In this document: positions 1-64,000 of the stretch, one piece after another
Numbering within the stretch: the stretch's first letter is position 1
Layout: the number at the start of each line of letters is the position of its first letter
Assembly (NCBI GenBank): GCA_034429995.1
Contig: DAOUEZ010000012.1
Coordinates: 15,464 to 79,463, forward strand
Origin: Dehalococcoidia bacterium
GTDB lineage: Bacteria; Chloroflexota; Dehalococcoidia; SM23-28-2
Length of the DNA stretch: 64,000 nt
Direction of reading: 5' to 3'
Translations under genes and position numbers: made by a program
The notes under the pieces: model-generated
What the model was told of the DNA's origin: nothing
Database searches by the model: none
The model's input: only the letters and a program-made list of their open reading frames with translations

Positions 1-1
1 C

Positions 2-592
2 TGCTGCGGCGAGAGCGCGCGCAAGGCGGGCGATGAGGAGCTGTTCCAACGTCTGGTCCAGGAGAACATGACCGCCTTCGCCGAAAACGGCGTCAAGAAC
101 ATCGTCGTCTCCTCGCCCCACTGCTACTACACCTTCAGGAACGAATACCCCTTAGCACAAAATGGCTTGCAGGTCATGCATTTCACCCAGTTCCTGGCCG
201 GACTCATTCGGGAGGGTAAGCTGAAATTCAGTAAAGAGGTAAAGAAGAGGGTCACCTATCACGACCCCTGCTACCTGGGGCGCCACAGCGGCGTCTTTGA
301 CGAGCCACGAGAGATCCTGAACAGCATCCCCGGCGTGGAGCTGGTGGAGATGGCCAATCATCACGAGAACAGCCTGTGCTGCGGCGGGGGCGGCGGCCAG
401 GTATGGATGGAGACTAAGCCTGGCGAGAGGCTGGCCGAGGTGCGCGCGCAGCAGGCGCTGGATGTAGGCGCTGAGGTGATGGCTCTGGCCTGCCCCTACT
501 GCATGCTTATGTTCGAAGGTTGCCTGATGCCGGACGTGCTGGAGCGGCTGGAGTTAAGGGATATCACCGAGTTGGTTGCGGAGGCCATGTAG
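2..592 (+). CDS. hdrB: Heterodisulfide reductase subunit B-like protein (two CCG cysteine-rich domains), 5'-truncated by window edge
   Basis: Frame open from window start; CCGES...PHCYYTF and DPCYLG...CCGGGG...CPYC motifs match the CCG domain pattern C-x(n)-CCG-x(n)-C-x2-C of HdrB/HdrD. Confidence 0.65.
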   Translation, partial: CCGESARKAGDEELFQRLVQENMTAFAENGVKNIVVSSPHCYYTFRNEYPLAQNGLQVMHFTQFLAGLIREGKLKFSKEVKKRVTYHDPCYLGRHSGVFDEPREILNSIPGVELVEMANHHENSLCCGGGGGQVWMETKPGERLAEVRAQQALDVGAEVMALACPYCMLMFEGCLMPDVLERLELRDITELVAEAM

Positions 593-594
593 CC

Positions 595-2577
595 ATGGAA
601 GAGCCAAGAATCGGCGTATTTGTCTGCCACTGCGGGAGCAACATTGCGGACACCGTAGATGTTGACGAGGTGAGGGAGTTTGCCAGCGGGTTGCCCGGGG
701 TTGTGTTATCTGTGGACTATAAGTTCATGTGCTCCGAGCCTGGACAGCTCCTAATCAAGGAGAATATAGAGAAGCTGCACCTCAATCGGGTGGTGGTGGC
801 TTCCTGTTCCCCCCGCATGCACGAGCCTACCTTTCGCAAGGCCGTGGCTGAGGCGGGGCTGAACCCCTACCTCTTTCAGATGGCCAACATCCGCGAGCAT
901 GATTCCTGGGTCCACAAGGACGGCGCCACTGAGAAGGCCAAAGCCCTGGTCCACGCCGCCGTCCAGAGGGCTAGCCTGCTGGAGCCTCTGGAGAGAAGGG
1001 AAGTGCCGGTAACTCCCACTGTGTTGATAGTGGGTGCCGGCATTGCCGGCATCCAGGCGGCCCTAAACATCGCTGACTCTGATCACAAGGTGTACTTGGT
1101 GGAGCGAGAGCCCTCCGTCGGCGGCCGCATGATCCAGCTAGACAAGACCTTCCCCACTCTAGACTGCTCATCCTGCATTCTCACGCCCAAGATGGCCTCC
1201 GTTGGCTCCCATCCGAACATCGAGCTTATGACCTACAGCGAGGTGGAGGAGGTCTCCGGCTACATCGGCAACTTCAAGGTCAAGGTTAGGAAGAAGCCTC
1301 GCTACGTGGACTCAGAGCTCTGCAACGGCTGCGGCCTTTGCATCGAGAAGTGCCCCTGGAAGGCGGACAGCGAGTTCGATATGGGGCTAGGCAAGCGCAA
1401 GGCGATCTACACGCCCTTCCCCCAGGCGGTGCCCAACGTGCCGGTCATCGACACGGAGACCTGCGTCTACTTCAAGAAGGGGACCTGCAGGGCCTGCGAG
1501 AAGCTCTGTCCCACGAAAGCCATCGCCTTCGATCAGAAGGAGGAGACCGTCGAGCTAGAGGTGGGGGCGATAATCGTGGCCACCGGCTACGACCTTTTCG
1601 ACCCCTCTCCTATCACTCAATACGGCTACAAGCGCCTGGACAACGTTTTCACTAGCCTGGAGTTCGAGAGGATGTGCAGCGCCACCGGCCCTACCGGCGG
1701 TGAGCTGGTGTTGAAGGATGGCAGCACTCCCCAGAGCGTGGCCATCATCCACTGCGTGGGCAGCCGCGACAAGAACTACTATGAGTATTGCTCACGCGTC
1801 TGTTGCATGTATGCCCTCAAGTATTCCCACCTGATAAAGGAAAAGACCGAGGCAGACGTGTACCAGATGTACATCGACATGCGCTGCTACGGAAAGGGCT
1901 TCGAGGAGTTCTACCAGCGTGTGTCCGACGAGGGCGTCAACTTCGTGCGGGGCAAGGTTGCCCAGGTCACCGACCAGGCGGCAACCGATGAGGAGCAGGG
2001 TAAGCTGGTGGTCGTCGGCGAGGACACCCTGCTGGGCAGGATGGTGCGCATCCCGGTGGACATGGTTATTCTCTGTCCGGCCATGATAGCACGGGCCGAT
2101 GCCGAGGAAGTGGCCAGGCGTTTCCTCATCAGTCGGGGTGCCGATGGGTTCTTCTTGGAGAAGCACCCCAAGCTGGAGCCGGTGGCCACCGCCAGTGCGG
2201 GCGTGTTCGTGGTTGGCTGTGCCCAGGGGCCCAAGGACATCCCGGACACCGTGGCTCAGGCCTCGGCGGGGGCGGCAGAGGCCCTGGCGCTAATCGACAG
2301 GGGGACGGTGGAGATCGAGGCCGCCACTGCCGTAGTGGATGAGGAAATGTGCTCCGGTTGCAAGATCTGCCTGAACTTGTGTCCCTACGGTGCCATCACC
2401 TTCGATGAGGAGAAGGATGTGGCCAGGATCAACGAGGTGCTCTGCAAGGGGTGCGGCGTTTGCGTTGCCGCCTGTCCTTCGGGGGCCATTAAAGGCCGCC
2501 ACTTCACCGACAAGCAGATCTTTGCCGAGATCGAGGGTCTGCTGGCGGACGTCAAGCTGCCCTTGGTGGCAGTTTAA
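595..2577 (+). CDS. hdrA: Heterodisulfide reductase subunit A (FAD/FeS flavoprotein)
   Basis: MEEPRIGVFVCHCGSNI N-terminus, GAGIAG dinucleotide fold, multiple Cx2Cx2Cx3CP ferredoxin motifs; RBS GGAGG 8 nt upstream of ATG 595; long ORF 520..2577 trimmed to the internal ATG. Confidence 0.85.
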   Translation: MEEPRIGVFVCHCGSNIADTVDVDEVREFASGLPGVVLSVDYKFMCSEPGQLLIKENIEKLHLNRVVVASCSPRMHEPTFRKAVAEAGLNPYLFQMANIREHDSWVHKDGATEKAKALVHAAVQRASLLEPLERREVPVTPTVLIVGAGIAGIQAALNIADSDHKVYLVEREPSVGGRMIQLDKTFPTLDCSSCILTPKMASVGSHPNIELMTYSEVEEVSGYIGNFKVKVRKKPRYVDSELCNGCGLCIEKCPWKADSEFDMGLGKRKAIYTPFPQAVPNVPVIDTETCVYFKKGTCRACEKLCPTKAIAFDQKEETVELEVGAIIVATGYDLFDPSPITQYGYKRLDNVFTSLEFERMCSATGPTGGELVLKDGSTPQSVAIIHCVGSRDKNYYEYCSRVCCMYALKYSHLIKEKTEADVYQMYIDMRCYGKGFEEFYQRVSDEGVNFVRGKVAQVTDQAATDEEQGKLVVVGEDTLLGRMVRIPVDMVILCPAMIARADAEEVARRFLISRGADGFFLEKHPKLEPVATASAGVFVVGCAQGPKDIPDTVAQASAGAAEALALIDRGTVEIEAATAVVDEEMCSGCKICLNLCPYGAITFDEEKDVARINEVLCKGCGVCVAACPSGAIKGRHFTDKQIFAEIEGLLADVKLPLVAV

Positions 2578-2593
2578 GGAGGCGCAGTTAACC

Positions 2594-3025
2594 ATGGTAT
2601 CGGGCAACTACGAGCCGACGATTGTGGGGTTCCTGTGCAACTGGTGTGCCTATCAGGGAGCGGACCTAGCGGGCACCTCCCGCATGGAGTATCCGCCCAG
2701 CGTGCGTCCGGTGCGGGTGATGTGCAGCGGCCGTATCGACCCCACCTTTATCCTGAAGGCCTTCGCCGAAGGAGCTGACGGTGTGCTGATTGGTGGCTGC
2801 CATCCGGGCGACTGTCACTATCTGGAGGGCAACTACAAGTGTATTCGCCGCATGGCTATGGTCCACAGGGTGCTGGAACAGTTCGGGATCGAGCCGGAGC
2901 GTTTCCGTGTGGAGTGGGTTTCCGCCAGTGAGGCCCCGAAGTGGGCCAAGATATGCAAGGAGATGACCGAGCAGGTGAAAGCCTTGGGTCCACTTCAGTG
3001 GCAGGAGAAGGTTAGGACGGCCTAG
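2594..3025 (+). CDS. mvhD: Methyl-viologen-reducing hydrogenase delta subunit (MvhD) family protein
   Basis: MVSGNYEPTIVGFLCNWCAYQGADLAG...CHPGDCHY is the MvhD/FlpD signature; AAGGAGG RBS before ATG 2594. Confidence 0.8.
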   Translation: MVSGNYEPTIVGFLCNWCAYQGADLAGTSRMEYPPSVRPVRVMCSGRIDPTFILKAFAEGADGVLIGGCHPGDCHYLEGNYKCIRRMAMVHRVLEQFGIEPERFRVEWVSASEAPKWAKICKEMTEQVKALGPLQWQEKVRTA

Positions 3026-3063
3026 GATGCCGAGTCTGTGGCCTTGGGCTCGGCGGAAGGCCG

Positions 3064-3111
3064 GAGACGAAGGTCGAGACGAAGGTCGAGACGAAGGTCG
3101 AGACGAAGGCC
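3064..3111. repeat. 12-bp tandem repeat gagacgaaggtc x4 (last copy degenerate) in mvhD-mvhG intergenic region
   Basis: Direct reading of sequence 3064-3111; reflected as FVSTFVSTFVST in an antisense spurious ORF. Confidence 0.9.
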
Positions 3112-3141
3112 GAGAGCGAGAAGACGTTAGGGAGGCCTAGG

Positions 3142-4140
3142 ATGGCAAAGCCGAAGATGGCCCTATACTGGGCAGCCAGTTGTGGTGGCTGCGAGATAGC
3201 TGTGGTGCGGCTGTACGAGAAGATTCTAGATGTGGCCAACGCCTTCGAGATCGTTCTCTGGCCGTGCATTATGGACTTCAAGTACAAGGACGTAGAGGCC
3301 CTGCCGGACAAGAGCATTCTGATAACTCTCTTCAATGGTGCCATCAGGAACTCCGAGCAGGAGCACATGGCCCACATGCTGCGGGAGAAGTCGCAGGTGT
3401 TGGTGGCCTTCGGGTCCTGCGCTCACCTGGGCGGCATCCCCGGTCTGGGCAACGTGAGCAACCGCCAGGGGATTTTCGAGAGTTCCTACTGCGAGACGCC
3501 CTCTACGGTCAACGAGGAGGGCACCTACCCGCAGCTAAGCTTCCAGGTGCCCGAGGGGGAGCTTACCCTGCCGGAGTTCTACGACACGGTCTGCGCTCTT
3601 GATCAGGTAGTGCCGGTCGATTACTACATCCCCGGCTGCCCGCCAACGAAGGAGCAGATAGAGAAGGTGATCCAGGCGCTCATAGAGGGGGCGGAGCTGC
3701 CTCCAGCCGGTTCGGTGATCGGGGCATCGGAGAAGACGGTGTGCGATGACTGCCCTCGCACCAAGGGGGACAAGTCGATCAAGGCCATATATCGCCCCTA
3801 TCAGATCATCCCCGACCCCGAGAAGTGCCTTCTGGAGCAGGGTATTCTCTGTGCCGGGCCCGCCACCCGTGGCGGCTGCGGCGCGCCCTGTCCCCAGGTG
3901 AACATGCCCTGCATCGGCTGCTACGGGCCGGCGCCAGGGGCGGTGGACCAGGGAGCCAAGCTTCTGAGTGCAGTGACATCCAATATCGATTCCCGCGATC
4001 CAGAGGAGATCGAACGGATACTGAGCGCCATTCCCGACTCTATCGCCGCCTTCTACATGTTTGGCCTGCCCGCATCGCTTCTGCACCGCCTGAGGCTGGA
4101 GCGGCAGCGCGAGGCAGTGTCGGCCGAGGCGGGGCAGTAG
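3142..4140 (+). CDS. mvhG: [NiFe] hydrogenase small subunit (group 3, MvhG-like)
   Basis: N-terminal CGGCEIA and multiple Cys clusters (CPRTKGD, CIGCYGP) typical of NiFe small subunit; GGGAGG RBS. Confidence 0.8.
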   Translation: MAKPKMALYWAASCGGCEIAVVRLYEKILDVANAFEIVLWPCIMDFKYKDVEALPDKSILITLFNGAIRNSEQEHMAHMLREKSQVLVAFGSCAHLGGIPGLGNVSNRQGIFESSYCETPSTVNEEGTYPQLSFQVPEGELTLPEFYDTVCALDQVVPVDYYIPGCPPTKEQIEKVIQALIEGAELPPAGSVIGASEKTVCDDCPRTKGDKSIKAIYRPYQIIPDPEKCLLEQGILCAGPATRGGCGAPCPQVNMPCIGCYGPAPGAVDQGAKLLSAVTSNIDSRDPEEIERILSAIPDSIAAFYMFGLPASLLHRLRLERQREAVSAEAGQ

Positions 4141-4200
4141 CGGCTCGCGGCCTTCTGAGGCCCAAGAGTGGAGTGGCAGGGAGCGAGGAGCGGAAAAGAG

Positions 4201-5685
4201 ATGACAGAGGCCAAGGTGGAGACGCGGCGAATAACCATTGACCCTATTACGCGGCTGGAAGGACACGGCCGCATCGAGATCTTCCTCAACGATGAGGGGG
4301 ACGTGCAAAACGCCTACTTCCAGGTGCCGGAGTTGCGGGGGTTCGAGAAGTTCTGCGAGGGGCGGCCGGTAGAGACCCTCCCCGTCATTACTGCCCGCAT
4401 TTGTGGGGTTTGCCCCGAGGCGCACCACATGGCCTCCACCAAGACTCTCGATGCAGTCTTCAAGGTGGATCCGCCCTCCCCTGCCAAGAAGCTGCGGGAG
4501 CTGCTGTACAGTGCCTTCATGGTGGCCGACCACGCCACTCACTTCTACGCCCTGGGCGGCCCCGACTTTGTGGTAGGGCCGGACGCCCCTGCCGCCGAGC
4601 GCAACATCGTCGGGGTCATCGGCAAGGTAGGGATGGAGATTGGGGGACAGGTGCTGAAGGCTTTGGCCGCTACCCACGAGGTGGTGGCCATGCTCGGCGG
4701 CAAGTACATCCACCCCACCTGCGGCCTGCCCGGCGGCATAAGCAAGGGCCTCAACGAGGAGGAGCGGGCCAAGGTCGAGGAGATCGCCAAGGCGGCGATC
4801 GAGTTCGGCAAGCTGACGATCAAGATCGTGGACGACGTAGTGCTGGCCAACAAGGCCTACGTGGACATGATCCTCAGCGACACCTTCGCCCACGAGACCT
4901 ACTACATGGGCCTGGTGGACGAGAATAACCACGTGAACTTCTATGAAGGCCAGCTGCGAGTCGTCGACCAGCAGGCCAAGGAAGTGGCCAAGTTCCCCCC
5001 GTCTCAGTACCTGGACTACATTGGCGAGCACGTGGAGCCTTGGTCGTATCTCAAGTTCCCCTTCCTCAAGAGCGTCGGCTGGCACGGCCTGACAGATGGG
5101 CCAAGCAGCGGCATCTACCGGGTAGCTCCCCTGGCTCGCCTCAACGCCGCCGACGGCATGGCTACTCCCCTGGCCCAGGCGGAGTACGAGCGGTTCTACT
5201 CCACCCTGGGGGGCAAGCCGGTGCACGCTACGCTGGCCACCCACTGGGCACGCGTTGTTGAGTTGGTGTACGCCGCCGAGCGCCTGCTGGAGCTGAGCCA
5301 AGACCCGGAGATAACCAGCACGAACATCCGCACCATTCCCACCGAGACGCCCGGCGAGGGCGTGGGGGTGGTGGAGGCGCCGCGGGGGGTGCTGATTCAC
5401 CACTATTGGGCAGACGAAAACGCGGTGGTGAAGAAGGTCAACCTCATCGTGGGGACGGGCCACAACAATGGGGCTATCGCCATGTCCATCAACAAGGCGG
5501 CCAAAGGCCTGATCAAGAAGGGCACGGTGGTCACCGAGGGCCTTCTCAACACCATCGAGATGGCTTTTCGGGCCTACGACCCGTGCTTGGCCTGTGCCAC
5601 CCACTCCTTGCCGGGGCAAATGCCCCTGATCGTCAGCATCTACGACAGCCAGAGGAACCTTATCCAGAGCCTCAGAAGGGACTAG
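4201..5685 (+). CDS. mvhA: [NiFe] hydrogenase large subunit (group 3c, MvhA-like)
   Basis: L1 motif RICGVCPEAH and L2 motif DPCLACATH; start moved to ATG 4201 (MTEAKVE) with upstream GGAG. Confidence 0.85.
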   Translation: MTEAKVETRRITIDPITRLEGHGRIEIFLNDEGDVQNAYFQVPELRGFEKFCEGRPVETLPVITARICGVCPEAHHMASTKTLDAVFKVDPPSPAKKLRELLYSAFMVADHATHFYALGGPDFVVGPDAPAAERNIVGVIGKVGMEIGGQVLKALAATHEVVAMLGGKYIHPTCGLPGGISKGLNEEERAKVEEIAKAAIEFGKLTIKIVDDVVLANKAYVDMILSDTFAHETYYMGLVDENNHVNFYEGQLRVVDQQAKEVAKFPPSQYLDYIGEHVEPWSYLKFPFLKSVGWHGLTDGPSSGIYRVAPLARLNAADGMATPLAQAEYERFYSTLGGKPVHATLATHWARVVELVYAAERLLELSQDPEITSTNIRTIPTETPGEGVGVVEAPRGVLIHHYWADENAVVKKVNLIVGTGHNNGAIAMSINKAAKGLIKKGTVVTEGLLNTIEMAFRAYDPCLACATHSLPGQMPLIVSIYDSQRNLIQSLRRD

Positions 5686-5688
5686 CGG

Positions 5689-6153
5689 TTGCGGACCCTC
5701 ATCCTGGGTCTGGGCAATCCTATCCTCTCCGATGACGCCGCTGGTCTTCAGGCTGCCCGTCGGCTATATGAGCTGATGGGGAGCGGGGACATCGATCTGG
5801 TGGAGGCGGCGGTAGCGGGAATGCAGACTGTCCAGCTTCTGTCCGGCTACGACCGGGCGGTCATCATCGATGTGGTGCAGGACGAGGCGAGCGTGGGAGA
5901 GGTCTGGCGCCTGGATACCGGCGACCTGGAAAGCGGCTCCTCAACGTCCAGTCATGGCATCGGCCTGGGCGAAGCTCTGCGTCTGGCCCGGCTGATGGGC
6001 TTGCCCGTACCAGAGCAAATACTGATCTACGCTATCGCTGCCGCTGATACTTCCACCTTTGGCGAGAGCTTGACGCCTAAGCTCGGGAAAGCCCTACCCG
6101 CCATCGTCCGCAGGATCGCCGCCGACCTGGCCCGTCCTTCGGGCCAGTGCTAA
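5689..6153 (+). CDS. Hydrogenase maturation endopeptidase (HycI/HoxW/FrhD family)
   Basis: LILGLGNPILSDDAAG and GIGLGEAL motifs typical of hydrogenase C-terminal processing protease; TTG start with GAAGGGA RBS, 3 nt after mvhA stop. Confidence 0.7.
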   Translation: MRTLILGLGNPILSDDAAGLQAARRLYELMGSGDIDLVEAAVAGMQTVQLLSGYDRAVIIDVVQDEASVGEVWRLDTGDLESGSSTSSHGIGLGEALRLARLMGLPVPEQILIYAIAAADTSTFGESLTPKLGKALPAIVRRIAADLARPSGQC

Positions 6154-6378
6154 GGGCAAGACCGCGTTCGCCCTTTGCCTTCGGCGAGACGCCGGCTGCC
6201 TGCCGTCTGTGACAAATGGCCGGATGCTTCCTCTTCTCTGTGTAGCTCAGGCATAGGGCTATATTAGTCGAACAATCCTCTAAAAACTCTGTAACATTCT
6301 CGGGCATCGCCCGTCTTTCATTTCAGACGAAAGGCTTTTCAGCCATAACGTCGGGTCCCCTTCCCTTGGCCGGGGAAA

Positions 6379-6420
6379 GTGTCTGCCGGTGGGATACCCC
6401 GCCGGCAGACACATTTTTTT
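6379..6420 (+). terminator. Rho-independent terminator (13-bp GC-rich stem, T7 tract) downstream of hydrogenase operon
   Basis: gtgtctgccggtggg/cccgccggcagacac hairpin followed by attttttt. Confidence 0.55.
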
Positions 6421-6456
6421 GCCTGGTGATGGCCTAGGCTCTGGGCTCTGGTTTTC

Positions 6457-7182
6457 TCACGAGCTGGGGCGAAGTTTGGCGATCAGGAAGGCAGCATGGA
6501 CGCTGTCCAGCTTGCCCATGAGGCGGGGTAGGTGGGGCAGAAGGGGATAGTAGCCGGCGAATGTCAGGCGTTCTACCCAAAAACCGTGATAGTGGCATAG
6601 TTCTGTCAAGCCCTGAAAGCTAAAGACGAGCAGACGACTATCACTCTGAGAGGGATGGCAGATTGCCTGCGAAGGGTCGAAGGCGTTGCCCACCGTGGCG
6701 TCGTTGGGTACGTGCAAGTGCGCCGCCTGTTTGCCCAGCGCCAGGGAGAAGCGGTTGTGCCAGCTAGCCAGGTTGTTGATGGAGAGGATGGCGTAGCCGT
6801 CGGGCCGCAGCACTCGTTTGATTTCCTTGAGGAAGAGATCGATGTTGTGCAAGTGCTCGATGATCTGGTCGGCGTGAATGATATTGAAGAAACGGCTCTT
6901 GTAGGGCAGCGGATCGTTGAGGTCGCCTTTAGTGACGATGACCCCCCGATCAGTGGCTTCTCTGATGCGGTTGTCGATGCACTCGATACCGTATGCCTCC
7001 GACACGCGGGCGCGGTAGGCAACCTGGACGGTGAACTCGCCATCGCCGCAGCCACAGTCCAGAAGGCGACCGCGGGCGCGGGGTTCGATGACATCCAGGA
7101 TCGCTCCCTTGTTGGCCCGCTCGCTCTGCCTGTGGACCCTCTGTAGGTAGGTGATTTCTTTCCTTCCTATATGGACAGCCAA
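6457..7182 (-). CDS. Class I SAM-dependent methyltransferase (Methyltransf_11-like)
   Basis: LLDCGCGDGEF motif I and RVLRPDGYAIL post-motif. Confidence 0.6.
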   Translation of the reverse strand: MAVHIGRKEITYLQRVHRQSERANKGAILDVIEPRARGRLLDCGCGDGEFTVQVAYRARVSEAYGIECIDNRIREATDRGVIVTKGDLNDPLPYKSRFFNIIHADQIIEHLHNIDLFLKEIKRVLRPDGYAILSINNLASWHNRFSLALGKQAAHLHVPNDATVGNAFDPSQAICHPSQSDSRLLVFSFQGLTELCHYHGFWVERLTFAGYYPLLPHLPRLMGKLDSVHAAFLIAKLRPSS

Positions 7183-7430
7183 GAGAATTGCAGCCCTCCT
7201 TGTAGCAGACCCCTGTCCAGGTAGAGGCTGAGGTCATGATTGGCCGAAAGTCTGGCTAGTAAGAATGACGATAGGTTGGCCTCGCTTGTTACGACCGGGG
7301 CGGGAAAAGGTGCAGAGTGGCGGTGCCGCTGGACAAGGCGAGGGTTGGCTGAGGGGGGTGGGGCGGCTATCATTTAATCTATATTGGGAGCTGGCGGACG
7401 CCGGCTTCTTGGACAAGTTAAGGAGTAGCC

Positions 7431-8729
7431 TTGTTTTACGGGTGGTGGGTGGTCTTTGCCTCCGGCGGCATCATCTTTCTGACCACGGGCACTTTCTTCT
7501 ACGGCTTCGGCACCCTGATCATCCCCATGACCAAGGAGTTCGGCTGGTCGCGGGCGGCCATAGCCGGCGCTTTCTCTCTCAGGACAGAGCTTGGAGGAGT
7601 GGGGGCCCCTGTCGTCGGCTATCTGGTCGATCGGGTGGGCCCTCGCCGCCTCGTACTGGCGGGGGTGTTCTTAGTCGGAACGGGTTTCATTCTCCTGAGC
7701 CGCATCCAGGCGGTGTGGCAGTTGTACGCCGTTGCAATGCTCATCGCCATAGGCATGGGTGCCACCGCCGGCCCTGTAGCGATGACAGCGGTCGCTCACT
7801 GGTTCCAGAAGAAACGGGGCCGGGCTTTGGCCTTGATGACAGTGGGCGGTGGCAGCAGCGGCGTGATGGTGGTGGTGCTGGCCTCGCTGATAGCTGCCTT
7901 CGACTGGCGCACGGCCCTGCTCATCACGGGTTTTACCCAATGGGCCATCTGCATCCCTCTGGCCCTGGTCGTGCGCAACCGGCCTCAGGACCTGGGCCTT
8001 CTGCCCGATGGCGAGCCTGACCTCTCGGCCGAGCGGCAGGTAGCCGCCGACGAACGCCAGACCCCTACGGTGGACCCAGATAGCCCTGGCGAGGGGGTGA
8101 CCGCCGGAGAGGATGACGGTCTCACCATAGGCCAGGCGCTACGCACTCGCTCCTTCTGGTTGCTGGCCTTTGCTATGAGCTTGGTCGGCTTCGGTAGCGT
8201 GGCCGTCATTGCCCATCAGGTAGCTTTCCTGGAAGAGTCGCTAGGTTTTTCCTCGCTGATAGCCTCGGCGGTGCAGATGGGCGTGCCGATAGTGAGCCTG
8301 GCTGGCCGACTGGGCTTCGGCTGGCTGGCGGACTATGTAGACAAGCGAAAGGTGATGGCCGCAGCCTACCTCTTCATTGCCGTGGGCATCGTTCTCCTGG
8401 CCACGGTTCAAAGTGCCTGGCAGGTTCCTCTGTACCTCATCATCTTCGCGCCGGGCTGGGGCGGCTCTATCTCCGTGCGGCCCGCTTTTCAGGCGGAATA
8501 TTTTGGCCTGAGAGCCTTTGGCAGCATTCAGGGTCTAATGTTCTTCGTAGCCAGTGTGGGAAGCTTCACTGGTCCTATCTTCGCTGGGGTGATCTACGAC
8601 GCGGTGGATAGTTATCGGCCCGCCTTCCTGATAGTGGGACTGGCCGTTCTGGCGGCTGTCCCTGCTGTGCTGGCAGCGGGAAAGCCGCAAACGGAGCGGG
8701 CGAGGGTGGCTGGCAGCCCCGGGGTGTAG
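7431..8729 (+). CDS. MFS transporter
   Basis: 12 predicted TM helices, MFS-like GxLxDRxGxRR loop (VGYLVDRVGPRR); TTG start after AAGGAG. Confidence 0.7.
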   Translation: MFYGWWVVFASGGIIFLTTGTFFYGFGTLIIPMTKEFGWSRAAIAGAFSLRTELGGVGAPVVGYLVDRVGPRRLVLAGVFLVGTGFILLSRIQAVWQLYAVAMLIAIGMGATAGPVAMTAVAHWFQKKRGRALALMTVGGGSSGVMVVVLASLIAAFDWRTALLITGFTQWAICIPLALVVRNRPQDLGLLPDGEPDLSAERQVAADERQTPTVDPDSPGEGVTAGEDDGLTIGQALRTRSFWLLAFAMSLVGFGSVAVIAHQVAFLEESLGFSSLIASAVQMGVPIVSLAGRLGFGWLADYVDKRKVMAAAYLFIAVGIVLLATVQSAWQVPLYLIIFAPGWGGSISVRPAFQAEYFGLRAFGSIQGLMFFVASVGSFTGPIFAGVIYDAVDSYRPAFLIVGLAVLAAVPAVLAAGKPQTERARVAGSPGV

Positions 8730-8739
8730 GAAGCGCCCC

Positions 8740-9294
8740 TCAGGTCACCGTGAGGGCGACCTGCTGAGCGCAGAGAGGGCATTCGGTCGGGTCGTAGCTG
8801 GGCAGTTCGAGGGCTAGGCAGGCAAAAAAGGGCAGGCCGAAGTCTACGCGGCCGGCAGTGCGATCTACCAGGACAGCCACCCCGATGGGCTCACCCCCTG
8901 CGGCCTGCACTGCCTCCAAGACATCGCGGATGCTGCTGCCGGTGGTAAGAACATCGTCCACCACCAGAGTGCGATCGCCTGGAGCCACCTGAAAGCCGCG
9001 GCCGAAGCGCCGTCCCTCCTTCACCTTCTCGGCGAAGATGCCCCTGACTCCCAACTGGCGAGCTACCTCGTAGCTGAGGATGATCCCCCCGGTGGTGGGT
9101 GCCGCCACCAGTTGCACCCCTTGGGGGCGAAAGTGATCGGCTATCAGGCGGCAGAGCCTTTCGGTGTAGGGCGGCTGCTCTAGAAGGCGAAACTTCTCTA
9201 CGTAGAGGGGCGAATGGCGGCCGGAGGCCAGGAGGAAGTGGCCGTCGAGGATGGCGCCCACCTCCCGTAGGAGATTCTCGATCTCTTCCGACAT
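8740..9294 (-). CDS. pyrE: Orotate phosphoribosyltransferase
   Basis: PRPP-binding motif LVVDDVLTTGSS and OPRTase N-terminal FLLASGRHSPLYVE. Confidence 0.85.
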   Translation of the reverse strand: MSEEIENLLREVGAILDGHFLLASGRHSPLYVEKFRLLEQPPYTERLCRLIADHFRPQGVQLVAAPTTGGIILSYEVARQLGVRGIFAEKVKEGRRFGRGFQVAPGDRTLVVDDVLTTGSSIRDVLEAVQAAGGEPIGVAVLVDRTAGRVDFGLPFFACLALELPSYDPTECPLCAQQVALTVT

Positions 9295-9295
9295 G

Positions 9296-10261
9296 CTAGT
9301 TTTCCGAGTCCTCGCTGGCGAAGGAAACGGAGTGGTTCGGGGCGGGGCCTACGTCCGAGAGGGGCCAATAGGAGAACCAGGTCTTACCGATAATTTTCCC
9401 TTCGGGGATCATTCCCATTGTACTCACCCGCGAATCGCTGCTGTTGTTGCGGTTGTCGCCCAGGACGAAGTACTGGTCGTCGGGGATAACCCAGGAACAC
9501 TTGCCGCTGCATCTGGTTTGGCTGTCTATATACGGCTCGTCCAAGGGCTCACCATTGATGTAAACTACTCCATCGCGAATCTCCACCTTGTCTCCGGGCA
9601 CGCCGATGATCCGTTTGATGAAGTCGCGGTCTCGGCCTTTGGGCGACTCGAAGACCACCACATCACCTCGCTCGGGGCCGCCGAACAGATGGTGAGTGGA
9701 GTCGTCGCCGGCATCGAAGAAGGGGACAAAGTCGAAGAGTCCCAGGTCGAACTGGGCGTAGGCCAGCTTGTTGACAATGATGTACTGGTCATTCTCCAGG
9801 CTGGGGAGCATGCTGCTCCCTTCCACCTTGAAGTTCTGGGCAGTCGATTGGACGGCCAGGAAGACGAGCACGGCTAGAAGGAGCGTCTCGACGACCTCCC
9901 GATAGATGGTAAGGTAGCGGCGCTCGATGCGGCGGGGGAAGATCCCGAGTTGAATGACGCCAGCCAATATGGAGATGGCAGCAAGGGCTATCGGCCCGGC
10001 AAAGATCACGCGGTTCCATCCGGTACCGTGAGTGGCGATCCTGGCAAGCGCACCGACCGCGAACGCTGCGAAACCGACAATGAAGGAAGGAAGGGCGGCT
10101 GCCCAGCGGATTCCCCTGGCGGCAACCTCCTCTTCGGGCTTGCCCGCGGGCTCGTAGGGCGGCCCTGGCTCGATCCAGGGCTCGAGCCAGGGCTCGAATT
10201 CGGGGTCTACCGGTGGACGTGGCCACTGCATAACAACACCGAGGAGGGCTGGGACAATCAC
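9296..10261 (-). CDS. lepB: Signal peptidase I with Pro-rich N-terminal extension
   Basis: GSSMLPSL (box B Ser), KRIIGVPGD (box D Lys), VLGDNRNNSSDSR (box E). Confidence 0.8.
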   Translation of the reverse strand: MIVPALLGVVMQWPRPPVDPEFEPWLEPWIEPGPPYEPAGKPEEEVAARGIRWAAALPSFIVGFAAFAVGALARIATHGTGWNRVIFAGPIALAAISILAGVIQLGIFPRRIERRYLTIYREVVETLLLAVLVFLAVQSTAQNFKVEGSSMLPSLENDQYIIVNKLAYAQFDLGLFDFVPFFDAGDDSTHHLFGGPERGDVVVFESPKGRDRDFIKRIIGVPGDKVEIRDGVVYINGEPLDEPYIDSQTRCSGKCSWVIPDDQYFVLGDNRNNSSDSRVSTMGMIPEGKIIGKTWFSYWPLSDVGPAPNHSVSFASEDSEN

Positions 10262-10395
10262 TCTCCTCAGAATCCTAGTATACCAAATACAGATAACGCT
10301 GGCACACCCTCAAGAGTGTCGCCGCACCCTTTCGTCTCTCTGCTAGAATAGCCCTGGGCCTGCCCAGGGGAGCGAGGCCCTGACGGGGGAAGTCG

Positions 10396-10986
10396 ATGGT
10401 TATCGCCGACGAAGCACAGCTCGTCCGCAGCAGCCGGGAGGGGAATCTGGACGCCTTCAACACCCTGGTGCAGATCTACCAGCGCCAGGTCTATAACCTC
10501 TGTCTGCGGATGTTGGGCTCGGCGGCGGCCGAAGATGCGGCTCAGGAAGCGTTTATCGCTGCCTACCGTCGCCTTAGCAGCTTTCGGGGCGGCAGCTTTC
10601 GGGCCTGGCTCCTGCGCATCGCTGCCAATATCTGTTGCGATGAGCTGCGCCGCCGCCGCAGCCGGCCGGCAGCCTCACTGGAGGCGACGCTGGAAGCGGG
10701 CTCGCCGGCGGACGTCCCCTCCCGCCTGGCCGGGCCGGAGGAAGAGGCCCAGCGGCGTGAGCTGGGCCGGCACCTGCAACAAGGACTGGGCGCTCTGCCA
10801 GCGGAGCAGCGGCTAGCGATTATTCTCCGCGATATCCACGGCCTGAGCTACGAGGAACTGACGGAGGCCTTGGGCTGCTCCCTGGGGACAGTGAAGTCGC
10901 GAATTGCCCGTGGCCGGGCCAAGATGCGCGAATACTTGATGGCGCGACGGGAACTTCTGCCTCGTCAGTTCCGTCTTAAGAAGTGA
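10396..10986 (+). CDS. ECF-subfamily RNA polymerase sigma-70 factor
   Basis: Sigma-70 region 2 (YRRLSSFRGGSFRAWLLRIAAN) and region 4 HTH (LSYEELTEALGCSLGTVKSRIARGR). Confidence 0.8.
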   Translation: MVIADEAQLVRSSREGNLDAFNTLVQIYQRQVYNLCLRMLGSAAAEDAAQEAFIAAYRRLSSFRGGSFRAWLLRIAANICCDELRRRRSRPAASLEATLEAGSPADVPSRLAGPEEEAQRRELGRHLQQGLGALPAEQRLAIILRDIHGLSYEELTEALGCSLGTVKSRIARGRAKMREYLMARRELLPRQFRLKK

Positions 10987-10995
10987 GGACTAGTC

Positions 10996-11817
10996 ATGCT
11001 GGAAGCCTTGCAACAATTTCGCCATCGCCGTTTTCGCCGCGATCTCTCTGCCTATCTGGACAACATGCTTTCCGAGCGGGCGCGCCGTCGCCTGGAGGTC
11101 CATCTCGATTCTTGCCAAGCTTGTCGTCAGGAGCTGGCAGAGCTTCGGGCCACCATCGAGGTCCTGGGTAGCCTGCCCATGGCCGAGGCGCCCCGCTCGT
11201 TCGCTCTGGCGGCCGCTCCCGCGGCGGAGGTGCGGCCGCGGCCAACGGCCAGGCGGCTGGAGTTCGGCCTGCGTCTGGCCACGGCAACCGCCGCTTTCGC
11301 CCTGGCCCTGGTGGTGATCGGCGACTTCGCTGGCCTGCCTGGGGATGGGGAGGAAGAGGAGGAGGAAATGCCGGCGATGCTTGCCCCGGCGGCCGCCGAG
11401 ACGCAAGGAGCGATGGAAGCAGCGCCTGCGGAGACGCCAGAGCCCTCGGTTCCTGGTATCACAGAGGCTGGCCCTCCTCCAGAAGAGACGCCGGCGGCGA
11501 TGGAAGCGGTGCCTGTCGAGACACCAGAGCCTTTGGTTCCCGGTATCACAGACGTGGGACGACCGGCACCGGCGGTCGGCGCGGACGTCTCAGAGGCCGA
11601 GGGTGTGGAGAAGGAGGCGGTGGAGAGGGCAGCGGTCGAAGAGGAAGCTGAGGCTGGCGCGGCGGAGGCCCAAGCGGTGGCTGTGGAGGAGGGCGGCGGC
11701 CTCTCGCGGGAGGAGGCCGTGCGCTGGCTGGAGATCGGCCTGGGCGCTGGCGTAGGCATTCTTGTGGTTCTTTGGGCTTTTGCCCGCCTTCGGAGAAGCA
11801 TCGGAAATCGAGCGTAG
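10996..11817 (+). CDS. Zinc-finger anti-sigma factor with repetitive acidic/Pro-rich region and C-terminal TM helix
   Basis: HLDSCQACRQEL zf-HC2 motif immediately downstream of ECF sigma; internal approx 90-bp coding duplication (ETPEPxVPGIT). Confidence 0.55.
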   Translation: MLEALQQFRHRRFRRDLSAYLDNMLSERARRRLEVHLDSCQACRQELAELRATIEVLGSLPMAEAPRSFALAAAPAAEVRPRPTARRLEFGLRLATATAAFALALVVIGDFAGLPGDGEEEEEEMPAMLAPAAAETQGAMEAAPAETPEPSVPGITEAGPPPEETPAAMEAVPVETPEPLVPGITDVGRPAPAVGADVSEAEGVEKEAVERAAVEEEAEAGAAEAQAVAVEEGGGLSREEAVRWLEIGLGAGVGILVVLWAFARLRRSIGNRA

Positions 11818-11836
11818 CACAAAGGAGGCGATCTTC

Positions 11837-12643
11837 ATGAAGAAAGGGATAGGGGTTCTGCTGATAGCGGGCGCGCTGTTGGCTCTCATTCTGCTCGCTG
11901 CCTGCGATTCCGACTCATCGGCCTCGCCGGAGCAGTCGGGACCGTCGGCAGCCGAGCCGTCGTCGGGGACGCATGCGCCGGCGGCCGTTAGCTTGGCCAG
12001 CAACTCGGAGCCGCAGGGTCTGAGCGTCAGCGGCGAGGGGCGGGTTTCGGCCGCCCCCGACATGGCCGTGCTGGGCTTGGGCGTCTCGGCCAAGGCGTCT
12101 ACGGTCAAGGCGGCCAGCAGCCAGGTTCAGGAAGCCATGAGCGACCTGCTGGACTCCCTGGAGGACAACGGCATCCAGGAGAAGGACATCCAGACGCGCA
12201 GCTTCAGCATCTACCCGGAGTACGACTACCGCAACAACGAGCAGATCCTGACCGGCTATCGGGTTACCCACATGCTCCAGGTGAAGGTGCGGGACATCGA
12301 CAAGGCGGGCGAAGTCATCGACGACGCCGTGGAGGCGGGCGGCGACCTGCTCCAGGTGCAAAGCATCTCCTTCACCATCGACGACACCACAGCCCTGCGC
12401 AGTGAGGCGCGCGAGGAGGCGGTGGCCGACGCCCAGGCCAAGGCCGATGAGTTGGCCACCCTGGCCGGGGTGACCCTGGGCAAGCCCACCTACATCACCG
12501 AATCCATCTCCATGCCCTACCCTCAGCCTTACTACGGCCGCGTTGCCGGCATCACCATGGAGGAGGCAGCGCCAGCTACCGAGATCAGCGCCGGCGAGCT
12601 GGAGGTGGTGGTCAACGTGTACATCACCTACGCTATCGAGTAG
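11837..12643 (+). CDS. SIMPL (DUF541) domain lipoprotein
   Basis: Signal peptide with lipobox LLAAC; SIMPL-like core GYRVTHMLQVKVRD...; AGGAGG RBS. Confidence 0.65.
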   Translation: MKKGIGVLLIAGALLALILLAACDSDSSASPEQSGPSAAEPSSGTHAPAAVSLASNSEPQGLSVSGEGRVSAAPDMAVLGLGVSAKASTVKAASSQVQEAMSDLLDSLEDNGIQEKDIQTRSFSIYPEYDYRNNEQILTGYRVTHMLQVKVRDIDKAGEVIDDAVEAGGDLLQVQSISFTIDDTTALRSEAREEAVADAQAKADELATLAGVTLGKPTYITESISMPYPQPYYGRVAGITMEEAAPATEISAGELEVVVNVYITYAIE

Positions 12644-12766
12644 GCACCTAATCTCTCGATAAGACCTGGCATTGGAGGGCTCGAGGGGGATCATCCCTTG
12701 AGCCCTCGTTTGCCGCTCAGTGTAGTGTTTCACGTTAAGTGAGAGACGAAGGGCCAGACGGCCTCT

Positions 12767-12837
12767 GGCCGCTCATCCTGAGCCTGTCGAAGGGTGAGCG
12801 GGGGCTCATGGTTCGACAAGCTCACCATGAGCGGCCC
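12767..12837. repeat. REP-like palindromic element (SLSKGE-type repeat family)
   Basis: gagcctgtcgaagggtgagcgg core plus gctcatggt/accatgagc inverted repeat; same core recurs in opposite orientation at 35307-35438. Confidence 0.6.
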
Positions 12838-12998
12838 AAAAAGGGAGGCTGCAAGGAATCGAGCGCAGCCATTAGGACTGACATCTGGAAAGTTGCGACC
12901 CGTGATTCATCACGTGTCCTGAAACACCACATCGGTTGCCGCTGAGGCTTAGCGAATGCTAGAATGACGCCACCGAGGGCAAAGGTGGCGAGCTAGCG

Positions 12999-13577
12999 GT
13001 GATTCTTAGCGATCGCTCCATCCGTGAGGAGATAAGGCAGGGGCGTCTGGTGGTCGATCCCCTCGGCCCCAATGCGATCCAACCCTCTAGCGTGGATCTT
13101 CGGCTTGGCAAGAAGTGCAGGATCTTCAAGGCCAGGACCAGAATCGCGTTCATAGACCCGCGGCTCAAGGCGGATGACCTGACAGAGCTCGTCGAGATCG
13201 ATGAACTCCAGCCTCTCGTTATCCATCCTGGCGAATTCTTGTTGGCGACAACGCTGGAGAGGGTGTGTGTCCCTGCGGACTTGGTGGGAAGACTCGACGG
13301 CAAGAGCTCGCTGGGGCGCCTGGGCCTGCTAATACACTCTACTGCGGGCTACGTGGATCCGGGGTGGCAAGGGCATCTGACTCTTGAGCTAAGCAATGTC
13401 TCAAACCTGCCGATAATGCTGTATTACGGTATGCCCGTGTCGCAGATATCCTTTGTGCGCCTCACCGAGCCGGCTGAGCATCCGTATGGCTCGAAAGGCA
13501 TTGGCAGCAAGTATCAAGGCCAGGACGAGCCAATGCCTAGCCGATACTATGAGAACTTCCCGCAACGTAAGCGTTGA
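12999..13577 (+). CDS. dcd: dCTP deaminase
   Basis: MILSDRSIRE...VDLRLG...GWQGHLTLELSN dCTP deaminase/dUTPase fold motifs; GTG start. Confidence 0.85.
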   Translation: MILSDRSIREEIRQGRLVVDPLGPNAIQPSSVDLRLGKKCRIFKARTRIAFIDPRLKADDLTELVEIDELQPLVIHPGEFLLATTLERVCVPADLVGRLDGKSSLGRLGLLIHSTAGYVDPGWQGHLTLELSNVSNLPIMLYYGMPVSQISFVRLTEPAEHPYGSKGIGSKYQGQDEPMPSRYYENFPQRKR

Positions 13578-13590
13578 TTGAGGCATCCCC

Positions 13591-14685
13591 ATGGACTACA
13601 TGCGGCGGGCCCTGGCCCTGGCTGGCCAGGCTCTTGGACGAGTCAGCCCCAATCCGGCGGTGGGCGCCGTCCTGGTGCGCGATGGGCGGGTGGTTGGCGA
13701 GGGCTTCACTCGGCCGCCGGGAGGGCCTCATGCCGAGGTCGTGGCCCTGGAGCGGGCGGGCGAGGCCGCTCGCGGCTCCACCCTCTACGTCAGCCTGGAG
13801 CCCTGCCGCCATCAGGGGCGGACGCCGCCCTGCACCGAGGCCATCATCGCTGCCGGCGTGGCCGAGGTGCATATGGCGATCCTTGACCCTGACCCCAACG
13901 TGAGCGGTCGCGGCCGCAATGAGCTGGCGGCGGCGGGCATCGCCGTGCAGTTGGGCGAATGCGAGGAGGAGGCGCGGCGCCTCAACGAGGCCTACATCAA
14001 GCATCGGACCACTGGCCTCCCTTTCGTGATCGCCAAGTTCGCCGCCAGCCTGGACGGCCGTATCGCTGCCGCCAGCGGCGATTCCCGCTGGATCAGCGGG
14101 CCCCAGAGCCTCCAGTGGGCTCATGAGCAGCGAGCGACGGTGGATGCTATTATGGTGGGGGTGAACACCATCCTGGTGGACGACCCTCGGCTCACTGCTC
14201 GCCCCGGCGGTCAGGAGAGCGAACGTCAGCCCCTACGGGTGGTGATCGACAGCGGTGGCCGCACGCCAGCGAGCGCCAATGTGCTCCAGGGGCCAGGGCG
14301 GGCGCTCATCGCCACCAGCGACCGCTCCAACCCTTCTTGGCGACAGGCCCTGGAGGGGGCCGGGGCGGAGGTGCTGGTGCTCCCCGGGGATGGCGATTCT
14401 CTTGACCTGAGGCCGCTGCTGAAGGCGCTGGCCGAACGGGGAGTTCTCTCCCTGCTGGTGGAGGGAGGGGGCATCCTCCTGGGCTCCCTCTTCGACCAGG
14501 GGCTGGTGGACAAGGTGCAGGTGATCATGGCCCCCCTGATCATCGGTGCTGTCGAGGCACCGGCGGCGGTGGCTGGCCAGGGAGCCCATCGGCTGGCCCA
14601 GGCCTGGCGCCTGCGAGAGGTGGCAGTAGAACGACTGGGGGACGATATTCTTATCGCAGGGTATCCGACGAAGAGGGGTGAGTAG
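13591..14685 (+). CDS. ribD: Bifunctional riboflavin biosynthesis protein RibD (deaminase/reductase)
   Basis: CMP/dCMP deaminase zinc motif HAEVVAL...PCRHQGRTPPC and C-terminal RibD reductase domain. Confidence 0.85.
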   Translation: MDYMRRALALAGQALGRVSPNPAVGAVLVRDGRVVGEGFTRPPGGPHAEVVALERAGEAARGSTLYVSLEPCRHQGRTPPCTEAIIAAGVAEVHMAILDPDPNVSGRGRNELAAAGIAVQLGECEEEARRLNEAYIKHRTTGLPFVIAKFAASLDGRIAAASGDSRWISGPQSLQWAHEQRATVDAIMVGVNTILVDDPRLTARPGGQESERQPLRVVIDSGGRTPASANVLQGPGRALIATSDRSNPSWRQALEGAGAEVLVLPGDGDSLDLRPLLKALAERGVLSLLVEGGGILLGSLFDQGLVDKVQVIMAPLIIGAVEAPAAVAGQGAHRLAQAWRLREVAVERLGDDILIAGYPTKRGE

Positions 14686-15273
14686 ATGTTCACGGGAATC
14701 GTTGAGGAGGCAGGCGTCGTAAGGGAGGCGGAGCGGGGACGATTGGTCATCGCCTGCAAGAAGGTTCTGCGTGGGACGCACCTGGGCGACAGCATTGCCA
14801 TCAACGGGGTGGACCTGACGGTGGCTCACCTGGAAGAGGACTGCTTCACCTCCAACGTCATGCCGGAGACCTATCGCCGCAGCAACCTGGGCCAGTTGAA
14901 GCCGGGCGACCTGGTGAACCTGGAGCGGGCCCTTACCCTCAGCGACCGGCTGGGCGGCCATGTGGTGCGGGGGGTAGTGGAGGCCACCGGCACTCTCCTC
15001 TCCTTCACGCCCGAGGAGGACGCGGTCATAGCCCGCTACGCCGCATCGCCCGAGATCATGCGCTACGTCATTGTCAAGGGGCCCATCGCTGTGGACGGCG
15101 TCAGCCTTACGGTGGTAGACCGCGATGAAAGTTCGTTCGCTGTGTCCCTGGTGCTCTACACCCAGGATGTCACCAACCTCACTCGCAAGAAGCCAGGAGA
15201 TACGGTAAACTTAGAATCGGATATAATAGCTCGCTACGTGGATCAACTGCTCAAGGAGGCGGGCCCTGACTAG
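14686..15273 (+). CDS. ribE: Riboflavin synthase alpha subunit
   Basis: MFTGIVEE N-terminus and duplicated lumazine-binding halves. Confidence 0.85.
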   Translation: MFTGIVEEAGVVREAERGRLVIACKKVLRGTHLGDSIAINGVDLTVAHLEEDCFTSNVMPETYRRSNLGQLKPGDLVNLERALTLSDRLGGHVVRGVVEATGTLLSFTPEEDAVIARYAASPEIMRYVIVKGPIAVDGVSLTVVDRDESSFAVSLVLYTQDVTNLTRKKPGDTVNLESDIIARYVDQLLKEAGPD

Positions 15274-15322
15274 CGAATACGTAGTGAGCAGGGACCCGAC
15301 CGGGGGAGCGAGGGATAGAGCC

Positions 15323-16531
15323 ATGGTAATGGCAACCGTTGAAGAGGCAATCCAGGAGTATCGTCAGGGGCGCTTCGTCATCATTGTCGATGATGAGGAC
15401 AGGGAGAACGAAGGGGATCTTACCATTCCCGCCCAGTTTGTAACGCCCGAGGCCATCAACTTCATGACCAGATACGGCCGTGGCCTCGTGTGCGTCCCCA
15501 TGACGGGCGAGCGACTGGATGAGTTGCGTGTCCCGATGATGGTGGGGGACAACAAGTCGCGCTTTGGCACCGGCTTCACCGTTTCTGTGGAGGCGCGTGA
15601 CGGCGTCAGCACGGGCATCTCAGCCCACGATCGGGCCCAGACGGTGCACGTTCTCATCGACCCGGCCACCAGACCGGAAGACCTGGTGATGCCGGGCCAT
15701 ATGTTCCCTCTGCGGGCCCGTGAAGGGGGCGTGCTGGTGCGAGCAGGCCAGACGGAGGCCGCCGTCGACCTGGCCCGCCTGGCTGGCCTTTATTCGGCGG
15801 CGGTTCTGTGCGAGATCATGAAGTCCGACGGCACTATGGCTCGTCTGCCCGACCTCAAGCGGTTCGCTGCCCGCCACCGTCTAAAAATTATCAGCGTCAA
15901 CCAGCTTATCGCCTACCGCATCCAACGGGAGAGGCTGGTGCGCCGAGTGGCCGAGACTACGATACCTACCCGCTGGGGTGTGGTTCACCTCATCGCCTAC
16001 CGCAGCATCATAGACCCCGACGAGCACGCCGCCCTGGTGATGGGCGATGTTTCCACGCCGGAGCCGGTGCTGGTGCGCGTGCACAGCCAATGTGTCACCG
16101 GCGACGTTTTCCACAGCCTGCGCTGCGACTGCGGCGAGCAGGTGGAGCTAGCCATGGAACGCATCGCCGAGGAGGGAAGAGGGGTCTTCGTCTACATGCG
16201 CCAGGAAGGGCGGGGCATCGGCTTCTGCAACAAGATCCGTGCTTACGCTCTCCAAGACAGCGAGGGTCTGGACACGGTGGAGGCCAACGAGGCCCTGGGC
16301 TTTCCCGCCGACCGTCGCGACTACGGCATCGGCATGCAGATCCTGGTGGACCTGGGGCTGAAGCAGATCCGGCTGCTCACCAATAACCCCTCGAAGCGGG
16401 TGGGCCTGGAGGGCTACGGCCTGGAGGTGGTAGAGCGAATTCCCATTATTATCCGGCCGAACCCTCACAATATGCGCTACCTGGAGACCAAGCGCGATAA
16501 GTTGGGCCACTTGCTGGACATCATGTCCTGA
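15323..16531 (+). CDS. ribBA: Bifunctional 3,4-dihydroxy-2-butanone-4-phosphate synthase / GTP cyclohydrolase II
   Basis: DHBP synthase RENEGDL motif and GCH-II CDCG zinc motif; start set to ATG 15323 after GAGGGA. Confidence 0.85.
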
Positions 16532-16541
16532 CAGGAGGTAT

Positions 16542-17021
16542 TTGTTGGCTGGCACGACCTTCGAAGGACGTCTCGGAGGCAAAGGCTTGAGCATAGCTAT
16601 CGTCGTCTCGCGGTTCAACGATCTGATAACCCGCCAGTTGCTGGCGGGCGCGCAGGATGGCCTGAGGCGTCATGGCGTGGAGGCGGAGGGGGTGGATGTG
16701 GCCTGGGTGCCCGGTTCGTTCGAGATCCCCTTGGCCGCTCGCAAGCTAGCCGAGAGTGGGCGTTATCAGGCGGTGGTCTGCCTGGGGGCGGTCATCCGCG
16801 GCGAGACCCCTCACTTCGAGTATGTAGCAAGCCAGGTCAGCAGCGGCATCGCCCGGGCCGGCCTGGAGACGGGTGTGCCCCTTATCTTCGGCATCATCAC
16901 CGCCGACAGCCTGGAGGAAGCCCTGGAGCGAGCGGGCGGGAAGATGGGCAACAAAGGCTACGACGCCGCGGTGTCAGCCATCGAGATGGCCAACCTGATG
17001 CGAGGGATGGCTGGCGACTAG
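16542..17021 (+). CDS. ribH: 6,7-dimethyl-8-ribityllumazine synthase
   Basis: IAIVVSRFN and FEYV lumazine synthase motifs; TTG start after AGGAGG. Confidence 0.85.
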
Positions 17022-17184
17022 GCGCTGCCTCTGGGCTTCGACCGCAGCCGCCGCCGGCGGCTCCTTTGCCAGCCGTGACGTCAGATGAGGATCGGCAATC
17101 GCCTTGATGCTTGGCCTGGGCGTTGCCCTCCCTGGTATTGTTGCCTTTGTCTCGGAAAGGGTTCTGCGCTGGGTCTCTTAGCGT

Positions 17185-17454
17185 CTATTCGGTCACCCGG
17201 TAGACGGCGTCACCGCTGCGACAGCGCTCCTGCACCTTGATCCCCACCGAGTCCCCTGGACCGGCCTCCTGTACGTCCTGGTGCTCGATCTGCATCGAAT
17301 CCACCACCTGCTGGAGGTCGGTGGTGTGACCCTGGATGTGGATGGTATCGCCCACCTTGAGGCGGCCGCTGAGGTCAATACCCGCTACCCCTATGTGGGC
17401 GAAGTAGTCTCTTACGCGGCCGATCTCTTCTTCTTCAGCCATGGCAGCCTCCAT
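17185..17454 (-). CDS. Small EF-Tu domain 2-like beta-barrel protein
   Basis: 89-aa product (GRLKVGDTIHIQG...GDSVGIKVQ) resembles translation-factor domain II; start trimmed to ATG 17454 with GGAGG RBS. Confidence 0.4.
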   Translation of the reverse strand: MEAAMAEEEEIGRVRDYFAHIGVAGIDLSGRLKVGDTIHIQGHTTDLQQVVDSMQIEHQDVQEAGPGDSVGIKVQERCRSGDAVYRVTE

Positions 17455-17605
17455 TCCCCTGGCCAAACGCGCCTCTTTGAGAGGGAATTTACCACTGGTG
17501 GGCAAGGTTTTCAATAGCCTATGGGGCAAAGTATGGCATAGTTCATTGGGACTGTCAGATATGCCTTTAAGTGGGGAAAATACTGCAAAACATTGCTTAC
17601 GCTGG

Positions 17606-17636
17606 TTGACACTGAGGCTTGCCCATTATACGATTT
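17606..17636 (+). promoter_or_regulatory. Putative sigma70-type promoter (TTGACA -35, TATACG/TACGAT -10) upstream of HTH regulator gene
   Basis: Perfect TTGACA at 17606 followed 15-17 bp later by AT-rich -10-like hexamer in a low-GC intergenic region. Confidence 0.3.
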
Positions 17637-17688
17637 GCTATGCGCCTCAAAAGTCTTTGAAGATTTGAGAAGCTTTAGGGAGGTTTGA

Positions 17689-18369
17689 ATGCGAGCTCGG
17701 CCTCCTCTTGAGGTTACGGAAGGTCAGAGTCGCCCTAGCCGCTGGATCAGTCTGAGCCGGGCCTGCAATCTCTTGGGGGTGAACGAATCGACCTTGCGGC
17801 GCTGGGCTGATGCCGGCTATGTTCGCTCCTTCCGCACCCCTGGTGGTCATCGCCGTTTTGCCGAGGATGACCTACGAGCGCTCATGGCTGGCCAAGAGCG
17901 GCCGGGCCCTGCTAGCTACGGCTCTCTGGGCCACCTGGCGCTGATGCGCATTCGCCGCCGCCTTCAGCGGGGCAAGAAGCACCAGGCCCACTGGTACGCG
18001 GGCGTGCCTGACGACGATCGGGAGCGGCTACGTTCTCTCGGCCAGCGCCTGGTGAATCTAGCCTCCGAGTACCTGAGCCGGGGAAGCCGCCGGTCTCGTC
18101 TCGTGGAGGAGGCCCGCCAGATCGGCCACCAATACGGAAGGGAGTTCGCCGATAAGAGGCTTCCCGTACGTGATGCCGTGGAGGCCTTCATCTTCTTCCG
18201 CAAGGGGCTGGATGACGCGGCCATAGAGCTAGCTCATCGGGGCAATCTATCGGCGGAGGAGGCGGTGGAGGTGTGGGAGCTCATGGCTGGCCTGGCCGAC
18301 CAAATCCTCCTGGCGATGGCCGATGCCTACGAAGAAGTGCGACCCCCGCAGGCTGCTCCGGCGGGCTAG
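17689..18369 (+). CDS. Helix-turn-helix (MerR/excisionase-like) DNA-binding domain protein with uncharacterized C-terminal domain
   Basis: N-terminal WISLSRACNLLGVNESTLRRWADAGYV HTH; GGAGG RBS. Confidence 0.5.
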   Translation: MRARPPLEVTEGQSRPSRWISLSRACNLLGVNESTLRRWADAGYVRSFRTPGGHRRFAEDDLRALMAGQERPGPASYGSLGHLALMRIRRRLQRGKKHQAHWYAGVPDDDRERLRSLGQRLVNLASEYLSRGSRRSRLVEEARQIGHQYGREFADKRLPVRDAVEAFIFFRKGLDDAAIELAHRGNLSAEEAVEVWELMAGLADQILLAMADAYEEVRPPQAAPAG

Positions 18370-18501
18370 CAGCCTTTCGCTTCCTAGAGGTGGTCGCGCT
18401 CTCTGGCTTCACCTTTTGCCGCTTCTGCCTATATACTATCGGCAGTAGTTGCCGGGGGGCGCCAGGCTGGGGAAGCCTCTCCCTAGCGGCTAGGTCGCAA
18501 G

Positions 18502-19209
18502 ATGCTCGATTCGATTCGCGCTGTTGCCTTCGACTGCTACGGCACCCTCGTCCGGTTCACCACTGCCGATCTCATCCGCACCATGGCTGAGATCGCCCGT
18601 GCCCAGGGCCTAGAGGCTGACCCTGAGGTTCTCTGGGACAAGTTCGTGGAGGCGGCCTTCGTCTTTCGGGGCGAGAACGTGGCCAGGCCTACCTATCGCC
18701 GCTACGATGAGGCCTGGGCTTTCCAGTTCGAGCGAGCAACACGGGACTTGGGCTTCGAGGGCGATGGCGCTCTGGCCGCCCTTCGCCTCAAAGAAAAGCT
18801 CTCCCAGGCCGAGGCCTATGCGGAGGTGGCCGAGGTGCTGGAAGCGCTGCGGGCCCGCTATCGGCTGGCCATCCTCTCCAACGCCGACGACGATTTCCTC
18901 CGCGCCTGCCTGGCCAGGAACGGCCTGGAGTTCGATGTCGTGGTCTCTTCGGAGGTGGCTGAGGCCCTTAAGCCGGACCCGGCCATCTTCGCTTATCTGG
19001 CTGAGGTATTGGACCTGGAGCGCCACCAGATCCTCTACGTTGGCGACAATCCCATGCCCGACATCGTGGGTGCCCGACAGGCGCAGGTTCCAGTGGCCTG
19101 GCTGAATCGCTCTGGCCGTCCCCTGCCTGAGGACATGGCCGAGCCTGACGTGGAGGTGGCTAGCCTGACGGAGCTGCTGACCATCCTCGTAGCCGGTGGG
19201 GGCGAGTGA
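18502..19209 (+). CDS. HAD-superfamily hydrolase (subfamily IA)
   Basis: Motif I AFDCYGTL, motif III/IV YVGDNPMPD. Confidence 0.75.
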   Translation: MLDSIRAVAFDCYGTLVRFTTADLIRTMAEIARAQGLEADPEVLWDKFVEAAFVFRGENVARPTYRRYDEAWAFQFERATRDLGFEGDGALAALRLKEKLSQAEAYAEVAEVLEALRARYRLAILSNADDDFLRACLARNGLEFDVVVSSEVAEALKPDPAIFAYLAEVLDLERHQILYVGDNPMPDIVGARQAQVPVAWLNRSGRPLPEDMAEPDVEVASLTELLTILVAGGGE

Positions 19210-19313
19210 AGGTGATCGTTGCCAGCCTCGTGATTCGTTCGGGGCTCGCCCTGCTGGCGGACCGCTGGTCGCTGCGGTGGCGGTGTTCGTGATCCCTGTG
19301 GAGGGGAATGTCT

Positions 19314-19742
19314 ATGGTGACGTTGTTTCCTGACCCTGGGGTGCTGCCTACCCTTCCTCCGCCAAACCCTGGGGAAAGGATACTAATCAGCGTCGAGGGT
19401 GAGCCCCCCCGTAAAGATGTGTCCTTTTCGATACGCAATCCGAAACATCCCAGATACGAGACCTTCCTGAGATTGCGGCAGGAAGCCACAAGGGTCATGA
19501 ATTGCAGGAAGTGGTATGACGGCCCGGTCAGGTTGGTCTTCACCTACTATTCGGAGAGGCTTGAGAGAAGCCTGATTGACTATGTTGGCGGTATTATGGA
19601 CACGCTCGATGGGAGTCACGGACTCACCTTCACCTATCTGCCGATAGTTTTCCAGGATGACTGTCAAGTTTGCGACGCCGAGTCCAGATTCGTACAAGCT
19701 TGCCAGACAACTTATACCGTCGAAGTCATGTCTCTCGAGTAG
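19314..19742 (+). CDS. Possible RusA-family Holliday junction resolvase (low-GC gene)
   Basis: ILISVEGEPPRKD resembles RusA N-terminal phi-x-G-x-P-P-x-K; C-terminal VFQDDCQVCD matches the RusA DDxQV catalytic motif; local GC visibly lower than flanks. Confidence 0.4.
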   Translation: MVTLFPDPGVLPTLPPPNPGERILISVEGEPPRKDVSFSIRNPKHPRYETFLRLRQEATRVMNCRKWYDGPVRLVFTYYSERLERSLIDYVGGIMDTLDGSHGLTFTYLPIVFQDDCQVCDAESRFVQACQTTYTVEVMSLE

Positions 19743-19976
19743 AGGGAACGGCGGCTAAGGGCGAGTCGAGCTTAGAAGACATGCGACCGCAGCCTGAAGG
19801 CTGCGGCATCGGTATGGATTGATGCCATACCCTTCAGGGTGTGGTGCTGAGCCCACAAGAGCGTGAGCGGCGAAAACGCTGTCTTGGGCCAAACTCCTCT
19901 TGTGGCCCTGGCGCCGCCGGTGTATACTTCTGTCTAACCGTATATTCACCTGACTACACGACGATAGGTGGTTGTC

Positions 19977-21110
19977 ATGAATATTTCTTGTCTGCAAGAG
20001 AATCTCTCCAAGGGCCTGTCCATTGTTGGTCGAGCGGTGGCCGTTCGCAGCACACTGCCTCAGACCTCCCATGTCTTCATCGCCACCGACAATGGCCGCC
20101 TCAAGTTAGCGGCCACCAATCTGGAGATTGCTATCACCTCCTGGATTGGCGCCAAGGTAGAGGAGGAGGGGGCGATTACCGTGCCTGCCCGCCTCCTGGG
20201 CGATTTTGTCAACTCCCTGCCCAACGAGCGCATCGAAATGAGCCTGGCGCCCAGGGCCAGGCAGTTGCGCATTGTCTGCGCCCGCAACGAGGCTGCCGTG
20301 GCTGGCATGGACGCCAGCGACTTTCCCCCCATCCCTGCCATCCGCGAAGGGGTCTCCCTCACTCTCGATCCCCTGAGCCTGCGCACCGGTATCAATCAGG
20401 TGGAGTTCGCCGCTGCCAGCGACGACACCCGGCCGGTGCTTACGGGTATTCATCTCCTCAGGGAGGAGCGTAACCTCACCCTGGCCGCTGCCGACGGTTT
20501 CCGCCTGGCCGTGCACACCCTCTCTCTGGAGCAGGAGGCGTCCGAGCGTACTGAGGTCATCATTCCTGCTCGGGCGATGCGAGAGGTCAACCGCCTGCTG
20601 GCCGATGAGGAAGAGCCCATCGAGATGACCATCAACAGCAGCCGCAGTCAGGTTCTGTTTCGCCTCAAGAACGTGGAGCTGGTGGCCCAGCTTATCCAGG
20701 GCACCTTCCCCAACTACAGCCAGCTAATCCCTCAGGCCCACACCTGCCGCGCTGTTGTCGATGTGGCCGAGTTCCTGCGGGAGACGCGCATCGCTGCGAT
20801 CTTCGCCCGCGACGGTAGCGGCATCATCCGCATCCAGGTCACGCCGGGGGAGGAGCTATCGCCAGGCAAGCTGGTCATCTCCGCCCGGGCCGAGGAGCTC
20901 GGTGATAACCGCGGCGAGATCGATGCCTCCGTGGAGGGCGAGGCGTCCAAGGTTGCCTTCAACAGCAGGTATCTCCAGGATGTGCTCCAGGTGCTGGATT
21001 GCAGCCAGGTGGCTCTGGAGACCTCCGGCCCCTCCAGCCCCGGCGTCCTGCGACCGGTGGGCCAGGACAACTACGTCCACGTGGTCATGCCCATGTTCGT
21101 TCAATGGTGA
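19977..21110 (+). CDS. dnaN: DNA polymerase III beta subunit (sliding clamp)
   Basis: MNISCLQENLSKGLSIVGRAV...LTGIHL...three-domain beta clamp architecture. Confidence 0.85.
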   Translation: MNISCLQENLSKGLSIVGRAVAVRSTLPQTSHVFIATDNGRLKLAATNLEIAITSWIGAKVEEEGAITVPARLLGDFVNSLPNERIEMSLAPRARQLRIVCARNEAAVAGMDASDFPPIPAIREGVSLTLDPLSLRTGINQVEFAAASDDTRPVLTGIHLLREERNLTLAAADGFRLAVHTLSLEQEASERTEVIIPARAMREVNRLLADEEEPIEMTINSSRSQVLFRLKNVELVAQLIQGTFPNYSQLIPQAHTCRAVVDVAEFLRETRIAAIFARDGSGIIRIQVTPGEELSPGKLVISARAEELGDNRGEIDASVEGEASKVAFNSRYLQDVLQVLDCSQVALETSGPSSPGVLRPVGQDNYVHVVMPMFVQW

Positions 21111-21189
21111 CGTAGAGCCGAGGGATTCCGTTCCGTTGGGAATTTCAGATTCCCGGCCACACAGTTACGTACTCCACGTGGGGCATTGA

Positions 21190-21966
21190 ATGCCGCGAGA
21201 GGTTGGCTCCTGGACCCAGGACAAACTCAAGATACTACGACAGTATTTGCCGGCTTACCTTGCTGCCACCACCAAAGCACGTGAACGGATCTACATCGAC
21301 GCCTTCGCCGGGCCGGGCTTGAACCGCCTTAGAGGAAGAAACCTCACCATTGACGGGTCACCGCTCATAGCCCTCGATGCCCGTGCCCGGAACGGGACGA
21401 AGTTCGATCGCCTCTTTTTCATCGAGCGTGACCGAGCAGTCGCGGCAGAACTTCGCGGCGTTCTGAAAACTCGCGACAAGACTCAACGGGCCAGCGTAAT
21501 TGACGGGGACGTCAACAAGGAACTGCCCAGACTGATCACCAAGCTTCATCGACGATCTCCCACATTCGTTTTTGTTGATCCAGAGGGAATCGAACCTCAA
21601 TGGACCACCATAGAGGCCATCGCTCCATGGCGAACTGAGCTGCTGATCAATTTCCCACTCGGGATGAGCATCAATCGAAACCCAGATAGTGCTAAGGTGA
21701 CTGCGTATTTTGGGACAGACCAGTGGCGGCAGGTATGGAACTCAACACGTCCGGGTAAGAGTCGCGCGGTGTTGCAACTGTACAAGGAGCGGCTGCGCAA
21801 GCTTGGGTACCAATATACCACCGAAGACGATCGCCTCATCAAAACAAGTGGACGCCGACGCCTTTACTACCTCGTCTTCGTCAGTAAGGTGCTTCCAGCC
21901 AAGAAAATCATGACTTGGGTGTTCGGGCAACCGGATTCGGTTGGTCAGACTCGCATGAACATCTGA
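21190..21966 (+). CDS. tcmP: Three-Cys-motif partner protein TcmP-like (methyltransferase-fold)
   Basis: 258 aa; IDAFAGPG SAM-binding-like motif; found immediately adjacent to a DUF5131 gene as in the described TcmP pairing; lower GC than surroundings. Confidence 0.55.
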   Translation: MPREVGSWTQDKLKILRQYLPAYLAATTKARERIYIDAFAGPGLNRLRGRNLTIDGSPLIALDARARNGTKFDRLFFIERDRAVAAELRGVLKTRDKTQRASVIDGDVNKELPRLITKLHRRSPTFVFVDPEGIEPQWTTIEAIAPWRTELLINFPLGMSINRNPDSAKVTAYFGTDQWRQVWNSTRPGKSRAVLQLYKERLRKLGYQYTTEDDRLIKTSGRRRLYYLVFVSKVLPAKKIMTWVFGQPDSVGQTRMNI

Positions 21967-21974
21967 GTTGGGGA

Positions 21975-22742
21975 CTACCCATAAACCATCGCTGAGACTT
22001 CTGCGGCTGGGAGACTCGGAGCCGGGAACTCGTTCCAAGTCTTGCCATCCAATATTCGTCCGGCGACCTTCTTGCCAAGTCGCTCGCCTGCTTCGTTGTG
22101 GGCTCCCCACTGTTTGAAGAAGAATGGCACGCGTGTTTGCTGACACTGTTGTCGTATCTCCCGCACCCAGTCTGCCTTCATGGGGCGGGCGTGCGGCCCG
22201 CTTTCCCCGCCGACAATCACCCAGTCGATGCCCTGCAGATCCAGGCGAAGAGGGCCCAACAGCGGCTCGCACGATAGAAAGTGCACCTTGGCGGGCACCT
22301 TCCGCAGGTCATCGATTCGACACGTCCACCGCTGATTCTCTACTGATACGCCCATCCAGACGTTGTCGGGCCAAGACAAGCGTGGCGCCAGCTGCACCAG
22401 TCGCTCTGATCGCTTCGTGAGTATCTGGAAGGTGTGCCAATCGGCCTCTGCCATGACGCTGAGCACCGACTCGATGAACTCGTCCGGGACATCCTCATGG
22501 AACAGATCGCTCATGGAGTTGACGAAGATCATGTGGGGCTGAGTCCACTTCAGGGGCTGCTCAAGTCGCTCCGGTCGGAGCTGGAGGTCAAAGCCGCGTT
22601 CGTACGGATGGCCGGGTACGCCTCGAAAGCGCTCCGCAAAGGTTTCAGCGTAGCAGTGAGCGCAGCCTGGGCTCACCTTTGAGCATCCGGTGACGGGATT
22701 CCACGTTGCCTCGGTCCACTCGATAGAGGAGCGCTGTGCCAT
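21975..22742 (-). CDS. Phage Gp37/Gp68 family (DUF5131) three-Cys-motif protein
   Basis: N-terminal IEWTEATWNPVTGCSKVSPGCAHCYAE (C-x6-C-x2-C) characteristic of PF07505; convergent with tcmP-like gene, 8-bp gap. Confidence 0.7.
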   Translation of the reverse strand: MAQRSSIEWTEATWNPVTGCSKVSPGCAHCYAETFAERFRGVPGHPYERGFDLQLRPERLEQPLKWTQPHMIFVNSMSDLFHEDVPDEFIESVLSVMAEADWHTFQILTKRSERLVQLAPRLSWPDNVWMGVSVENQRWTCRIDDLRKVPAKVHFLSCEPLLGPLRLDLQGIDWVIVGGESGPHARPMKADWVREIRQQCQQTRVPFFFKQWGAHNEAGERLGKKVAGRILDGKTWNEFPAPSLPAAEVSAMVYG

Positions 22743-22756
22743 TTCAACATCCTAGA

Positions 22757-22798
22757 GCTAGATGTGCTGCGGCCTCATCCTAACATCTAGCTTGTCGC
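22757..22798. promoter_or_regulatory. Perfect 10-bp inverted repeat (agctagatgt ... acatctagct) upstream of DUF5131 gene
   Basis: Direct reading; 22-bp spacer; located 15-55 bp upstream of the minus-strand start at 22742. Confidence 0.3.
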
Positions 22799-23025
22799 AG
22801 TGCATGTGCACTATGCCTTCGCCAAGTCCATGCTCAGTATCGAATATACACCGCTGGGCGCGGAAATGGGAGACCTTCTACGCCTTGGTTTGCCGTGCGT
22901 GCCCATGCTCGTTCGGCGGAGATGTAACAATAGCGGGCGGCGGTGAGTCTCTTCATAGGTGGGCAGGCTTAGTTTGCCCATGTGTTAGCTTGTCTTGTCT
23001 CCTTCTCAGCATAGGCAGGGGGGCT

Positions 23026-23724
23026 ATGAGAATACTAGCGGTAGATGACGAACCCGAGGTTATCGACGTAGTACGGCTTTGCTTCAATCTCCGCTGGCCG
23101 GAGGCAGAAGTGATCGCCGCCACTACCGGCCAGGAGGCGCTGGCCGCTATCGAAGGGCAAGCGCCTGACCTGGTGCTCCTGGACATCATGCTCCCCGATA
23201 TCGACGGTTTCCAGGTGTGTGAAGAGGTGCGGCGCTTCTCTGATGTTCCCATTATCATGCTCACCGCCCGCGATGCGGAGGTGGAGCGGGTGCGTGGGCT
23301 GGAGATGGGAGCCGACGATTACATTACTAAGCCCTTCAGCCACCTGGAACTGCTGGCGCGATCGCGGGCAGTTCTGCGTCGCTATCAGAACCAGCCGCCC
23401 GCCGTGGGCGAGGCGTTCGAGGCAGGCAACTTCCAGATGGACTACAGCACTCGCAGGGTGACGGTAGGGGACAAGCAGGTGAGGCTTACCCCCATCGAGT
23501 ACGGCCTCCTCTATCACCTGACCCGCAACGCCGGTCGGGTGCTGCCCCATCGCACTCTCCTGGCCAAGGTCTGGGGCCGGGAGTACACCGATGAATTGGA
23601 CTACCTGAAGGTTTACATCCGCCGCCTTCGCCACAAGCTGGGCGACGAGATGAGTGCCACTATCTCCATCGAAAGCGAGAGAGGGGTCGGCTACCGGCTG
23701 GTCCCCACCGATTCCCAATCGTAA
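23026..23724 (+). CDS. OmpR/PhoB-family two-component response regulator
   Basis: Receiver domain (LAVDDEP...DLVLLDIMLPDIDG...K) plus winged-helix trans_reg_C (VRLTPIEYGLLYHL...YLKVYIRRLRHKL); long ORF 22762 trimmed to ATG 23026. Confidence 0.8.
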   Translation: MRILAVDDEPEVIDVVRLCFNLRWPEAEVIAATTGQEALAAIEGQAPDLVLLDIMLPDIDGFQVCEEVRRFSDVPIIMLTARDAEVERVRGLEMGADDYITKPFSHLELLARSRAVLRRYQNQPPAVGEAFEAGNFQMDYSTRRVTVGDKQVRLTPIEYGLLYHLTRNAGRVLPHRTLLAKVWGREYTDELDYLKVYIRRLRHKLGDEMSATISIESERGVGYRLVPTDSQS

Positions 23725-24010
23725 CGTCACCTCCCTAGAGCAGTGAGCGGTCGCACGCTGGGCGCGCCCGTTGCACATTGTCAGGCGGCCACAGCCAGCC
23801 TTCACCCTCTTTTAACGCTCCCGTTCCTGTTTTTCACTGATCCCTAGGTTCGTTCCGGCGATAATAGCCGTAGCGGAAACGGAAGTTTGTGTGGCTTCCT
23901 GGGGAAACCGATTTGCTTGAGTGGCGAAAAGCCGTTATGGTTCGCGCCTCATTCGTTTACATAAGGATAACGCTGCAATGGGTGGCGTTCCTCTCTAGCG
24001 GGATAGGTGG

Positions 24011-25663
24011 GTGATGGACATGTGGCAAAAGGGTCGTTTCGGCAAAGGACTGCTTTTGTGGGCCTTGGCGCTCGTTGTGGTTGGCGGGCTGGCGGTGGCC
24101 GCTCTTGTCGCCAGCCAGGTTAGTTTCGCCAGCGGTTCTCAGAGTGCGCCTCAGTGTTGGACGCCCACGCCGACCCCAACGCCTCCGGCTCCGCCCTACC
24201 TCGTGACTGACAAGAATGCTGATCCTGGGAAGTGCGAAGAGGCGGAGATCGAGCTCATCGTGCGAGGTGAAGGCGATCCGGTGTACAAGCCCCTGGACGT
24301 GATGCTAGTCCTGGACGAGTCGGGGTCCATGGGGAAGCCGTCCGGCGACCCACCCATCGGGTATCTCAAGGACGCCGCCAAGAAACTGCTGCAGGAGCTG
24401 GATTCGAGCCAGGACCGAGTCGGCCTGGTGTCCTATTCGACCAACGCCCACCTCGGCCGGCAACTGACCCACAACTTCAGCCTGGTGGAGAGCGCTATTA
24501 ATGGTTTGAGCGCCGATGGCTACACCAACATCGGTGACGGCGTCTACGATGCTCAGAAGGAGCTGGACGACCACGGCCGTACCGATGCCATGCCGGTGAT
24601 GGTGGTGCTGAGCGACGGTGTCGCCAATCGTAGGCACGCAGCCGCCGGTTGCAGAAGCGTATGTCCCGCTTCTCACAACGACTGCACGGGGGACGCCATC
24701 AACCAGGCAGTGACGGCCAAGACCAAGGGCACAATCCTGTTCACGATCGGTCTGGGCTTCGAAGATCCTGACTTTGTGTGCCCCAGAGGGACCGACCTCG
24801 GCGCTGTGGTAGCGTTGGCCCGCGAAACGCTGCAGACCATGGCCTCCGGTACGGAGAATTACTTCGAGGCGCCGAAGCCTAGCGACCTTGAGGGCATCTT
24901 TGAAGACATCGCCGAGATCATCACCAACATCGCTGGTTACGACGTAACGGTCATCGAGATCCTGCCGTCCTACATGCACTACATCGCTAGCTCAGGGAGC
25001 CCGGCGCATACCACACACGATGCGGGGCCGCCGGAGACCGTGACGTGGGACTTGGGCAATGTGGCCATCGACGAAGAGTACCATATTACCTTCAGCGCGG
25101 AAGTGGACGTGGCGATGGCAGGTTCTTCCGTCCTGGCGGACGTATGGCCCGACACCCGAGTCGAGTATTTTGACTACCTGGACAGCCCGCACTCGGTGCC
25201 CTTCCCAAAGGCATGGGTAACTGTGGAGGCTTGCCCCACACCTACGCCTACACCTACACCTACGCCTACACCTACGCCTACGCCTACACCGACGCCCACA
25301 CCCACCCCGACGCCTACGCCTACGCCCACACCCACCCCGACGCCTACACCGACGCCTACACCGACACCCACGCCCACACCGACGCCCACCGCTACGCCCA
25401 CGCCTACACCAACGGCAACACCTACCCCAACGCCCTCGCCAACACCTGCTCCGACGGTCACGCCATCTGCTCTGCCGGAGGCCGAGACTCCCACGCCGAC
25501 CGTGCCGCCTGGCATGCCAGCGGCTCTGCCGGCAACCGGGGGCAGCGGCGCAACGCCGTTGACCACGGTTTGGCCCGCGCTGGCGCTCATGGCTGGTGCT
25601 ATGGCCTTGATGCTGGCGGGCACGGGGAGTGCGGTGTGGTCGCTGAGGCGGCGGAATAAGTAG
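24011..25663 (+). CDS. Cell-surface von Willebrand factor A domain protein with (TP)n linker and LPXTG sortase anchor
   Basis: Signal peptide; MIDAS motif [13 protein letters not shown]; about 70-residue PTPTPT linker; LPATGG + hydrophobic segment + RRRNK tail. Confidence 0.7.
25234..25445 (+). repeat. Coding tandem hexanucleotide-based (acgcct/acacct) repeat encoding (TP)n linker
   Basis: Direct reading; inside VWA surface protein ORF. Confidence 0.85.
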
Positions 25664-25697
25664 CGAACGACTCCTTTGCTCTCGAGGCCGGATAGTC

Positions 25698-25727
25698 GAG
25701 GCCCCAGGCGAACCCGCCTGGGGCCTC
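25698..25727 (+). terminator. Perfect 13-bp stem hairpin downstream of VWA surface-protein gene (possible terminator, weak U tract)
   Basis: gaggccccaggcg aacc cgcctggggcctc; T-rich run only about 20 nt downstream. Confidence 0.35.
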
Positions 25728-25859
25728 GCTGTTGGAGGTTTCCTCCCCTTTTCCTCAGCAATAGCCTCGCATAACGGATTTTATTCGTAGCGGGGAGAAC
25801 CTGTAACAGGGGCGTGGCTGCGGTGTCTTTATGTTTAGAGAGCCTGCCGAGGTCAGCTC

Positions 25860-27320
25860 ATGTTTCGTATTAGGCAGTATCCCTTTGCCAGGGACCCTCT
25901 GCGAGAGGTAAGCCTTCTCAAGCGATGGGTGAGGGTTGGCGCTTTCTTGGCGACCCTCACTCTTGTGTTGCTTTACCTCTTCGCCTTCGACCTGTCTGTG
26001 GAGAGGGGCGTTATCATCTTCCTGACGATGGGCGTCACTGCTGCCCTGGCCATCGAGCTGGCCTTCAGTCATATTCTTCGCCTGGCCAGAGCAAGCATTT
26101 ATCCGGTGAAGCTGGCGGTGGAGCTGAGCCCTTTGCAGGGCTTCAAAGAGGCCTGCCGTCGCAGCGCCGAGATGGTGGCCCAGCTTTTGGGGGCAGAAGC
26201 GGCGGTGGTGGCCTGGATACACAGCGACCTGCAAGAGCTGGAGCCGCTGGCCAGTGCAGGCCTTCCCAAGCAGTGGCTCAAGGTGGCTCCCCACCTCTCC
26301 TTGGCCGAAAGCGAGCTTCAGGATGCGGTACAGCGAGGTCAGGTGGTCACCAAGCGAACGGCAGCCGGAGACCGTTGGTTTTCCGGCCTCGGCGAATCGT
26401 ATTCTGTGACCTATGTGCCCCTCCTATCCTCGGACAAGGTGATCGGCGTCCTTGGATTGGCAGGCGATAGCGCCACCTTCAATCCCACGGACCGTCGGCT
26501 GTTGAGCGCTATCGGCGTCGTCATTGGCCTGGCCCTGGATAACGCCCGCTTGTACGATCAGGAGAGGAAGCGGGCTGAGCGGCTGCAAGAGCTCGCCCAA
26601 ATAAGGAGCGATTTTCTCCTTACAGTCTCCCATGAACTACGAACGCCTCTCACCTCGGTCAAGACATCTGCTGAGATGCTCCAGGAAGAGGATGACTCGC
26701 CGGCGGAGAGTCCACAGGGCCAGCTCATCCGCAATATTGTGCAAGGCGTCAGTCGACTCAACACTCTCATTGGTGATCTGGTGAGCATGGCCCGCCTGAG
26801 CAATAACCAGCTCCAATTGAACCTGGAACCGGTGGGAACGGGCGAGATGGCAAACGCCGCCTGTAACCTTATCCGGCCCCTCATCCAAACGAAAAGGCAG
26901 ACCCTCGATGTTCACTTCGACGTCCCCGGGCCCAAGGTGCTGGCGGACCAGCGGCGCTTCGAACAGATATTGGTGAACCTGCTATCCAATGCCCATCGCT
27001 TCACGCCTGCCGGTGGGCGCATCAGCGTCGAGGTGCGCGAGGAAGGCGACGAGGTTATCATCGCCGTCTCCGATACCGGTTCCGGCATCCCCGAGCGCGA
27101 ACGGCGGGCCATCTTCGAGCCCTTCTATCGGGGTAGAGAAGGCTCCGGCAGGCGTGTGCCTGGAGGCATGGGCATGGGCCTGGCTATCGCCAAATCTCTA
27201 ACAGAGCTGCACGGCGGGCGCATCTGGGTGGAGAGCAGCGAGGGCGGTAGCACGTTCTTCTTGGCCATTCAGCGTTACCTGGAGCCCGCCGTCGAGCCTG
27301 TGAAGGCGCAGGCCATCTAG
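25860..27320 (+). CDS. Sensor histidine kinase with N-terminal TM region and GAF domain
   Basis: H-box SHELRTPLTSV, N/G1/G2 boxes (LLSNAHRFT, DTGSGIP, GMGMGLAI). Confidence 0.75.
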   Translation: MFRIRQYPFARDPLREVSLLKRWVRVGAFLATLTLVLLYLFAFDLSVERGVIIFLTMGVTAALAIELAFSHILRLARASIYPVKLAVELSPLQGFKEACRRSAEMVAQLLGAEAAVVAWIHSDLQELEPLASAGLPKQWLKVAPHLSLAESELQDAVQRGQVVTKRTAAGDRWFSGLGESYSVTYVPLLSSDKVIGVLGLAGDSATFNPTDRRLLSAIGVVIGLALDNARLYDQERKRAERLQELAQIRSDFLLTVSHELRTPLTSVKTSAEMLQEEDDSPAESPQGQLIRNIVQGVSRLNTLIGDLVSMARLSNNQLQLNLEPVGTGEMANAACNLIRPLIQTKRQTLDVHFDVPGPKVLADQRRFEQILVNLLSNAHRFTPAGGRISVEVREEGDEVIIAVSDTGSGIPERERRAIFEPFYRGREGSGRRVPGGMGMGLAIAKSLTELHGGRIWVESSEGGSTFFLAIQRYLEPAVEPVKAQAI

Positions 27321-27384
27321 GCTTCCCGCCACTGCTAGGCCATTTGCTTCGATTCCCCCTGGGTTCCTGCTCCAGCCCATAGGC

Positions 27385-27434
27385 TATAATGATGGCGCCT
27401 GCCTGTCGGGAGGCGGGGTTTCCATTCCGACAGG
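27385..27434 (+). promoter_or_regulatory. Candidate recF promoter -10 (TATAAT) followed by 8-bp-stem hairpin in leader
   Basis: TATAAT at 27385-27390; cctgtcgg/ccgacagg inverted repeat 27402-27434; no convincing -35. Confidence 0.25.
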
Positions 27435-27457
27435 CCTGAGCAGCCTGGGAGCTTGCC

Positions 27458-28711
27458 ATGAGAGTGCGTCGCCTCCAGCTATCCGATTATCGCAACTTCC
27501 CCCGGCTGGACTTCGCTCTCCCCGCTGGGCCAGTGGTCATTGTGGGGGGCAACGCCCGGGGCAAGAGCAATCTTCTGGAGGCGGTCTGTCTCCTTTCGAC
27601 GATGCGCTCGCCCCGGGCCGACAGCGATGGCGAGCTGATCCGCCGGCAGGCTGCCCAGGCGATGGGGACGCCGCCCCTGGCCCGCCTGGTGGCCGAGGTG
27701 GAGAGGGATAGTGGGCCTCTGCGGCTGGAGATGGTCATCGTTGCCCGCAGCGGAGGCCTGGGCTCCCTTGCTGCCCGACCCGCTGGCGTCCCCCGTGCCA
27801 ACAAGGTGGTGCGGGTGAACGGCGTCGCCAGGCGCCTGGCCGACGCCGTGGGTCAGCTGAACGCGGTGCTGTTCACCGCCCACGACATGGAGGTAATTGA
27901 CGGCCCACCGTCCCTGCGCCGGCGCTATCTGGATATCACCATCTCTCAGGTGGACAGGGGCTACCTGCGGGCCCTTCAGCGCTACGCCAAGGTGCTCCTC
28001 CAGCGCAACCATCTCCTGAAGCGAGTGCAAGAGGGCAGCGCCCGCCGAGAGGAACTGGCCTTCTGGAGCCAGGAGCTAGTGCGGGAGGGCAGTTACATCA
28101 TCTGGGCGCGGGCCCAGACGGTGGCTAGCCTGGGGCCCCTGGCCGCGGCTGCCCACGCCGCCCTAACCGAGGGGCAGGAGGAGCTGACGCTGGTCTACCA
28201 GCCCCAGTTGGGGGGAGCGGTCGACGGTCTCCAGGCCGCCTCCCTCAGCCAGAGCGAGCTTGCTGCAGCCTTCGCTCAGGTCGTGGGTCGCTGGGGTGAG
28301 CGGGAGATAGGAGCCGGCGCTTCCCTTCTGGGCCCTCACCGCGACGATCTGCTGTTCCACCTTAACGGCATCTCGGCAGCTACCTTTGCCTCGCGGGCCC
28401 AGCAGCGCACCATCGCCTTGGCCCTGCGCCTGGCCGAGGCCCGCTACCTCCTGGAACGACGAGGCGAGTCGCCAGTCCTCCTTTTGGACGACGTCCTCTC
28501 GGAGTTGGACGGCGGGCGGCGGGCGGCGGTGCTGGCTGCCATCGCCGACTACGAACAGGTGCTGGTTACGGCCACGGAGCTGGATCGCTTCTTGGCAGAC
28601 TTCCTGAAGGGCGCGAACCTATTCCAGGTGGCTGGAGGCTCGCTGGAGGCTGTGGTTGGGGCTTCCGGCGCCGAAACAGGGGAATCCTCTTCCGGGGCAC
28701 CATCACCGTGA
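27458..28711 (+). CDS. recF: DNA replication and repair protein RecF (with low-complexity C-terminal tail)
   Basis: Walker A GGNARGKSNLLEA, signature LSQSELAAAFAQ... region, Walker B LLLDDVLSELD. Confidence 0.85.
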   Translation: MRVRRLQLSDYRNFPRLDFALPAGPVVIVGGNARGKSNLLEAVCLLSTMRSPRADSDGELIRRQAAQAMGTPPLARLVAEVERDSGPLRLEMVIVARSGGLGSLAARPAGVPRANKVVRVNGVARRLADAVGQLNAVLFTAHDMEVIDGPPSLRRRYLDITISQVDRGYLRALQRYAKVLLQRNHLLKRVQEGSARREELAFWSQELVREGSYIIWARAQTVASLGPLAAAAHAALTEGQEELTLVYQPQLGGAVDGLQAASLSQSELAAAFAQVVGRWGEREIGAGASLLGPHRDDLLFHLNGISAATFASRAQQRTIALALRLAEARYLLERRGESPVLLLDDVLSELDGGRRAAVLAAIADYEQVLVTATELDRFLADFLKGANLFQVAGGSLEAVVGASGAETGESSSGAPSP

Positions 28712-29585
28712 GGGCCGCTGGCGCAACCTCAAAGACCGTGGGATAGCCAGGGTAGAAATCGCCGTCGAGCTGCACCGGCAGGGGCCTCTCGCTGTGCACC
28801 TCCAGCCGACGCGCCCGTCGGTAGAGGACGGGGCTTGCTCTCAGGTGCGCCTGGGCTGCTACCCGCAGGGTGTGGAAGATGATGTCCAGGGTGTGGCGCC
28901 CCTGAAAGATGCACGTGTCCAAAAGGCCGTCGTCGGCGTAGGCGCGGGACGTCACTTGGGTAATGCCGGCGTAGTTGCGGGTATTGCCCACCACCATCAT
29001 CAGAAGACTGGTCTCCAGTGGCTCATCGTCGACGATCAGCTTGACCCGCTGGCCCCGGTATCGCAGAGATTGGCCGACGGCGATGAAGGCATAGGTAGTA
29101 GCGCCCAGATATCGCTTGATGTTCAAGGGCAGGGAGGCGGCGATCTGCCCGTCCAGGCCTAGGCCGGCCATCAAGAAGAAGTAGCGCGCTTTCCCTCCTG
29201 ACTGCGCGCTGGCCCGACCCAGATCCATGCGCCGCGCCTGACCGCCTACCGCCGCCTCGAGGGCAGCGATGGGCTGGCGAGGGATGCCCACCTCCTTGGC
29301 CCAGACGTTGGCTGTGCCCGCCGGAATGACCGCCAGGGGCGTTTGGCTGCCGGCCAGGCCGTTCACCGCCTCGTTGAGGGTACCGTCGCCGCCGCAGACT
29401 ATCACCAGCGAGCGCTCCTCCTGGGCGGCGCGAGCGGCCATGGCTGTAGCGTCGCCCGGCGAGTGGGTGAAAGCCCAGTCCGCCTGCCAGCCCTGGCTGT
29501 GCAGCCAGGAGGCGGCCTCTCGCAGATGGCGACGGGAGGGCAGATTGGGGGCGGCGGGGTTAACGATTACGGTGGCCGACTGCAT
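28566..29585 (-). CDS. Diacylglycerol kinase catalytic-domain lipid kinase (YegS/BmrU/DagK family)
   Basis: LVIVCGGDGTLNEAVNGL and AVIPAGTANVWAKE motifs; 3' end overlaps recF by 146 bp in Pro-rich tail. Confidence 0.7.
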   Translation of the reverse strand: MQSATVIVNPAAPNLPSRRHLREAASWLHSQGWQADWAFTHSPGDATAMAARAAQEERSLVIVCGGDGTLNEAVNGLAGSQTPLAVIPAGTANVWAKEVGIPRQPIAALEAAVGGQARRMDLGRASAQSGGKARYFFLMAGLGLDGQIAASLPLNIKRYLGATTYAFIAVGQSLRYRGQRVKLIVDDEPLETSLLMMVVGNTRNYAGITQVTSRAYADDGLLDTCIFQGRHTLDIIFHTLRVAAQAHLRASPVLYRRARRLEVHSERPLPVQLDGDFYPGYPTVFEVAPAALTVMVPRKRIPLFRRRKPQPQPPASLQPPGIGSRPSGSLPRSDPAPWP

Positions 29586-29656
29586 GAGTGGTTCGCTCCA
29601 GGGCCATGCTAGCGTCCAGCCAGGGAGGGGGCAAGGGCATTGCGTCGTGGCAGTGG

Positions 29657-30694
29657 CTAGGCTGTCTCTGGAGCTGTTTCCTCTGCCGGCTCGACGGGGG
29701 GCGTCGGGCGCAGGAGCTCCAGGTCGGCTTCGTTCCCTAGCACCATCAGGCGGTCGCCCAACTCCAGGATAGTGGTTCCCCGCGGGCCCACCTGAGTGGC
29801 GCCGCTGGGCTTCTGAAGGGCGAGGACGGTGGTGTCAGGACAGGCCTGGAAGCATCCCTCGATGGTCATGCCGGCCAGTCCCGACTCTTCGCTTGCCTCC
29901 AGTTCCGCCAGGATCTGCTCGCCTTGGTGACCTTTGACTAGGGTGTCGATGAAGTCCACCACCAGGGGCTGGAGAGCGGAGAGGGCCATACGCCGCCCGC
30001 CGATGCTGTAGGGGGAGATGACCCGATCGGCGCCTGCCCGCAGCATTGGCGTTGTGCTGGCCGGCTGGCCCACGCGGGCCACCACGAACAGGCGGGGGTT
30101 GAGGGCCTTGGCGGTGAGGACGATGTAGGTGTTGCCGGAGTCAGAGTCGGAGGCGGCCAGCAGGCAGCGGGCACGCTGGATGCCGGCCTTGAGGAGGGTG
30201 GCGTCGGAGGTGGCATCGCCTTCGACCAGCAGGTAGTTTTGCTTGCGGACTCGCTCTATGGCCTCTGGGTTGGAGTCGACGATGACGAGGGGCACGCCCC
30301 GAGCTGTGAGGTCGCGGGCGATCTCCTCGCCCACCCGGCCGAACCCGCAGAGGATGTAATGGTCACGTAAAGCCTCGATCTTTCCCCTCATTCTACGCAC
30401 CCCCAGTAGACTCTCCAACTCGCCTTCCACGGCTAGCTGCATCACCGCTGTCAGGATGTACAAGATAACCACGATCCCCACGACGATAATAACGATGGTG
30501 AAAACGCGTCCCGCATCCCCTAGCGGGTTGATCTCCCCGAACCCCGCCGTCGTTATGGCCGTGATGGTCTGGTAAGCGGCGTCGAGGAAGCTGAAGCCCT
30601 CGATGGTGATGTAGCCGATAATGCCCACCGCCCACAGAACGAGGGCGGCGGTGCCGCCAAGGGCTAACCTCTGCCAGGGGGTGAGCGGTCTCAC
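29657..30694 (-). CDS. RCK (TrkA-N/TrkA-C)-gated potassium channel, MthK-like
   Basis: Two TM helices flanking pore TTAGFGE selectivity-filter-like sequence; Rossmann GFGRVG of RCK domain; C-terminal TrkA-C. Confidence 0.7.
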   Translation of the reverse strand: MRPLTPWQRLALGGTAALVLWAVGIIGYITIEGFSFLDAAYQTITAITTAGFGEINPLGDAGRVFTIVIIVVGIVVILYILTAVMQLAVEGELESLLGVRRMRGKIEALRDHYILCGFGRVGEEIARDLTARGVPLVIVDSNPEAIERVRKQNYLLVEGDATSDATLLKAGIQRARCLLAASDSDSGNTYIVLTAKALNPRLFVVARVGQPASTTPMLRAGADRVISPYSIGGRRMALSALQPLVVDFIDTLVKGHQGEQILAELEASEESGLAGMTIEGCFQACPDTTVLALQKPSGATQVGPRGTTILELGDRLMVLGNEADLELLRPTPPVEPAEETAPETA

Positions 30695-30730
30695 GCCTGC
30701 AGCTCACCCTTCGCCGCTGGCTTCCGCCTC

Positions 30731-32809
30731 TCAGGCGTCACTGATCCGCCTGCGCTTCTGCGCCACATAGTCCACCATGATGTACTGGCCCAGCCTATCG
30801 GGCGTAGTGTAGAACACTCGCCCCTTGTTCATACTGGCGATCTGATTGACGAACTCCTTGAGGTAATAGTTACGGTCGAGCATGAAGGTGTTGATGATGA
30901 TCCCCTTGCGGGTGGCGCGGCGCACCTCCCTGAGGGTCTCGCGGATGGTGATGGGGCTGGGTGGGTAGGCAAAGAAGGAGCGGCCGTGCTCCAGGTGAGC
31001 GGTGGGCTCGCCGTCGGAGATCATGATCACCTGGCGGGTGCCTGCCTTGTGCCTGGCCAAGAGCCGTTGGGCGAGCATGAAGGCGTGGTGCATGTTGGTG
31101 CCCAGCACCGATTCGTCCCAGCGAAGGTAGGGAAGCTGCTCCGCGGTTAACTCGCGGGCGTAAGCGGAGAAGCCCAGGATGTAGAGGGTGTCGCGGGGGA
31201 ACTGGCTGCGAATGAGGTTGTTCAGGGCCAGAGCCACCTTCTTGGCGGCCTGGAAGCTACCCCGCAGGGCCATGGACCAGGAGAGGTCGAGCATCATCAC
31301 CGTGGCCGTCTGGGTGAGCTGCTCCGAGCGGTAGACCTCGAAGTCGTCCTTGTCCAAGTGCAGAGGCAGGCCCGGCCCCTCGCGGAAGACGGCGTTCATG
31401 ATGGTTTGGCCGAGGTGGAGGTCGAAGCGGTCACCGAACTCGTACCTCTTGATCTCGTCGGTGCGCTCGCCGCCCGAGCCGCGCTCAGGCAAGGGATGCT
31501 TGCCCTGGGCGCCTTTCTTGAGCTGGGCGTAGATCTCGCCCAGGGCCTTCTGGCCGATCTTGCGGATGGCGCGAGGGGTTAGCTCCCAGGTTGCCCCCTT
31601 GCGGCGAATGTAGCCCGCCTCCTCCAGCACCTCCAGGAATTGCCTGAGCTGGCGGAAGGTCTCGTAGGCCTCCTCGCCCAGGAGTTCCCGTAACTTATCC
31701 TCGTCGATGTCGTCGACGTTGCCGCCATACTGCATGCGCTCCAACTGCCTCTCCAGCTCGTCCAGTCCCTGGAGGCGGTCCATGAGGCGCAGGGCCTCAA
31801 GGAGGTCCAGCTCCTCATCGCCGTGGAAGGGATAGCGGTTGCTCGGGTCGCGCATGGGGTGGAGGATGTCCAGATTGACGGCCAGCTCGTACAGGTCGTG
31901 CTGAAGCTCAGGGTCGCTGGTCTTCTCCATCAGCAGGTCCTGAAGCTGGCGGCGCATGTCGTCGGGCAGGCTGTCCAGAAGGCTCTGCATGACGGAGAGC
32001 TGGTGCTGCATTTGGGCGATCAGTTCCTCCAGGCTCTGAGGCCCCGACTCGTCGGGGAACATGTCGCCGTAGCTCTGCATGAACTGCTGGAAGTCCGGCT
32101 GGCCGTCGGCCATCTTCTCGGAGAGCATATGGTTCAGCTCGCGCACCATCTCCTTGAGGCGCTGCATCTCCTCGGGCGTCAGGCTGGCGATCTGGCTGGA
32201 TAGGTTCCTGAAGAAGGAGTCCATCATCGCCTGCTTGAGCATCTCCATGAGCTCCTGGAACTTGCGGCCAGCCTCGGGGTCCATGAACTCGTAGTTCTGC
32301 AGCTCCTTCACCTGGCCGCCCACGTCCTCGGGCAGGCTCTCCAGGAAGTCCTTCTTCTTCTCAGCGATGTCCTTGAGCATCTGGGCGAACTGGCGATCCG
32401 GTTGACCCTGTTGGACGCCGGCCTCCTTCATCGCCTCCTGGAAGGCGTGGAGGGGGCTCTCCCGCCCCTCAAGCTGGCGGACGGCCTCGTCCAGCCGTCG
32501 CTCGACGGTCTCATTCTCCAGCCGCACGATCTCTTGCAGGCGCTTCTGGATGTCGTCGAGCGCTGAGCTCAGGTTGTAGTGGTCAAGCATCTGGCGGCGT
32601 TGCTGGCGAAGCTGCTGCAGGAGCTGGCGCAGGCCCTGGAAGCGCTGGCCGAGGGGATTGTGCATGCCTCGCTGTAACAGGTTGCGCAGGGCGTGCTGAA
32701 GGTCACCGAAGCTCATCAGGTCGTCGGTGATGCTGGCCAGGACGTCGTCGGCGTCCAGGGGCGGTATGTCCTGGCTGCCGTCCCACTCCGAGTAGCGGTA
32801 GGCGTACAT
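30731..32809 (-). CDS. ChlD/NorD-like protein: long coiled-coil Gln/Glu-rich region plus C-terminal VWA domain
   Basis: C-terminal MIDAS MMLDLSWSMA...ISDGEPT; operonic with ChlI-like ATPase (1-bp spacing). Confidence 0.6.
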   Translation of the reverse strand: MYAYRYSEWDGSQDIPPLDADDVLASITDDLMSFGDLQHALRNLLQRGMHNPLGQRFQGLRQLLQQLRQQRRQMLDHYNLSSALDDIQKRLQEIVRLENETVERRLDEAVRQLEGRESPLHAFQEAMKEAGVQQGQPDRQFAQMLKDIAEKKKDFLESLPEDVGGQVKELQNYEFMDPEAGRKFQELMEMLKQAMMDSFFRNLSSQIASLTPEEMQRLKEMVRELNHMLSEKMADGQPDFQQFMQSYGDMFPDESGPQSLEELIAQMQHQLSVMQSLLDSLPDDMRRQLQDLLMEKTSDPELQHDLYELAVNLDILHPMRDPSNRYPFHGDEELDLLEALRLMDRLQGLDELERQLERMQYGGNVDDIDEDKLRELLGEEAYETFRQLRQFLEVLEEAGYIRRKGATWELTPRAIRKIGQKALGEIYAQLKKGAQGKHPLPERGSGGERTDEIKRYEFGDRFDLHLGQTIMNAVFREGPGLPLHLDKDDFEVYRSEQLTQTATVMMLDLSWSMALRGSFQAAKKVALALNNLIRSQFPRDTLYILGFSAYARELTAEQLPYLRWDESVLGTNMHHAFMLAQRLLARHKAGTRQVIMISDGEPTAHLEHGRSFFAYPPSPITIRETLREVRRATRKGIIINTFMLDRNYYLKEFVNQIASMNKGRVFYTTPDRLGQYIMVDYVAQKRRRISDA

Positions 32810-32810
32810 C

Positions 32811-34211
32811 CTACCCCCTATACTGGGCCCGGCCGGCGATCTTGTCCTTGTTGAGGCGTCGGTTGAGGTGCAGGCCCTCCAGCACGAACTCCACCGCCGC
32901 GGCCGTGAGGCCGGGTCGGCCTTGCCCCTCCAGCTTCTCCACTGCCCGTGCCAGTCCCTCCACCTTCTTAGTCATGCGCACGTATTCGGCGGAAGGGATG
33001 GTGTCGGCCACCTCCAGCGTAAACCCTTCCTTGAAGCGAGCCACCACCGGCTCCAGCTCGCTGAGGCTTAGATGGCGGTTGAACACCGTGCTCACCGCCC
33101 CCTGGATGAACTTCTCGATGATCTGCCCTTCTCGCTCTTCCTCCACCGTCTCGAACTCCAGCTTGCCGCTAAGGGAGGGGATGATGTAGGGCAGGTCGCT
33201 GATGCGGGGCACGATGTCTCTTTCCTGCAGGCGAATGGCGCGGCGGAAGGCGTTGGCCAGGAGGCTCTCGTAGCCGGTGATGGAGGCCCGCACGGAGACG
33301 CCGGAGCGCTGGTTGATATCGGGGCTGCGGCGAGCCAGGCGGGTGATCTCGGCCACCACTTCCTTCATGTAGGGCGGCACAGTTACCGGACGGCCGTCTC
33401 CTTCGAAGGGGGTGCGCTCCTGCTCCATGATGGCGATCTCGTATTCGGCGTTGCGGGGATAATGGGTGCGAATCTGAGCGCCGTAGCGGTCCTTGAGGGG
33501 GGTGATGATGCGGCCGCGATTGGTGTAGTCCTCGGGGTTGGCGCTGGCCACTACGAAGACGTCCAGGGGCAGGCGGATGCGATAGCCGCGGATCTGGACG
33601 TCTCGCTCTTCCATGATGTTGAAGAGGCCCACCTGGATGCGCTCCACCAGGTCTGGGAGCTCGTTGATGCAGAAGATGCTGCGGTTGTGGCGAGGGATGA
33701 GGCCGTAGTGAATGGTCAGCTCATCGGAGAGGTAGCGGCCCTCGGCCACCCTTATGGGGTCCACCTCGCCGATGAGGTCGGCGATGGTGATGTCGGGGGT
33801 GGCCAGCTTCTCGCCGTAGCGCTCGTCGCGACCGAGCCAGGTGATCTCCACGTCCTCTCCCTCTTCGGCCAGCCAGTCGCGGCAGCGCTTGCAGATGGGG
33901 TGATAGGGGTTGTCGTTGATCTCGCAGCCGGCGATGGCCGGCACTTCGTCGTCGAGCAGTGATACAAGGGCGCGAATAAGGCGCGACTTGGCCTGCCCCC
34001 TCTCGCCCAGGAAGATGATGTCCTGGCCGGAGAGGATGGCGTTCTCCAGGTGGGGAATCACGGTATCGTCAAAGCCAATAATGCCCGGGAAAAGCCGCTC
34101 GTTGGAGCGGATCTTCGCGATGAGGTTCCGGCGCATCTCCTCCTTGACGCTGCATACCTGGTAGCCGGAGCTGCGTAGCTCACCAATGGTTGTCGGTTTC
34201 TTGCTGGTCAC
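32811..34211 (-). CDS. ChlI/BchI-like AAA+ ATPase (Mg-chelatase I-subunit family)
   Basis: Walker A GERGQAKS, Cys-containing insertion (CEINDNPYHPICKRCRD) as in ChlI, Walker B/sensor region FCINELPDL, arginine finger region. Confidence 0.65.
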   Translation of the reverse strand: MTSKKPTTIGELRSSGYQVCSVKEEMRRNLIAKIRSNERLFPGIIGFDDTVIPHLENAILSGQDIIFLGERGQAKSRLIRALVSLLDDEVPAIAGCEINDNPYHPICKRCRDWLAEEGEDVEITWLGRDERYGEKLATPDITIADLIGEVDPIRVAEGRYLSDELTIHYGLIPRHNRSIFCINELPDLVERIQVGLFNIMEERDVQIRGYRIRLPLDVFVVASANPEDYTNRGRIITPLKDRYGAQIRTHYPRNAEYEIAIMEQERTPFEGDGRPVTVPPYMKEVVAEITRLARRSPDINQRSGVSVRASITGYESLLANAFRRAIRLQERDIVPRISDLPYIIPSLSGKLEFETVEEEREGQIIEKFIQGAVSTVFNRHLSLSELEPVVARFKEGFTLEVADTIPSAEYVRMTKKVEGLARAVEKLEGQGRPGLTAAAVEFVLEGLHLNRRLNKDKIAGRAQYRG

Positions 34212-35263
34212 GGCGCTTCCTTGCTGGCTCCTCGTGCCCCACCCCCTTGCCCCTCCTGGGCGAGGAAGCGAGCCACCTCATCCCTGGCGAATGTGGACAG
34301 GGCCATCGTGCCGCCGCCACGTTTTCCTATTATAACGCCCGCATCCTTTGGTGTAACCGTGCCGATGCGCGCGGCAGCTATGCCTGCCTCCTCCAGAGCG
34401 GCCAGGAGTCGGTCGCTGTCCTGCGGGGGTAGGGCTATGAGCAGGGCACCCGAAGCGAGCAGCCCCAGCGGGTCCAGCCCCGCTGCCTGGCACACGGCCC
34501 GAGTGGCTGGCAGCACGGACACCGCCGCCTCTTCGAGCCGCATTCCCACGTCCGAGGCCTCGGCCATCTCATAGAGGGCGGTGGCCAGACCTCCTTCGGT
34601 GGGGTCGTGCATGGCGTGGACGGAGGTCTTGTCCACCGCCAGGAGGGCCTCCCTGACCACGCTGATGCCCGGCTGGAAGATGTAGCCCCTGGCCGTCTCC
34701 AGCACGTCGGCGGCCACGCCCTTGCGGCGCAGGGCATCCGCTGCCTCGCGGGCGAGCACCGCCGTGCCCTCGATGGCGATGCCCTTGGTCAGGATCACGT
34801 GGTCGCCCGGCTGGGCTCCCGACCCTCGCACCAGCCTGTCGCGTTCCACCTCCCCCAGCATTGCCCCCACCACGATCGGCCGGTCGAGGCGATGGGTGAT
34901 CTCGAAGTGGCCGCCGACGAGCTCGACCTTCATTTGGCGGCAGGCGTCGAGGATCTGGTCGAATATGCCCTCCGCCAGCGACTGGCCGGCCCCCTCGGGC
35001 AGGAGGACGGTGGCCAGGAACCAGGCCGGCCTGGCCCCCATGCAGGCCACGTCGTTGGCGTTGATGTGGACGGCGTACCAGCCGATGAGGTCGGTGGCGA
35101 AGGTGATGGGGTCGCTTTTGGCCACCAGCAGCCGGGGGCCCATGTCGATGACGGCAGCGTCCTGGCCCACCCCCGGCCCCACCAGCACGCGCCCCGACTC
35201 GTCGGGGCCGATGCGGGCCAGCAGCTGGCCTAGGAGCTGATTGGGAAGCTTGCCGATATCCAT
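34208..35263 (-). CDS. AIR-synthase-related protein (PurM fold; HypE-like but lacking C-terminal PRIC motif)
   Basis: AKSDPITFATD and INANDVACMGA motifs align to HypE/ThiL/PurM N-domain; DPTEGGL in C-domain; C-terminus GASKEAP (no PRIC); 4-bp overlap with downstream ATPase gene. Confidence 0.55.
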   Translation of the reverse strand: MDIGKLPNQLLGQLLARIGPDESGRVLVGPGVGQDAAVIDMGPRLLVAKSDPITFATDLIGWYAVHINANDVACMGARPAWFLATVLLPEGAGQSLAEGIFDQILDACRQMKVELVGGHFEITHRLDRPIVVGAMLGEVERDRLVRGSGAQPGDHVILTKGIAIEGTAVLAREAADALRRKGVAADVLETARGYIFQPGISVVREALLAVDKTSVHAMHDPTEGGLATALYEMAEASDVGMRLEEAAVSVLPATRAVCQAAGLDPLGLLASGALLIALPPQDSDRLLAALEEAGIAAARIGTVTPKDAGVIIGKRGGGTMALSTFARDEVARFLAQEGQGGGARGASKEAP

Positions 35264-35306
35264 CGTGGTTGGGTCACCATCGAGACTCTTGGCAAATGCC
35301 CCGTTC

Positions 35307-35438
35307 GCCCTTCGACAGGCCCTTCGGCTGCGCTCAGGACAGGCCCTTCGGCCGCGCTCAGGGCAGGCCCTTCGACAGGCTCAGGGTGAGCGGTCTTGAG
35401 TCCTATGCATATCGCCGCTCGTGGTGAGCCTGTCGAAC
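35307..35438. repeat. Cluster of REP-like repeats (three tandem caggcccttcg..gctcagg units plus inverted copy), SLSKGE-type family
   Basis: Direct reading; core ttcgacaggctcagggtgagcgg is reverse-complement match (1 mismatch) of element at 12767-12837; spurious ORF here translates PEPVEGPALSAAEGP. Confidence 0.65.
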
Positions 35439-35649
35439 CATGAACGGACATGCGGGGTATTTCAACAGGCTGCATCGTTTCCCGAAGCCTTGGCTCGAAT
35501 CATACTATGTGGCGACGTGGCGTCAAGCCAGATGGGCCTGGCTGTCTTCCATCGCGGCTCTTCCCTTGCCAGCCCTCGCGGCTGCGAGTAGAATAGGGCC
35601 GCCGTCGAGGCGTGACGTTACGTAGCGAGCTTCCAGGAGGGCGAGGCAA

Positions 35650-36699
35650 ATGGCAAACGACGAGCACGTCAGGGTAGTGCGGCAGGGCGCGGAGGCCATA
35701 GCCGAGTGGCGGTGGCGGAACCCCACGGGGGGGCTTGATCTGTCCGGGGCTCGCCTCGCGGAGGCTATGCTACCCCAAGCGGACCTCGTTTTGGGGGACC
35801 TGAGCAGGGCGGACCTCCATGAGGCTAACCTGGCCGGGGCTCTTCTGTCGTTCGCTAACCTCGACCGGGCCTACCTTTTGGGCGCCAACCTCTCAGGGGC
35901 CGACCTCAGAGGGGCGTGGCTGGGGGAGGTGAACTTCGCATTTGCGGATCTAGAAGGGGCCAATCTCAGCGAGGCCTTTCTCCACGGTACTAGGTTCGAG
36001 GCGTCCGTGGTGTCCCAGGCTGATTTCTCGAACGCCAAGTTAAGCTACGCGTCTTTCGCTGGCGTGGATCTGAGCCAGGCTCGTGGGTTGGGAAGGGCCG
36101 ACCACAGGGCGCCTAGCAGCGTCGGCGTCGAAAGCCTCCTAGCCTCGGTGCGTGGAGCGGGAAACCAGCTGACGCCGGACCTCCGGACGTTCTTCCGAAG
36201 CGCCGGCGTGCCCGCGGAGCTGCTGGAGGCGCTACCCCGGATCGTAGCCGCGGTGCAATACTACAGCTGCTTCGTTGCCTATGGGGAGCCTGACGTGGCA
36301 TTCGCTCGCGAGCTGTGCGAGCACCTAACGGGTAAGGGTGTCTCTTGCTGGCTGTATGAAATGCACGCGACCCCGGGCCAGCGCACGTGGACCGAGATCG
36401 TCCGCAGGAGGCGGGAAGCCGACAAGGTCGTGGTGGTCTGCTCCGCCGATGCGCTGGTGCGCGACGGGGTGCTCAAGGAGATCGAGGAACAAGTAGATGA
36501 AGATCCTGACAAGATCGTCCCGATCTCCCTGGATGACCTCTGGAAGGCACCCGGCTTCAGGGTCATGCGCGCAGAGCGTGACCTAAAGCCCTATTTGCTG
36601 GAGCGGAACCACGCGGACTTCGCCAACCTCGACTACGAGGACGCGCTGGAGCGTCTACTAAAGGGGCTGAGGCGAGAAACCGAGCAGAAGGACGAGTAG
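35650..36699 (+). CDS. Pentapeptide-repeat / TIR-domain fusion protein
   Basis: N-terminal residues approx 28-170 are A(D/N)LxxA(N/D)L pentapeptide repeats; C-terminal CFVAYGEPDVAFARELCEHLTGKGVSCWLYE...KVVVVCSADALVRDGVLKEIEEQ matches TIR_2 pattern (FxSY..D..FA..L...L...G...W...vvvlS...SxW...E) including candidate catalytic Glu. Confidence 0.55.
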   Translation: MANDEHVRVVRQGAEAIAEWRWRNPTGGLDLSGARLAEAMLPQADLVLGDLSRADLHEANLAGALLSFANLDRAYLLGANLSGADLRGAWLGEVNFAFADLEGANLSEAFLHGTRFEASVVSQADFSNAKLSYASFAGVDLSQARGLGRADHRAPSSVGVESLLASVRGAGNQLTPDLRTFFRSAGVPAELLEALPRIVAAVQYYSCFVAYGEPDVAFARELCEHLTGKGVSCWLYEMHATPGQRTWTEIVRRRREADKVVVVCSADALVRDGVLKEIEEQVDEDPDKIVPISLDDLWKAPGFRVMRAERDLKPYLLERNHADFANLDYEDALERLLKGLRRETEQKDE

Positions 36700-36915
36700 G
36701 CCGTCCTGCCGCTGGCTAGCGCCCCGGCCAAACGTTGACACCTATCGGAACCTGCTGCTAAACTCAGGCGAATGGACGGAGCCCCGGTCTGAATGTAGCC
36801 TGCTCTTGCTGGTGGTGGAAGCCCGGCAAGGTGGTGGAGGGAGATCGAAGAGCTACTTCTAGACTTCGTCGAGTACGTCTACGACCTCATCGAGTGGCCA
36901 GGGGTCATCGCCCTG

Positions 36916-37494
36916 ATGGCCATCGAGAGTGCCTGCATCCCCCTCCCCAGCGAGATCATCATGCCCCTGGCCGGCTGGTTTCTGGTGGACGACCGCGGGC
37001 TGGGGGTGGAGTGGCTGCTGCTGGCTGCCTTTTGCGGCGCCCTGGGCAACCTGATTGGCTCTCTGATGGCCTACGCCGTGGGGGCCTGGGGCGGTCGGCC
37101 GCTCCTTCTGCGCTACGGGCGCTATCTGCTCATCTCCCGCCACGAAGTGGAGCAGGCCGAGCGCTGGTTCGCCCGCTACGGCGATCGGGCGGTCTTCATC
37201 TCGCGGGTGCTGCCAGTAGTACGCACCTTCATCAGCTTGCCGGCGGGGGTCGCCCGCATGAACATCTGGCGGTTCACCATCCTCACCTTCGTCGGGTCCT
37301 TCCCCTGGTCGCTGGGGCTGGCCTGGGCGGGCTTCCTTCTGGGCGAGAACTGGGAGCGGATCAGGGAGTGGATGCGTCCGGCGGACATACCCATCCTGAT
37401 AGTCCTGGCAGCGCTGGTGGCCTGGTACATATATCGACGGGTGCGCACTGTTCTGCGGGAGGCTGAGCCCTCGGTGTCGGGCAGTAAGGAGTAG
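36916..37494 (+). CDS. DedA family membrane protein (N-terminus possibly truncated/mis-started)
   Basis: PLAGWF..., GRYLLISRHEVEQAERWFARYGDRAVFISRVLPVVRTFISLPAGV DedA motifs; 39 DedA-like codons upstream in frame without a start codon. Confidence 0.7.
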   Translation: MAIESACIPLPSEIIMPLAGWFLVDDRGLGVEWLLLAAFCGALGNLIGSLMAYAVGAWGGRPLLLRYGRYLLISRHEVEQAERWFARYGDRAVFISRVLPVVRTFISLPAGVARMNIWRFTILTFVGSFPWSLGLAWAGFLLGENWERIREWMRPADIPILIVLAALVAWYIYRRVRTVLREAEPSVSGSKE

Positions 37495-37503
37495 CGGTCG
37501 ACT

Positions 37504-38679
37504 ATGCGAACCCTGCTAGTCTTCTTGGCGTTGGTTATCCTGGCGGCACTTGCTGTAGGCGGCTGCAATGGGGGAGGGGAGGTCAGCCCCACGCCCACTG
37601 GCACCGGCACGCCGCTGCCCACTGGTGTGCCCGAGGAAGGGCTAAGGCTGCTGTACAAGGAGTTCGGCAGCGAGGCCGATGTCATCTGGCTGGCGTTGGC
37701 CGCCGAGCCCCAAAGGCGGGCGAAGGTGGCTGAGGTGGAGCACGCCCCCGGCGTTGGCATATCGGCCAGCCTTTCCCCCGACGGCGAGCGTATCGCCTAT
37801 CTGGCGCTGCCCGCTGCTGGCGGAGACCCGGCCCTGGATGCCCAGGCCTGGCTGCTGGACGTGGATAGCGGTAAGATACGCCTGCTGGCCAGCGATCTGG
37901 ACGGGGCCAGCAAGCCCGTTTGGTCGCCCGATGGAAGCTCCATCGTCGTGCGTCGGAACGGGCCCTGGGAGGAGATGGGCCGAACTGCCTCGCTGCTGGG
38001 GCTGGATGTCAGCGACGGCAGTGAGACCGTTATTCTGGAAGAGCAAGAGGTCTTCGAGCTTTTCCCCATCGGTCATTCGCCCGATGGCGTCTCCCTCTAC
38101 TTCGCTCAGGTCGTCCTTAGCGGCACTCACTTCGGCGCTGTGGCCACAGCAGGGGGCAGTCCCCGATTGCTGGTTCAGGCCAGCGACGAGTCGGCCCGCG
38201 ACTGGCATCTCTCCCCCGATGGCTCCCGCGTTACCTTTCTGGCCGGCCAGCCCACGGACGATCGGATAGCTATCCGGGCCTTCGTAGTCGAGCTTGTTGA
38301 GGGTGGAGAGCCGCAACCCCTGTCCCAACTGTCGGAGGGTCTGGATACTGGCGACCATTTCAATCCCCTGTGGCATCCGGATGGGGAGCGCATCACGGTG
38401 GGGCGGCCGCCTGCCGATGGAGCCAGTGCTGCGGCGCTGGTCTCCCTGGTGGGAGGGGAACTGGAGGAGGTCACACCTGGCCCCGATCAGGGCTTTGACG
38501 TGCCGGCAGGCTGGTCGCCCGAGGGCGACTATCTGGCTGTGCGCTCCTTCGAGGGGAGTTCGGCCGCTCAACCCGGCCGGGAGCATCTGGTGATCATCGA
38601 GTTGGGTAAGGGACGGCAGACAGTGGCCGATAAAGGCAACCTGGAATTCATCGGTTGGCTGACCAGTGATTCGCAGTAG
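37504..38679 (+). CDS. TolB-like PD40 beta-propeller lipoprotein
   Basis: Lipobox LAVGGC; repeated WSPDGS/HSPDGV/LSPDGS/WHPDGE/WSPEGD PD40 repeats. Confidence 0.55.
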   Translation: MRTLLVFLALVILAALAVGGCNGGGEVSPTPTGTGTPLPTGVPEEGLRLLYKEFGSEADVIWLALAAEPQRRAKVAEVEHAPGVGISASLSPDGERIAYLALPAAGGDPALDAQAWLLDVDSGKIRLLASDLDGASKPVWSPDGSSIVVRRNGPWEEMGRTASLLGLDVSDGSETVILEEQEVFELFPIGHSPDGVSLYFAQVVLSGTHFGAVATAGGSPRLLVQASDESARDWHLSPDGSRVTFLAGQPTDDRIAIRAFVVELVEGGEPQPLSQLSEGLDTGDHFNPLWHPDGERITVGRPPADGASAAALVSLVGGELEEVTPGPDQGFDVPAGWSPEGDYLAVRSFEGSSAAQPGREHLVIIELGKGRQTVADKGNLEFIGWLTSDSQ

Positions 38680-40330
38680 GCTACGTCTCATAGTTGTTCT
38701 CTCATCGTTGAGCCTGGCCCTTCTGCTGCAGGCCGACGGGCTGCCGCCGTCGGCGCGAGCGGGCGACTTCGATCTGTGCGCCGCGACGGGCAGCCCCATG
38801 GGGCCTTTCGACGTCATCTCCTACGATGCCGAGGACTATCGCACCGTCTATACCCAGACCTTCGAGCTGGCGGCTGTCGATGGCCTCTTCCCCGGCGACC
38901 TCTATTTCGGCTTGCCTCCTTTGGAGACAGGCCCTCGGTTGCCCCGCACTCCGGTGCCACCGACGCCGACGGGGACAGCGACAGGTACGCCTGCAGGCTC
39001 GCCGACGCCGACAGAGACAGCGACAGGTACGCCCACAAGCTCGCCGACGCCGACGGAGACAGCGACCGCCACGCCCACAAGCTCGCCGACGCCGACGGAG
39101 ACAACGACCGGTACGCCCGCAGGCTCGCCGACGCCGACGGAGACAGCGACCGCTACGCCCGCAGGCTCGCCGACGACTACAGGCGCCTCCGCTCCTACCC
39201 TCACCTCCACGCCTTCCCCCACCCCCTCTGCTACCTCTTCGCCGACGCCCTTCCCGCGCGTCGGACCCGGCCTCACCGAGCCCTACATTCCCCCCACTAT
39301 CCTCAAGGCCATCGGCTGGGTCGAGAGCTCGTGGTCCCAGGCGGCCTTCTCAGTCCCCTACGGGGGCATCGGCCCGGCCCTCGTCTCCCGTGACTGCGGC
39401 TATGGCATCATGCAGGTCACCACCGGCATGGAGAACACCACGGGCGAGCCGACGCAGGAGCAACTCATGGTGGCCGCTCACTTTGCGTACAACATCGCCC
39501 GCGGCACACGCATCCTGGTCGACAAATGGAACCTGGCCACCGAACTGCGCCCCATTGTGGCCGACCGCAACCCCCAGGTCATCGAGGACTGGTACTACGC
39601 TATCTGGGGTTACAACGGCTTCGTCTTTGTGAACCACCCTCTTAACCCTCGCTTTCCCGCCTGGCCACGCACCCCTTATAGCTGTGGCCCCTTCGACGAT
39701 GGTTTCGGCCACGACCGCTCTCAGTACCCTTATCAGGAGCTTGTCTTGGGCTGCATGGCTCATCCTCCTGAGCCAGAGGGTAGCCCCCTCTGGCAGGCTC
39801 AGGAGGTCATCCTGCCCGACCTGTCGTACAAGGACTTCGCCGAAGCCTTGAAGCTGGAGAACTTCGCCTGCGACTCTCCCGACTACTGCTACGACGACAT
39901 GGACATGCCGCGGCCCGCCGGCTCCCATGTGGACCCGACGGAAGTGGGCGGTGACCGCTCGGCGATAGTGGGGTCACCGGTACTGGAGGTGAGCACCCTC
40001 AACGTCGAGCTGACTGCCCGCCCCGAGGGCCTGAGCCAATCCGCCGAAGTGACGATCTCCAACCCTGGTACCGGCGTCCTCGTCTGGACGGCCACCCCTT
40101 CGGCTTCCTGGCTTCAGCTATCGGCGAAACAGGGGCTCGCCTTGGGCAAGGATCTGGGCGGCGACACATCTGCCCTGACCATTCAGGCCAACCTGGCAGG
40201 CCTGGCCAAGGGCAGATATGTGGGCACCATAACCCTGGAGGTGCCCTACGCCGGTGGCAACCCCAAGACCATCACGGTGACTGTCAATGTTCGCGCCCAG
40301 TCCTTCGTGCCAGGCATCACCAAGAGCTAG
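38666..40330 (+). CDS. Secreted protein with Thr/Pro-rich 14-aa tandem repeats and lysozyme-like (SLT/transglycosylase-like) domain
   Basis: Signal peptide; (PTPTETATGTPAGS)x5; GWVESSWSQAAF...GYGIMQV resembles SLT catalytic region; GTG start overlapping upstream gene. Confidence 0.5.
   Translation: MIRSRLRLIVVLSSLSLALLLQADGLPPSARAGDFDLCAATGSPMGPFDVISYDAEDYRTVYTQTFELAAVDGLFPGDLYFGLPPLETGPRLPRTPVPPTPTGTATGTPAGSPTPTETATGTPTSSPTPTETATATPTSSPTPTETTTGTPAGSPTPTETATATPAGSPTTTGASAPTLTSTPSPTPSATSSPTPFPRVGPGLTEPYIPPTILKAIGWVESSWSQAAFSVPYGGIGPALVSRDCGYGIMQVTTGMENTTGEPTQEQLMVAAHFAYNIARGTRILVDKWNLATELRPIVADRNPQVIEDWYYAIWGYNGFVFVNHPLNPRFPAWPRTPYSCGPFDDGFGHDRSQYPYQELVLGCMAHPPEPEGSPLWQAQEVILPDLSYKDFAEALKLENFACDSPDYCYDDMDMPRPAGSHVDPTEVGGDRSAIVGSPVLEVSTLNVELTARPEGLSQSAEVTISNPGTGVLVWTATPSASWLQLSAKQGLALGKDLGGDTSALTIQANLAGLAKGRYVGTITLEVPYAGGNPKTITVTVNVRAQSFVPGITKS
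38959..39175 (+). repeat. Coding 42-bp tandem repeat x5 (ccgacgccgacggagacagcgac...gcaggctcg)
   Basis: Direct reading; encodes PTPTETATGTPAGS repeats. Confidence 0.85.
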
Positions 40331-40376
40331 GGAATGCTCTGCGACGTCATGATATACTGAGGCACGGAGGGTTCAG

Positions 40377-40871
40377 ATGCTGGCCAGGATGATCGCTGCC
40401 GTCCGTCGTAATCATGCCCTGGAGCATGCCACCGTATCGATTCTGCTGGGCAGGGAGGGACAGCACATGCGGTTGGTGGGGCGGGCTTCCCTCGACGGCT
40501 TCTACATCTACGGCAACGTCCCGGCCGAGAAGATCGGCGAGTGCGCCGTCGAGGGGCTGGCTCGCCTCAAGCAAGGGGAATCGTATCTGGCCGTATCGCC
40601 TCTTTGCGGCACCAATCTGGCGGTGGCTGGCATCCTGGCCGGGCTGGCCTCTCTGCTGGCTATGGGCAATAGGCGGCGATTCGAGCGTCTGCCCAACGTC
40701 CTCACGGCGGCTGTGCTGGCTGTGGTCAGTGCTCAGCCCCTGGGCCGCCTGATCCAGAAGCACGTCACTACCTCTGCCGACCTCGATGGGCTGGAGATCG
40801 TGAGCGTGACCCCTGTGGGAAGGGGCCTGATCCCTTTGCACAAGGTGAAGACGGTCTATCGGGGGGCGTAG
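40377..40871 (+). CDS. Conserved hypothetical protein (Cys/His-containing, partly hydrophobic)
   Basis: 164-aa ORF with good coding periodicity; no family recognised from sequence alone. Confidence 0.4.
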   Translation: MLARMIAAVRRNHALEHATVSILLGREGQHMRLVGRASLDGFYIYGNVPAEKIGECAVEGLARLKQGESYLAVSPLCGTNLAVAGILAGLASLLAMGNRRRFERLPNVLTAAVLAVVSAQPLGRLIQKHVTTSADLDGLEIVSVTPVGRGLIPLHKVKTVYRGA

Positions 40872-40955
40872 GCGGCAGGCCTGGTCAGCGCCGTCCAAGT
40901 TGACGATGACAAAGGGCGGTTGCTACATTGAAGGGGGCTTGCCTAGCGGCAGGCC

Positions 40956-41035
40956 GGTGCCCCCGTAGCTCAAGCGGACAGAGCGGCTGCCTTCTAAGCA
41001 GTTGGTTGCAGGTTCGAGTCCTGCCGGGGGCACCA
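40956..41035 (+). tRNA. tRNA-Arg (anticodon TCT)
   Basis: Cloverleaf: acceptor GGTGCCC/GGGCACC, anticodon stem GCTGC/GCAGT with loop CTTCTAA, T-arm GCAGG-TTCGAGT-CCTGC; CCA not encoded. Confidence 0.8.
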
Positions 41036-41123
41036 GCGTTTCGTTCTCCTCGAAGAGGGAAACTACTGGCAGGCTGAACAGCCGGGGCTTCTTTTCGCTA
41101 GGGGTCTCGGGAGAGGTAGGTTT

Positions 41124-42716
41124 ATGCAATCGAAGCAAGCGATCGAAGAAGCATTGGGAAGAAGGCTGCTTCTGGGGGAGCTAGTCGCTCGCAACGCCCG
41201 CAAGTTTCCCGACAGGGAGGCCGTTGTCTACGGGGATACACGCCTGACCTATGGTGAGTTTAACGCCCGCGTCAATCGCCTGGCTCACGCCCTCATGGAT
41301 ATGGGAATCAAGAAAGGGGAGAAGGTGGCCATCCTTCTCTTCAACTGCAACCAGTACCTGGAGGCCTACTTCGCCCTGGCCAAAATGGGCGCAATAGCCG
41401 TTCCCGTGAACTTTCGCCTCCACCCTGAGGAGTTCAGGTATATCGTCAACAATGCCGATGCCGTGGCTTTCGTCCTGGGGGAGACCTTCGTTGGCACCAT
41501 CAAGGGGATTCAGAAGGGCCTCCCCCAGGTCAAACAGTACATCTCGGTGACTGAGAAGCCGGTGGAAGGGATGCTTCATTTTGAGACCCTCCTCCACGAG
41601 TACCCTGACGATGAACCGCTTGTCCTGCTGGAGGAGGACGACCCCGTTTTCATCATGTACACCGCCGGAACCACCGGCAGGCCCAAGGGAGCCGTCCTTA
41701 CCCATAAGGGTCAGGTTGTGGTCTGGACTCTGGCCACCCTTGAGGTTAGCCGCGAACCCGATCTCGGTGACATGTCGCTCTGGCGAGCTTGCGCTGTCCC
41801 TCCCATCTTTCACATAGCCTCCTTTGGCATCTGCCTGGCCTATCTCCTTCTTGGGGCGACGGTCATCTTGCCCACCCAGGTCTTCAATCCGGTGGAGGTC
41901 ATGCAACTGCTGGAGCAGGAGAAGTGCAACTCGGTTCTCCTGATTCCCGCCATGGGCAACTTCCTGCTGCAGATGCCCAACCTGGACAAGTACGACACAA
42001 GTTCTCTGAAGGCTTGGTTCTCAGGAGCGGCTATCCTGCCCACCGAGCTGCGAAAACGGATCATGGAAGCCTTCCCCCAGGTGAAGATCTTCGACTGCTT
42101 TGGACAGACGGAAACGAATGCGCTGGTCTCTATCCTGAGGCATTCGGATGCGGAGCGAAAGGTGGCCTCGGTGGGCAGAGGCCTTCCCTTCATCGAGATC
42201 CGGGTGGTGGACGAGGAGGACAGGGATGTGCCAGTGGGCGAGGTGGGCGAAGCCATCTATCGCAGCCCCGCCATCATGAAGGAATACTACAATGACCCAG
42301 AGGCGACGGCCGCGGCCTTCAGGGGTGGTTGGTTCCACTCAGGTGACGCCGTCCGCCAGGATGAGGAAGGCTTCTTCTACGTTGTGGATCGCAAGACGGA
42401 CATGATCGTCAGCGGCGGGGAGAATATCTATCCGGCGGAGATCGAGGAGGTCCTCTACAAGCACCCCAAGATCCTGGAGGCGGCGGTCATCGGCGTCCAC
42501 GATGAGCAATGGGGCGAGAGCGTCAAGGCCATCGTGGTTACCAAGCCGGGGGAAACGCTGACCGAGGAGGAGGTTATCGAGTTCTGCAAGGGGCACCTGG
42601 CCAGCTACAAGAAGCCCAGGTCGGTCGATTTCATCGATGCCCTCCCCCGCAATCCGGCCATGAAAGTTCTGAAGACGGTGCTGCGGGAGAGATACGGCAA
42701 GGCGGTAAAGTACTAG
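41124..42716 (+). CDS. Long-chain fatty-acid--CoA ligase / AMP-dependent synthetase
   Basis: AMP-binding motif YTAGTTGRPKGAVLTH, GEIxxRSPAIMKEYYN, ...DRKTDMIVSGGENIYPAEIE. Confidence 0.85.
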   Translation: MQSKQAIEEALGRRLLLGELVARNARKFPDREAVVYGDTRLTYGEFNARVNRLAHALMDMGIKKGEKVAILLFNCNQYLEAYFALAKMGAIAVPVNFRLHPEEFRYIVNNADAVAFVLGETFVGTIKGIQKGLPQVKQYISVTEKPVEGMLHFETLLHEYPDDEPLVLLEEDDPVFIMYTAGTTGRPKGAVLTHKGQVVVWTLATLEVSREPDLGDMSLWRACAVPPIFHIASFGICLAYLLLGATVILPTQVFNPVEVMQLLEQEKCNSVLLIPAMGNFLLQMPNLDKYDTSSLKAWFSGAAILPTELRKRIMEAFPQVKIFDCFGQTETNALVSILRHSDAERKVASVGRGLPFIEIRVVDEEDRDVPVGEVGEAIYRSPAIMKEYYNDPEATAAAFRGGWFHSGDAVRQDEEGFFYVVDRKTDMIVSGGENIYPAEIEEVLYKHPKILEAAVIGVHDEQWGESVKAIVVTKPGETLTEEEVIEFCKGHLASYKKPRSVDFIDALPRNPAMKVLKTVLRERYGKAVKY

Positions 42717-42998
42717 AATCCGCGGACTCGGACGCGGCCGAGTGGAAGCCAAGCACTTCCAGGCTGAGGCCACCGAGCGTATCAAGGGCTTGAGGCGTGC
42801 ACTCTCTGGTGGCGCTGGCGGTACACTTGTTGGCAGGTGCTCTGCCCCTCAGAGCGGCTATTTCCTCCTTGGCGTGGAAGCCTAAGCGGCAATAGAGGCT
42901 GAAGGAGACCAGGTTGTAGGCTGCCTGCAACAGCCACAGCGGGTTGCCGCCATCCCTGATTCTCGGGAAGAATTTTCCCCAAGCGGCAGCGAAAGCGT

Positions 42999-43058
42999 TT
43001 GACACAAAATCCACAATTGGTATAATTGAGGTGGATGACTTAGGTTAGCCTATGCTCT
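42999..43058 (+). promoter_or_regulatory. Sigma70-type promoter (TTGACA-16-TATAAT) with overlapping DtxR/IdeR iron-box-like operator (TTAGGTTAGCCTATGCTCT)
   Basis: Perfect -35 and -10 hexamers at 42999-43004 and 43021-43026; left half of 19-bp iron-box consensus TTAGGTTAGCCTAACCTAA at 43040-43058; 20 bp upstream of dtxR-family gene. Confidence 0.45.
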
Positions 43059-43075
43059 TTGGGTAGGGATGCCTA

Positions 43076-43765
43076 ATGCTCGACGAACGCGCCGAGATGT
43101 ACTTGAAGGCCGTGGCTGAGTTGGGTGAGGAGGGAGAGGAAGCTACCACCTCCTCTATTGCCCGCCGTCTGGATGTGTCCCAACCCTCCGTGACGGAGAT
43201 GCTCCAGCGCCTGTCGGCCAAGGGCCTCGTCTCCCACAAGCCGCGCGGGCCGGTGCGACTGACCAAGCAGGGAGAGCGTCTGGCCACCTCCCTCATTCGA
43301 CGCCACCGCCTTTGGGAGAACTTCCTGGTCCGCTTTCTGGGATTCTCCTGGGAGGAGGTGCATGACGAAGCGTGCAAGCTGGAGCACGGTACCTCCCCGG
43401 CCCTCGAGGAGCGTCTGGCGGAGCTAATGAGCGACCTGGAGGCCTGTCCCCATGGTCACACCATTCCTGGCAGGAAGGGTCGAGCCAGAGAGGAGCGGGC
43501 GACGCCTCTGAGCGAGTTCCCCGCTCGTGAGCGTGCCCGCGTAGTGCGCATCCAAGATGAGAGGGCAGAATTCCTTCAGCGTCTTGCTCGCTTGGACATC
43601 AGCCCTGGGTGCATACTGGACACCGAGGGCACAAGCGCCAGAGATGGTTCGGCGCAGGTGCGAGTGGACGGGCGGCCGGTGGAGTTGGCGGCGGACCTGG
43701 CCAAGAATGTGATGGTGAAACCGGTGGAGAAGGACGGGGCGGAAGAAGATCAGCCCCGGAGATGA
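43076..43765 (+). CDS. DtxR/IdeR/MntR-family metal-dependent transcriptional repressor with C-terminal FeoA/SH3-like domain
   Basis: N-terminal HTH (SIARRLDVSQPSVTEMLQRL), metal-site residues region (HRLWENFLVRFLGFSWEEVHDEACKLEH), C-terminal SH3-like domain. Confidence 0.8.
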   Translation: MLDERAEMYLKAVAELGEEGEEATTSSIARRLDVSQPSVTEMLQRLSAKGLVSHKPRGPVRLTKQGERLATSLIRRHRLWENFLVRFLGFSWEEVHDEACKLEHGTSPALEERLAELMSDLEACPHGHTIPGRKGRAREERATPLSEFPARERARVVRIQDERAEFLQRLARLDISPGCILDTEGTSARDGSAQVRVDGRPVELAADLAKNVMVKPVEKDGAEEDQPRR

Positions 43766-43769
43766 TGGA

Positions 43770-44003
43770 ATGACACGGTACGCCCTGAGCGAACTCAAGC
43801 CCAAGGAAAGGGGCACCATCGTCAAAGTGGGCGGCGACGGACCTGTTCACCGCCGCATTCTGGACATGGGTGTGGTCCCCGGCACCGAGGTCGAGGTAGT
43901 GAAGGTAGCCCCCCTAGGTGACCCGGTGGACCTCTTGATCAGGGGCTACCATCTCTCCCTGCGCAAGGATGAGGCCAGGGAGATCCTAGTAGAGAAGATG
44001 TGA
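43770..44003 (+). CDS. feoA: Ferrous iron transport protein A
   Basis: 77-aa SH3-like FeoA (LSELKPKERGTIVKV...RRILDMGVVPGTEVEVV). Confidence 0.8.
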   Translation: MTRYALSELKPKERGTIVKVGGDGPVHRRILDMGVVPGTEVEVVKVAPLGDPVDLLIRGYHLSLRKDEAREILVEKM

Positions 44004-44350
44004 ATGCCTTGATACCTCTTTCGATGGTGAGCCCCGGAGAGGAAGTGCGCCTGGTGGCGATTCAGGGAGGATGGGGCGTACGGCGCCGGTTGGCCGACAT
44101 GGGACTGACCCCCGGCGAAAAGCTGTGGGTAGTCCAGTCGGGCCCGTCGGGGCCGCTGGTCATCGCCGTGCGCGATTCTCGCCTGGCCCTGGGACGGGGC
44201 ATGGCTCACAGGATCATGGTGGAACCTTTGCAGGAAGGAGTCAAAAGACCTCATGGCCGAAGAATTCACCATCGCCCTGGCTGGCAATCCCAACTCCGGC
44301 AAGAGCACCATCTTCAACAGCCTCACAGGCGGCCGCCAGCACGTGGGTAA
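44000..44350 (+). CDS. feoA: Ferrous iron transport protein A (second copy; ORF reads on into feoB)
   Basis: [39 protein letters not shown] FeoA fold; C-terminal 30 codons overlap feoB G-domain start. Confidence 0.6.
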
Positions 44351-44795
44351 CTGGCCGGGAAAGACGGTGGAGAAGAAGGAGGGCATCTGGCGCCATGATG
44401 GGCGTGACATCAAGGTGGTCGACCTGCCTGGAACCTATAGCCTCACTGCCTACTCCCTGGAGGAGGTCATCGCCCGCGACTACATAGTCGACGAGCGGCC
44501 GGAGGTGGTGGTGGCCGTGGTGGATGCCGCCAACCTGGAGCGCAACCTCTATCTGGCGGTGCAGGTCCTGGAGCTGGGCGCCCATCTGCTGATCGCCCTC
44601 AACATGAGCGACATGGCCGACGCCCGTGGTTACAAGATCGACGTCGCCAAGCTGTCCGAAGGTCTGGGTGGGATCCCTGTGGTGCCTACGGTCGGCAACC
44701 GAGGCCAGGGCATAGAGGAGCTGAAGGAGAAGATCATTCAAGCGGCGAGCTCTCAGCCAAGAAGAAAGGCAGCCGCAGCCAAAGACAGAGGGTGA
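44253..44795 (+). CDS. feoB: Ferrous iron transporter FeoB, N-terminal GTPase (G) domain encoded as separate ORF
   Basis: G1 [10 protein letters not shown]3 DLPG, G4 NMSD; stop codon after G domain. Confidence 0.7.
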
Positions 44796-44823
44796 TCAGC
44801 CCTCCTAGAAAGAGATCGCTGCA

Positions 44824-46518
44824 GTGACAACCCACGACATGACCTACCCCCGCAAGGGGCAGCCGCTAGTGGACTACGGCCGCGAGGTAGAGACGGAGAT
44901 CGCCAAGCTCTACGACCTCATCGAGGCGGAGACTATCCGTGTCGACCACTACCCACCCCGCTGGCTGGCGATAAAGCTCCTGGAAGAGGACGCAGACATC
45001 GGTGAGAGGGTGGCCGCCGCCCGCGGCGGTGCCAAGCTTCTGCAAGCGGCCGACGAGAGCATCTCTCACCTGCGCACCATCTACGGCGAGGACGCCGATA
45101 CGGTCATTGCCGACCGCAGGTACGGTTTCATCACTGGCTTGCTCAAGGAGGTGATGGAGCGGCCGGCGGTAACTCGTCGCGTCCTGTCCGACAGAATAGA
45201 TGCCGTCGTTACCCACCGGCTCCTGGGCATCCCCATCTTTGTGGCCATGATGTGGCTAATGTTCAAGCTGGTCACTGACATTGCTGCACCCTACATGGAC
45301 TGGTTCGACGACGTCATCACTGGACCGTTTTCCCACTGGACAGAGCGCTTTCTCAACCTCGTCAATTCACCCGACTGGCTGGTGGCCTTGGCCCTCGACG
45401 GGATAATCGCCGGCGTGGGTGGCGTCATGGTGTTCATACCCCTGCTATTGTTCCTGTACTTCTTCATCGCACTGCTGGAGGACAGCGGCTACCTGGCGCG
45501 GGCGGCCTTTGTCATGGACCGGGTGATGCATCGCCTGGGTTTGCACGGCAAGTCATTCATCCCCATGCTGATTGGTTTCGGCTGCACCGTGCCCGCCATC
45601 TATGCCACCCGCACCCTGGAAAGCCGCAGAGACCGCCTCCTGACGGCGCTACTGTGCCCCTTCATGTCCTGCGCTGCCCGCCTGCCGGTCTACGTTCTGT
45701 TCGCCGCTGCCCTGTTTGCCACCCACCAGGACATCGTTCTCATCTCCATGTACCTCATCGGAATCGCTGTGGCCATTCTGACAGGCATTGTGTTCAGGTA
45801 CACACTCTTCCGGGGCAAGCCCACGGCGCCCTTTGTCATGGAGCTGCCGCCCTACCGGCTGCCCACTCTCAGAGGGCTCGCCACCCACATGTGGGAGCGA
45901 AGCAGCGCTTTCATCCGCAAGGCAGGCGTCTATATCTTCGCCGCCGCTGTTGTCATCTGGTTCCTGCTCAACATGCCTTGGGGTGTGGATGACCAGCGGG
46001 ATAGCTGGTTCGGCCACACCGGCTCTACCATCGGCCATGTATTCGAGCCGACCGGTTTCGGCGATTGGGAGGCCTCGGGAGCTCTGGTCACCGGCTTCAT
46101 CGCCAAAGAGGTGGTGGTGGGCACCATGAGCGAGATCTATGTCGGCGGGGCGGAGGAAGAGGAGGGGGAAGAATTCCCTTCCACCCCAGAAGAGGTGGGA
46201 GATATCTTCGAGGGGGGCGCCAGGGCGGTGCGTGATTCGGTCAAGAATATGCCAGCCCTGATGCCCGGTGCCTTCGAGACGGCCCCAGAGGAGGAAACCG
46301 AGTTACAGGGTGCCCTGAAACCCGTCTTCAGCGAGCGAGCTGCCGTTGCCTTCCTCATCTTCGTTCTCCTCTACGTACCCTGCGTGGCAGCCCTGGCGGC
46401 ATTTGGTCAGGAGTTTGGCTGGAGGTGGGCGGGATTCGCTGCCGTTTTCTATACGTCCGTCGCCTGGGTCGCCGCCTTTGTTGTCTACCAGGGGGCCGGA
46501 CTGTTGGGCCTTGGCTAG
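44824..46518 (+). CDS. feoB: Ferrous iron transporter FeoB, GDI-like/spacer plus membrane permease portion (separate frame from G domain)
   Basis: FeoB gate-motif-like region and about 8 TM helices; begins 29 nt after G-domain ORF stop in a different frame. Confidence 0.7.
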   Translation: MTTHDMTYPRKGQPLVDYGREVETEIAKLYDLIEAETIRVDHYPPRWLAIKLLEEDADIGERVAAARGGAKLLQAADESISHLRTIYGEDADTVIADRRYGFITGLLKEVMERPAVTRRVLSDRIDAVVTHRLLGIPIFVAMMWLMFKLVTDIAAPYMDWFDDVITGPFSHWTERFLNLVNSPDWLVALALDGIIAGVGGVMVFIPLLLFLYFFIALLEDSGYLARAAFVMDRVMHRLGLHGKSFIPMLIGFGCTVPAIYATRTLESRRDRLLTALLCPFMSCAARLPVYVLFAAALFATHQDIVLISMYLIGIAVAILTGIVFRYTLFRGKPTAPFVMELPPYRLPTLRGLATHMWERSSAFIRKAGVYIFAAAVVIWFLLNMPWGVDDQRDSWFGHTGSTIGHVFEPTGFGDWEASGALVTGFIAKEVVVGTMSEIYVGGAEEEEGEEFPSTPEEVGDIFEGGARAVRDSVKNMPALMPGAFETAPEEETELQGALKPVFSERAAVAFLIFVLLYVPCVAALAAFGQEFGWRWAGFAAVFYTSVAWVAAFVVYQGAGLLGLG

Positions 46519-46537
46519 CATCGGAGCGGGCTGAGAG

Positions 46538-46783
46538 ATGCTTTCGCAGATTCTCCAGGAGCTAGGGAGAGCCGACGGGGTCGTTGATCTGAATGAGCTG
46601 AGCCGGCGCCTGGGCGTGCAGCGCAGCGCCCTGGAGGGCATGATCGAGACGCTGGTGCGCAAGGGGCGCCTGCGACAGGTAGAAGTGGGAGAGCCCCCTC
46701 CTATGTGCGCCAGTTGCGCCAAGCGGAACGGCTGCACCCTTGTGAGCATCGGCAAGGCCTACGAGGTGGTCAGGCAGGAGTGA
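46538..46783 (+). CDS. feoC: FeoC-like winged-helix transcriptional regulator
   Basis: 81 aa, wHTH with Cys cluster CASCAKRNGC; immediately downstream of feoB. Confidence 0.5.
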   Translation: MLSQILQELGRADGVVDLNELSRRLGVQRSALEGMIETLVRKGRLRQVEVGEPPPMCASCAKRNGCTLVSIGKAYEVVRQE

Positions 46784-47017
46784 TGGGAGCGAGGGCCTAT
46801 AATTCGCGCTCATTGTGCACCGTCACGCCCCAATTGTCGGCCCCTTTCCTAATTGGAGGCGATGCCACGTTTGCGCCAAAAATCTCGGGTCATCTCTCCC
46901 CGGTTTCCTCGCTCTAGTATACGCTGTAGCAGCTTGGCTTTCCTTGACCGTATCTGGGCAAACGTGATACACTCCAGGCGCTGGCATTGCAACGATGCCG
47001 GCATTTCCACGTCTTGT

Positions 47018-47094
47018 GGTGGGCGTAGCGTAGCGGTTAACGCGCCAGGTTGTGGCCCTGGAGATCGAGGGTTCAAATCCCTCCGTCCACCCCA
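47018..47094 (+). tRNA. tRNA-His (anticodon GTG) with extra 5' G(-1) and encoded CCA
   Basis: Acceptor GTGGGCG/CGTCCAC, anticodon stem CCAGG/CCTGG loop TTGTGGC, T-loop TTCAAAT; G-1 opposite discriminator C. Confidence 0.8.
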
Positions 47095-47178
47095 GTTTCT
47101 TGCCCGCTCTCCCTCGACCTGCTAACCTGAAGGTGCTGTCGCCTGCTGTGCTCTTTGTAGAAGTCCGGTGGTGACGAA

Positions 47179-47658
47179 ATGATTCGGGCGGGTGTGCTCA
47201 TTGTCCTTTGCCTTCTTGCGGGTCTTGCGCTGGCCGCTGCCTGTGGTGGGGGTGAGGAAGAGCCCACGGCAACACCTACTGCCACCGCAACACCCTTGGC
47301 TACGCTTACCCCGGAAGGCACGGTCGCTACCGAGCTGCCAGAGGGCTTTCCTGGGGACTTCCCTGTCTACGCCAAGGCCACCGTCGAGGCGGCCACCGTT
47401 GCTCCGGAGGGGGGCGGGTTCCTGGCGGAATGGCGATCCAGCGATAGCCCTGACCAGGTGCGGGCTTTCTATGAGAGGGAACTGGACAAGGAGCCCTGGC
47501 AGGTGGAGAACGTGGTGGAGATCGCCGAGGAGGAGGTCGTTGTCATCGAGTTCGCCAGGGTGGATAGCGGTGGAGAATGGGGTACGGTAGCCATCCGCAC
47601 CGTGCAGGAGAACGGGCAATACGTGACCATCGCCCTTTCACTCACCGTTCCTCAATAG
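47179..47658 (+). CDS. Small secreted lipoprotein, unknown function
   Basis: Signal peptide with lipobox LAAAC followed by TP-rich linker. Confidence 0.45.
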   Translation: MIRAGVLIVLCLLAGLALAAACGGGEEEPTATPTATATPLATLTPEGTVATELPEGFPGDFPVYAKATVEAATVAPEGGGFLAEWRSSDSPDQVRAFYERELDKEPWQVENVVEIAEEEVVVIEFARVDSGGEWGTVAIRTVQENGQYVTIALSLTVPQ

Positions 47659-49005
47659 CTAGGTCAACTGGGAGAGCAGAAGGGTCGCCAGGCCCAGCAG
47701 GAAGAAGAAGCCCAGGACATCGGTAAAGCCGGTCAGGAAGACTCCCGAGGCGACAGCAGGATCGAGGCGCAGCCAGCGCAGGCCCAGCGGTATTATCGCC
47801 CCCCAGAAGCCGGCCACTACCAGATTTAGCAGTATAGCCAGACCGACGACCAGACCCAGCCAGGCGTTATTCCACCATACCCAGGCTATCAGGCCGACGA
47901 ATAGCCCCAGGGCGATGCCCTCCAGCAGGCCCACGGACACTTCTTTGATCAGGACGCGTCTGGCGTCTTTGAGCTCTACCTCTCCCAGGGCGATCTCGCG
48001 TACCACCAGGGTTATGGTCTGAATGCCAGCATTGCCCCCCTGGGCGGCCACGATGGGCATGAACACGGCCAGGGCCGCTATCTGTTCGATAGTGTCTATA
48101 AAGCGACTGACGACGCCAGCGGCTATGAAGACCAGGGCAAGGTTCACTGCCAGCCAGGGCAACCGTCTGCGGGCCGAGACGTTGACGGGGTCATAACCGC
48201 TCTCTTCGGCTGGCAGGCCGACGATGCCATACATGTCCTCGGTGGCCTCCTCGGAGGCGACGGCCATGGCGTCGTCCATGGTGGTGATGCCTAGCAGATG
48301 GCGCTCTTCGTCCACCACCGGTACGGCGCGCAGGCGGTAGTGCTGGATCAGGCGCGCGCACTCCTCCTGGTCGGTTTGGGGCGCTACCGTAATCACGTCT
48401 CGGCTCATGACTTGGTGGATGGGGGTTGCGGCAGGAGCTACCACCAGCTCGCGCAGGCTTAGCACGCCCTCCAGGCGATTGGCGGCATCCAGGACGTACA
48501 GGTAGTAGGCCTCCTCCACGTTGGGCTTGCGCAGCCGCAGGTACTTGATAGCGTCCTGGGTGGTCATGTCGGTGTGGAGGGACACGAAGCCGCGGGTCAT
48601 GATGCCGCCGGCGCTCTCGTCGGCATGTGCCAGGAGGGGAGCCACTTCTGAGGCCGTGCTCATGGTGGAGAGCACCCGCGCGCCCTCCGCCGGGGGCAAC
48701 GTGCGGAGGATGTCGGCGGCCACGTCGTTATCTATCTTGTCCAGGACGCGGGCCAGAGACGCTCGTGGCATCTTCTCCACCACTACGGCCCGCTCCTCGG
48801 GGTCCAGGTACTCCAGCAGGTGAGCGAGGCCTTCCGCCGACAGAAGGGCCAGAAAGGCCTCCCGCAGCTCTGGCTCCAGGTGCCAGAAGAGCTCGGCCTG
48901 GTCGGCCGGGTGGATAGAGCCAACCAGCTCGACAGCGTCCTTCAGGGCCTTGCCCCGCAGGAGATCCTCCACCGTCTTGATCATGACCTCGGCGTCTTGC
49001 TCCAC
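47659..49005 (-). CDS. mgtE: Magnesium transporter MgtE
   Basis: N-domain, tandem CBS domains, and C-terminal 5-TM MgtE domain (PIVAAQGGNAGIQT...). Confidence 0.85.
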   Translation of the reverse strand: MEQDAEVMIKTVEDLLRGKALKDAVELVGSIHPADQAELFWHLEPELREAFLALLSAEGLAHLLEYLDPEERAVVVEKMPRASLARVLDKIDNDVAADILRTLPPAEGARVLSTMSTASEVAPLLAHADESAGGIMTRGFVSLHTDMTTQDAIKYLRLRKPNVEEAYYLYVLDAANRLEGVLSLRELVVAPAATPIHQVMSRDVITVAPQTDQEECARLIQHYRLRAVPVVDEERHLLGITTMDDAMAVASEEATEDMYGIVGLPAEESGYDPVNVSARRRLPWLAVNLALVFIAAGVVSRFIDTIEQIAALAVFMPIVAAQGGNAGIQTITLVVREIALGEVELKDARRVLIKEVSVGLLEGIALGLFVGLIAWVWWNNAWLGLVVGLAILLNLVVAGFWGAIIPLGLRWLRLDPAVASGVFLTGFTDVLGFFFLLGLATLLLSQLT

Positions 49006-49109
49006 GTTGGCTCTCCCAAGTAGTTGTCAACTGGCGTGCTTGCCAGCAGGCAAGCACGGTTGAGGCCGCACGGGGCCTATGATAAACTTTCTGGGGCTTG
49101 TTGAACACT

Positions 49110-49191
49110 CCGTAGCTTGGTTTGGCTCAGCCAACGGTTCGAACGTGCCCCCGTAGCTTGGTTTGGCTCAGCCAACGGTTCGAACGTGCCC
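49110..49191 (+). repeat. Two tandem 41-bp direct repeats each containing the first 12 nt of the downstream tRNA-Arg gene
   Basis: cgtagcttggtttggctcagccaacggttcgaacgtgcccc x2, third occurrence of gtgcccccgtagct begins the tRNA. Confidence 0.85.
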
Positions 49192-49261
49192 CCGTAGCTC
49201 AATTGGATAGAGCGCCTGGCTTCGGACCAGGCGGTTGTGGGTTCGAGTCCTGCCGGGGGCG
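49188..49261 (+). tRNA. tRNA-Arg (anticodon TCG)
   Basis: Acceptor GCCCCCG/CGGGGGC, D-arm GCTC..GAGC, anticodon stem CCTGG/CCAGG loop CTTCGGA, T-loop TTCGAGT (T-stem has two G-U pairs). Confidence 0.65.
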
Positions 49262-49286
49262 CTAGCTTTTTCCCTTTGGGAGTGGT

Positions 49287-49583
49287 ATGGCGGAGAGGAT
49301 AGGGCGAAGGCCGAGACCGGACAGGTCGCGCCTGTATGGAGTCATCATCTGCGGGACTACTCTGGCTATCGCTGCTGCCTTGCTGGAGGGAGTGCGAAGG
49401 CGTAGCTACTGGGCGCTGGCTGCCCCTCTTGTGGTGGGCAGCCTGGGGGTTCTTTCGGTGGCCTTCTGGATCGGCTGGACCCTTGCTATGACGCGGCTAC
49501 AGGCTCTGACGCCGCAGCCGGACTCGGCTGGCACGCCTGCTGGTAGACGGCCTCGGTCTGCAAAGCAGCCTTCCGCCAATTGA
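49287..49583 (+). CDS. Hypothetical small membrane protein (two TM helices)
   Basis: ORF with GGGAG RBS; overlaps 3' end of convergent GT4 gene; weak. Confidence 0.25.
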   Translation: MAERIGRRPRPDRSRLYGVIICGTTLAIAAALLEGVRRRSYWALAAPLVVGSLGVLSVAFWIGWTLAMTRLQALTPQPDSAGTPAGRRPRSAKQPSAN

Positions 49584-50763
49584 ACTTGTCTAGGATCCTC
49601 TGCCTGCCCGCCTGGCCCATTCGCCGCCGCAAGTGGGCATCTCTCATCAGCGTGTCCATGGCCTCGGCCAGGGCACGGGCATCGGCTGGCGGCACCAGGA
49701 TGCCGGTGACGCCGTCCTCCACCACCTCGGGTAGCGCGCCGCCGGTGGTGGCTACCACCGGCAGGCCGCAGGCCATGGCCTCGGCGGCGGGCAGGCCAAA
49801 CCCCTCGTACAGGGAAGGGCAGACGCTCATCTGGGCGCGGCAGTAGTGGCGCACCAGTTGGGGCGTGGTAACTCGCCCGGTGAAGCGAACGCGGGTGCTC
49901 AGGCCGTAGCGGCGCAATAGGCGCGGGGCTAGCCTCAGTTGCTGCCGCGGCCGATCGACAAAGGTCAGGCGGTAGTCTGTGCTGTCGCGTAGGTAGCGCA
50001 GGGCCTGGAGGAGATAGAGGGCGCCCTTGTTCCGATCCTCGGAGTTGCTCACGTAGATGATGTCGTTGGGCTGTTTGGCCACCCTGAGAGGGCGGAACAT
50101 GTCGGTGTCGATTCCGTTGTAGATGATGTCCATCTGCTGCCTGGGCACAGCGAAGGCTAGCTCTACCATACGGGCGGAGGCTTCCGACACGGTGATGATC
50201 CTATCCAGATGGCGGGCAACGAACTCCTGCATGAAGATGGGGTAGTAGATGAGGCGACGGGCCTTCTCGATGGGGCCTGTGGCCTGGGCAACAGCGTTGC
50301 GCACATCGATGGACAAGGGGTGGTGGATGGTAGCCACCGTAGGCACACCGCAGCTCTTTATTAGCAGCAGGCCGATGCCCAGCCCCTGGTTGTCGTGAAC
50401 GACATCGAAGGGGTGACGGCGGTGCAGCTCCTGGAACTTAGCCACTGCCCGCAGGCTGAAGGTGAACATCAGGGAGAAGATGCCGGCGCGGGTGCTGGCG
50501 AACTCGAACAGGTTCAGAGGGTAGAAGAACTGCAGCGGGTTGGGCCGGTCAAGGAATTCTCGGCGCGCCTCGACGAAGCGGAACCAGCTGAAGCTCTCCA
50601 GGCGGTGCACTTGGACGCCCTCGGCCATGGTGGGGTAGGGGGGGCCGGCGATGACGTGCACCTCATGGCCGAGGCGCATGAGCTCGCGGGTCAGGTAGTA
50701 GAGATAGATTCCCTGGCCGCCAGAGTACATGCTGCCGTGATACATGAGGAAGCAAATGTTCAT
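49486..50763 (-). CDS. Glycosyltransferase family 4 (GT-B fold)
   Basis: N-terminal MNICFLMYHGSMYSGGQGIY and C-terminal EGFGLPAAEAMACGLPVVAT E-x7-E motif; start trimmed to internal ATG. Confidence 0.75.
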   Translation of the reverse strand: MNICFLMYHGSMYSGGQGIYLYYLTRELMRLGHEVHVIAGPPYPTMAEGVQVHRLESFSWFRFVEARREFLDRPNPLQFFYPLNLFEFASTRAGIFSLMFTFSLRAVAKFQELHRRHPFDVVHDNQGLGIGLLLIKSCGVPTVATIHHPLSIDVRNAVAQATGPIEKARRLIYYPIFMQEFVARHLDRIITVSEASARMVELAFAVPRQQMDIIYNGIDTDMFRPLRVAKQPNDIIYVSNSEDRNKGALYLLQALRYLRDSTDYRLTFVDRPRQQLRLAPRLLRRYGLSTRVRFTGRVTTPQLVRHYCRAQMSVCPSLYEGFGLPAAEAMACGLPVVATTGGALPEVVEDGVTGILVPPADARALAEAMDTLMRDAHLRRRMGQAGRQRILDKFNWRKAALQTEAVYQQACQPSPAAASEPVAAS

Positions 50764-51605
50764 CGGGCTCTCCTGGGTTGCCGCCTGGCTCGGCGAGGGG
50801 CCCTTCGCCTCTTGACCTCGGGCCTGGGCGACCAAACGGATATAATGACGTCGCTCATGCTGGGCGTGAGCCGGGCGATGGAGTCGGCCGTCCTGAGGAT
50901 GGCGAAGGCCAGGGGCCGAGGTAGGTTATCGAGGAAGCTTCCCCAGCCGGGGAAGAGCCATAGCAGGGAAACGCCGAAGCATTTCCTGAGCTTGAGCCAT
51001 CCATCGCCGAGGCGGATTATCTGGTGGTAATGGCCCTTGAAGGTGTGATGGTCGGGTATTACCCAGTAGGGGTGCTCGGTTCTGGACATCCAGCGGCAGC
51101 GGACAAGCAGCGGATAGAGCCAGCGGCCGAGCTTGCAGGAGAGGCTCTCGTAGTTGGTGAGGGCGATGATGGCTCGGCCCTGCGGCTTCAGCACGCGGGC
51201 GGCCTCCCTTATGAAGGCCTGGGGGTCGGCAAAATGGTCCAGCGAGCCCTTGCAGATCAGGCGGTCGAAGGAGGAATCGCGGAAGGGGAGCCTTTCGCCT
51301 AGCCCTCTTACCAGGGGTAGGCTGACCCTCTGCTGCCGGGCATCGCGACGGGCTATTGTCAGCATCTTGTCGGAGGAATCGAGGCCCCAGGCCTGCCAGC
51401 CCTTCTGGGAGAACTGGATCATCTCCCTGGCGGAGCCGCAGCCCACATCGAGGATCCGTCCCCGTCGTAGACGTTGGGCCGCCTGGATAGTAGCCTCGCT
51501 TAGCCGGTCAATGTAGAACTCGGTGTCCGGGTGGTAGGGGCCGGGGAAGACATCTTCCAGATGGTAGTCGAGGTCAGGCTGCGGCTGGTCCAAGGCTGTC
51601 ATCAC
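50760..51605 (-). CDS. Class I SAM-dependent methyltransferase
   Basis: ILDVGCGSAREM motif I, Methyltransf_11-like. Confidence 0.7.
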   Translation of the reverse strand: MMTALDQPQPDLDYHLEDVFPGPYHPDTEFYIDRLSEATIQAAQRLRRGRILDVGCGSAREMIQFSQKGWQAWGLDSSDKMLTIARRDARQQRVSLPLVRGLGERLPFRDSSFDRLICKGSLDHFADPQAFIREAARVLKPQGRAIIALTNYESLSCKLGRWLYPLLVRCRWMSRTEHPYWVIPDHHTFKGHYHQIIRLGDGWLKLRKCFGVSLLWLFPGWGSFLDNLPRPLAFAILRTADSIARLTPSMSDVIISVWSPRPEVKRRRAPRRARRQPRRAR

Positions 51606-51606
51606 C

Positions 51607-52197
51607 TCAACCTGATCTCGAGCTTTTTGCCGGCCGGCGAGGACGGCGCGGCGGTCGCCATTCCTTCACTGCCCTCAGGATGACGAAGGCCTCATCGAAG
51701 CCTACCCAGGGGCCCCACCAGCGCTCGCAGCGGTACTGGGCGGTGCGGCTGCGATTGGCCAGAGCCTCTAGAGCGTCGCTCACAAGGCGGCGCAAGGGGC
51801 TGGCTCGGCCCTTGGCGGCAGCGGTGATGAAGCGCAGGCGGGCATACTCCAGCTCGAAGCGGGCCCGCTCGTTGATGGCAAAGGAGGCGAAGGTTTCGAT
51901 GGTCAGACCGCGCCTGTGGCCGGGGTCGACCCAGGTCACATAGGGGGAGGAGGCATGGGGCACCCGGATGTAGACCAGGCTCCCCTCCTTGCACACCCGC
52001 CAGATTTCCTCCATCGTCGCCACCAGGTCCTCGGCATGCTCTAGGACGTGGTAGGCATAAATCTCGTCGGCACAGTTGTCTTTGAGGGGCAAACCCACGT
52101 TCGGGTCGGCCTTGACGCCGGTCCTGGGGACGAGATAGGGGTCGATGCCTATGACATCCCGACGCTGGGTGCGGCAGCCGATGTCCAGTCTGATCAT
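51607..52197 (-). CDS. Class I SAM-dependent methyltransferase (short)
   Basis: IGIDPY...ADEIYAYHVLEH...GSLVYIRVP methyltransferase type 11 motifs. Confidence 0.6.
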   Translation of the reverse strand: MIRLDIGCRTQRRDVIGIDPYLVPRTGVKADPNVGLPLKDNCADEIYAYHVLEHAEDLVATMEEIWRVCKEGSLVYIRVPHASSPYVTWVDPGHRRGLTIETFASFAINERARFELEYARLRFITAAAKGRASPLRRLVSDALEALANRSRTAQYRCERWWGPWVGFDEAFVILRAVKEWRPPRRPRRPAKSSRSG

Positions 52198-52203
52198 CGT
52201 TCC

Positions 52204-52998
52204 CTAACCATCGCCGGCCGGGGCCGCTCCGGCATGGCCGAAGACCTGGGCCAGGTACTCGTCTACCACATCCCGAGGGTCGCCCTGGGCGGCGATGACG
52301 CCGTGGCTGAGGAGCACCGCGCGGTCGCAGAAGCGCTTCACGCTCTCCAGGTCGTGGGTGACCAGGACGATGGTCACCTGCTCCTGACGCAGCCTATCGA
52401 TGTGGGCAAAGCACTTGTCCTGGAACTCGGCGTCGCCCACCGCCAGCACCTCGTCCACCAGGAGGATCTCGGGCTTGACGTGCACGGCGACGGCGAAGCC
52501 CAAGCGCACATACATGCCCGAAGAGTAGGTGCGCATGGGCTGGTTGATGAATTCCCCCAGCTCGGAGAACTCCGTTATCTCTGGCAGCTTCTCCTGGGCC
52601 TCCTTGCGGGATAGGCCCAGGAGGACGGCGTTGAGGATGGCGTTCTCCCGCCCGCTGAGCTGGGCGTGGAAGCCCGCCCCCAGCTCCAGCAAGGGCGACA
52701 CACGCCCTCGCACCATGAGCGTGCCCTGCGTGGGCGGGGCCAGGCGAGCCATGATGCGCAGCAGTGTGCTCTTGCCAGCGCCGTTGGCGCCGATGATGCC
52801 CACGCTCTCGCCCTGGCAGACGGAGAGCGATATGTCTCTCAGGGCCCAGAACGGCTCCTTGGCGCGGCTGGCTTTGAGGTAGGTGGGAAGATGCAAAAGG
52901 GCCGTCTTCAGCTCTCTCGCGCGTTCGTGCTGGAGGAAGTAGCGCTTGGAGATGTTATCCAGGGCTATGACCTCTTGATCGTTATAGGGCGTCTTCAA
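52204..52998 (-). CDS. Polysaccharide/O-antigen ABC exporter ATP-binding protein (Wzt/TagH-like, no C-terminal carbohydrate-binding domain)
   Basis: Walker A GANGAGKST, signature LSGGM, Walker B ILLVDE; start set to TTG 52998 (GAGGA RBS) rather than 53112 to avoid 130-bp overlap with permease gene. Confidence 0.75.
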   Translation of the reverse strand: MKTPYNDQEVIALDNISKRYFLQHERARELKTALLHLPTYLKASRAKEPFWALRDISLSVCQGESVGIIGANGAGKSTLLRIMARLAPPTQGTLMVRGRVSPLLELGAGFHAQLSGRENAILNAVLLGLSRKEAQEKLPEITEFSELGEFINQPMRTYSSGMYVRLGFAVAVHVKPEILLVDEVLAVGDAEFQDKCFAHIDRLRQEQVTIVLVTHDLESVKRFCDRAVLLSHGVIAAQGDPRDVVDEYLAQVFGHAGAAPAGDG

Positions 52999-53791
52999 AA
53001 CGTTCCTCGAGAGTCTTGAATACGATGATGCCGGCCACCAGGGCGACGGCTGTGAAGACAAGGGCCGGCCAGATACCGGCTGATGGGAGCTTGTTGTCCA
53101 GGAACAGGTCACGCCAGGCCTCGATGAGAGAAGTCATGGGGTTGATGAGCATCACCGGCTGCACCTTTTCGGGGACCCGATCCAGAGAATAGAGGATGGG
53201 CGTCATATAGAACCAGAGGTTCAAGAAGACCTCCACCAGGTGCTCCAGGTCGCGCAGGAACACGTTGAACGAGGCGACCACGAGGACAGCCCCCGCCAGC
53301 AGCAGAAGCTGTATGGCGATGAGGAGGGGGATGCCTAGCAGCCACTCGGGCCCAGGGTAGCGGCCCGAAGCTATGAGGAGCAACATGAGTATGGGTATCG
53401 ATAGGCAGAAGTGGAATAGCTGATTGGTGACTGTCGATAGGGGCAGGACGAAACGGGGGAAGTAGACCTTCTTGAGCAAGGGGGCGTTATTAGAGAAGGA
53501 CGAGGTGGAGAACTGTAGCGAAGCCTGAAACCAGCCCCACGCGAACAGAGCAGACAATAGGAACAGATGATAGGGAGCGTCTCCCACCTTTATGCCGAGC
53601 ACTCTATTGAGAGCGAAGTAAAGAACCAGACCGAGGAGCAGGGGCTTGGCCATGGTCCAGAGGAAGCCCAGGATGGTGCCCTGATAGCGCAGCTTTAGCT
53701 CGCGAGCGGTGAGAAGCACCAGCAGTTCCCAGGTGTGGGTCACCTGGGACAGGTTGATGCCAGTCGGCAAAGGGATAGACAGCACGCGCAC
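52982..53791 (-). CDS. ABC-2 type polysaccharide exporter permease (Wzm/TagG-like)
   Basis: 6 TM helices, ABC-2 family conserved N-terminal LLTARELKLRYQGTILGFLWT. Confidence 0.75.
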   Translation of the reverse strand: MRVLSIPLPTGINLSQVTHTWELLVLLTARELKLRYQGTILGFLWTMAKPLLLGLVLYFALNRVLGIKVGDAPYHLFLLSALFAWGWFQASLQFSTSSFSNNAPLLKKVYFPRFVLPLSTVTNQLFHFCLSIPILMLLLIASGRYPGPEWLLGIPLLIAIQLLLLAGAVLVVASFNVFLRDLEHLVEVFLNLWFYMTPILYSLDRVPEKVQPVMLINPMTSLIEAWRDLFLDNKLPSAGIWPALVFTAVALVAGIIVFKTLEERFEDAL

Positions 53792-53946
53792 AGAGTTTCT
53801 CCAGAACTGCCGAGAATCTCAGACAGTAGACTAGCAGGACGGGGATCATAAATCAAGGAATGCCTCGCCGTCAGGCGGCTGCAGCCGTTTGCCTTGACAA
53901 TGGGGGAGGACTAAAATACTCCTAGCCCGGTCGCGGGCGAAGGTCT

Positions 53947-55083
53947 ATGGCGAAAGAGAATCCGAAAGGGCTGATCCTCAGCGGCGGCAAGGGCGAACGC
54001 CTGCGCCCCTTCACCTATACGGGTGCCAAGCAGTTGGTGCCCATCGCTAACAAGCCCGTCCTTTTCTACGCCATCGAGGACCTGGTGGGCTGTGGCATCA
54101 CCGACATCGGCATTGTGGTGGGCGACACGCGGGCGCAGGTGGAGAAAGCGGTGGGCGATGGCAATCGCTTCGGTGCCAGGGTGACCTACATCCAGCAGGA
54201 GGCCCCCCTGGGCATCGCCCACGCTGTGAAGATCGCCGCTGATTTCCTGGCCGGCCATCCCTTCGTCCTCTACCTGGGGGACAACCTGGTGCTGGGCGGT
54301 GTGGCCCCCTTTGTGCAGCGCTTCCGCAGCGATTCCAGCAACTGCCAGCTTCTTCTCAGGCGGGTGGACACGCCCCAGAGCTTCGGCGTGGCCGAGCTGG
54401 TGGACGGCCGGGTGGCGCGGGTGGTGGAGAAGCCACGCCAGCCGGCCAGCGACCTGGCAGTGATCGGCGTATACATGTTCGACCAGCATGTGTTCGAGGC
54501 GGTGGAGCAGCTACGGCCCTCGGCTCGCGGCGAGCTGGAGATCGCCGACACCATCCAGTACCTCATCGATAAGGGGCTGGCCGTGCGTGCCCAGGAGCTG
54601 GACCGGTACTGGATGGACACCGGCAAGATGGGCGATATCCTGGAGGCCAATGCGGTCGTTCTCGATGCCTTGCCAGCCAGGAAGGAAGGCAGCATCGACA
54701 GCGCCTCGCGGGTGGGGGGCAAGGTGATCGTCGAGCGCGGCGCCCAGGTGACCAACAGCGTGCTGGAGGGCCCGCTGATCATTGGCGAGGAGAGCCGCAT
54801 CGTGGATTCGGAGATCGGGCCCCACGCCTCCATTTATCACCACTGTCAAGTGAAAGACAGCCGTATCGCTAACAGCGTGGTCATGGAGCACACGCTGATC
54901 GAGGGCGTGGGCTACCGCATCGAGGACAGCCTCATCGGCCGCTACGTGGAGCTGAGAGGCGACGGTGGGGTGGACGACCGCCGTTGCGCGCTTACCCTGG
55001 GCGACCACAGCCAGATCCGAGCTCAAGCCGATGAAGGTGGGCTTTCGGGCATTTCGAATCTGCGTAGGGAGCGCGGGCCATGA
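53947..55083 (+). CDS. rmlA: Glucose-1-phosphate thymidylyltransferase, long form with C-terminal left-handed beta-helix
   Basis: GLILSGGKGERLRPFTYTGAKQL nucleotidyltransferase motif; C-terminal hexapeptide repeats. Confidence 0.7.
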   Translation: MAKENPKGLILSGGKGERLRPFTYTGAKQLVPIANKPVLFYAIEDLVGCGITDIGIVVGDTRAQVEKAVGDGNRFGARVTYIQQEAPLGIAHAVKIAADFLAGHPFVLYLGDNLVLGGVAPFVQRFRSDSSNCQLLLRRVDTPQSFGVAELVDGRVARVVEKPRQPASDLAVIGVYMFDQHVFEAVEQLRPSARGELEIADTIQYLIDKGLAVRAQELDRYWMDTGKMGDILEANAVVLDALPARKEGSIDSASRVGGKVIVERGAQVTNSVLEGPLIIGEESRIVDSEIGPHASIYHHCQVKDSRIANSVVMEHTLIEGVGYRIEDSLIGRYVELRGDGGVDDRRCALTLGDHSQIRAQADEGGLSGISNLRRERGP

Positions 55084-55658
55084 CCGCGGCCACATGGGCA
55101 CTTGTAGCCGTTACTTTTCTCCTCGCGGTCGGCGCGGCCTGGTATGCGCTGGAGACCCGCAGGATAGTGAAGAGAATGGATCTGGAGCGCGAGGATAGGA
55201 TTCGGCCCTTCCTGGGATTTCAGTTGATACCCTGGGAGCCGATCTTGCTTAAGCTTAGGATCCAAAATCTCGGCTGGGGGCCTGCCTTAGAGGTTAAGGG
55301 GTACATTGAGGCGGTCTCTGGATCGGGTAACGAAAGTTTTGCCTGGAGCTACCCCCTGCTTGCTCCGGGTAAATACGAAGACTTCGGTTTCCCTGCGCCC
55401 CCAGGTGCCACCAGCGACGACCGGTTCAGGCTCGATACCATAAGAGGACGGGTCGATACCGTTAGAGCGCAGTTCAGCTACAAATCTGTTCGCGGTCGCG
55501 AATATAGCCTGGACGATGCCATCTCGGTTGCGGAAGTCACGGCTGACTGGATAAGCAGTCGCATGTTGGCGACTGAGGATCACCCTGAACGGCTCGTACC
55601 TCGCATTGCCAAAGCGCTGGAGGGCATCGAGGAGCACATCAAGGCTGTCGGTAAATGA
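55080..55658 (+). CDS. Hypothetical membrane-anchored protein
   Basis: N-terminal TM helix; 4-bp overlap with upstream gene suggests co-translation in the rml operon. Confidence 0.35.
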   Translation: MTAATWALVAVTFLLAVGAAWYALETRRIVKRMDLEREDRIRPFLGFQLIPWEPILLKLRIQNLGWGPALEVKGYIEAVSGSGNESFAWSYPLLAPGKYEDFGFPAPPGATSDDRFRLDTIRGRVDTVRAQFSYKSVRGREYSLDDAISVAEVTADWISSRMLATEDHPERLVPRIAKALEGIEEHIKAVGK

Positions 55659-55710
55659 GAGCCAGCCTGTGAGTGGGCACATGACGCGTTCATCCCTGGC
55701 GAGGCGGAGT

Positions 55711-56748
55711 ATGCGCAGGATTCTGGTCACGGGTGGGGCAGGATTCATCGGCAGTCACTTCGTGCGCCGCCTGTTGCGAGAGCACCCTGAATATGAGGTC
55801 ATCAACGTCGACAAGCTGACCTACGCCGGCAACCGCGACAACCTGCGTGACGTAGACGGCGACCCCCGCTATCGTTTCGTCCAGGGCGACATCTGCGACC
55901 GCCGGCTTGTGGACGAGCTGGTGGGCCAGGCCGATGCCATCGTGAGCCTGGCTGCCGAGACCCATGTTGACCGCTCGCTCCTGGCGGCGGACGCTTTTAT
56001 CAGGACCGATGTTCATGGCACCTACGTGCTCCTCTGCGCTGCCCGCGAGCATGGCATCGAGCGCTTCGTCTACGTCTCCACCGACGAGGTCTACGGGGAG
56101 GTGCCCGAAGGCTACTCGTCTGGCGAAACGGACCCTCTTCGGCCCCGCAACCCTTACGCCGCCAGCAAGGCGGCCGCCGATATGCTCTGCCTGGCCTTCT
56201 TCGCCTCCTACGGCCTGCCGGTCATTGTCAGCCGCGGCGTCAACACCATGGGGCCCTGCCAGTACCCGGAGAAGATGATCCCTCTGTTTATCACTAACGC
56301 CCTGCGCGATGAGCCTCTGCCTCTGTATGGCGACGGCCGCCAGGTGCGCGATTGGCTTTTCGTGGACGACCACTGCGAGGCCCTCGACCTGCTCCTGCAC
56401 GAAGGGACGCCGGGGGAGGTGTACAACATCGCTGCCGACAACTACCGCCAGAACATCCAGGTGGCCGAGGCCATCCTGGCGCTGCTGGGCAAGCCGCGCA
56501 GCCTGGTTCGCCGGGTGGAGGATCGCCCGGGGCACGATAGGCGCTACAGTCTGGACTGGTCGAAGATAAGGGCCCTGGGCTGGTCGCCACGGCGTGGCTT
56601 CGAGGAGGCCCTGGCCAAGACGGTCGCCTGGTATGGCGAAAACGAGTCGTGGTGGCAGAAGGCGCGTTCAGGTGCCTATCGGAACTACTACCAGCGCCAG
56701 TACGGGTGGCGGCTGGAGGCGGCCGCTCGCCGGGAGGGAGAAGGATGA
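55711..56748 (+). CDS. rfbB: dTDP-glucose 4,6-dehydratase
   Basis: ILVTGGAGFIGSH, catalytic STDEVYG, YAASKAAAD (YxxxK). Confidence 0.85.
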   Translation: MRRILVTGGAGFIGSHFVRRLLREHPEYEVINVDKLTYAGNRDNLRDVDGDPRYRFVQGDICDRRLVDELVGQADAIVSLAAETHVDRSLLAADAFIRTDVHGTYVLLCAAREHGIERFVYVSTDEVYGEVPEGYSSGETDPLRPRNPYAASKAAADMLCLAFFASYGLPVIVSRGVNTMGPCQYPEKMIPLFITNALRDEPLPLYGDGRQVRDWLFVDDHCEALDLLLHEGTPGEVYNIAADNYRQNIQVAEAILALLGKPRSLVRRVEDRPGHDRRYSLDWSKIRALGWSPRRGFEEALAKTVAWYGENESWWQKARSGAYRNYYQRQYGWRLEAAARREGEG

Positions 56749-57200
56749 TCGAGGGCGTGGAGATCAAGCAGCTTACCAAGCATGCGGACGAGCGGGGCTA
56801 CCTGATGGAGCTTGTGCGCTGCGATGATGCCATCTTCCGCAAGTTCGGTCAGGCCTACGTGGCCTTGAACTATCCGGGCGTGGTGCGGGGCTGGCACTAC
56901 CACAAGAAGCAGGACGACCACTTTGCGGTGGTGAAGGGCATGGGGAAGGCGGTCCTCTACGACGCTCGCGAGGGCTCCCCCACGCAGGGCCAGGTGGACG
57001 AATTCTTCCTAGGGGAGCAGAACAACATCCTGCTGAAGATTCCAGTAGGCGTCATGCACGGCTACAAGACGGTAGGTACTGAGCCCTCCCTCCTTATCAA
57101 CTTCCCCAGCGAGCCCTACAACCCAGAGCAGCCGGACGAATATCGTCTTCCCTGGGATACCGACCAGATCCCCTACGACTGGGACATCAAGATGGGCTGA
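56745..57200 (+). CDS. rfbC: dTDP-4-dehydrorhamnose 3,5-epimerase (RmlC cupin)
   Basis: HADERGYLMEL...RGWHYHKKQDDHFAVVKG cupin motifs; ATGA overlap with rfbB. Confidence 0.8.
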   Translation: MIEGVEIKQLTKHADERGYLMELVRCDDAIFRKFGQAYVALNYPGVVRGWHYHKKQDDHFAVVKGMGKAVLYDAREGSPTQGQVDEFFLGEQNNILLKIPVGVMHGYKTVGTEPSLLINFPSEPYNPEQPDEYRLPWDTDQIPYDWDIKMG

Positions 57201-57212
57201 GGGGGTGGTGGT

Positions 57213-58064
57213 GTGCGCATCCTCATCACCGGCGGTCGTGGCCAGCTAGGCCGCGAGCTTCAGCAGGCGCTATCTGCAGAGACGGTGCTGGCCCTCGGCC
57301 GCCAGGAGCTAGACGTCACCGATGTGGCGGCGGTCGGCCGGGCCGTCGGCCAGTTTCGGCCGCAGGTGGTCATTCATGCCGCCGCCTACACCGATACGGC
57401 AGGCTGCGAGGCGCAGCCCGATCTGGCCATGGGGGTGAACGGCGAGGGCAGCCGTCAGGTAGCCCTGGCCTGCCGCGAGAGCGACGCCGCCATGCTGTAC
57501 GTGAGCACCAACGAGGTCTTCGATGGCCAGAAGAGCGAGCCTTACCTGGAATCGGACGAGCCCAAGCCCATCAACGCCTACGGCCGCTCCAAGCTGGCGG
57601 GTGAGCGATACGTCCAGTCCATCCTCCAGCGCTTCTACATTGTGCGCACCGCCTGGCTGTACGCCGCCGGAGGCAACAACTTTCCGACCAAGGTCCTGCG
57701 AGTCGCCGCCAACGAAGGCGAGCTGCGCTTCGTGACCGACGAGGTCGCCACCCCCACCTGGGCCCGCGATCTGGCTCAGGCCATTGTCGGGCTCATCGGA
57801 CAGGCGGCGTATGGCATCTATCACCTGACCAATAGCGGCTGCTGCTCCCGCTACCAGTGGGCCCAGCGGGTCCTGGAGCTGGCCGGTCGCGGCGATGTCG
57901 CACTGCGTTCGGTCATCCAGGCCGATTACGGCGGGCCCTACCGCAAGCCGCCCTATTCCGAGCTGGCCAACCGGGCGGCGGCCGCCCTGGGCATTGTCCT
58001 GCGGCCCTGGCAGGAGGCGCTCCAGGAATACCTTCTCACCGCCCCGGCCAGGGCCGGTCGCTAG
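57213..58064 (+). CDS. rfbD: dTDP-4-dehydrorhamnose reductase
   Basis: MRILITGGRGQLG, YGRSKLAGE (YxxxK). Confidence 0.85.
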   Translation: MRILITGGRGQLGRELQQALSAETVLALGRQELDVTDVAAVGRAVGQFRPQVVIHAAAYTDTAGCEAQPDLAMGVNGEGSRQVALACRESDAAMLYVSTNEVFDGQKSEPYLESDEPKPINAYGRSKLAGERYVQSILQRFYIVRTAWLYAAGGNNFPTKVLRVAANEGELRFVTDEVATPTWARDLAQAIVGLIGQAAYGIYHLTNSGCCSRYQWAQRVLELAGRGDVALRSVIQADYGGPYRKPPYSELANRAAAALGIVLRPWQEALQEYLLTAPARAGR

Positions 58065-58074
58065 GGGGCCGCCC

Positions 58075-59001
58075 ATGGCCGTCCAAGACAAGGGATTTCC
58101 CCCCGTAGCCATCCTCACCATCAACTACAACAGCAGGCCCTACATCCGCGATTTCCTGGCCTCGTTGCAGGCAGTCACCTATCCCAACTACCGGCTGGTG
58201 GTGGTGGACAACGCCTCTGACGACGGCTCGCTCGGGGAGATATCGCGGCTGTTCCCCCAGGCGGTGCGGATGCGCAACGGGGAGAACCTGGGGGTCAGCG
58301 GCGGCCACAACGTGGGCATCCGCTACTGCCTGAAGGAGGGCTTCGACTACATCCTCTTCCTGAACAATGATACGGTGGTGAGCGAGGACTTCCTGGACTG
58401 TCTGCTGGAGAGTGCTGACGCTCGGACGATGGTCGCCCCCAAGACCTATCTCTACGGCCAGCCAGGATTGCTCGACGATACGGTAGGCGACTTCGACTGG
58501 TGGCGCGGTGTCTGGCGGGGCTGGCTCTACGGCAAGCCGGAGCCCGCCGGGTTCGAGCGGCCGCGGGCGGTGAGCATGGCCAGCCTGTGTTGCCTGCTGG
58601 TGCCCGCCGCCGTCTTCGGCGACGTCGGCCTCATGGACGAGCGCTTCTTCATGTACTACGAGGATTTCGACTTCGTTGCGCGGGCCAGGGCGGCAGGCTA
58701 TCGCCTGCGCCTCAATCCGGCGGCGGTCATCCACCACCGTAAGGCAGCCTCGAGCGGCGGTGTGGAATCGCCGTTCAAGGTCTACTACGCCAGCCGCAAT
58801 CGACTCTACCTCATGAGGAAGCACTCGTCCCGTCCGCGCTTTGCGCTATTCCTGGCCTACTTCCTGGCGACTCGTGTTGGCTACTTCGTGTCGTATCTCG
58901 CCAGGGGTCAGGGGCGGCAACTGAGGGCCATGCTCATGGGCATCGCCGATTTCTTCCGCGGCCGCCTGGGGCGCACGCGCGAGTTGGCCGATTTTCGTTA
59001 G
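58075..59001 (+). CDS. Glycosyltransferase family 2
   Basis: VAILTINYNSRPY...VVVVDNASDDGS DxD-type GT-A motifs; start trimmed to ATG 58075. Confidence 0.75.
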   Translation: MAVQDKGFPPVAILTINYNSRPYIRDFLASLQAVTYPNYRLVVVDNASDDGSLGEISRLFPQAVRMRNGENLGVSGGHNVGIRYCLKEGFDYILFLNNDTVVSEDFLDCLLESADARTMVAPKTYLYGQPGLLDDTVGDFDWWRGVWRGWLYGKPEPAGFERPRAVSMASLCCLLVPAAVFGDVGLMDERFFMYYEDFDFVARARAAGYRLRLNPAAVIHHRKAASSGGVESPFKVYYASRNRLYLMRKHSSRPRFALFLAYFLATRVGYFVSYLARGQGRQLRAMLMGIADFFRGRLGRTRELADFR

Positions 59002-59015
59002 GGGGGCATTCCAGC

Positions 59016-60149
59016 GTGCGTATCGCCATCGATGCCACCTCGGTTCCCCGCCAAAGAGCGGGTGCCGGCACCTACATCTACAACCTGGTGCAGGCCCTGG
59101 CCCAGGTGGATAGAGATAACACCTACTTTGTCTTCACCAAACGCGAGACCTTCGATCGCCGCAGCCTGCAAAGGGATGGCTTCCGATTGGTGTCCGTGCG
59201 CCTCGCCTCGCGGCTGGCCCGAATGTTCTGGGAGCAGGCGGTGCTGCCCTTGCATCTTCGCCGCCTGGGCGTGGACGTCCTCCATTCGCCTCACTACACG
59301 ACGGCGCTGGCGCCTGGCGGCTGGCGGCGGGTGGTCACCTTCCACGATGTTACCTTTTTCCTTTTGCCCCGCCGCTATCCCGTCCTGCGGCGGCTTTACT
59401 TTCAGGGGGCGAGCCGTGCTGGCGCCCGCCTGGCCGATTGCGCCATCGCTGTCTCCGAGACGGTAAGGGGCGATGTCATACGCCACCTGGGCCTGCCAGC
59501 GGAAAGGGTACGGGTGGTACCTCTGGCGCCGGGGCCTGGCTTTCACCCGCTGGACGATTCGGCTAGGATGGAGGCGGTTGGCGACAGGTACGGGCTGCCG
59601 CCCAGGTTCATCCTCAACGTGGGCACTCTGGAGCCGGGCAAGAATCAGGCGACGCTGGTGCGCGCTTTCCACAGGCTCAAGGGGCAGGGCCTGGAGCAGG
59701 GGCTGGTCATCGCTGGGCAGAAGGGCTGGATGTATGAGAAGCTGTTTCGGCTGGTGGATGACCTCGGCCTGAGGGAGGACGTGCGCTTCGTCGGCTACCT
59801 GCCCGACGACGATCTGGCGGCGGTCTACAGTATGGCCGACCTGTTCGTCTTTCCATCGCTGTACGAGGGCTTCGGTCTGCCGCCCCTGGAGGCAATGGCC
59901 TGCGGCCTGCCGGTGGTGGCCTCCAGCGCTCCGGCCCTGGCCGAGGTGTTGGACGGCGCTGCTCTGCTGGTGAACCCTTCGGACGTGGATGCCCTGGCCG
60001 AGGCCACGGCCAGGGCATTGCGGGACAGGCACCTGCGCTCCCGTCTGCGGAGGCAGGGTCTGGAGCGGGCCAGCCAGTTCTCCTGGCAGCGGACGGCGCG
60101 GGGGACGGTGGCCGCCTATGAGGCGGCCGTGAGCTCAACGAGGGACTAG
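59016..60149 (+). CDS. Glycosyltransferase family 4
   Basis: MRIAIDAT...; C-terminal EGFGLPPLEAMACGLPVVAS. Confidence 0.8.
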   Translation: MRIAIDATSVPRQRAGAGTYIYNLVQALAQVDRDNTYFVFTKRETFDRRSLQRDGFRLVSVRLASRLARMFWEQAVLPLHLRRLGVDVLHSPHYTTALAPGGWRRVVTFHDVTFFLLPRRYPVLRRLYFQGASRAGARLADCAIAVSETVRGDVIRHLGLPAERVRVVPLAPGPGFHPLDDSARMEAVGDRYGLPPRFILNVGTLEPGKNQATLVRAFHRLKGQGLEQGLVIAGQKGWMYEKLFRLVDDLGLREDVRFVGYLPDDDLAAVYSMADLFVFPSLYEGFGLPPLEAMACGLPVVASSAPALAEVLDGAALLVNPSDVDALAEATARALRDRHLRSRLRRQGLERASQFSWQRTARGTVAAYEAAVSSTRD

Positions 60150-60152
60150 CGG

Positions 60153-61034
60153 GTGGACCTATCGGTCGTAGTCGTCAGCTTCAACGCCAGGGACTATCTG
60201 CGGCGCTGCCTGGGCTCGCTGTTCGAACACACGGAGGGCAGTGGCTATGAGGTGATCGTGGTGGACAACGCCTCCTGGGACGGCAGCGCCCAGATGGTGG
60301 AGAGCGAGTTCCCTCAGGCCAGCCTTATCCGCTGCTCCGCCAACCTGGGCTTCGCCGTCGCCTGCAATCGAGGCATCGCCCAGGCCAAGGGCGAGTTCAT
60401 CCTGCTCCTGAACCCCGACACGGAGATCGCCGACAACGCCTTCGCCTCTATGGTCACCTACTGCCGCCAGCAGCCGCAGGTGGGTATCCTCGGTCCCAAG
60501 CTCCTCAACAGCGACGGCTCGTTGCAGCTCTCCTGCCGTCGCTTCCCCAGCCATCTGGCCGGCCTGTTCAATCGCCAGTCCGTCCTCACCCGCCTCTTCC
60601 CCCGCAATCGCTTTTCCAGTCGCTACCTGATGTCTGACTGGAACCACAATAGCATCGCCGAGGTAGACTGGCTGTCGGGGGCCTGCATGCTCCTCCGCCG
60701 CCAGATGCTGGCGGACATCGGCGCTCTGGACGAGGGATTCTTCATGTACATCGAGGACGTAGACATCTGCTATCGGGCCCATCAGGGCGGCTATCGAGTG
60801 GCCTATTTCCCCCAGGCGGTGGTGACTCACCACATCGGCAGGAGCAGCGATACCCTGCCTAACAGGAGCATCCTCCAGTGGCACCGCAGCATGTGGCGCT
60901 ACTACCGCAAGCATATGGGCGGCAATCCTCTGGTGGACGGGCTGACCTTGGCGGGCATTGGCGCCCGCTGTGGCTATCAACTGGTGCTTCAGAACGGGCG
61001 ACGCTTGCTGGCGGGTAGGGGGCGATCCTCGTAG
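60153..61034 (+). CDS. Glycosyltransferase family 2
   Basis: LSVVVVSFNARDYL...VIVVDNASWDGS. Confidence 0.75.
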   Translation: MDLSVVVVSFNARDYLRRCLGSLFEHTEGSGYEVIVVDNASWDGSAQMVESEFPQASLIRCSANLGFAVACNRGIAQAKGEFILLLNPDTEIADNAFASMVTYCRQQPQVGILGPKLLNSDGSLQLSCRRFPSHLAGLFNRQSVLTRLFPRNRFSSRYLMSDWNHNSIAEVDWLSGACMLLRRQMLADIGALDEGFFMYIEDVDICYRAHQGGYRVAYFPQAVVTHHIGRSSDTLPNRSILQWHRSMWRYYRKHMGGNPLVDGLTLAGIGARCGYQLVLQNGRRLLAGRGRSS

Positions 61035-62170
61035 GGCATCTCCGGCTCGTCCGGCCCGGGCGGCGAAGGGTGGCGTTGGAGACCAACGGCGGAGGCGAGG
61101 GCACTCCGTAGGGATGCCACCGAGGCGCTGTTCCACAAGGAGCGGGCGTAGCCCAATCGAAAGAGGACGGCAGTGATAGCAGCGCCGAAGGCAAAGAAGG
61201 CCAGGAACTCGGCTGCGGTTGCTTCCAGGTAGTGGATGGTGAGCGCTGCCCCCGAGAAAAGGATGCAGAGGGCGTAAAGGGAGAGGACGACCGCCCTGTC
61301 GCTCAGACCCCTTTGCTCCAGCCGATGCTGGATGTGATCGAGGTCAGCAACGAAGGGGTGTCTCAAGTCCGCGGCTCGCCTCACAAAAGCGAGCAGTGTG
61401 TCCAGGATAGGGAAGCCCAGGGCGACAATGGGCACGCTGATGAACATGCTGCCGGTGACACCGATGGAGCCCTCGATGGCCAGGGCCGCCAGCAGGAAGC
61501 CCAGCAACAACGCCCCTGAATCTCCCAGCAGGCGCGAGGCCACCGGCAGGTTGAGGGGGAGGAAGCCGGCACAGGCTCCCGCTACGGCCACCAGCTGAGC
61601 GGCCACCAGGGGGTTGTCCACATCGGCGGCGATGAAGGCCAAGGGAACGGCCACGATGATCGCTACGCCCGCCGCTATCCCGTCTTTGCCATCGATGAGG
61701 TTCATGGCGTTGGTCAGGAACACCAGCCAGAGGATGGTCAGCACGGGGGCCGCCCATCCCAGGGAAAAGGTGGCGCCCCAGGGCAGGGACACATCCTCGA
61801 TGCGGTAGCCGATCACGAACACCAGCGCCGCCGCCGCCGTCTGCACCAGGAACTTGATCTTGAAGTTCACCTCCAGCAAGTCGTCCACGAGGCCCAGGAG
61901 GAGGATCATCAGGGCGGCGCCCAACAGGCCGGCCGTCTCCCCTTTCTGGTCGGCCAGTAGGTCGGAGAGGTCGGACGAGACCAGGGAGGCGAGAAGAAGG
62001 GCAAGGACGAAGGCGGTGAAGATGGCCAGGCCCCCGACCCGCCGCCTGCCCAGGCGGGCCTCGGCCGGCCGTGCCAGGCGGTTGAGGGGAAGAAGGGCTG
62101 TCAGGCCCCAGGCCCCTGCCGCGGCTAGCACGAAGACAAGGAGGTAAATGTCAAGGCCAAGCTCGGACAT
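60989..62170 (-). CDS. wecA: Polyprenyl-phosphate N-acetylhexosamine-1-phosphate transferase (WecA/TagO/MraY family, GT4 membrane family)
   Basis: 10-11 TM helices; NAMNLIDGKDGIA and VDD motifs. Confidence 0.75.
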   Translation of the reverse strand: MSELGLDIYLLVFVLAAAGAWGLTALLPLNRLARPAEARLGRRRVGGLAIFTAFVLALLLASLVSSDLSDLLADQKGETAGLLGAALMILLLGLVDDLLEVNFKIKFLVQTAAAALVFVIGYRIEDVSLPWGATFSLGWAAPVLTILWLVFLTNAMNLIDGKDGIAAGVAIIVAVPLAFIAADVDNPLVAAQLVAVAGACAGFLPLNLPVASRLLGDSGALLLGFLLAALAIEGSIGVTGSMFISVPIVALGFPILDTLLAFVRRAADLRHPFVADLDHIQHRLEQRGLSDRAVVLSLYALCILFSGAALTIHYLEATAAEFLAFFAFGAAITAVLFRLGYARSLWNSASVASLRSALASAVGLQRHPSPPGPDEPEMPYEDRPLPASKRRPF

Positions 62171-62229
62171 AGTAACAGCCTACTCTAGCAGGTTGGCAAT
62201 CATTACGCTATATCTCGCCGATGCGATGG

Positions 62230-62967
62230 TCAGGAAACGATGACCAGACCCGAGGCCAAGAAGTAGGCGCCCAGCCCCAGGAGAAAGAGACCGCAGAAGA
62301 CAATGATGGCCCGATAGACAAGCCCGCTCATCATCCGTCTGCCGCTGGCCAGAACGAAGGCCAGCAGAGTGAGCCAGAGTATGTCCGATAGGATGTGACC
62401 GACGTAGAAGGAGGCCACCCCGGCAGCACCTTGCTCCAGGGATCGGCTGATGAAAGCAGAGCCTACGCTAGCCCACCAGGCCACCCAGGCCGGGTTGAAG
62501 ACGCTCACCAGGATGGCGGCAGACATCAGCGCCGCCGCCATTCTCGGTGGAGATTCGCTGGCTGTCTCTCCGCCGGTTAGGGAGCGCAGCCAGCGCCTTC
62601 GCCAGGAGTTGTTGTAGGCAGCGGCGCCGGGGTTGTTCGGTAGCGGCGGACGGACGGCAGCGGCTGGCTGTTCGGGCGGCCTGGTCAGGATGTGTACCCC
62701 CATCCAGAGCAGGAAGAGCCCTCCGGCAATGCCCACGCCAGCCTTCACCGGATCCTCGACCAAGAAGCGACTGAGGCCCAGGGCCAGGCCAACGACGAGG
62801 GCCAACTCGATCAGGCTGTGACCGGCGGCCAGTAGCGGCCCGGCCCAGAAGCCGCGCTGCATGCTCTCGCGGACGGCCACGGTGGTGAGGGGGCCGGGTA
62901 TCAAAGCGCCGGTGAAACCCACGCCGAAGGAGGTCACGAAAATGGCTGCTAGGGCTGCTGCAGGCAT
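62230..62967 (-). CDS. LysE/RhtB-family amino-acid exporter
   Basis: N-terminal FGVGFTGALIPGPLT and FNPAWVAWW LysE-type motifs. Confidence 0.6.
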   Translation of the reverse strand: MPAAALAAIFVTSFGVGFTGALIPGPLTTVAVRESMQRGFWAGPLLAAGHSLIELALVVGLALGLSRFLVEDPVKAGVGIAGGLFLLWMGVHILTRPPEQPAAAVRPPLPNNPGAAAYNNSWRRRWLRSLTGGETASESPPRMAAALMSAAILVSVFNPAWVAWWASVGSAFISRSLEQGAAGVASFYVGHILSDILWLTLLAFVLASGRRMMSGLVYRAIIVFCGLFLLGLGAYFLASGLVIVS

Positions 62968-63020
62968 CTTTTTTAGTGTTGCATTGTTCTCAAAGGTTCG
63001 TCAACGTGGGGCAAAAAACG

Positions 63021-63049
63021 CTTGACGGCCAGCATATTAGGAGGTAGAA
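63021..63049 (+). promoter_or_regulatory. Sigma70-type promoter TTGACG-17-TAGAAT upstream of substrate-binding protein gene
   Basis: Direct reading; followed about 95 nt later by AAGGAGG RBS and ATG 63146. Confidence 0.4.
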
Positions 63050-63145
63050 TCCGCGCGATAAGTGACCATTTTGTCCGTGCTCTTGTGCATGGGCTAGGGG
63101 ATTAGTGGCGGGTCAGCGGGGGGCCCGCGATCAAAGGAGGCATAC

Positions 63146-64000
63146 ATGCGTATGTTTCGAGTAGCGCGATACTGGCTGCTCGGGTTAGTGATACTTCTTG
63201 CGGCCATGTCCCTGGCTCTTCTTCCCGCCTGCGGGGAGGAAGAAGAGGAGGGGACTCCTGCCGCAACGGGAACTCCGGTGGTGACAGGGCCTCTCAAGAT
63301 AGGGATCCTGGTGCCCTATACGGGGCCTCTGTCGGACTTCGGGGAACCATTCGGCAACGCGGCCAAGCTGGCGGTGAAGGAGATCAACGAGGCTGGCGGC
63401 GTGCTGGGTGAGGATGTGGTGCTGCTCACAGGGGACAGCGCCACCGAACCCGTGAAAGCGCAGGAGGAGGCGCGCCGACTCATAGACATTGAGGGCGTGT
63501 CGGCCCTAGTCGGGGCGGCAGCCAGCGGGGTGACCCTGCCGGTAGCGGAATCGGTGGCAGTGCCCAGCGAGATCGTCATGGTCTCGCCGGCGTCCACCTC
63601 GCCCGCCCTCACCGTTGTCGACGATGACGGCTTCCTGTACCGGACCACTATCTCGGACGCGGCTCAGGGAGTCATTCTTGGCAAACTGGTGTACGAGATT
63701 CTGGGCTTCACCAGCGCCTGCACCATGTACGTAAACAATGCCTACGGTCAGGGGCTCTCTGAGCAGTTTACCAAGACCTTCGAGGAGTTGGGCGGCACGG
63801 TGACGGCGCAGGTGTCCCACGCCACGGAGGAGCAGGTCTCCTACCTGTCGGAGCTAAACCAGTGCGTCGAGGGCGGCCCAGAAGTGCTCGCGGCCATCAG
63901 CTACCCGGAGCACGGCGGTGTCTACCTGAAGGAGGCCCTGGAAGGGGATCTGATCGACCAGTTCGTCTTCTGTGACGGCACCAAGTCGGACAAGCAATTC
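63146..64000 (+). CDS. ABC transporter periplasmic substrate-binding lipoprotein (LivK/branched-chain amino acid-binding family), 3'-truncated by window edge
   Basis: Lipobox LLPACG; LKIGILVPYTGPL..., type I periplasmic binding fold motifs; ORF open to window end. Confidence 0.7.
   Translation, partial: MRMFRVARYWLLGLVILLAAMSLALLPACGEEEEEGTPAATGTPVVTGPLKIGILVPYTGPLSDFGEPFGNAAKLAVKEINEAGGVLGEDVVLLTGDSATEPVKAQEEARRLIDIEGVSALVGAAASGVTLPVAESVAVPSEIVMVSPASTSPALTVVDDDGFLYRTTISDAAQGVILGKLVYEILGFTSACTMYVNNAYGQGLSEQFTKTFEELGGTVTAQVSHATEEQVSYLSELNQCVEGGPEVLAAISYPEHGGVYLKEALEGDLIDQFVFCDGTKSDKQF

Follow-up and report, generated by a model that had tools for sequence, protein, structure and literature searches.

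A BamD-like Fe-S subunit in a putative soluble electron-bifurcating [NiFe] hydrogenase operon of a Dehalococcoidia bacterium

The first 6,420 nucleotides of the window (the whole 64-kb stretch of DNA analysed here, from an uncultured Dehalococcoidia bacterium) carry a six-gene operon for a BamD-like Fe-S subunit, HdrA, MvhD, MvhG, MvhA and a maturation protease. On a slender balance of probability we regard its product as a soluble flavin-based electron-bifurcating [NiFe] hydrogenase, whose high-potential acceptor would most likely be a docking protein such as ETF. This reading draws on gene content, subunit homologies, cluster-ligand motifs and gene-neighbourhood patterns. The kind of enzyme is already known; what differs here is the output subunit, which resembles an electron donor to a carrier protein and not a disulfide cleaver.

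Organization of the operon

The genes hdrA, mvhD, mvhG and mvhA, the protease gene and a strong terminator all lie on the + strand, in the order that a first-pass annotation had described, and are preceded by the 3' half of an Fe-S/CCG gene (Table 1). The intergenic gaps are short, Shine-Dalgarno-like sequences stand 5' of mvhD, mvhG and mvhA, and the subunit genes lie side by side and have their own protease gene and terminator (15-bp stem with 11 G-C pairs, 4-nt loop and T7 tail). The same arrangement is also found in related genomes and is therefore not a chance pattern of open reading frames. The closest genomes, judged by MvhA (94-97% identity), are uncultured Dehalococcoidia MAGs. The proposal of an Mvh-type [NiFe] hydrogenase linked to HdrA in a bacterium holds, the enzyme being of the cytoplasmic kind. 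The annotation had also called the unit complete; it is so with the 561 nt 5' of the window added, and is incomplete within the window itself. A metagenome contig identical to the window (L001) contains the entire first gene (6848-7999, 383 aa), and the analysis covered 9.4 kb upstream of the window. In the spacer between mvhD and mvhG, a short reading frame holds a tandem repeat of a 12-bp unit (3064-3115, 4.3 copies), and its ATG is in frame with mvhG in related MAGs.

Table 1. Features of the operon, with positions numbered from the start of the window.
Feature	Coordinates	Strand	Remarks
CCG-domain gene, 3' part	2..592	+	196 codons and stop; truncated by the window start; first codons CCGES
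hdrA	595..2577	+	660 aa; flavoprotein with FAD and multiple [4Fe-4S] clusters
mvhD	2594..3025	+	143 aa; [2Fe-2S] adaptor between hydrogenase and HdrA
ORF in mvhD-mvhG spacer	3027..3140	+	37 codons; contains the 12-bp tandem repeat
mvhG	3142..4140	+	332 aa; long three-cluster Mvh-type hydrogenase small subunit
mvhA	4201..5685	+	494 aa; [NiFe] hydrogenase large subunit
Maturation endopeptidase (HycI/HybD family)	5689..6153	+	154 aa; TTG start 4 nt past the mvhA stop
Rho-independent terminator, operon end	6379..6420	+	stem at 6379-6412, T7 run to 6420

Hydrogenase and HdrA subunits

MvhA carries the L1 motif RICGVCPEAHH from nt 4396 (RICGVC at 4396-4413) and the L2 motif DPCLACATH at 5578-5604 (AYDPCLACATH, ending at 5604), both where the earlier annotation had placed them. 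Both ligand motifs of group 3c are present, RxCGxCxxxH at the N-terminal and DPCxxCxxH at the C-terminal end; those described for MvhA are ICGxCxxxH and AYDPCxxCATH (PMC6085437). The L2 histidine is followed by a tail of 26 residues which, together with the adjacent protease gene (TIGR00072, 98 bits against a cutoff of 47, with a Pfam HycI match), is what would be expected of a precursor cleaved by that protease. Among PDB chains MvhA scores 395 bits with 7t2r_D, 389 with 5odc_F and 321 with HoxH, and at most 120 with all others; that is, 321-395 bits to enzymes of the 3c/3d-like kind as against 120 or less to groups 1, 3a and 3b. These scores put the large subunit in group 3, in agreement with the first assignment. 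It aligns almost end to end with MvhA of 5ODC, and its best NCBIfam model is VhuA (400 bits, second best 172, cutoff 800), NCBIfam scores lying under the equivalog cutoffs for all the subunits. A midpoint-rooted neighbour-joining tree, in which 5 PDB references were included and members were labelled by gene context, places MvhA within a large clade of sequences with MvhD/HdrA neighbours, Methanomassiliicoccales among them, and this clade is separate from the MvhA sequences of class I methanogens.

The group 3c signature claimed for the enzyme stands in part. The motifs are there and the MvhD/HdrA context agrees with it, but HoxH and HydL of Acetomicrobium mobile carry nearly identical L1 and L2 motifs, so that the motifs alone do not separate group 3c. 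Since MvhA scores equally to MvhA and to the bifurcating [NiFe] hydrogenase of Acetomicrobium, we base the probable 3c-type assignment on the neighbouring genes and not on the motifs.

HdrA matches the solved HdrA proteins over its full length (793 bits to 8rvu_a and 769 to 5odc_A, residues 1-652 aligned), keeps all the cluster cysteine motifs, scores 871 bits with NCBIfam HdrA2, and is where flavin-based bifurcation is predicted to take place. MvhD matches Pfam FlpD with an E-value of 1.4e-57 and, over its full length, the MvhD chains 5odc_D and 8rvu_F with 189-191 bits. When compared with MvhAGD-HdrABC of Methanothermococcus thermolithotrophicus (5ODC) and the Methanothermobacter Hdr complexes (8RVU, 9SW2), to which MvhA scores 389, MvhG 240, MvhD 189 and HdrA 769-793 bits, the operon encodes the same Ni-Fe ligands, small-subunit cluster motifs, MvhD [2Fe-2S] motif and HdrA cluster motifs, and the wiring from H2 through the bifurcating FAD to ferredoxin would be alike. 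The high-potential branch differs, one fused protein replacing the separate HdrC and HdrB, and so does the host, which here is a bacterium.

The fused Fe-S subunit

The first gene had been taken for hdrB-like, a label that its complete sequence does not sustain. It encodes a single fusion of an HdrC-like 2x[4Fe-4S] domain (two cubane-cluster motifs) with two CCG domains, recognized in Pfam as Fer4 and 2 CCG domains; the protein is soluble, and 26 residues precede its first CxxCxxCxxxCP motif. Against the PDB it scores 232 bits with EtfD (9OJN), 73 with HdrC and 30 with HdrB, and an AF2 model built on a homologue 90% identical to it also has EtfD as its best fold match (E 2e-23, TM 0.70, against TM 0.48 for HdrB). 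Over 381 aa it is 55% identical to the product of the gene at the BamD position in bam-like clusters, which read AFOR-x-NCB-longHdrA-longMvhD-NuoE/F/G-like (e.g. loci L104, L118 and L129), while its identity to a canonical bacterial HdrB is 29% over 95 aa. By sequence and fold, the subunit is thus of the BamD/EtfD and not of the HdrB type.

The residues around the clusters agree with this placement. The first CCG motif runs CC...CC...S-P-H-C, Ser225 replacing the first cysteine of the CxxC. The stretch S225-P226-H227-C228 is encoded at nt 113-124, W322 at 404-406 and C351-P-Y353-C354 at 491-502, and C188-C189, C277 and C313-C314 also lie within the window. The S-P-H-C motif, W322 and Y353 occur without exception across 121 homologues, and the spacing of 95 residues from His to Trp and 31 from Trp to Tyr equals that of His230, Trp325 and Tyr356 in BamD of Geobacter metallireducens (bioRxiv 10.64898/2026.04.10.717634). 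Canonical HdrB has a CxxC without the His, no Trp, and Phe at the Tyr position; it is defined by two CX31-39CCX35-36CXXC motifs, two open catalytic non-cubane [4Fe-4S] clusters and a separate HdrC, a combination that the fused subunit does not have. Compared with methanogen HdrB, then, it has Ser for the first CxxC cysteine and His, Trp and Tyr at what is in HdrB the open CoM/CoB pocket, and these residues (His227, Trp322 and Tyr353) are predicted from the sequence to fill the pocket that binds CoM-S-S-CoB. The subfamily has an extra cysteine, Cys152, which gives C-C in 118 of the 121 homologues as opposed to the G-C of BamD and other Bam-type proteins, and the subunit also keeps a CC pair absent from EtfD. 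Its distal non-cubane [4Fe-4S] cluster could be complete and may be reactive, and Cys152 may define a new type of distal cluster.

BamD, which belongs to the BamDEF part of the class II benzoyl-CoA reductase of G. metallireducens (bioRxiv 10.64898/2026.04.10.717634), is likewise a soluble fusion (~385 aa) that joins a domain with two cubane clusters to one for non-cubane clusters; it shares the S-P-H-C motif and the identically spaced His/Trp/Tyr triad, and both genes stand immediately upstream of HdrA-type and MvhD-type genes. The operon differs from the Bam system in its input, which is H2 through MvhAG, and in its partners: it is without the BamB/C tungsten module and the NuoEFG-like BamGHI module, its HdrA is a single protein of the 660-aa methanogen type instead of the fused double-HdrA BamE (~1040 aa), and its MvhD is of the short type (143 aa) instead of the long BamF. 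BamB (AFOR family), BamC, a double-HdrA BamE, a long BamF and NuoEFG-like BamGHI were found neither in the window nor upstream. EtfD of the ETF:(methyl)menaquinone oxidoreductases (M. smegmatis 9OJN; EMO of S. aciditrophicus) is the best solved match by both sequence and fold and has the same P-H motif, its His capping the proximal non-cubane cluster. EtfD/EMO, however, has an N-terminal heme-b membrane domain and reduces quinone, whereas the fused subunit is soluble and begins at the cubane domain, and EtfD has C-T and C-P-H-C where the fused subunit has C-C and S-P-H-C.

Gene content of the flanking regions

The first-pass annotation had expected hdrC and hdrB partner genes upstream of the window; within the 9.4 kb examined there were none, and the operon is preceded instead by genes for a response regulator, a GAF histidine kinase, hypE/D/C/F, hypA and a second [NiFe] hydrogenase. 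The hyp maturation genes to be sought elsewhere were thus located (hypFCDE and hypA), and inspection of the same 9.4 kb for hdrC, flxA-D and dsrC found none of them; flx and dsrC genes were likewise missing from the 64-kb window. Neither the window nor the 9.4 kb upstream contains etfAB, acyl-CoA dehydrogenase or EMO genes, and no mcr, CoM/CoB or methanogenesis genes were seen in the ~73 kb that the two make up in this Dehalococcoidia bacterium.

Alternative assignments

Complexes of MvhADG and HdrA with a soluble HdrD have been predicted from the genomes of sulfate reducers and marine Chloroflexi, and the bacterial precedents include hdrB/C fusions in marine Chloroflexi and an MvhA clade of Chloroflexi and Proteobacteria (PMC2702500; PMC5736913; PMC6085437). 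For these complexes, known from genomic prediction, the authors interpreted the fused chain as a heterodisulfide reductase. Accepting that reading here would make the operon a classical heterodisulfide-type Hdr-Mvh, in which HdrC and HdrB are joined in one chain (HdrD) that reduces a bacterial disulfide or trisulfide, e.g. DsrC or an unidentified thiol cofactor. In its favour, the two CCG domains contain 5 + 5 cysteines, none of which varies; the first domain, in contrast to EtfD, still has its CC pair, and Cys152 might stand in for the lost CxxC cysteine; and the top NCBIfam match of the fused subunit is TfrB, a thiol-using enzyme, besides the annotation as soluble HdrD beside MvhADG-HdrA in sulfate reducers (PMC2702500). 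Yet the TfrB score of 154 bits is far under its cutoff of 385, the match to HdrB amounts to just 30 bits, and Ser-Pro-His-Cys with the His/Trp/Tyr triad correspond to residues that, in BamD, reportedly keep the heterodisulfide from binding, the His being also the one reported in EMO and EtfD. Moreover, dsrC, dsrAB and thiol-cofactor genes were not found nearby (window and upstream region), and in loci L092, L098 and L146 a protein of the SPHC type shares its cluster with canonical HdrB and HdrC, which suggests a different role for it. We therefore hold disulfide reduction by this subunit to be rather unlikely.

A second group of alternatives concerns the input side. A non-bifurcating hydrogenase, or one linked to NAD as in group 3d or Acetomicrobium, would be consistent with the top PDB match of MvhA, 7t2r_D being marginally ahead of 5odc_F and HoxH also scoring well, with the L1/L2 motifs that are nearly identical in A. 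mobile NiFe-HydL, HoxH and MvhA, and with the position of the MvhA clade apart from class I methanogens. The small subunit speaks against it: MvhG is of the long Mvh type, matching 5odc_E with 240 bits over residues 5-314 with its cysteine motifs conserved, whereas the short subunits of the ~180-aa 7t2r_E/HoxY type (90 and 45 bits, respectively) match its N-terminal half only. Among relatives with a long small subunit mvhD lies upstream in 49 of 58, and hdrA too in 44; neither gene accompanies any of the 15 relatives with a short one, and here both are adjacent. NuoE/NuoF-like (HydBC/HoxFU) genes are also absent from the window and the upstream region, and an NAD-linked or non-bifurcating enzyme is, in our judgement, very improbable. 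The FlxABCD part of the original FlxABCD/Hdr-Mvh-like description fares worse, while its Mvh and HdrA part agrees with the subunits found. An Flx-type (FlxABCD-HdrABC-like) complex linked to NAD(P)H could claim the MvhD/FlxD-like gene and hdrA, as well as the FlxA/B/C-like genes of the homologous SPHC-type loci L146 and L155. However, the input module here is a bona fide [NiFe] hydrogenase, and genes of the FlxA (FAD/NAD-binding), FlxB and FlxC types are absent from the operon, the window and the 9.4 kb upstream, so that gene content refutes this reading at the locus and leaves it next to no probability.

Proposed electron transfer and acceptor

We infer from the subunit set that the products form one bifurcating complex. 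In the bifurcating hydrogenase favoured here, the Ni-Fe site of MvhA would split H2 and the electrons would reach the FAD of HdrA by way of the three MvhG clusters and then the MvhD [2Fe-2S] cluster. At the FAD the pair would be split, the low-potential electron going through the ferredoxin-like domains of HdrA to ferredoxin and the high-potential one to the two cubane and two non-cubane-type clusters of the fused subunit. The physiological direction may also be the reverse, with ETF(red) and Fd(red) giving H2.

The filled pocket (His227, Trp322 and Tyr353) and the replacement of a cluster cysteine by Ser225 suggest that the high-potential acceptor is most likely a docking redox protein and not a heterodisulfide. 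By analogy with BamD and EMO/EtfD, ETF would be the best candidate. The preprint on the benzoyl-CoA reductase reports that the triad occludes the heterodisulfide site of BamD and describes, from an in-situ map at ~10 Å in this single study, docking of ETF on BamD (bioRxiv 10.64898/2026.04.10.717634); in the structures of EtfD and EMO the proximal cluster is capped by this same His, and electron transfer linked to ETF runs through the clusters (PMC13083937; bioRxiv 10.64898/2026.08.18.745454). Points against the favoured reading are the lack of etf genes in the window and the 9.4 kb upstream, the possibly complete distal cluster, the methanogen-type HdrA with its short MvhD, and the subunit scores under the NCBIfam cutoffs.

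Across 80 metagenome loci scanned, an hdrA-type gene and mvhD nearly always come after the gene for a soluble SPHC-type protein where the contig reaches that far. Beside those SPHC-type homologues with annotated neighbours, no etf genes were seen. It is possible, though we advance it tentatively, that the soluble SPHC-type NCB protein is a general output module of bacterial HdrA complexes that docks ETF or another protein, and that the operon described here encodes a soluble H2:ferredoxin/ETF bifurcating hydrogenase. If so, the enzyme run in reverse would be a confurcating hydrogenase making H2 from ETF(red) and Fd(red), the beta-oxidation/ETF pool of sediment Dehalococcoidia would have a direct link to H2 metabolism that needs no membrane-bound reverse electron transport, and the question of the missing 'heterodisulfide' would have its answer in a broad class of 'Hdr-like' complexes of non-methanogens. 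The EMO-like relatives of the fused subunit have 640-780 aa and match it only through their C-terminal ~320 aa.

Operon organization and genomic context

The gene set was read from a six-frame ORF listing and by direct reading of window nucleotides 1-6500, where the operon genes are closely packed and all co-directional. Every gene assignment is backed by Pfam and NCBIfam, and the hdrA, mvhD, mvhG, mvhA, protease and terminator content that the first-pass annotation had given for nucleotides 1-6420 was borne out, as were its L1 and L2 motifs in MvhA.

Features of the operon and of other window regions discussed in the text
Feature	Position	Strand	Remarks
CCG-domain gene, 3' part	2..592	+	196 codons; open from base 2; window begins within gene at ...CCGES
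Ser-Pro-His-Cys codons	113-124		CCG-domain gene
Trp codon	404-406		CCG-domain gene
Cys-Pro-Tyr-Cys codons	491-502		CCG-domain gene
hdrA	595..2577	+	660 aa; ORF listing, Pfam/NCBIfam
mvhD	2594..3025	+	143 aa; ORF listing, Pfam/NCBIfam
Spacer ORF	3027-3140	+	37 codons
Tandem repeat	3064-3115		12 bp, 4.3 copies
mvhG	3142..4140	+	332 aa; ORF listing, Pfam/NCBIfam
mvhA	4201..5685	+	494 aa; ORF listing, Pfam/NCBIfam
L1 motif RICGVC	4396-4413		mvhA
L2 motif DPCLACATH	5578-5604		mvhA
Maturation protease	5689..6153	+	154 aa; TTG start; Pfam/NCBIfam
Terminator	6379-6420	+	15-bp hairpin, 11 GC, plus T7
DUF5131 gene	21975-22742	-	phage Gp37/Gp68-like
GAF-kinase/OmpR-regulator pair	~23.0-27.3 kb		second pair
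Gene without Pfam match	24011-25663		550/557 aa
AIRS/AIRS_C gene	34208-35263	-	HypE/SelD/ThiL-like; second copy
Pentapeptide-repeat/TIR_2 gene	35650-36699	+

A 160-kb metagenome contig (L001, JGI Ga0315541_1000016) is base-for-base identical to window nucleotides 1-13000 and therefore served as the source of the missing upstream DNA. With this DNA added, the first gene encodes one single protein of 383 aa; upstream of it there is no separate hdrC or hdrB, the partners predicted there in the first-pass annotation. Immediately preceding the operon are genes for a response regulator of the OmpR type and a histidine kinase with a GAF domain, and beyond this pair hypE, hypD, hypC, hypF and hypA, the maturation genes that the first-pass annotation had suggested looking for. 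The upstream DNA also encodes another [NiFe] hydrogenase large subunit, of 429 aa and closest to group 3b ShyA/HydA, together with a maturation protease of its own. As seen on L173 (1-8696), which carries this upstream DNA, the operon thus belongs to a hydrogenase island, in which hypA is short (78 aa) and no hypB was seen.

More than 20 public contigs encode an MvhD identical to the one in the window. At species level, the nearest genomes are uncultured Dehalococcoidia MAGs whose MvhA is 94-97% identical, among them 'Dehalococcoidia bacterium SM23_28_2', the nearest named MAG, for which a literature search returned no match. Rfam and tRNA scans of the window gave three tRNAs only, all distant from the operon.

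The hydrogenase is of the Mvh type

HdrA can be aligned over its whole length with HdrA chains of known structure (769-793 bits) and keeps all cluster motifs; for MvhD the match to chains of known structure is 189-191 bits. Residues 5-314 of MvhG align with MvhG of the Hdr-Mvh complex (PDB 5ODC, 240 bits), whereas with the short small subunits, that of the Acetomicrobium enzyme and HoxY, the match is confined to its N-terminal half (90 and 45 bits). MvhA matches the A. mobile bifurcating NiFe-HydL at 395 bits, MvhA of 5ODC at 389, the Methanothermobacter Hdr complex (9SW2) at 357 and HoxH at 321, and reaches at most 120 bits with every group 1, 3a and 3b enzyme; its best NCBIfam match is the VhuA model (400 bits, the next 172). 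DPCLACATH is followed by 26 residues, the sort of tail that the neighbouring endopeptidase cleaves off.

With these scores, and with L1 and L2 motifs that are almost the same in HoxH and HydL, the large subunit alone cannot separate group 3c from its nearest neighbours. In a neighbour-joining tree built from 76 relatives plus 5 PDB references and annotated leaf by leaf with the local gene neighbourhood, the window MvhA falls in a large clade with Methanomassiliicoccales and Bathyarchaeia; the tree backs the placement by context, while with five references it makes no formal 3c/3d split and its midpoint root is unreliable. Among loci with a long small subunit, mvhD lies upstream in 49 of 58 and hdrA as well in 44, whereas neither gene accompanies any of the 15 loci with a small subunit of ~180 aa. 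This context separates the classes, and we therefore accept the hydrogenase as Mvh-type, group 3c by architecture; a Hox/HydABC reading was rejected on gene content. Taken by itself, the hydrogenase is unremarkable within its well-known group. A bacterial Chloroflexi/Proteobacteria MvhA clade has been described before (PMC6085437). The architecture as a whole is that of an Mvh/HdrA bifurcating hydrogenase, a known kind, and alike gene sets, hdrB/C fusions included, have been noted in marine Chloroflexi and sulfate reducers (PMC5736913, PMC2702500, PMC6085437).

The fused subunit resembles BamD and EtfD rather than HdrB

The 383-aa protein carries two CxxCxxCxxxCP motifs (C27-C37 and C69-C79) that form an HdrC-like domain (73 bits to HdrC), followed by two CCG domains. 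The first-pass annotation had called the gene hdrB-like, an identity that did not hold: the CCG part scores 30 bits to HdrB versus 232 bits to PDB 9OJN, the mycobacterial EtfD, an ETF:menaquinone oxidoreductase (PMC13083937). A canonical bacterial HdrB (from the L019 locus) reaches 225 bits to methanogen HdrB and shares 29% identity with the 383-aa protein over 95 residues. The locus thus lacks the HdrB that defines the methanogen HdrABC-MvhAGD family. In an AF2 model built on a 90%-identical homologue (pLDDT ~90 in the NCB domain, below 50 in the cubane domain), the best fold match was again EtfD (E 2e-23, TM 0.70), then LutA and then HdrB (TM 0.48).

When 1.84 billion cluster representatives were searched exhaustively with HMMER, the nearest families were either soluble proteins of ~385 aa, like the 383-aa protein, or proteins of 640-780 aa matching over their C-terminal ~320 residues only (EMO/EtfD type). 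Pro-His at 226-227 is present in nearly all of the top 150 matches. Cluster members of ten representatives are named '(Fe-S)-binding protein' and 'Fe-S oxidoreductase' only, with no named BamD among them.

Scanning metagenomes with the family alignment gave 80 loci, in which a soluble S-P-H-C protein is almost always followed, where the contig reaches, by an hdrA-type and then an mvhD-type gene. Of those with an HdrA-like partner of ~1040 aa, many encode, by Pfam and in this order, an AFOR-family protein, a small protein, the NCB protein, a long HdrA, a long MvhD and NuoE-, NuoF- and NuoG-like proteins (L104, L118 and L129), the same order as in bamBCDEFGHI, the genes for class II benzoyl-CoA reductase (BCRII). 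The protein in the BamD position of L104 is 55% identical to the 383-aa protein over 381 residues. The latter carries Ser225-Pro-His227-Cys228, Trp322 and Tyr353, all invariant in 121 homologues, and the spacing is identical to that of BamD (95 residues from His to Trp, 31 from Trp to Tyr); canonical HdrB has instead C-x-x-C without His, no Trp, and Phe in place of Tyr. In EtfD and EMO structures the same His caps the proximal non-cubane cluster, and both clusters act in ETF-linked electron transfer, not in catalysis; the EMO preprint also states that E. coli can make such NCB domains complete with their clusters. For G. metallireducens BCRII, a 2026 preprint on the structure (10.64898/2026.04.10.717634) reports that the His, Trp and Tyr of BamD block the heterodisulfide site, that a Cys-to-Ser change turns the distal cluster into a modified [3Fe-4S], and that cryo-ET places ETF docked on BamD as high-potential acceptor.

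Within the CCG (NCB) superfamily, these comparisons put the acceptor-side subunit on the BamD/EtfD branch, for which structures of 2025-2026 indicate a blocked disulfide pocket and an ETF partner, and at the level of sequence it has the features of a BamD-type output subunit. Several differences from the Bam system stand beside this likeness. BamE is a double HdrA, whereas the partner here is a single, methanogen-like HdrA of 660 aa; MvhD is short compared with the BamF type; and BamBC and BamGHI genes are absent, the input module being a hydrogenase. Bam-type proteins have G-C where the 383-aa protein has C152-C153 (C-C in 118 of 121 homologues), and EtfD has lost the CC pair that is kept here, so the distal cluster may be unlike that of either BamD or EtfD.

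The acceptor side of bacterial Mvh-HdrA modules is heterogeneous

Close paralogues of the 383-aa protein (62-66% identity) and more distant SPHC-type proteins occur with several other input modules, so that NCB protein, HdrA and MvhD together act as a core that can be reused. The SPHC-type family is common in Chloroflexota, with thousands of homologues and a near-constant hdrA and mvhD pairing. Other bacterial Mvh-HdrA loci (L019, L034) have canonical HdrB and HdrC. A third type of acceptor-side subunit is found in Hyphomicrobiales and Bryobacterales MAGs, where fused Fe-S/CCG proteins beside hdrA-mvhDGA (L026, 3258-6477; L043, 1030-2904) have a first CCG half without any Cys (GDYAA / NSGND / DPHT); some proteins of this type also lack the last Cys of the second half. 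Bacterial 'Hdr-Mvh' modules therefore do not share one kind of acceptor-side subunit.

Among individual loci, SPHC-type homologues were seen with MvhD plus FdhA/FdhB (L091), with a GltD-like protein and MvhDGA (L090), and with FlxABC-like proteins (L146, L155); ETF-sized ORFs at the last two proved to be FlxA/B/C-like and not ETF. Canonical HdrB and HdrC share a cluster with an SPHC-type protein in L092, L098 and L146.

Proposed electron flow and acceptor

By homology, H2 would be oxidised at MvhA, and its electrons would reach the FAD of HdrA by way of three clusters in MvhG and the [2Fe-2S] cluster of MvhD. Solved homologues suggest that bifurcation there would send one electron through the HdrA ferredoxin domains to ferredoxin and the other to the two cubane and two non-cubane-type clusters of the BamD-like subunit. 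Given its residue pattern and the work on BamD, EMO and EtfD, this subunit would cleave no heterodisulfide and would hand the electron to a docking redox protein, for which ETF is the leading candidate. With standard potentials of -414 mV for H2, ~-480 mV for ferredoxin and ~0 mV for ETF, we estimate that H2 reducing ferredoxin and ETF is strongly exergonic overall, and that the reverse, from reduced ETF and reduced ferredoxin to H2, would need very low H2 to proceed.

Examined for acceptor clues, the other 58 kb of the window gave only housekeeping, riboflavin, feo and glycosyltransferase genes; dsrC, dsrAB, flx, etf and Wood-Ljungdahl genes are absent from it. No etf gene was found in the ~73 kb examined, which we count as the main weakness of the ETF model. 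The analogy with Flx drawn in the first-pass annotation is contradicted by the absence of flx genes from the operon and its flanks, and the Flx reading was rejected on gene content.

Hdr-Mvh-like gene sets of sediment bacteria are routinely annotated as heterodisulfide reductases although their hosts make no CoM-S-S-CoB, so that their acceptor has been in question. In place of an ill-defined 'unknown disulfide', the locus offers a specific prediction that can be tested, H2 <-> ferredoxin + ETF, and one that extends to a protein family common in Chloroflexota.

The mvhD-mvhG spacer and other window features

The mvhD-mvhG spacer is occupied by a small ORF (MPSLWPWARRKAGDEGRDEGRDEGRDEGREREDVREA, then stop) containing a 12-bp tandem repeat, and the ribosome-binding region GTTAGGGAGGCCTAGGATG is present there in two copies. 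In four related Dehalococcoidia MAGs (L008, L009, L010, L023) the spacer ATG shares the mvhG reading frame, lying 90 or 114 nt ahead of the gene, and would add an N-terminal extension of 30-38 aa to MvhG, made up of a conserved MPxLWPWARRKA and then a K/A/E-rich stretch. In the window lineage this ATG lies 115 nt ahead of mvhG, which puts the ORF out of frame; as the same sequence occurs in four independent assemblies, this is not an assembly error.

Elsewhere in the window, one protein combines pentapeptide repeats with a TIR_2 domain and is possibly related to defence or signalling; its gene adjoins a VWA/helical-domain gene pair, and a second AIRS/AIRS_C gene lies next to it. A DUF5131 gene stands alone among housekeeping genes, beside a second GAF-kinase/OmpR-regulator pair that is paralogous to the pair ahead of the hydrogenase operon. 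Another metagenome contig (L087, Ga0307439_1000024) is near-identical to window 19.2-25.8 kb except for an indel of ~30 nt, probably within the 550/557-aa gene without a Pfam match, which indicates strain-level variation between samples.

Follow-up and report, generated by a model that had tools for sequence, protein, structure and literature searches.

Organization of the dnaN-recF interval

In a stretch of 64,000 nt from a Dehalococcoidia genome (the window), five genes lie between dnaN and recF, and the initial annotation attributed them to stepwise insertion into a conserved replication-gene neighborhood. This arrangement raises the question of which of the five genes, if any, were inserted, and by what route. 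The interval from the dnaN stop to the recF start measures 6,347 nt and holds, in order, TcmP, DUF5131 (minus strand), an OmpR-type regulator, an LPXTG VWA protein and a GAF histidine kinase (Table 1). All seven genes, including dnaN and recF, were confirmed in the order originally described.

Table 1 Features of the dnaN-recF region, in window coordinates
Feature	Position	Strand	Evidence or description
Slot 0	19210..19890	+	~650 nt of extra lower-GC (55.9%) DNA, HAD gene to dnaN promoter
dnaN (DNA polymerase III beta clamp)	19977..21110	+	TIGR00663 282 bits (cutoff 138); three Pfam clamp domains
Left repeat copy, attL-like	21088..21114	+	final 23 nt of dnaN plus 4 nt; top-ranked direct repeat
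TcmP (three-Cys-motif partner protein)	21190..21966	+	TIGR04474 175 bits (cutoff 53); PADLOC PDC-M41A 98 bits
DUF5131 / Gp37-Gp68 family protein	21975..22742	-	PF07505 364 bits; PDC-M41B 375 bits; phrog_2045 E=7e-107
Conserved non-coding block	22743..22899	.	island right end, 5' of DUF5131; alignments
Right repeat copy, attR-like	22900..22926	+	27-nt decayed dnaN 3'-end relic; 21/27 identical to 21088-21114
OmpR-family response regulator	23026..23724	+	Response_reg and Trans_reg_C; backbone gene
Slot 2 insert	23781..25716 (approximate ends)	+	own 5' region, LPXTG-VWA gene, linker repeat, first hairpin part
LPXTG-VWA gene	24014..25663	+	VWA domain
(ACNCCN)n linker tandem repeat	25235-25447		inside slot 2 insert
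12-bp perfect hairpin	25698-25727		straddles right slot 2 junction
GAF-HisKA-HATPase sensor histidine kinase	25860..27320	+	Pfam; two N-terminal hydrophobic helices; backbone gene
recF	27458..28711	+	TIGR00611 283 bits (cutoff 172)

Two gene starts differ from those of the open reading frames. The dnaN frame opens at GTG 19968, which was rejected because the start conserved in relatives is ATG 19977, with MNISCLQE kept. The regulator frame opens at 22762, yet its first domain begins only at residue 89, and every orthologue starts at the equivalent of ATG 23026; the later start was therefore adopted. The regulator reached none of the NCBIfam equivalog cutoffs.

As in the dnaA-dnaN-recF-gyrB origin cluster, dnaN and recF share one orientation and lie within 6.3 kb of each other. 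Unlike that cluster, the locus has five intervening genes, and neither dnaA nor gyrB was among the approximately 40 large ORFs scanned in the window. The 5' neighbors of dnaN are a HAD hydrolase, a MerR regulator and a riboflavin operon rather than dnaA, and no DnaA-like P-loop, second dnaN or second recF was found within the 64 kb. Cumulative GC skew climbs over the whole window, with small local dips near dnaN-recF and no sustained reversal, so that neither an origin nor a terminus lies inside it. The proposal that this dnaN is located away from dnaA was thus borne out.

The GC content of the window is 62.9%, compared to 63.0% for dnaN (GC3 79%), 68.1% for recF, 54.8% for TcmP (GC3 61%), 60.0% for DUF5131 (GC3 71.5%), 61.2% for the regulator, 63.3% for the VWA gene and 60.5% for the kinase. 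Only TcmP is clearly low in GC. The last three genes, previously described as high-GC, lie at the average or slightly under it.

The regulator and kinase are shared by relatives

Orthologues of dnaN with 60-97% identity were found in 80 species-level Dehalococcoidia/Chloroflexota genomes, and the riboflavin operon, MerR and HAD genes lie 5' of dnaN in all close relatives. Across approximately 40 related loci (designated by L numbers) the order was dnaN, slot 1, regulator, slot 2, kinase-recF, with a shared backbone and variable content in both slots. All close relatives have a regulator orthologue of 84-97% identity, and that of L014 is 70% identical; orthologues of the kinase are 84-92% identical, and recF always lies immediately 3' of the kinase. 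In the window, the 3' end of recF overlaps a convergent lipid kinase gene (28566-29585, minus strand). The unit regulator-kinase-recF-lipid kinase was present wherever the region was visible, at about 25 loci from genomes and metagenomes. For the close relatives among these, recF identity is 78-92%, and the kinase-recF-lipid kinase core is kept at approximately 50% recF identity in L014, L104 and L105. From these comparisons, the regulator and kinase are ancestral to the clade and not inserted; relatives share them, which the initial annotation had itself named as the sign of an ancestral arrangement. Stepwise insertion is thus right for three genes only, TcmP, DUF5131 and LPXTG-VWA, which are polymorphic in presence and leave clean empty sites in close relatives (L006 for the pair, nine loci for the surface protein); the block is in this sense a mosaic assembled stepwise.

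Among the flanks retrieved for 66 more distant Dehalococcoidia dnaN loci, none contained recF, and in five long ones unrelated genes flank dnaN on either side. In the Chloroflexota genome of Thermomicrobium roseum, dnaN, dnaA, gyrA and gyrB are likewise dispersed (PMC2615216). Adjacency of dnaN and recF is not a rule in Dehalococcoidia, where the origin cluster is dispersed. The neighborhood is not conserved in the lineage, and insertion into an intact dnaN-recF pair is therefore unsupported.

Slot 1 has variable content and is bordered by a dnaN 3'-end repeat

TcmP and DUF5131 occupy slot 1 in the window, L005 and L094. In L001 and L009 an orthologous DUF5131 is paired with a 367-aa TcmP-like/GMT-wHTH partner (22-26% identity), L004 and L087 carry a GGDEF gene, and L003 carries 8.4 kb of metabolic genes. 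The slot is empty in L006, where 143 nt separate the dnaN stop from the regulator start. Several of these contents (metabolic genes, GGDEF) are unlike mobile cargo, and L106 suggests larger rearrangements. The closest relative, L001, has flanks 97% identical to those of the window, yet its slot 1 combines the other partner with a DUF5131 of only 88% identity, a mosaic pattern. DUF5131 orthologues in L001, L005, L009 and L094 are 82-88% identical, and the individual values (88, 86, 84, 83%) roughly parallel backbone divergence; any acquisition would thus be old, and loss or replacement, rather than insertion, may account for the later changes.

Between island types, homology ends 5-22 nt past the dnaN stop codon, and the end of dnaN recurs at the far border of the island (Table 1). 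The 14/15 core of this relic was matched in 6 of 500 shuffles, and nhmmer did not call the relic in the window. An HMM of the right-end block from seven genomes placed its top eight matches all at extreme dnaN 3' ends. Better-preserved copies occupy the same position in L009 (E=0.008), L085 (E=0.044), L096, L106 and L003, and L012 has a similar relic 865 nt 3' of dnaN. The relic of the window is weak alone, and its sequence becomes convincing only through homology with these copies. The right ~100 nt of the adjoining non-coding block is retained in the GGDEF-type islands of L004 and L087, and homologous stretches occur in L003 (metabolic-type island) and in L081, where the island content is not visible. 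The bracketing repeat, together with the deviant composition of TcmP, supports the claim that the TcmP/DUF5131 pair was inserted.

Serine recombinases overlap the dnaN 3' end in other genomes

Recombinase genes were found at dnaN ends in a distant relative (dnaN 63% identical) and in viral contigs, outside the clade of the window. In the distant relative, L048, dnaN (4130-5260, plus strand) is followed by a minus-strand ORF (5235-6995) of 586 aa. Its product shares 36-39% identity with the recombinases of L115 and L117, which are confirmed by Pfam, and GC falls to 0.42 directly after dnaN. Viral contig L117 contains the 3'-terminal 65 nt of a dnaN (E=1.4e-14), and the gene for a 533-aa Resolvase/Recombinase/Zn-ribbon protein overlaps them. 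In viral contig L115, a 552-aa recombinase overlaps an isolated, attP-like 28-nt copy of a dnaN end. No single recombinase-bearing element was seen with both ends, and neither a recombinase nor a recombinase pseudogene was found in the window island or in slot 1 of close relatives.

The slot 1 cargo is a candidate defense pair

An AlphaFold2 model of TcmP (pLDDT 90) had RlmJ as its best Foldseek match (E=7e-9, TM 0.58), and the protein is predicted to adopt a class-I SAM methyltransferase fold. DUF5131, convergent with TcmP, has the N-terminal motif Cys20-x6-Cys27-x2-Cys30 and is a putative three-Cys, radical-SAM-like protein. The related model 'radical SAM mobile pair A' was matched at 83 bits, far under its cutoff of 355. 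Both component models of the PADLOC PDC-M41 (also PDC-M30) / TIGR04474 'mobile pair' matched adjacent genes, and as in that system the pair is an isolated module in varied contexts: in other Chloroflexota the TcmP(+)/DUF5131(-) pair adjoins ClpB, RecO/MarR or ABC1 genes. PADLOC lists PDC-M41 as a candidate defense system only, and we found no literature report of a tested function for the pair. In S. meliloti, TcmP (SMa2243) lies two loci from the defense gene Hna (SMa2245) and is up-regulated together with it in nolR+, and TcmP has been found among prophage cargo (PMC12445080, PMC12429752). TcmP/DUF5131 may have a defense role.

Slot 2 carries an LPXTG surface-protein cassette

Nine relatives have an empty slot 2, with approximately 210 nt from regulator to kinase and a clean junction. 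The VWA protein of the window consists of an N-terminal membrane segment, a (TP)n linker, LPATG, a hydrophobic stretch and an RRRNK tail. No anchor HMM match was reported for it, and no sortase was found in the window. Slot 2 proteins of the window, L001, L006, L093 and L094 share their N- and C-termini and differ in their passengers. The closest VWA homologue anywhere is only 45-52% identical, and the L001 paralogues have a SpaA-type prealbumin fold. Passenger domains were probably exchanged by recombination between the shared ends. The layout resembles that of LPXTG adhesins (VWA/pilin-like), with a signal or membrane segment, passenger, Pro/Thr-rich stalk, LPATG, hydrophobic segment and basic tail. 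It is unlike them in the position of the gene between both genes of a two-component system, in the exchange of the passenger among close relatives and in having no sortase gene in the window.

Origin of the interval

The dnaN-recF interval is a case of ordinary gene-island turnover, at a site where mobile elements of relatives integrate. We consider it probable that a clade-specific backbone bears slots whose content turns over, and that slot 1 is an island remnant at an attachment site in the dnaN 3' end. In this model, dnaN, the OmpR-type regulator, the GAF kinase and recF form the backbone of one Dehalococcoidia clade, with two, arguably three, slots. The dnaN 3' end would serve in Dehalococcoidia as the attachment site of large-serine-recombinase elements, the recombinase gene lying antisense at the junction. 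It would overlap the last ~25 nt of dnaN, so that dnaN would be left intact on integration. The original dnaN 3' end would come to lie at the far border, forming a direct repeat, as the relics in relatives suggest. The window would hold a recombinase-free remnant (dnaN end, TcmP, DUF5131, conserved block, 27-nt relic, regulator promoter), presumably descended from a recombinase-borne integration, with a self-contained convergent two-gene module as cargo. Slot 2 holds a sortase-type cassette that has signal peptide, TP-rich linker and sorting signal in common with relatives and whose passenger, here VWA, is exchanged.

Slot 1 could instead be a generic recombination hot-spot, its relic left by an old local duplication or illegitimate recombination and its contents swapped by homologous exchange through the flanks, with no site-specific integration in the clade. 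We regard this as unlikely, although it would fit the recombinase-free slots of close relatives, the ordinary metabolic and signaling genes among the contents, and a divergent island between near-identical flanks. There are also weak hints of dnaN similarity past 30 nt, but a profile search does not support extended similarity. Such a history sits poorly with a relic that in several genomes always matches precisely the terminal ~25 nt of dnaN, keeps their orientation and sits at the far island border, and with three independent serine-recombinase genes overlapping dnaN-end sequence elsewhere. That the whole block is ancestral, with nothing inserted and relatives differing by deletions alone, is improbable. 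The regulator and kinase are conserved everywhere, and DUF5131 roughly follows the backbone, as this would predict. The GC of TcmP, a partner type incongruent with flank relatedness (L001 versus the window), the direct repeat, the occurrence of the pair in unrelated contexts, mutually unrelated slot 2 passengers and the distance of the nearest VWA homologue all argue against it.

There is very little chance that the lack of dnaA and the odd neighbors reflect a non-chromosomal context, with this dnaN as an accessory second clamp gene in a large mobile or secondary replicon region. DnaN homologues are indeed encoded by viral contigs from this phylum (L114, 37% identical; L116, 33%), and dnaA is missing from the window. 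However, the gene has the composition of the window, housekeeping neighbors, a constant 5' context and widespread orthologues, which sit inside the complete chromosomes CP070630 (at 1.49 of 2.18 Mb) and OY969584 (at 1.08 of 2.66 Mb). That the arrangement is a chimera of assembly or binning is barely credible. Nothing specific points to one beyond the probable source, a metagenome-assembled genome; the independent metagenome contig L094 has dnaN, TcmP, DUF5131, regulator, surface protein, kinase and recF in the same order, and each junction recurs in other assemblies.

Relation to known integrative elements

In the Dehalococcoides ssrA islands, a serine recombinase of ~540 aa is encoded on the reverse strand at attL, there is a 20-bp direct repeat, and some islands have no integration module (McMurdie et al. 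2011, PMC3146451); that paper makes no mention of dnaN. The dnaN-end islands appear to match them, with dnaN as target. Both occur in the same bacterial class and share as target the 3' end of a single-copy essential gene, a reverse-strand large serine recombinase gene of that size at attL with the target-derived repeat within it, a ~20-nt direct repeat at the far border, and variable cargo. They differ in that the target here is the protein-coding dnaN rather than a tmRNA gene, the window island has neither the recombinase nor any of the six-gene integration module, and the tandem repeat array is not seen here. SCCmec-type elements use CcrAB serine recombinases and integrate at the 3' end of orfX/rlmH. 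By analogy, a comparison also drawn in PMC3146451, both would have exchangeable cargo and insert at one end of a conserved single-copy gene that is not inactivated; phylum, recombinase pair and cargo differ.

Additional DNA upstream of dnaN

The arguable third slot, slot 0, contains an ORF of 144 aa (19308-19742) with no Pfam or PHROG match. Relatives L004, L006 and L082 have only ~100 nt at the same place, and the last ~110 nt of slot 0 is common to the window and L005.

The dnaN-recF region and its setting

The dnaN and recF genes and the genes between them were listed from six-frame ORFs and profile searches (table below). The dnaN start is conserved at its first ATG. The two genes are separated by 6,347 nt, and this gap holds five genes, encoding TcmP, a DUF5131 protein, an OmpR-type response regulator, a VWA protein and a GAF histidine kinase, in the order that the initial annotation had given. 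Upstream of dnaN lie a HAD hydrolase gene, a MerR regulator gene and the riboflavin operon (ribDEBAH); downstream of recF lie genes for a lipid kinase and a TrkA-type channel, and a VWA/AAA operon. The observation that dnaA is not upstream of dnaN was thus borne out, and no DnaA-like P-loop was found in the 64-kb window. Neither a second dnaN nor a second recF is present in the window, and gyrB was absent from the approximately 40 large ORFs scanned. Cumulative GC skew climbs over all 64 kb, with small local dips near dnaN-recF and without sustained reversal, which indicates that neither origin nor terminus lies in the window and agrees with the earlier suspicion that this dnaN is not at oriC.

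Features of the window discussed in the text (GC of the whole window, 62.9%)
Feature	Position	Strand	GC (%)	GC3 (%)	Assignment
EF-Tu domain-2 ORF	17185-17529	-
Slot 0	19210-19890		55.9
144-aa ORF in slot 0	19308-19742
dnaN	19977-21110		63.0	79	TIGR00663, 282 bits (cutoff 137.65); PF00712, PF02767 and PF02768 (three beta-clamp domains)
dnaN-end repeat, left copy	21088-21114				dnaN last codons
TcmP	21190-21966	+	54.8	61	TIGR04474, 175 bits (cutoff 53); PDC-M41A, 98 bits
DUF5131	21975-22742	-	60.0	71.5	PF07505, 364 bits (cutoff 28.9); PDC-M41B, 375 bits
dnaN-end repeat, right copy (relic)	22900-22926
OmpR-type regulator	23026-23724		61.2		Receiver and winged-helix Pfam domains
VWA protein	24014-25663		63.3		N-terminal membrane segment, long (TP)n stalk, LPATG, hydrophobic segment, RRRNK tail
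12-bp hairpin	25698-25727
GAF-HisKA-HATPase kinase	25860-27320		60.5		Pfam domains
recF	27458-28711		68.1	80	TIGR00611, 283 bits (cutoff 172); PF02463 (SMC_N-type ATPase)
Pentapeptide/TIR protein	35650-36699
554-aa BACON protein	38666-40330
AMP-dependent ligase	41124-42715
41-nt tandem repeat	49110-49199
tRNA-Arg(TCG)	49188-49262

The textbook gene order is dnaA-dnaN-recF. In the canonical dnaA-dnaN-recF-gyrB origin cluster, dnaA lies directly 5' of dnaN, recF lies directly 3' of it and a GC-skew switch is nearby, whereas the window's dnaN has none of these. An exact-sequence look-up returned no identical record for the window's DnaN. Promoter and terminator scans of 19000-29800 gave site numbers no higher than in shuffled sequence, and an Rfam search found just three tRNAs, none of them in the dnaN-recF region. 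The ORF of recF shares its last 146 nt (28566-28711) with the 3' end of the convergent ORF for the lipid kinase (YegS/DAGK), and the final ~17 residues of RecF are of low complexity and unmatched in relatives.

A conserved backbone with variable intervals

Species-representative genomes were scanned with DnaN, which gave 80 loci at 97-60% identity; nearly all carry the label of a metagenome-assembled genome from Dehalococcoidia or Chloroflexota. A further 28 loci came from scanning metagenomes with RecF, and the window's proteins were mapped onto all of these. Retrieved loci are cited here by handle (L001 and so on). In all close relatives, ribDEBAH-MerR-HAD-dnaN is kept on one side and regulator-kinase-recF-lipid kinase-TrkA on the other, the last two genes being on the minus strand, and the kinase-recF-lipid kinase core is kept even at ~50% RecF identity (L014, L104 and L105). 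The regulator and kinase, common to the close relatives and with the core kept in distant ones, are therefore ancestral to the clade. Their domains (receiver and winged helix; HisKA and HATPase) are those of a two-component system of the OmpR/PhoB family, and none of the named equivalogs (PhoB, MtrA, WalR and others) reaches its cutoff for the regulator. The regulator start was placed at ATG 23026 within a long ORF from 22762, because the domains and all orthologues begin there.

The initial annotation had read the five genes as a stepwise insertion into a conserved replication-gene neighborhood, with the first two genes low in GC and the rest high. Synteny showed that this interpretation was half right. 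The TcmP, DUF5131 and VWA genes are variable inserts, in two intervals that we designate slot 1 (dnaN to regulator) and slot 2 (regulator to kinase), but the regulator and kinase belong to the shared ancestral backbone. A clear GC deviation is limited to TcmP among these genes; DUF5131 is not clearly deviant, and the last three genes are not high in GC relative to the whole window. The stepwise element held up, because loci with a GGDEF gene in slot 1 retain the right ~100 nt of the block 5' of DUF5131, which indicates that GGDEF replaced an island of the DUF5131 type. The conserved neighborhood did not. No recF was found in the retrieved flanks of any of 66 more distant dnaN loci, five long distant dnaN loci are flanked left and right by unrelated genes (PHP, amidase, Ham1, MoaA, flavodoxin and others), and in Thermomicrobium roseum, also of the Chloroflexota, dnaN, dnaA, gyrA and gyrB are dispersed in the genome (PMC2615216); for these reasons such a neighborhood is not a trait of the lineage. 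The dnaN-recF arrangement is an ordinary island mosaic: the textbook order is not valid in Dehalococcoidia, and a conserved two-component system with ordinary island turnover between the two genes is unsurprising.

Slot 1 content varies among genomes whose flanks are 87-97% identical. TcmP and DUF5131 occupy it in the window, L005 and L094; a 367-aa protein with an orthologous DUF5131 (82-88%) in L001 and L009; a minus-strand GGDEF gene in L004 and L087; a 167-aa ORF in L082; 8.4 kb of metabolic genes in L003; a DUF4238 gene in L010; and unassigned genes in L008. In L006 the slot is empty, with 143 nt from the dnaN stop to the regulator start. The 367-aa protein combines a TcmP-like N-terminus (22-26% identical) with a GMT-type winged helix. 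Judged by its flanks (97% identical), no relative is closer than L001, yet it carries this other partner type and its DUF5131 is just 88% identical to that of the window, a mosaic that points to exchange inside the island. In L106, an AMP-dependent ligase gene (2583-4174) that is 88% DNA-identical to the one in the window lies ~2 kb 5' of the regulator, against ~18 kb 3' of it in the window. This displacement implies rearrangement on a larger scale, one breakpoint of which falls at the dnaN-end relic described below, and some slot-1 differences are accordingly larger rearrangements.

A third variable slot, slot 0, flanks dnaN on its other side. It consists of ~650 nt of extra DNA between the HAD gene and the dnaN promoter and holds an unassigned 144-aa ORF. 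The equivalent in close relatives is ~100 nt, L005 shares just the last ~110 nt, and the 3' end of the HAD gene differs between the window and its relatives.

Slot 1 is bordered by copies of the dnaN 3' end

The strongest direct repeat within 21050-23030 pairs the last codons of dnaN with a copy upstream of the regulator (21/27 identical), and the two copies flank the TcmP/DUF5131 pair. This repeat is weak when taken alone: the score of its 14/15 core is reached by 6 of 500 shuffles, and a profile search with the dnaN 3' end did not pick up the window's right copy. Stronger evidence came from relatives. When 72 kb were searched with an HMM built from this homologous block in seven genomes, the eight best matches all fell on extreme dnaN 3' ends, in the same orientation. 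The relic is better kept at the corresponding position of L009 (25/26 nt, E=0.008), L085 (E=0.044), L096, L106 and L003, and the more distant L012 has a similar relic 865 nt 3' of dnaN. L003 carries block, relic, native dnaN-regulator spacer and regulator promoter in one piece, and the window type corresponds to the L003 series minus a deletion of ~45 nt. At the left border, homology between island types ends 5-22 nt past the dnaN stop codon. The window's insert has several marks of a site-specific integrative island at a gene's 3' end: a direct repeat of the target 3' end at its far border, seen by profile evidence and in better copies in relatives, together with an empty site (L006) and, in TcmP, deviant composition.

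A more extensive duplication, in which the whole ~190-nt block 5' of the regulator is the decayed last ~165 nt of dnaN, was considered and dropped, since the profile search backs just the last 25-30 nt. Local alignments of the longer copy were marginal (score reached by 8-19 of 300 shuffles), with L009 alone at 0 of 300. A match of the dnaN 3' profile within the VWA gene (nhmmer, ~24357-24432, E=0.0013) was taken as chance, being in-frame coding similarity without positional logic.

Serine recombinases at the dnaN 3' end

Viral contigs were scanned for the dnaN 3'-end sequence, and all retrieved loci were then searched. The first scan of viral contigs gave just a phage-type contig with its own DnaN homologue and no att site; recombinase junctions were recovered with a shorter dnaN 3'-end pattern. 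Three independent junctions between a recombinase gene and a dnaN end were found. In L048, a genomic locus whose DnaN is 63% identical to that of the window, the last 26 nt of dnaN (4130-5260, plus strand) are overlapped by a 586-aa minus-strand ORF that is 36-39% identical to the recombinases of the other two junctions, and GC falls to 0.42 behind it. Viral contig L117 opens with the final 65 nt of a dnaN (E=1.4e-14); the gene for a 533-aa protein of the Resolvase/Recombinase/Zn-ribbon type overlaps them, and the adjacent DNA is 43-47% GC. In viral contig L115, a 552-aa recombinase overlaps a solitary 28-nt dnaN-end copy that has no adjacent dnaN, the appearance expected of an attP. Mutual identity among the three recombinases is 28-39%.

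The genomic islands at ssrA in Dehalococcoides encode, at attL and on the reverse strand, a serine recombinase of ~540 aa whose gene contains the target repeat; a 20-bp repeat lies at the opposite end, and some of the islands have lost the integration module (PMC3146451). The recombinase/dnaN-end junctions share this architecture, with dnaN as the target, a gene that goes unmentioned in the ssrA-island paper (PMC3146451). By analogy with ssrA, the dnaN 3' end appears to be a serine-recombinase attachment site in Dehalococcoidia, and this apparent role is the one result that specialists might note. It would parallel the ssrA islands by which dehalogenase genes are moved, and the dnaN-end repeat would offer a simple sequence signature with which island borders could be set in the numerous metagenome-assembled genomes of Dehalococcoidia.

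An integrase or recombinase gene was found only in L048, L115 and L117, and neither in the window's island nor in the slots of close relatives. Because no recombinase or recombinase fragment lies in the slots of this clade, we infer rather than observe that the window's island descends from a recombinase-borne integration at the dnaN 3' end, the recombinase having since been lost. A more elaborate scheme is conceivable, though we regard it as rather unlikely: Dehalococcoidia would have a second system of the ssrA-island kind, directed at the essential clamp gene dnaN, in which the 3' end of an antisense large serine recombinase gene rebuilds the last clamp codons (MPMFVQW), the TcmP/DUF5131 island would be an accreted remnant still mobilisable in cis, L006 would be the excised state, and the regulator-kinase operon would be a docking site where LPXTG surface-protein cassettes are exchanged and might also be regulated.

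Viral DnaN homologues were also observed on two IMG/VR contigs, L114 (8814-9947, 37% identical to that of the window) and L116 (1705-2853, minus strand, 33%). One of these contigs also carries a terminase and the other an adjacent DNA methylase, and both homologues finish in MPMFVQW, the same tail as host clamps.

The TcmP/DUF5131 pair

The TcmP and DUF5131 genes are convergent and 8 nt apart, and both proteins match the PADLOC candidate system PDC-M41. DUF5131 also matches phrog_2045, and its three-Cys motif consists of Cys20, Cys27 and Cys30 in GCSKVSPGCAHCY. It scores 83.5 bits with the model for radical SAM mobile pair protein A (TIGR04471), well short of the equivalog cutoff of 355, and its motif is Cx6Cx2C as opposed to the CxxxCxxC (Cx3Cx2C) of that family. 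The predicted structure of TcmP (pLDDT 90) has a class-I (Rossmann-type) SAM methyltransferase fold. With this model, Foldseek returned RlmJ as the best match (E=7e-9) and more than 250 matches at E<=0.001, with nearly all of the 50 listed being methyltransferases. Glycine-rich motif I is invariant (D37-x-F-A-G-P-G43). After strand 4, TcmP has D130-P-E-G (consensus D-T-E-G) with no aromatic residue, where motif IV of N6-adenine methyltransferases reads D/N-P-P-Y/F; a DPPY-type motif IV is thus not evident. PDB sequence searches with the two proteins gave nothing significant, and literature searches found no functional study of DUF5131, TcmP or PDC-M41.

The convergent pair recurs in other Chloroflexota at 57-66% identity, always as a bare two-gene unit, adjoining ClpB, RecO/MarR or ABC1/haem genes. 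These homologous pairs in unrelated contexts ruled out a pair specific to dnaN. In Sinorhizobium meliloti, the genes for TcmP and the Hna defence protein are two loci apart (SMa2243 vs SMa2245) and are co-up-regulated in nolR+; TcmP is also found as prophage cargo (PMC12445080, PMC12429752). The pair would most likely be a nucleic-acid-modifying or defence-type accessory module. As a compact module with a swappable partner gene and, in TcmP, a predicted methyltransferase fold, it provides a starting point for testing this defence candidate.

Imperfect inverted repeats surround the pair in two unrelated genomes, L112 (5837-5865 / 7645-7673, 29 nt, 79% complementarity) and L110 (5783-5801 / 7547-7565, 19 nt, 74% complementarity). 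They are mutually dissimilar and absent from the window, and could be due to chance.

A surface-protein cassette in slot 2

The regulator and kinase are ~210 nt apart in nine relatives (L004, L081, L082, L085, L087, L091, L092, L096 and L106), and the slot between them is filled with one or two genes in the window, L006, L094, L001 and L093. In alignment the insertion is clean, ~1.9 kb at ~23781-25716, and takes in the gene with a region upstream of it, as well as part of the 12-bp hairpin astride the right junction. The C-terminal sorting signal of the window's VWA protein consists of LPATGGSG, ~30 mostly hydrophobic residues and RRRNK, and the same LPXTG design occurs in L001, L006, L093 and L094. 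All slot-2 proteins have an MDMW-type N-terminus, a TP-rich stalk and an LPxTG motif with membrane segment and basic tail. Their passengers differ: the window has VWA and L001 has SpaA-type prealbumin folds, and the domains of L006, L093 and L094 are unassigned. In a search of 5.8 billion proteins, dominated by TP-repeat matches, the nearest homologue of the VWA protein was 45-52% identical. The simplest explanation for the differing passengers would be recombination between the shared ends, by which passenger domains are exchanged. Such a cassette inside a two-component operon may mark strain-level cell-surface variation in this uncultured lineage. No sortase (TLxTC-motif ORF) was found in the 64-kb window.

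Other features of the window

Several further features were observed. A 114-aa ORF with an EF-Tu domain-2 fold stands alone between ribH and the MerR gene. A 349-aa protein, possibly an immune-type effector, joins pentapeptide repeats to a TIR domain at its C-terminus and has an ortholog in L093 (63% identical). A 554-aa protein carries a BACON domain, a weak SLT transglycosylase match (E=9e-5, with no individually significant stretch) and five copies of a 42-nt (14-aa) Pro/Thr-rich repeat (38960-39175). A perfect 41-nt tandem repeat of 2.2 copies, with the T-loop-like motif GGTTCGAA, extends into tRNA-Arg(TCG) at its 5' end and has the look of tRNA fragments that were duplicated.

Follow-up and report, generated by a model that had tools for sequence, protein, structure and literature searches.

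The window, a stretch of 64,000 nt from a Dehalococcoidia bacterium (GCA_034429995.1, DAOUEZ010000012.1, positions 15,464-79,463, forward strand), carries a pair of convergent genes inserted behind dnaN, the gene for the DNA polymerase III beta clamp. The features of the locus are given in order of position.

19968..21110, plus strand: dnaN (DNA polymerase III beta clamp), TIGR00663 282 bits, three Pfam beta-clamp domains
21088..21114: left direct-repeat copy, the functional dnaN 3' end, TGCCCATGTTCGTTCAATGGTGACGTA (repeat search family D1, alignment A5)
21109..22915: cassette insertion, about 1.8 kb, delimited by comparison with the empty site in sister genome L012
21190..21966, plus strand: tcmP, three-Cys-motif partner protein of 258 aa, short (PDC-M41A-type), predicted RlmJ-like class I SAM-methyltransferase fold
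21975..22742, minus strand: gene of the DUF5131 / phage Gp37-Gp68 family, 255 aa, predicted radical-SAM-type partial barrel with C20-x6-C27-x2-C30
22900..22926: right direct-repeat copy, a degenerate dnaN 3'-end remnant, TGCCCATGCTCGTTCGGCGGAGATGTA (repeat search, alignment A5)
23027..23724, plus strand: OmpR/PhoB-type response regulator, the right flank, Pfam Response_reg and Trans_reg_C

An earlier sequence-only reading had recognized two convergent genes 8 bp apart, which corresponds to the intergenic gap at 21967-21974, and had named both families correctly. In HMM searches, the TcmP protein scored 175.2 bits against NCBIfam TIGR04474 (cutoff 53, E 2.4e-51), while the DUF5131 protein scored 364.5 bits against Pfam PF07505 (cutoff 28.9, E 3.2e-109), the match spanning residues 5-240 and profile positions 2-243 of 243. 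The three-Cys motif C-x6-C-x2-C was located as C20-x6-C27-x2-C30 in the minus-strand DUF5131 protein (TGCSKVSPGCAHCYA), and its cysteines do not vary across the 29 sequences of alignment A2 or the 118 of A3. The DAFAGPG motif of the first gene was likewise confirmed, as IDAFAGPG at TcmP residues 36-43.

Insertion at the dnaN 3' end

Homology to sister genome L012 in blastn ends at 21108 and restarts at 22916, with about 35 bp between the two points in L012, where dnaN is directly followed by the response regulator. The dnaN gene forms the left flank and served as the integration target; it lies outside the cassette. The right and left repeats are 1812 bp apart and identical at 21/27 positions, and decayed dnaN-tail similarity reaches about 30 nt further upstream of the right copy. 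A dnaN-tail remnant was also found at the right boundary in L007, L010, L009, L015 (near-perfect in this genome), L168 and L173. Close species-level relatives, taken as those with dnaN at least 83% identical, comprised 8 assessable genomes; the TcmP/DUF5131 pair lies between dnaN and the response regulator in 3 of them and is missing from 5. Among the latter, L012 has the empty site, L009 carries an 8.5-kb cargo of mostly metabolic genes and L010 carries a GGDEF gene; L014 and L016 were scored for pair absence only. Because of the empty site in L012, the different cargo elsewhere and the flanking dnaN-tail repeat, it is concluded that the 1.8-kb cassette was horizontally acquired, in a recombination hotspot at the dnaN 3' end. 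Horizontal acquisition had earlier been argued from base composition, and it holds on this stronger evidence, whereas the proposed contrast of about 50% GC against about 65% for the flanks was overstated. The GC content is 54.8% for TcmP (z = -2.8, the minimum among 58 long ORFs) and 60.0% for DUF5131 (z = -1.1, no outlier), against 62.9% for the window and a mean of 63.4 +/- 3.0% for its long ORFs.

At the same site in L007 the partner is swapped, being long (M30A-type) instead of short (M41A-type) as in the window, and DUF5131 is 93% identical at the DNA level; roughly 30 residues at the DUF5131 C-terminus change along with the partner. The hotspot location itself is no sign of defence, since other cassettes there carry metabolic or membrane genes. 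A 107-aa ORF just past dnaN in L010 was considered as a serine-recombinase remnant and rejected for want of a significant Pfam match, so that no recombinase was assigned to the hotspot. A promoter and terminator scan of 20900-23100 and an Rfam scan of 19000-24000 gave nothing above background.

The pair had been placed between dnaN and recF. The upstream half of this placement stood, and the downstream gene proved to be the response regulator, whose start at about 23027 was inferred from the L007 orthologue (MRILAVDDEPE). The RecF Walker-A motif is N-terminal. In a six-frame translation of the window, which is a weak motif check, no RecF-type Walker-A was recovered; the sole match to G-x-N-G-x-G-K-[TS] falls inside an ORF, away from its N-terminus, and resembles an ABC-type ATPase. 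A RusA-like gene upstream of dnaN had also been taken to indicate a phage-derived cassette. The ORF exists (19308-19742) and lacks HMM support: it has no match in Pfam (even at E <= 10), PHROGs or PADLOC, and its sole NCBIfam match is a weak TraF-like one with E 0.0024, far below cutoff. BLASTP against an approximate E. coli RusA sequence aligned only 21 residues, at E 0.009. Furthermore, this ORF belongs to another insertion, on the opposite side of dnaN.

Predicted folds of the two proteins

Judged by its confident predicted structure, DUF5131 forms a radical-SAM-type barrel, with spore photoproduct lyase (SPL) as the closest solved fold. The model shows a partial (beta/alpha)6 barrel in which the Cys loop follows beta-1, the arrangement that marks radical SAM proteins, and SPL was nearest by two fold-search methods, with viperin further away in both. 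In agreement with this placement, RadicalSAM.org assigns DUF5131 to Megacluster-5-2, adjoining SPL in 5-3 (PMC9477430). The resemblance to SPL (PDB 4fhc) is remote, at 12-15% identity and a TM of about 0.46. DUF5131 is about 85 residues shorter and its cysteines are spaced C-x6-C-x2-C instead of C-x3-C-x2-C; moreover, SPL acts alone without a methyltransferase partner. The likeness is one of fold, no SPL model being among the Pfam/NCBIfam matches of the window DUF5131. The canonical radical SAM motif C-x3-C-x2-C is absent from this protein, which gave no PF04055 match at E <= 0.01. A search of the DUF5131 family profile against PDB sequences found no match at E <= 10, and PDB sequence searches with each single window protein returned nothing meaningful.

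TcmP was also predicted with confidence, as an RlmJ-like class I SAM methyltransferase fold with SAM-binding motif I, and the model makes it a remote homologue of RlmJ-type SAM methyltransferases. Its closest folds are RlmJ (23S rRNA m6A2030) and Trm1; RlmJ (PDB 6qe5) and the Legionella RlmJ-family protein 2oo3 are nearest, yet TcmP has no Pfam RlmJ match. RNA could be the substrate, since RlmJ, the closest relative, is an rRNA enzyme. RlmJ is a solitary housekeeping enzyme, and its helical insertion of ~38 residues is missing from TcmP in hhalign. Motif IV reads DPPY in RlmJ but DPEG in TcmP (TcmP family consensus DPxG), and because the aromatic residue of DPPY is missing, TcmP may be something other than an amino-methyltransferase. 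At 50% identity the family falls into more than 3,000 clusters; its diverse alignment A4 was too variable for the collection scan, which was run with the closer A6 instead. A wHTH domain (PF22560, 5.8e-15) is present in the long TcmP of L007.

Partner linkage, neighbourhoods and catalogued relatives

A radical SAM neighbour of TcmP is present in 57/57 assessable metagenomic TcmP loci. In 49 of them it is DUF5131, convergent or co-directional, and in the remaining 8 it is a canonical radical SAM partner (PF04055 E 1e-10 to 1e-13). The latter modules share with the window the TcmP family (170-190 bits) and the two-gene architecture, but their radical enzyme has GC-x3-C-x3-CYA and matches PF04055, which the window DUF5131 does not; the Cys triads of the two partner types align. 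The NCBIfam models nearest to the canonical partner are PA0069, Rv2578c and 'radical SAM mobile pair protein B', none of which reached its cutoff. Seen from the radical enzyme, the linkage is looser: TcmP is the neighbour in 40 to 43 of the 80 viral loci with DUF5131, roughly every second phage DUF5131 gene lacks a nearby TcmP, and a TcmP match was found in only 8 of the 176 isolated phages with DUF5131. The 37 viral DUF5131 loci without TcmP have heterogeneous neighbours, among which no recurrent alternative partner was found. DUF5131 was recorded in 588 or more IMG/VR stretches, in the genomes of 176 isolated phages and on 435 plasmids, with an unusually high conservation of 59-70% identity across phyla. 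The two-gene module is tightly linked and widespread on phages, prophages, plasmids and genomic islands; within it, TcmP would be the dependent member and the radical enzyme the independent one, and TcmP is exchanged in the manner of a specificity subunit.

TcmP with a radical SAM gene follows immediately after Type III Mod+Res in L210, and after a type IIG/DrmMI-like methylase in L214 and L237. Some sister modules with the canonical partner are thus inside Type III or type IIG restriction-modification operons, whereas the window cassette is not. The module on S. meliloti pSymA borders hna, a gene with validated defence function; SMa2243 (tcmP) and hna are treated as one putative transcriptional unit in the hna source paper. 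Within the lysogeny module of Gordonia phage BaxterFox, tcmP shares 4 bp with the end of the immunity repressor gene, and the DUF5131 ORF of this phage is unannotated. In this context a role in nucleic-acid modification or against phages, as considered in the sequence-only reading, is plausible. Neither of the two scanned proteins matches a nuclease model, and no third protein-family match was found in the 1.8-kb insert, whose other ORFs of at least 60 aa all overlap the two genes. Lacking a nuclease or other effector, the window cassette cannot be a complete restriction system alone.

The pair had also been put forward as the best candidate in the window for an undescribed system. This is not the case, because TIGRFAMs/NCBIfam defined the two as partner families and PADLOC-DB v2 already lists PDC-M41 and PDC-M30. 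The PDC-M41 models match the pair at 2.4e-28 (A) and 3.5e-113 (B), with the genes adjacent, and the PDC-M30 models at 1.2e-08 (M30A) and 1e-109 (M30B). Both have a composition identical to that of the window pair, and both are bioinformatic defence candidates only. The likeness to the NCBIfam/TIGRFAMs partner families TcmP (TIGR04474) and three-Cys-motif (PF07505) consists of scores far over the cutoffs, adjacency and the motif; these families are defined without a function, and the window instance is chromosomal, in Dehalococcoidia, at the dnaN-3'-end hotspot. No published tests of PDC-M41 or PDC-M30 were found in the literature searched, and searches for DUF5131, TcmP, three-Cys-motif, Gp37Gp68, PF22560/GMT-wHTH and radical SAM with anti-phage returned genome-annotation mentions only. 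The earlier view that the biochemical function is undefined agrees with this, no functional study having been found in the literature. For the window the result is modest, a further example of a candidate system already catalogued, located in a well-delimited insertion hotspot.

Proposed mechanism and rival explanations

To our knowledge, DUF5131 is among the larger radical-SAM-like families without a known reaction. A model is tentatively favoured in which the pair is a mobile module of two DNA-modifying enzymes that plays a part in phage-host conflict. DUF5131 would hold a [4Fe-4S] cluster via C20, C27 and C30 and cleave SAM to a 5'-deoxyadenosyl radical, which, by analogy with SPL as the nearest structural relative, would take a hydrogen from a DNA nucleobase (or sugar). 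TcmP would be a dependent second enzyme or targeting subunit, since a radical SAM neighbour is present at every assessable locus while DUF5131 is often alone; it may bind SAM and a flipped base and then finish the product by methylation or in another way, with the winged-helix domain of the long forms possibly reading DNA. DNA would in the end bear a covalent mark used by the mobile element in phage-host conflict, either shielding the element's own DNA from restriction or serving as a self-mark within a defence system. Since the cassette has no recombinase of its own, its movement may depend on functions supplied in trans or on homologous exchange between the dnaN-tail repeats. The problem is narrowed to a testable one, an SPL-like radical enzyme with an RlmJ-like SAM enzyme whose sister modules are wired into restriction-modification operons. 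It is also conceivable, though on the whole doubtful, that novel radical-SAM-dependent DNA chemistry is involved, in which an SPL-clade enzyme and an RlmJ-derived exchangeable specificity subunit write a new base modification, or the radical enzyme attacks DNA without the partner's mark, from a recombinase-less cassette that targets the dnaN 3' end. If the product is a new DNA mark, a radical-chemistry branch would be added to bacterial and phage epigenetics.

An unlikely rival is defence through damage or abortive infection. On infection, DUF5131 as the radical SAM enzyme would synthesize an antiviral nucleotide analogue or attack phage DNA directly by radical chemistry, with TcmP as sensor or regulator. 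Viperin is a radical SAM enzyme that makes such an analogue, and the listing of the pair among defence candidates in PADLOC, the abutting abortive-infection gene hna and the immunity repressor beside the module in the temperate Gordonia phage are consistent with this proposal. However, DUF5131 is frequently alone in lytic-looking as well as temperate phages (176 against 8 with TcmP), which would be odd for a toxic effector; TcmP retains SAM-binding and catalytic residues, as expected of an enzyme but not of a sensor; and the DNA-acting SPL is nearer than viperin in both fold-search methods. The same proximity to the SPL/SplB-like clade argues against an RNA-modification module, with an RlmJ-like TcmP and an RlmN/Cfr-like DUF5131 altering rRNA or tRNA and so changing translation or conferring toxin or antibiotic resistance, as do the wHTH domain of the long TcmP forms, the missing RlmJ insertion and DPPY aromatic residue, and the sister modules within DNA restriction-modification operons. 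RlmJ and Trm1 as the closest TcmP folds, together with the label 'RNA methyltransferase' on a DUF5131 gene in one prophage record, speak for such a module, which is considered improbable.

DNA repair, with DUF5131 undoing UV or desiccation damage to the DNA of phage or cell, for instance spore photoproduct, and TcmP assisting, would fit the SPL fold found by two methods, the commonness of the gene in phage genomes and its unusual conservation across phyla. It leaves unexplained the obligatory methyltransferase-like partner, the swapping of partner types and the restriction-modification and Hna neighbourhoods, and is regarded as quite improbable. A native housekeeping pair, tied to dnaN or replication at a lineage-conserved position, could be suggested by the presence of the pair beside dnaN also in the more distant L004 (dnaN 67% identical), where no convincing dnaN-tail repeat was found beside it, and in at least 8 metagenome contigs. 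The pair is present, however, at only 3/57 assessable Dehalococcoidia species-representative dnaN loci, sister genomes have an empty site or other cargo, repeats flank the insert, and TcmP is the long ORF of lowest GC in the window. This presence/absence polymorphism effectively refutes a pair native to the dnaN locus, and the idea was rejected as highly improbable.

The gene pair and its predicted folds

The pair consists of two convergent open reading frames separated by 8 bp, as the sequence-only reading had described:

19968-21110, dnaN, directly upstream of the pair
21190-21966, + strand, tcmP, open reading frame of 258 aa
21975-22742, - strand, DUF5131 gene, open reading frame of 255 aa
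about 23027-23724, OmpR/PhoB-type response regulator gene, downstream neighbour of the pair

Both motifs pointed out in that reading were found in place: the methyltransferase-like IDAFAGPG at residues 36-43 of the plus-strand protein, and a three-Cys motif in the minus-strand protein, which reads TGC20SKVSPGC27AHC30YA. HMM checks bore out the two assignments, with 175.2 bits for TIGR04474 (TcmP, the three-Cys-motif partner; cutoff 53) and 364.5 bits for PF07505 (DUF5131, the phage Gp37/Gp68 family; cutoff 28.9). Both proteins also belong to the PADLOC defence candidates PDC-M41/M30. The proposal of an undescribed system is therefore not supported: as a full member of these families the pair is already catalogued, and its kind is known but uncharacterised. 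What is added here comprises fold-level assignments from predicted structures, the one-sided dependence between the partners, sister modules with a canonical radical SAM protein that lie within restriction-modification operons, an exchange of partners at one locus, and the hotspot at the dnaN tail; the biochemistry could be new, and the window instance contributes the insertion context only.

TcmP had no match in Pfam, and its structure was modeled with very high confidence (pLDDT 93.6, pTM 0.92). With a profile from 127 diverse TcmP sequences, the best PDB sequence was the 23S rRNA methyltransferase RlmJ (E 0.006), and hhalign gave a probability of 81.5% (E 1.1e-5), pairing YIDxFAGPG of TcmP with YLDTHAGAG of RlmJ, GSPLIA with GSPLIA, an acidic residue at the end of beta-2, and the D-P of motif IV. 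RlmJ carries a 38-residue helical insertion that TcmP lacks, and its motif IV is DPPY whereas that of TcmP is DPxG (DPEG in the window). K12 is the sole invariant residue across the family, while D37, G41, G43, G56, S57, N109 and D130 are near-invariant, a conservation pattern consistent with an active SAM-binding enzyme.

The DUF5131 model, built from 118 homologues with AF2 (pLDDT 87.8, pTM 0.85), is a six-stranded beta/alpha partial barrel in which the Cys loop follows the first strand. Its top four Foldseek matches were spore photoproduct lyase (SPL) entries, remote ones at TM about 0.46 and 12-15% identity; this ranking is consistent with RadicalSAM.org, which places DUF5131 in Megacluster-5-2 beside SPL in 5-3 (PMC9477430). 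The window protein had no match to PF04055, and its C-x6-C-x2-C motif is non-canonical. DUF5131 is unusually conserved, the Chloroflexota protein of the window being 59-70% identical to homologues (P0241-P0354) with the labels Planctomycetota, Nitrospinaceae, Myxococcales, Gammaproteobacteria and Planktothrix, whereas TcmP identity drops to about 30% across the same host range. DUF5131 was also found on 435 PLSDB plasmids.

Partner linkage and neighbourhoods elsewhere

Of the metagenomic TcmP loci, 57 had flanks long enough to be assessed, and DUF5131 adjoins TcmP in 49 of these, in convergent orientation as in the window or co-directionally in either order. In the remaining eight, a genuine TcmP (170-190 bits) precedes a canonical radical SAM protein of 255-286 aa (PF04055 E 1e-10 to 1e-13, weak PF07505 signal), whose nearest NCBIfam models, PA0069, Rv2578c and rSAM-mobile-pair-B, all scored under cutoff and whose GC-x3-C-x3-CYA aligns on the GC-x6-C-x2-CYA of DUF5131. 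A radical SAM neighbour is thus present at every assessable TcmP locus, and the linkage is obligate for TcmP. The converse fails: TcmP adjoins 40-43 of the best 80 viral DUF5131 loci, and among 176 isolated-phage records with DUF5131 a TcmP match was found in just 8 at tblastn sensitivity. Such one-sidedness is suggestive of a core step performed by the radical enzyme, with TcmP as the dependent partner, either for a second step or as a targeting subunit.

These genes lie beside restriction-modification, defence and lysogeny genes. TcmP and a canonical radical SAM protein, with overlapping stop and start codons, are the last two genes of three restriction-modification operons, directly after Type III Mod+Res (L210 3606-9793) or a type IIG/DrmMI-like methylase (L214 4036-9799; L237 1021-7284). 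On S. meliloti pSymA (L248, NC_003037.1 1254220-1259881), one DUF5131 gene serves as neighbour to two TcmP paralogues: it is followed by a long M30A-type TcmP facing the short M41A-type SMa2243, the gene immediately downstream of hna (PADLOC PDC-S28). For this stretch no features are listed in the PLSDB gene table, which leaves the DUF5131 frame without annotation there. The tcmP of Gordonia phage BaxterFox (gene 42) lies within the integrase-repressor module and shares 4 bp with the end of the immunity repressor gene. Convergent with this tcmP is a full-length, unannotated DUF5131 frame (NC_031226.1 32200-32928, + strand; L167 5001-5729), 54% identical to the window protein; genes 40 and 41, small "hypothetical" ones on the minus strand, were called over it.

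Beyond the observed family memberships, folds, linkage, mobility and gene neighbourhoods, a model is tentatively proposed, with rather less than even confidence, in which DUF5131 would act on DNA as a [4Fe-4S]/SAM radical enzyme, TcmP would complete or target the reaction as its SAM-dependent partner, and DNA would thereby receive a mark that serves in phage-host conflict. Against it stand the non-canonical Cys motif, the remoteness of the SPL similarity, the RNA substrate of RlmJ as nearest TcmP relative, and a cassette that carries no effector. Lacking a nuclease, the pair does not constitute a restriction-modification system. That the pair itself is a damaging or abortive effector is rather unlikely; hna is a validated abortive-infection gene, and its source paper joins it with SMa2243 in a putative transcriptional unit. 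RNA modification, to which the RlmJ relationship points, is quite improbable, and SPL-like repair, suggested by the Foldseek ranking, is slightly less probable again; the pair would work like the RlmJ and SPL families and is a member of neither. A native replication-linked pair is effectively refuted, as TcmP/DUF5131 occurs at just 3 of the 57 species-representative dnaN loci that could be assessed.

Insertion at the dnaN 3' end

The pair had been placed between dnaN and recF; dnaN is indeed upstream, but the downstream gene is the response regulator, and the sole G-x-N-G-x-G-K-[TS] match in the window is internal to the frame that holds it rather than N-terminal, where RecF has it, and resembles an ABC-type ATPase. 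The GC contrast read by eye, about 50% against about 65%, was overstated: tcmP has 54.8% (z = -2.8, the lowest among 58 long frames), the DUF5131 gene 60.0% (z = -1.1) and the whole window 62.9%. The window comes from a Dehalococcoidia genome, its dnaN sharing 97% identity with the one in the Dehalococcoidia MAG L007, and close relatives share the order MerR-HAD-dnaN-[variable slot]-response regulator.

Content of the variable slot in the window and in comparison loci
Window, L001, L011: short TcmP + DUF5131
L007, L015: long TcmP (367-371 aa, C-terminal wHTH PF22560) + DUF5131
L012: empty
L010: GGDEF gene
L009: 8.5 kb, mostly metabolic genes

Against the empty slot of L012, homology ends at 21108 and restarts at 22916, and a copy of the dnaN 3' end stands at either side of the insert, the two forming an imperfect direct repeat (21088-21114 / 22900-22926, 21/27 positions matching). 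A decayed dnaN tail also forms the right boundary in L007, L009, L010 and L015 (near-perfect in L015; copies at 1102 and 3246) and was found in L168 (6267, 8005). In L173, three copies (399, 2133, 5721) enclose two successive cassettes, TcmP+DUF5131 and then DUF1295, DUF2177 and NmrA-like (NmrA-DUF2867) genes. With such repeats around varied cargo, the dnaN 3' end is therefore a general cassette-accretion hotspot, its tail behaving like an attachment site that gathers unrelated cargo. No recombinase was found within any cassette at this end; a 107-aa coiled-coil-like frame right after dnaN in L010 (11118-11441, - strand), suspected as a recombinase remnant, had no significant Pfam match.

The partners are exchanged within the slot. 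From 22069 to the end of the response regulator gene, the window and L007 share 93% DNA identity, which breaks at about 22069 (L007 12437), so tcmP and the last ~30 DUF5131 codons were exchanged as one block. DUF5131 has 255 aa beside a short TcmP and 246 aa beside a long one, and its co-exchanged end could mark only the recombination break or be a tail contacting the partner. Identities to the window are likewise mosaic: 82% (TcmP) and 94% (DUF5131) in L001, 88% and 86% in L011.

A segment of ~720 bp between the HAD hydrolase gene and dnaN (19168-19885), missing from 11/11 close relatives checked, is a second insertion adjoining dnaN, separate from the cassette. It holds the frame once called RusA-like:

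19308-19742, + strand, open reading frame of 144 aa, 52% GC (z = -3.6)

This name found no support, as neither RusA nor another meaningful model matched in Pfam, NCBIfam, PHROGs or PADLOC; the single match was a weak NCBIfam TraF-like one (E 0.0024), far under cutoff, and tblastn against the fetched loci gave none. Beyond the response regulator lie a VWA-domain protein gene (24011-25663, + strand) and then a putative histidine kinase (H-box SHELRTPLTS, read from sequence). The VWA protein contains a long Pro-Thr dipeptide run, a repeat at about 25200-25480, which accounts for a strong local excursion of GC and AT skew.
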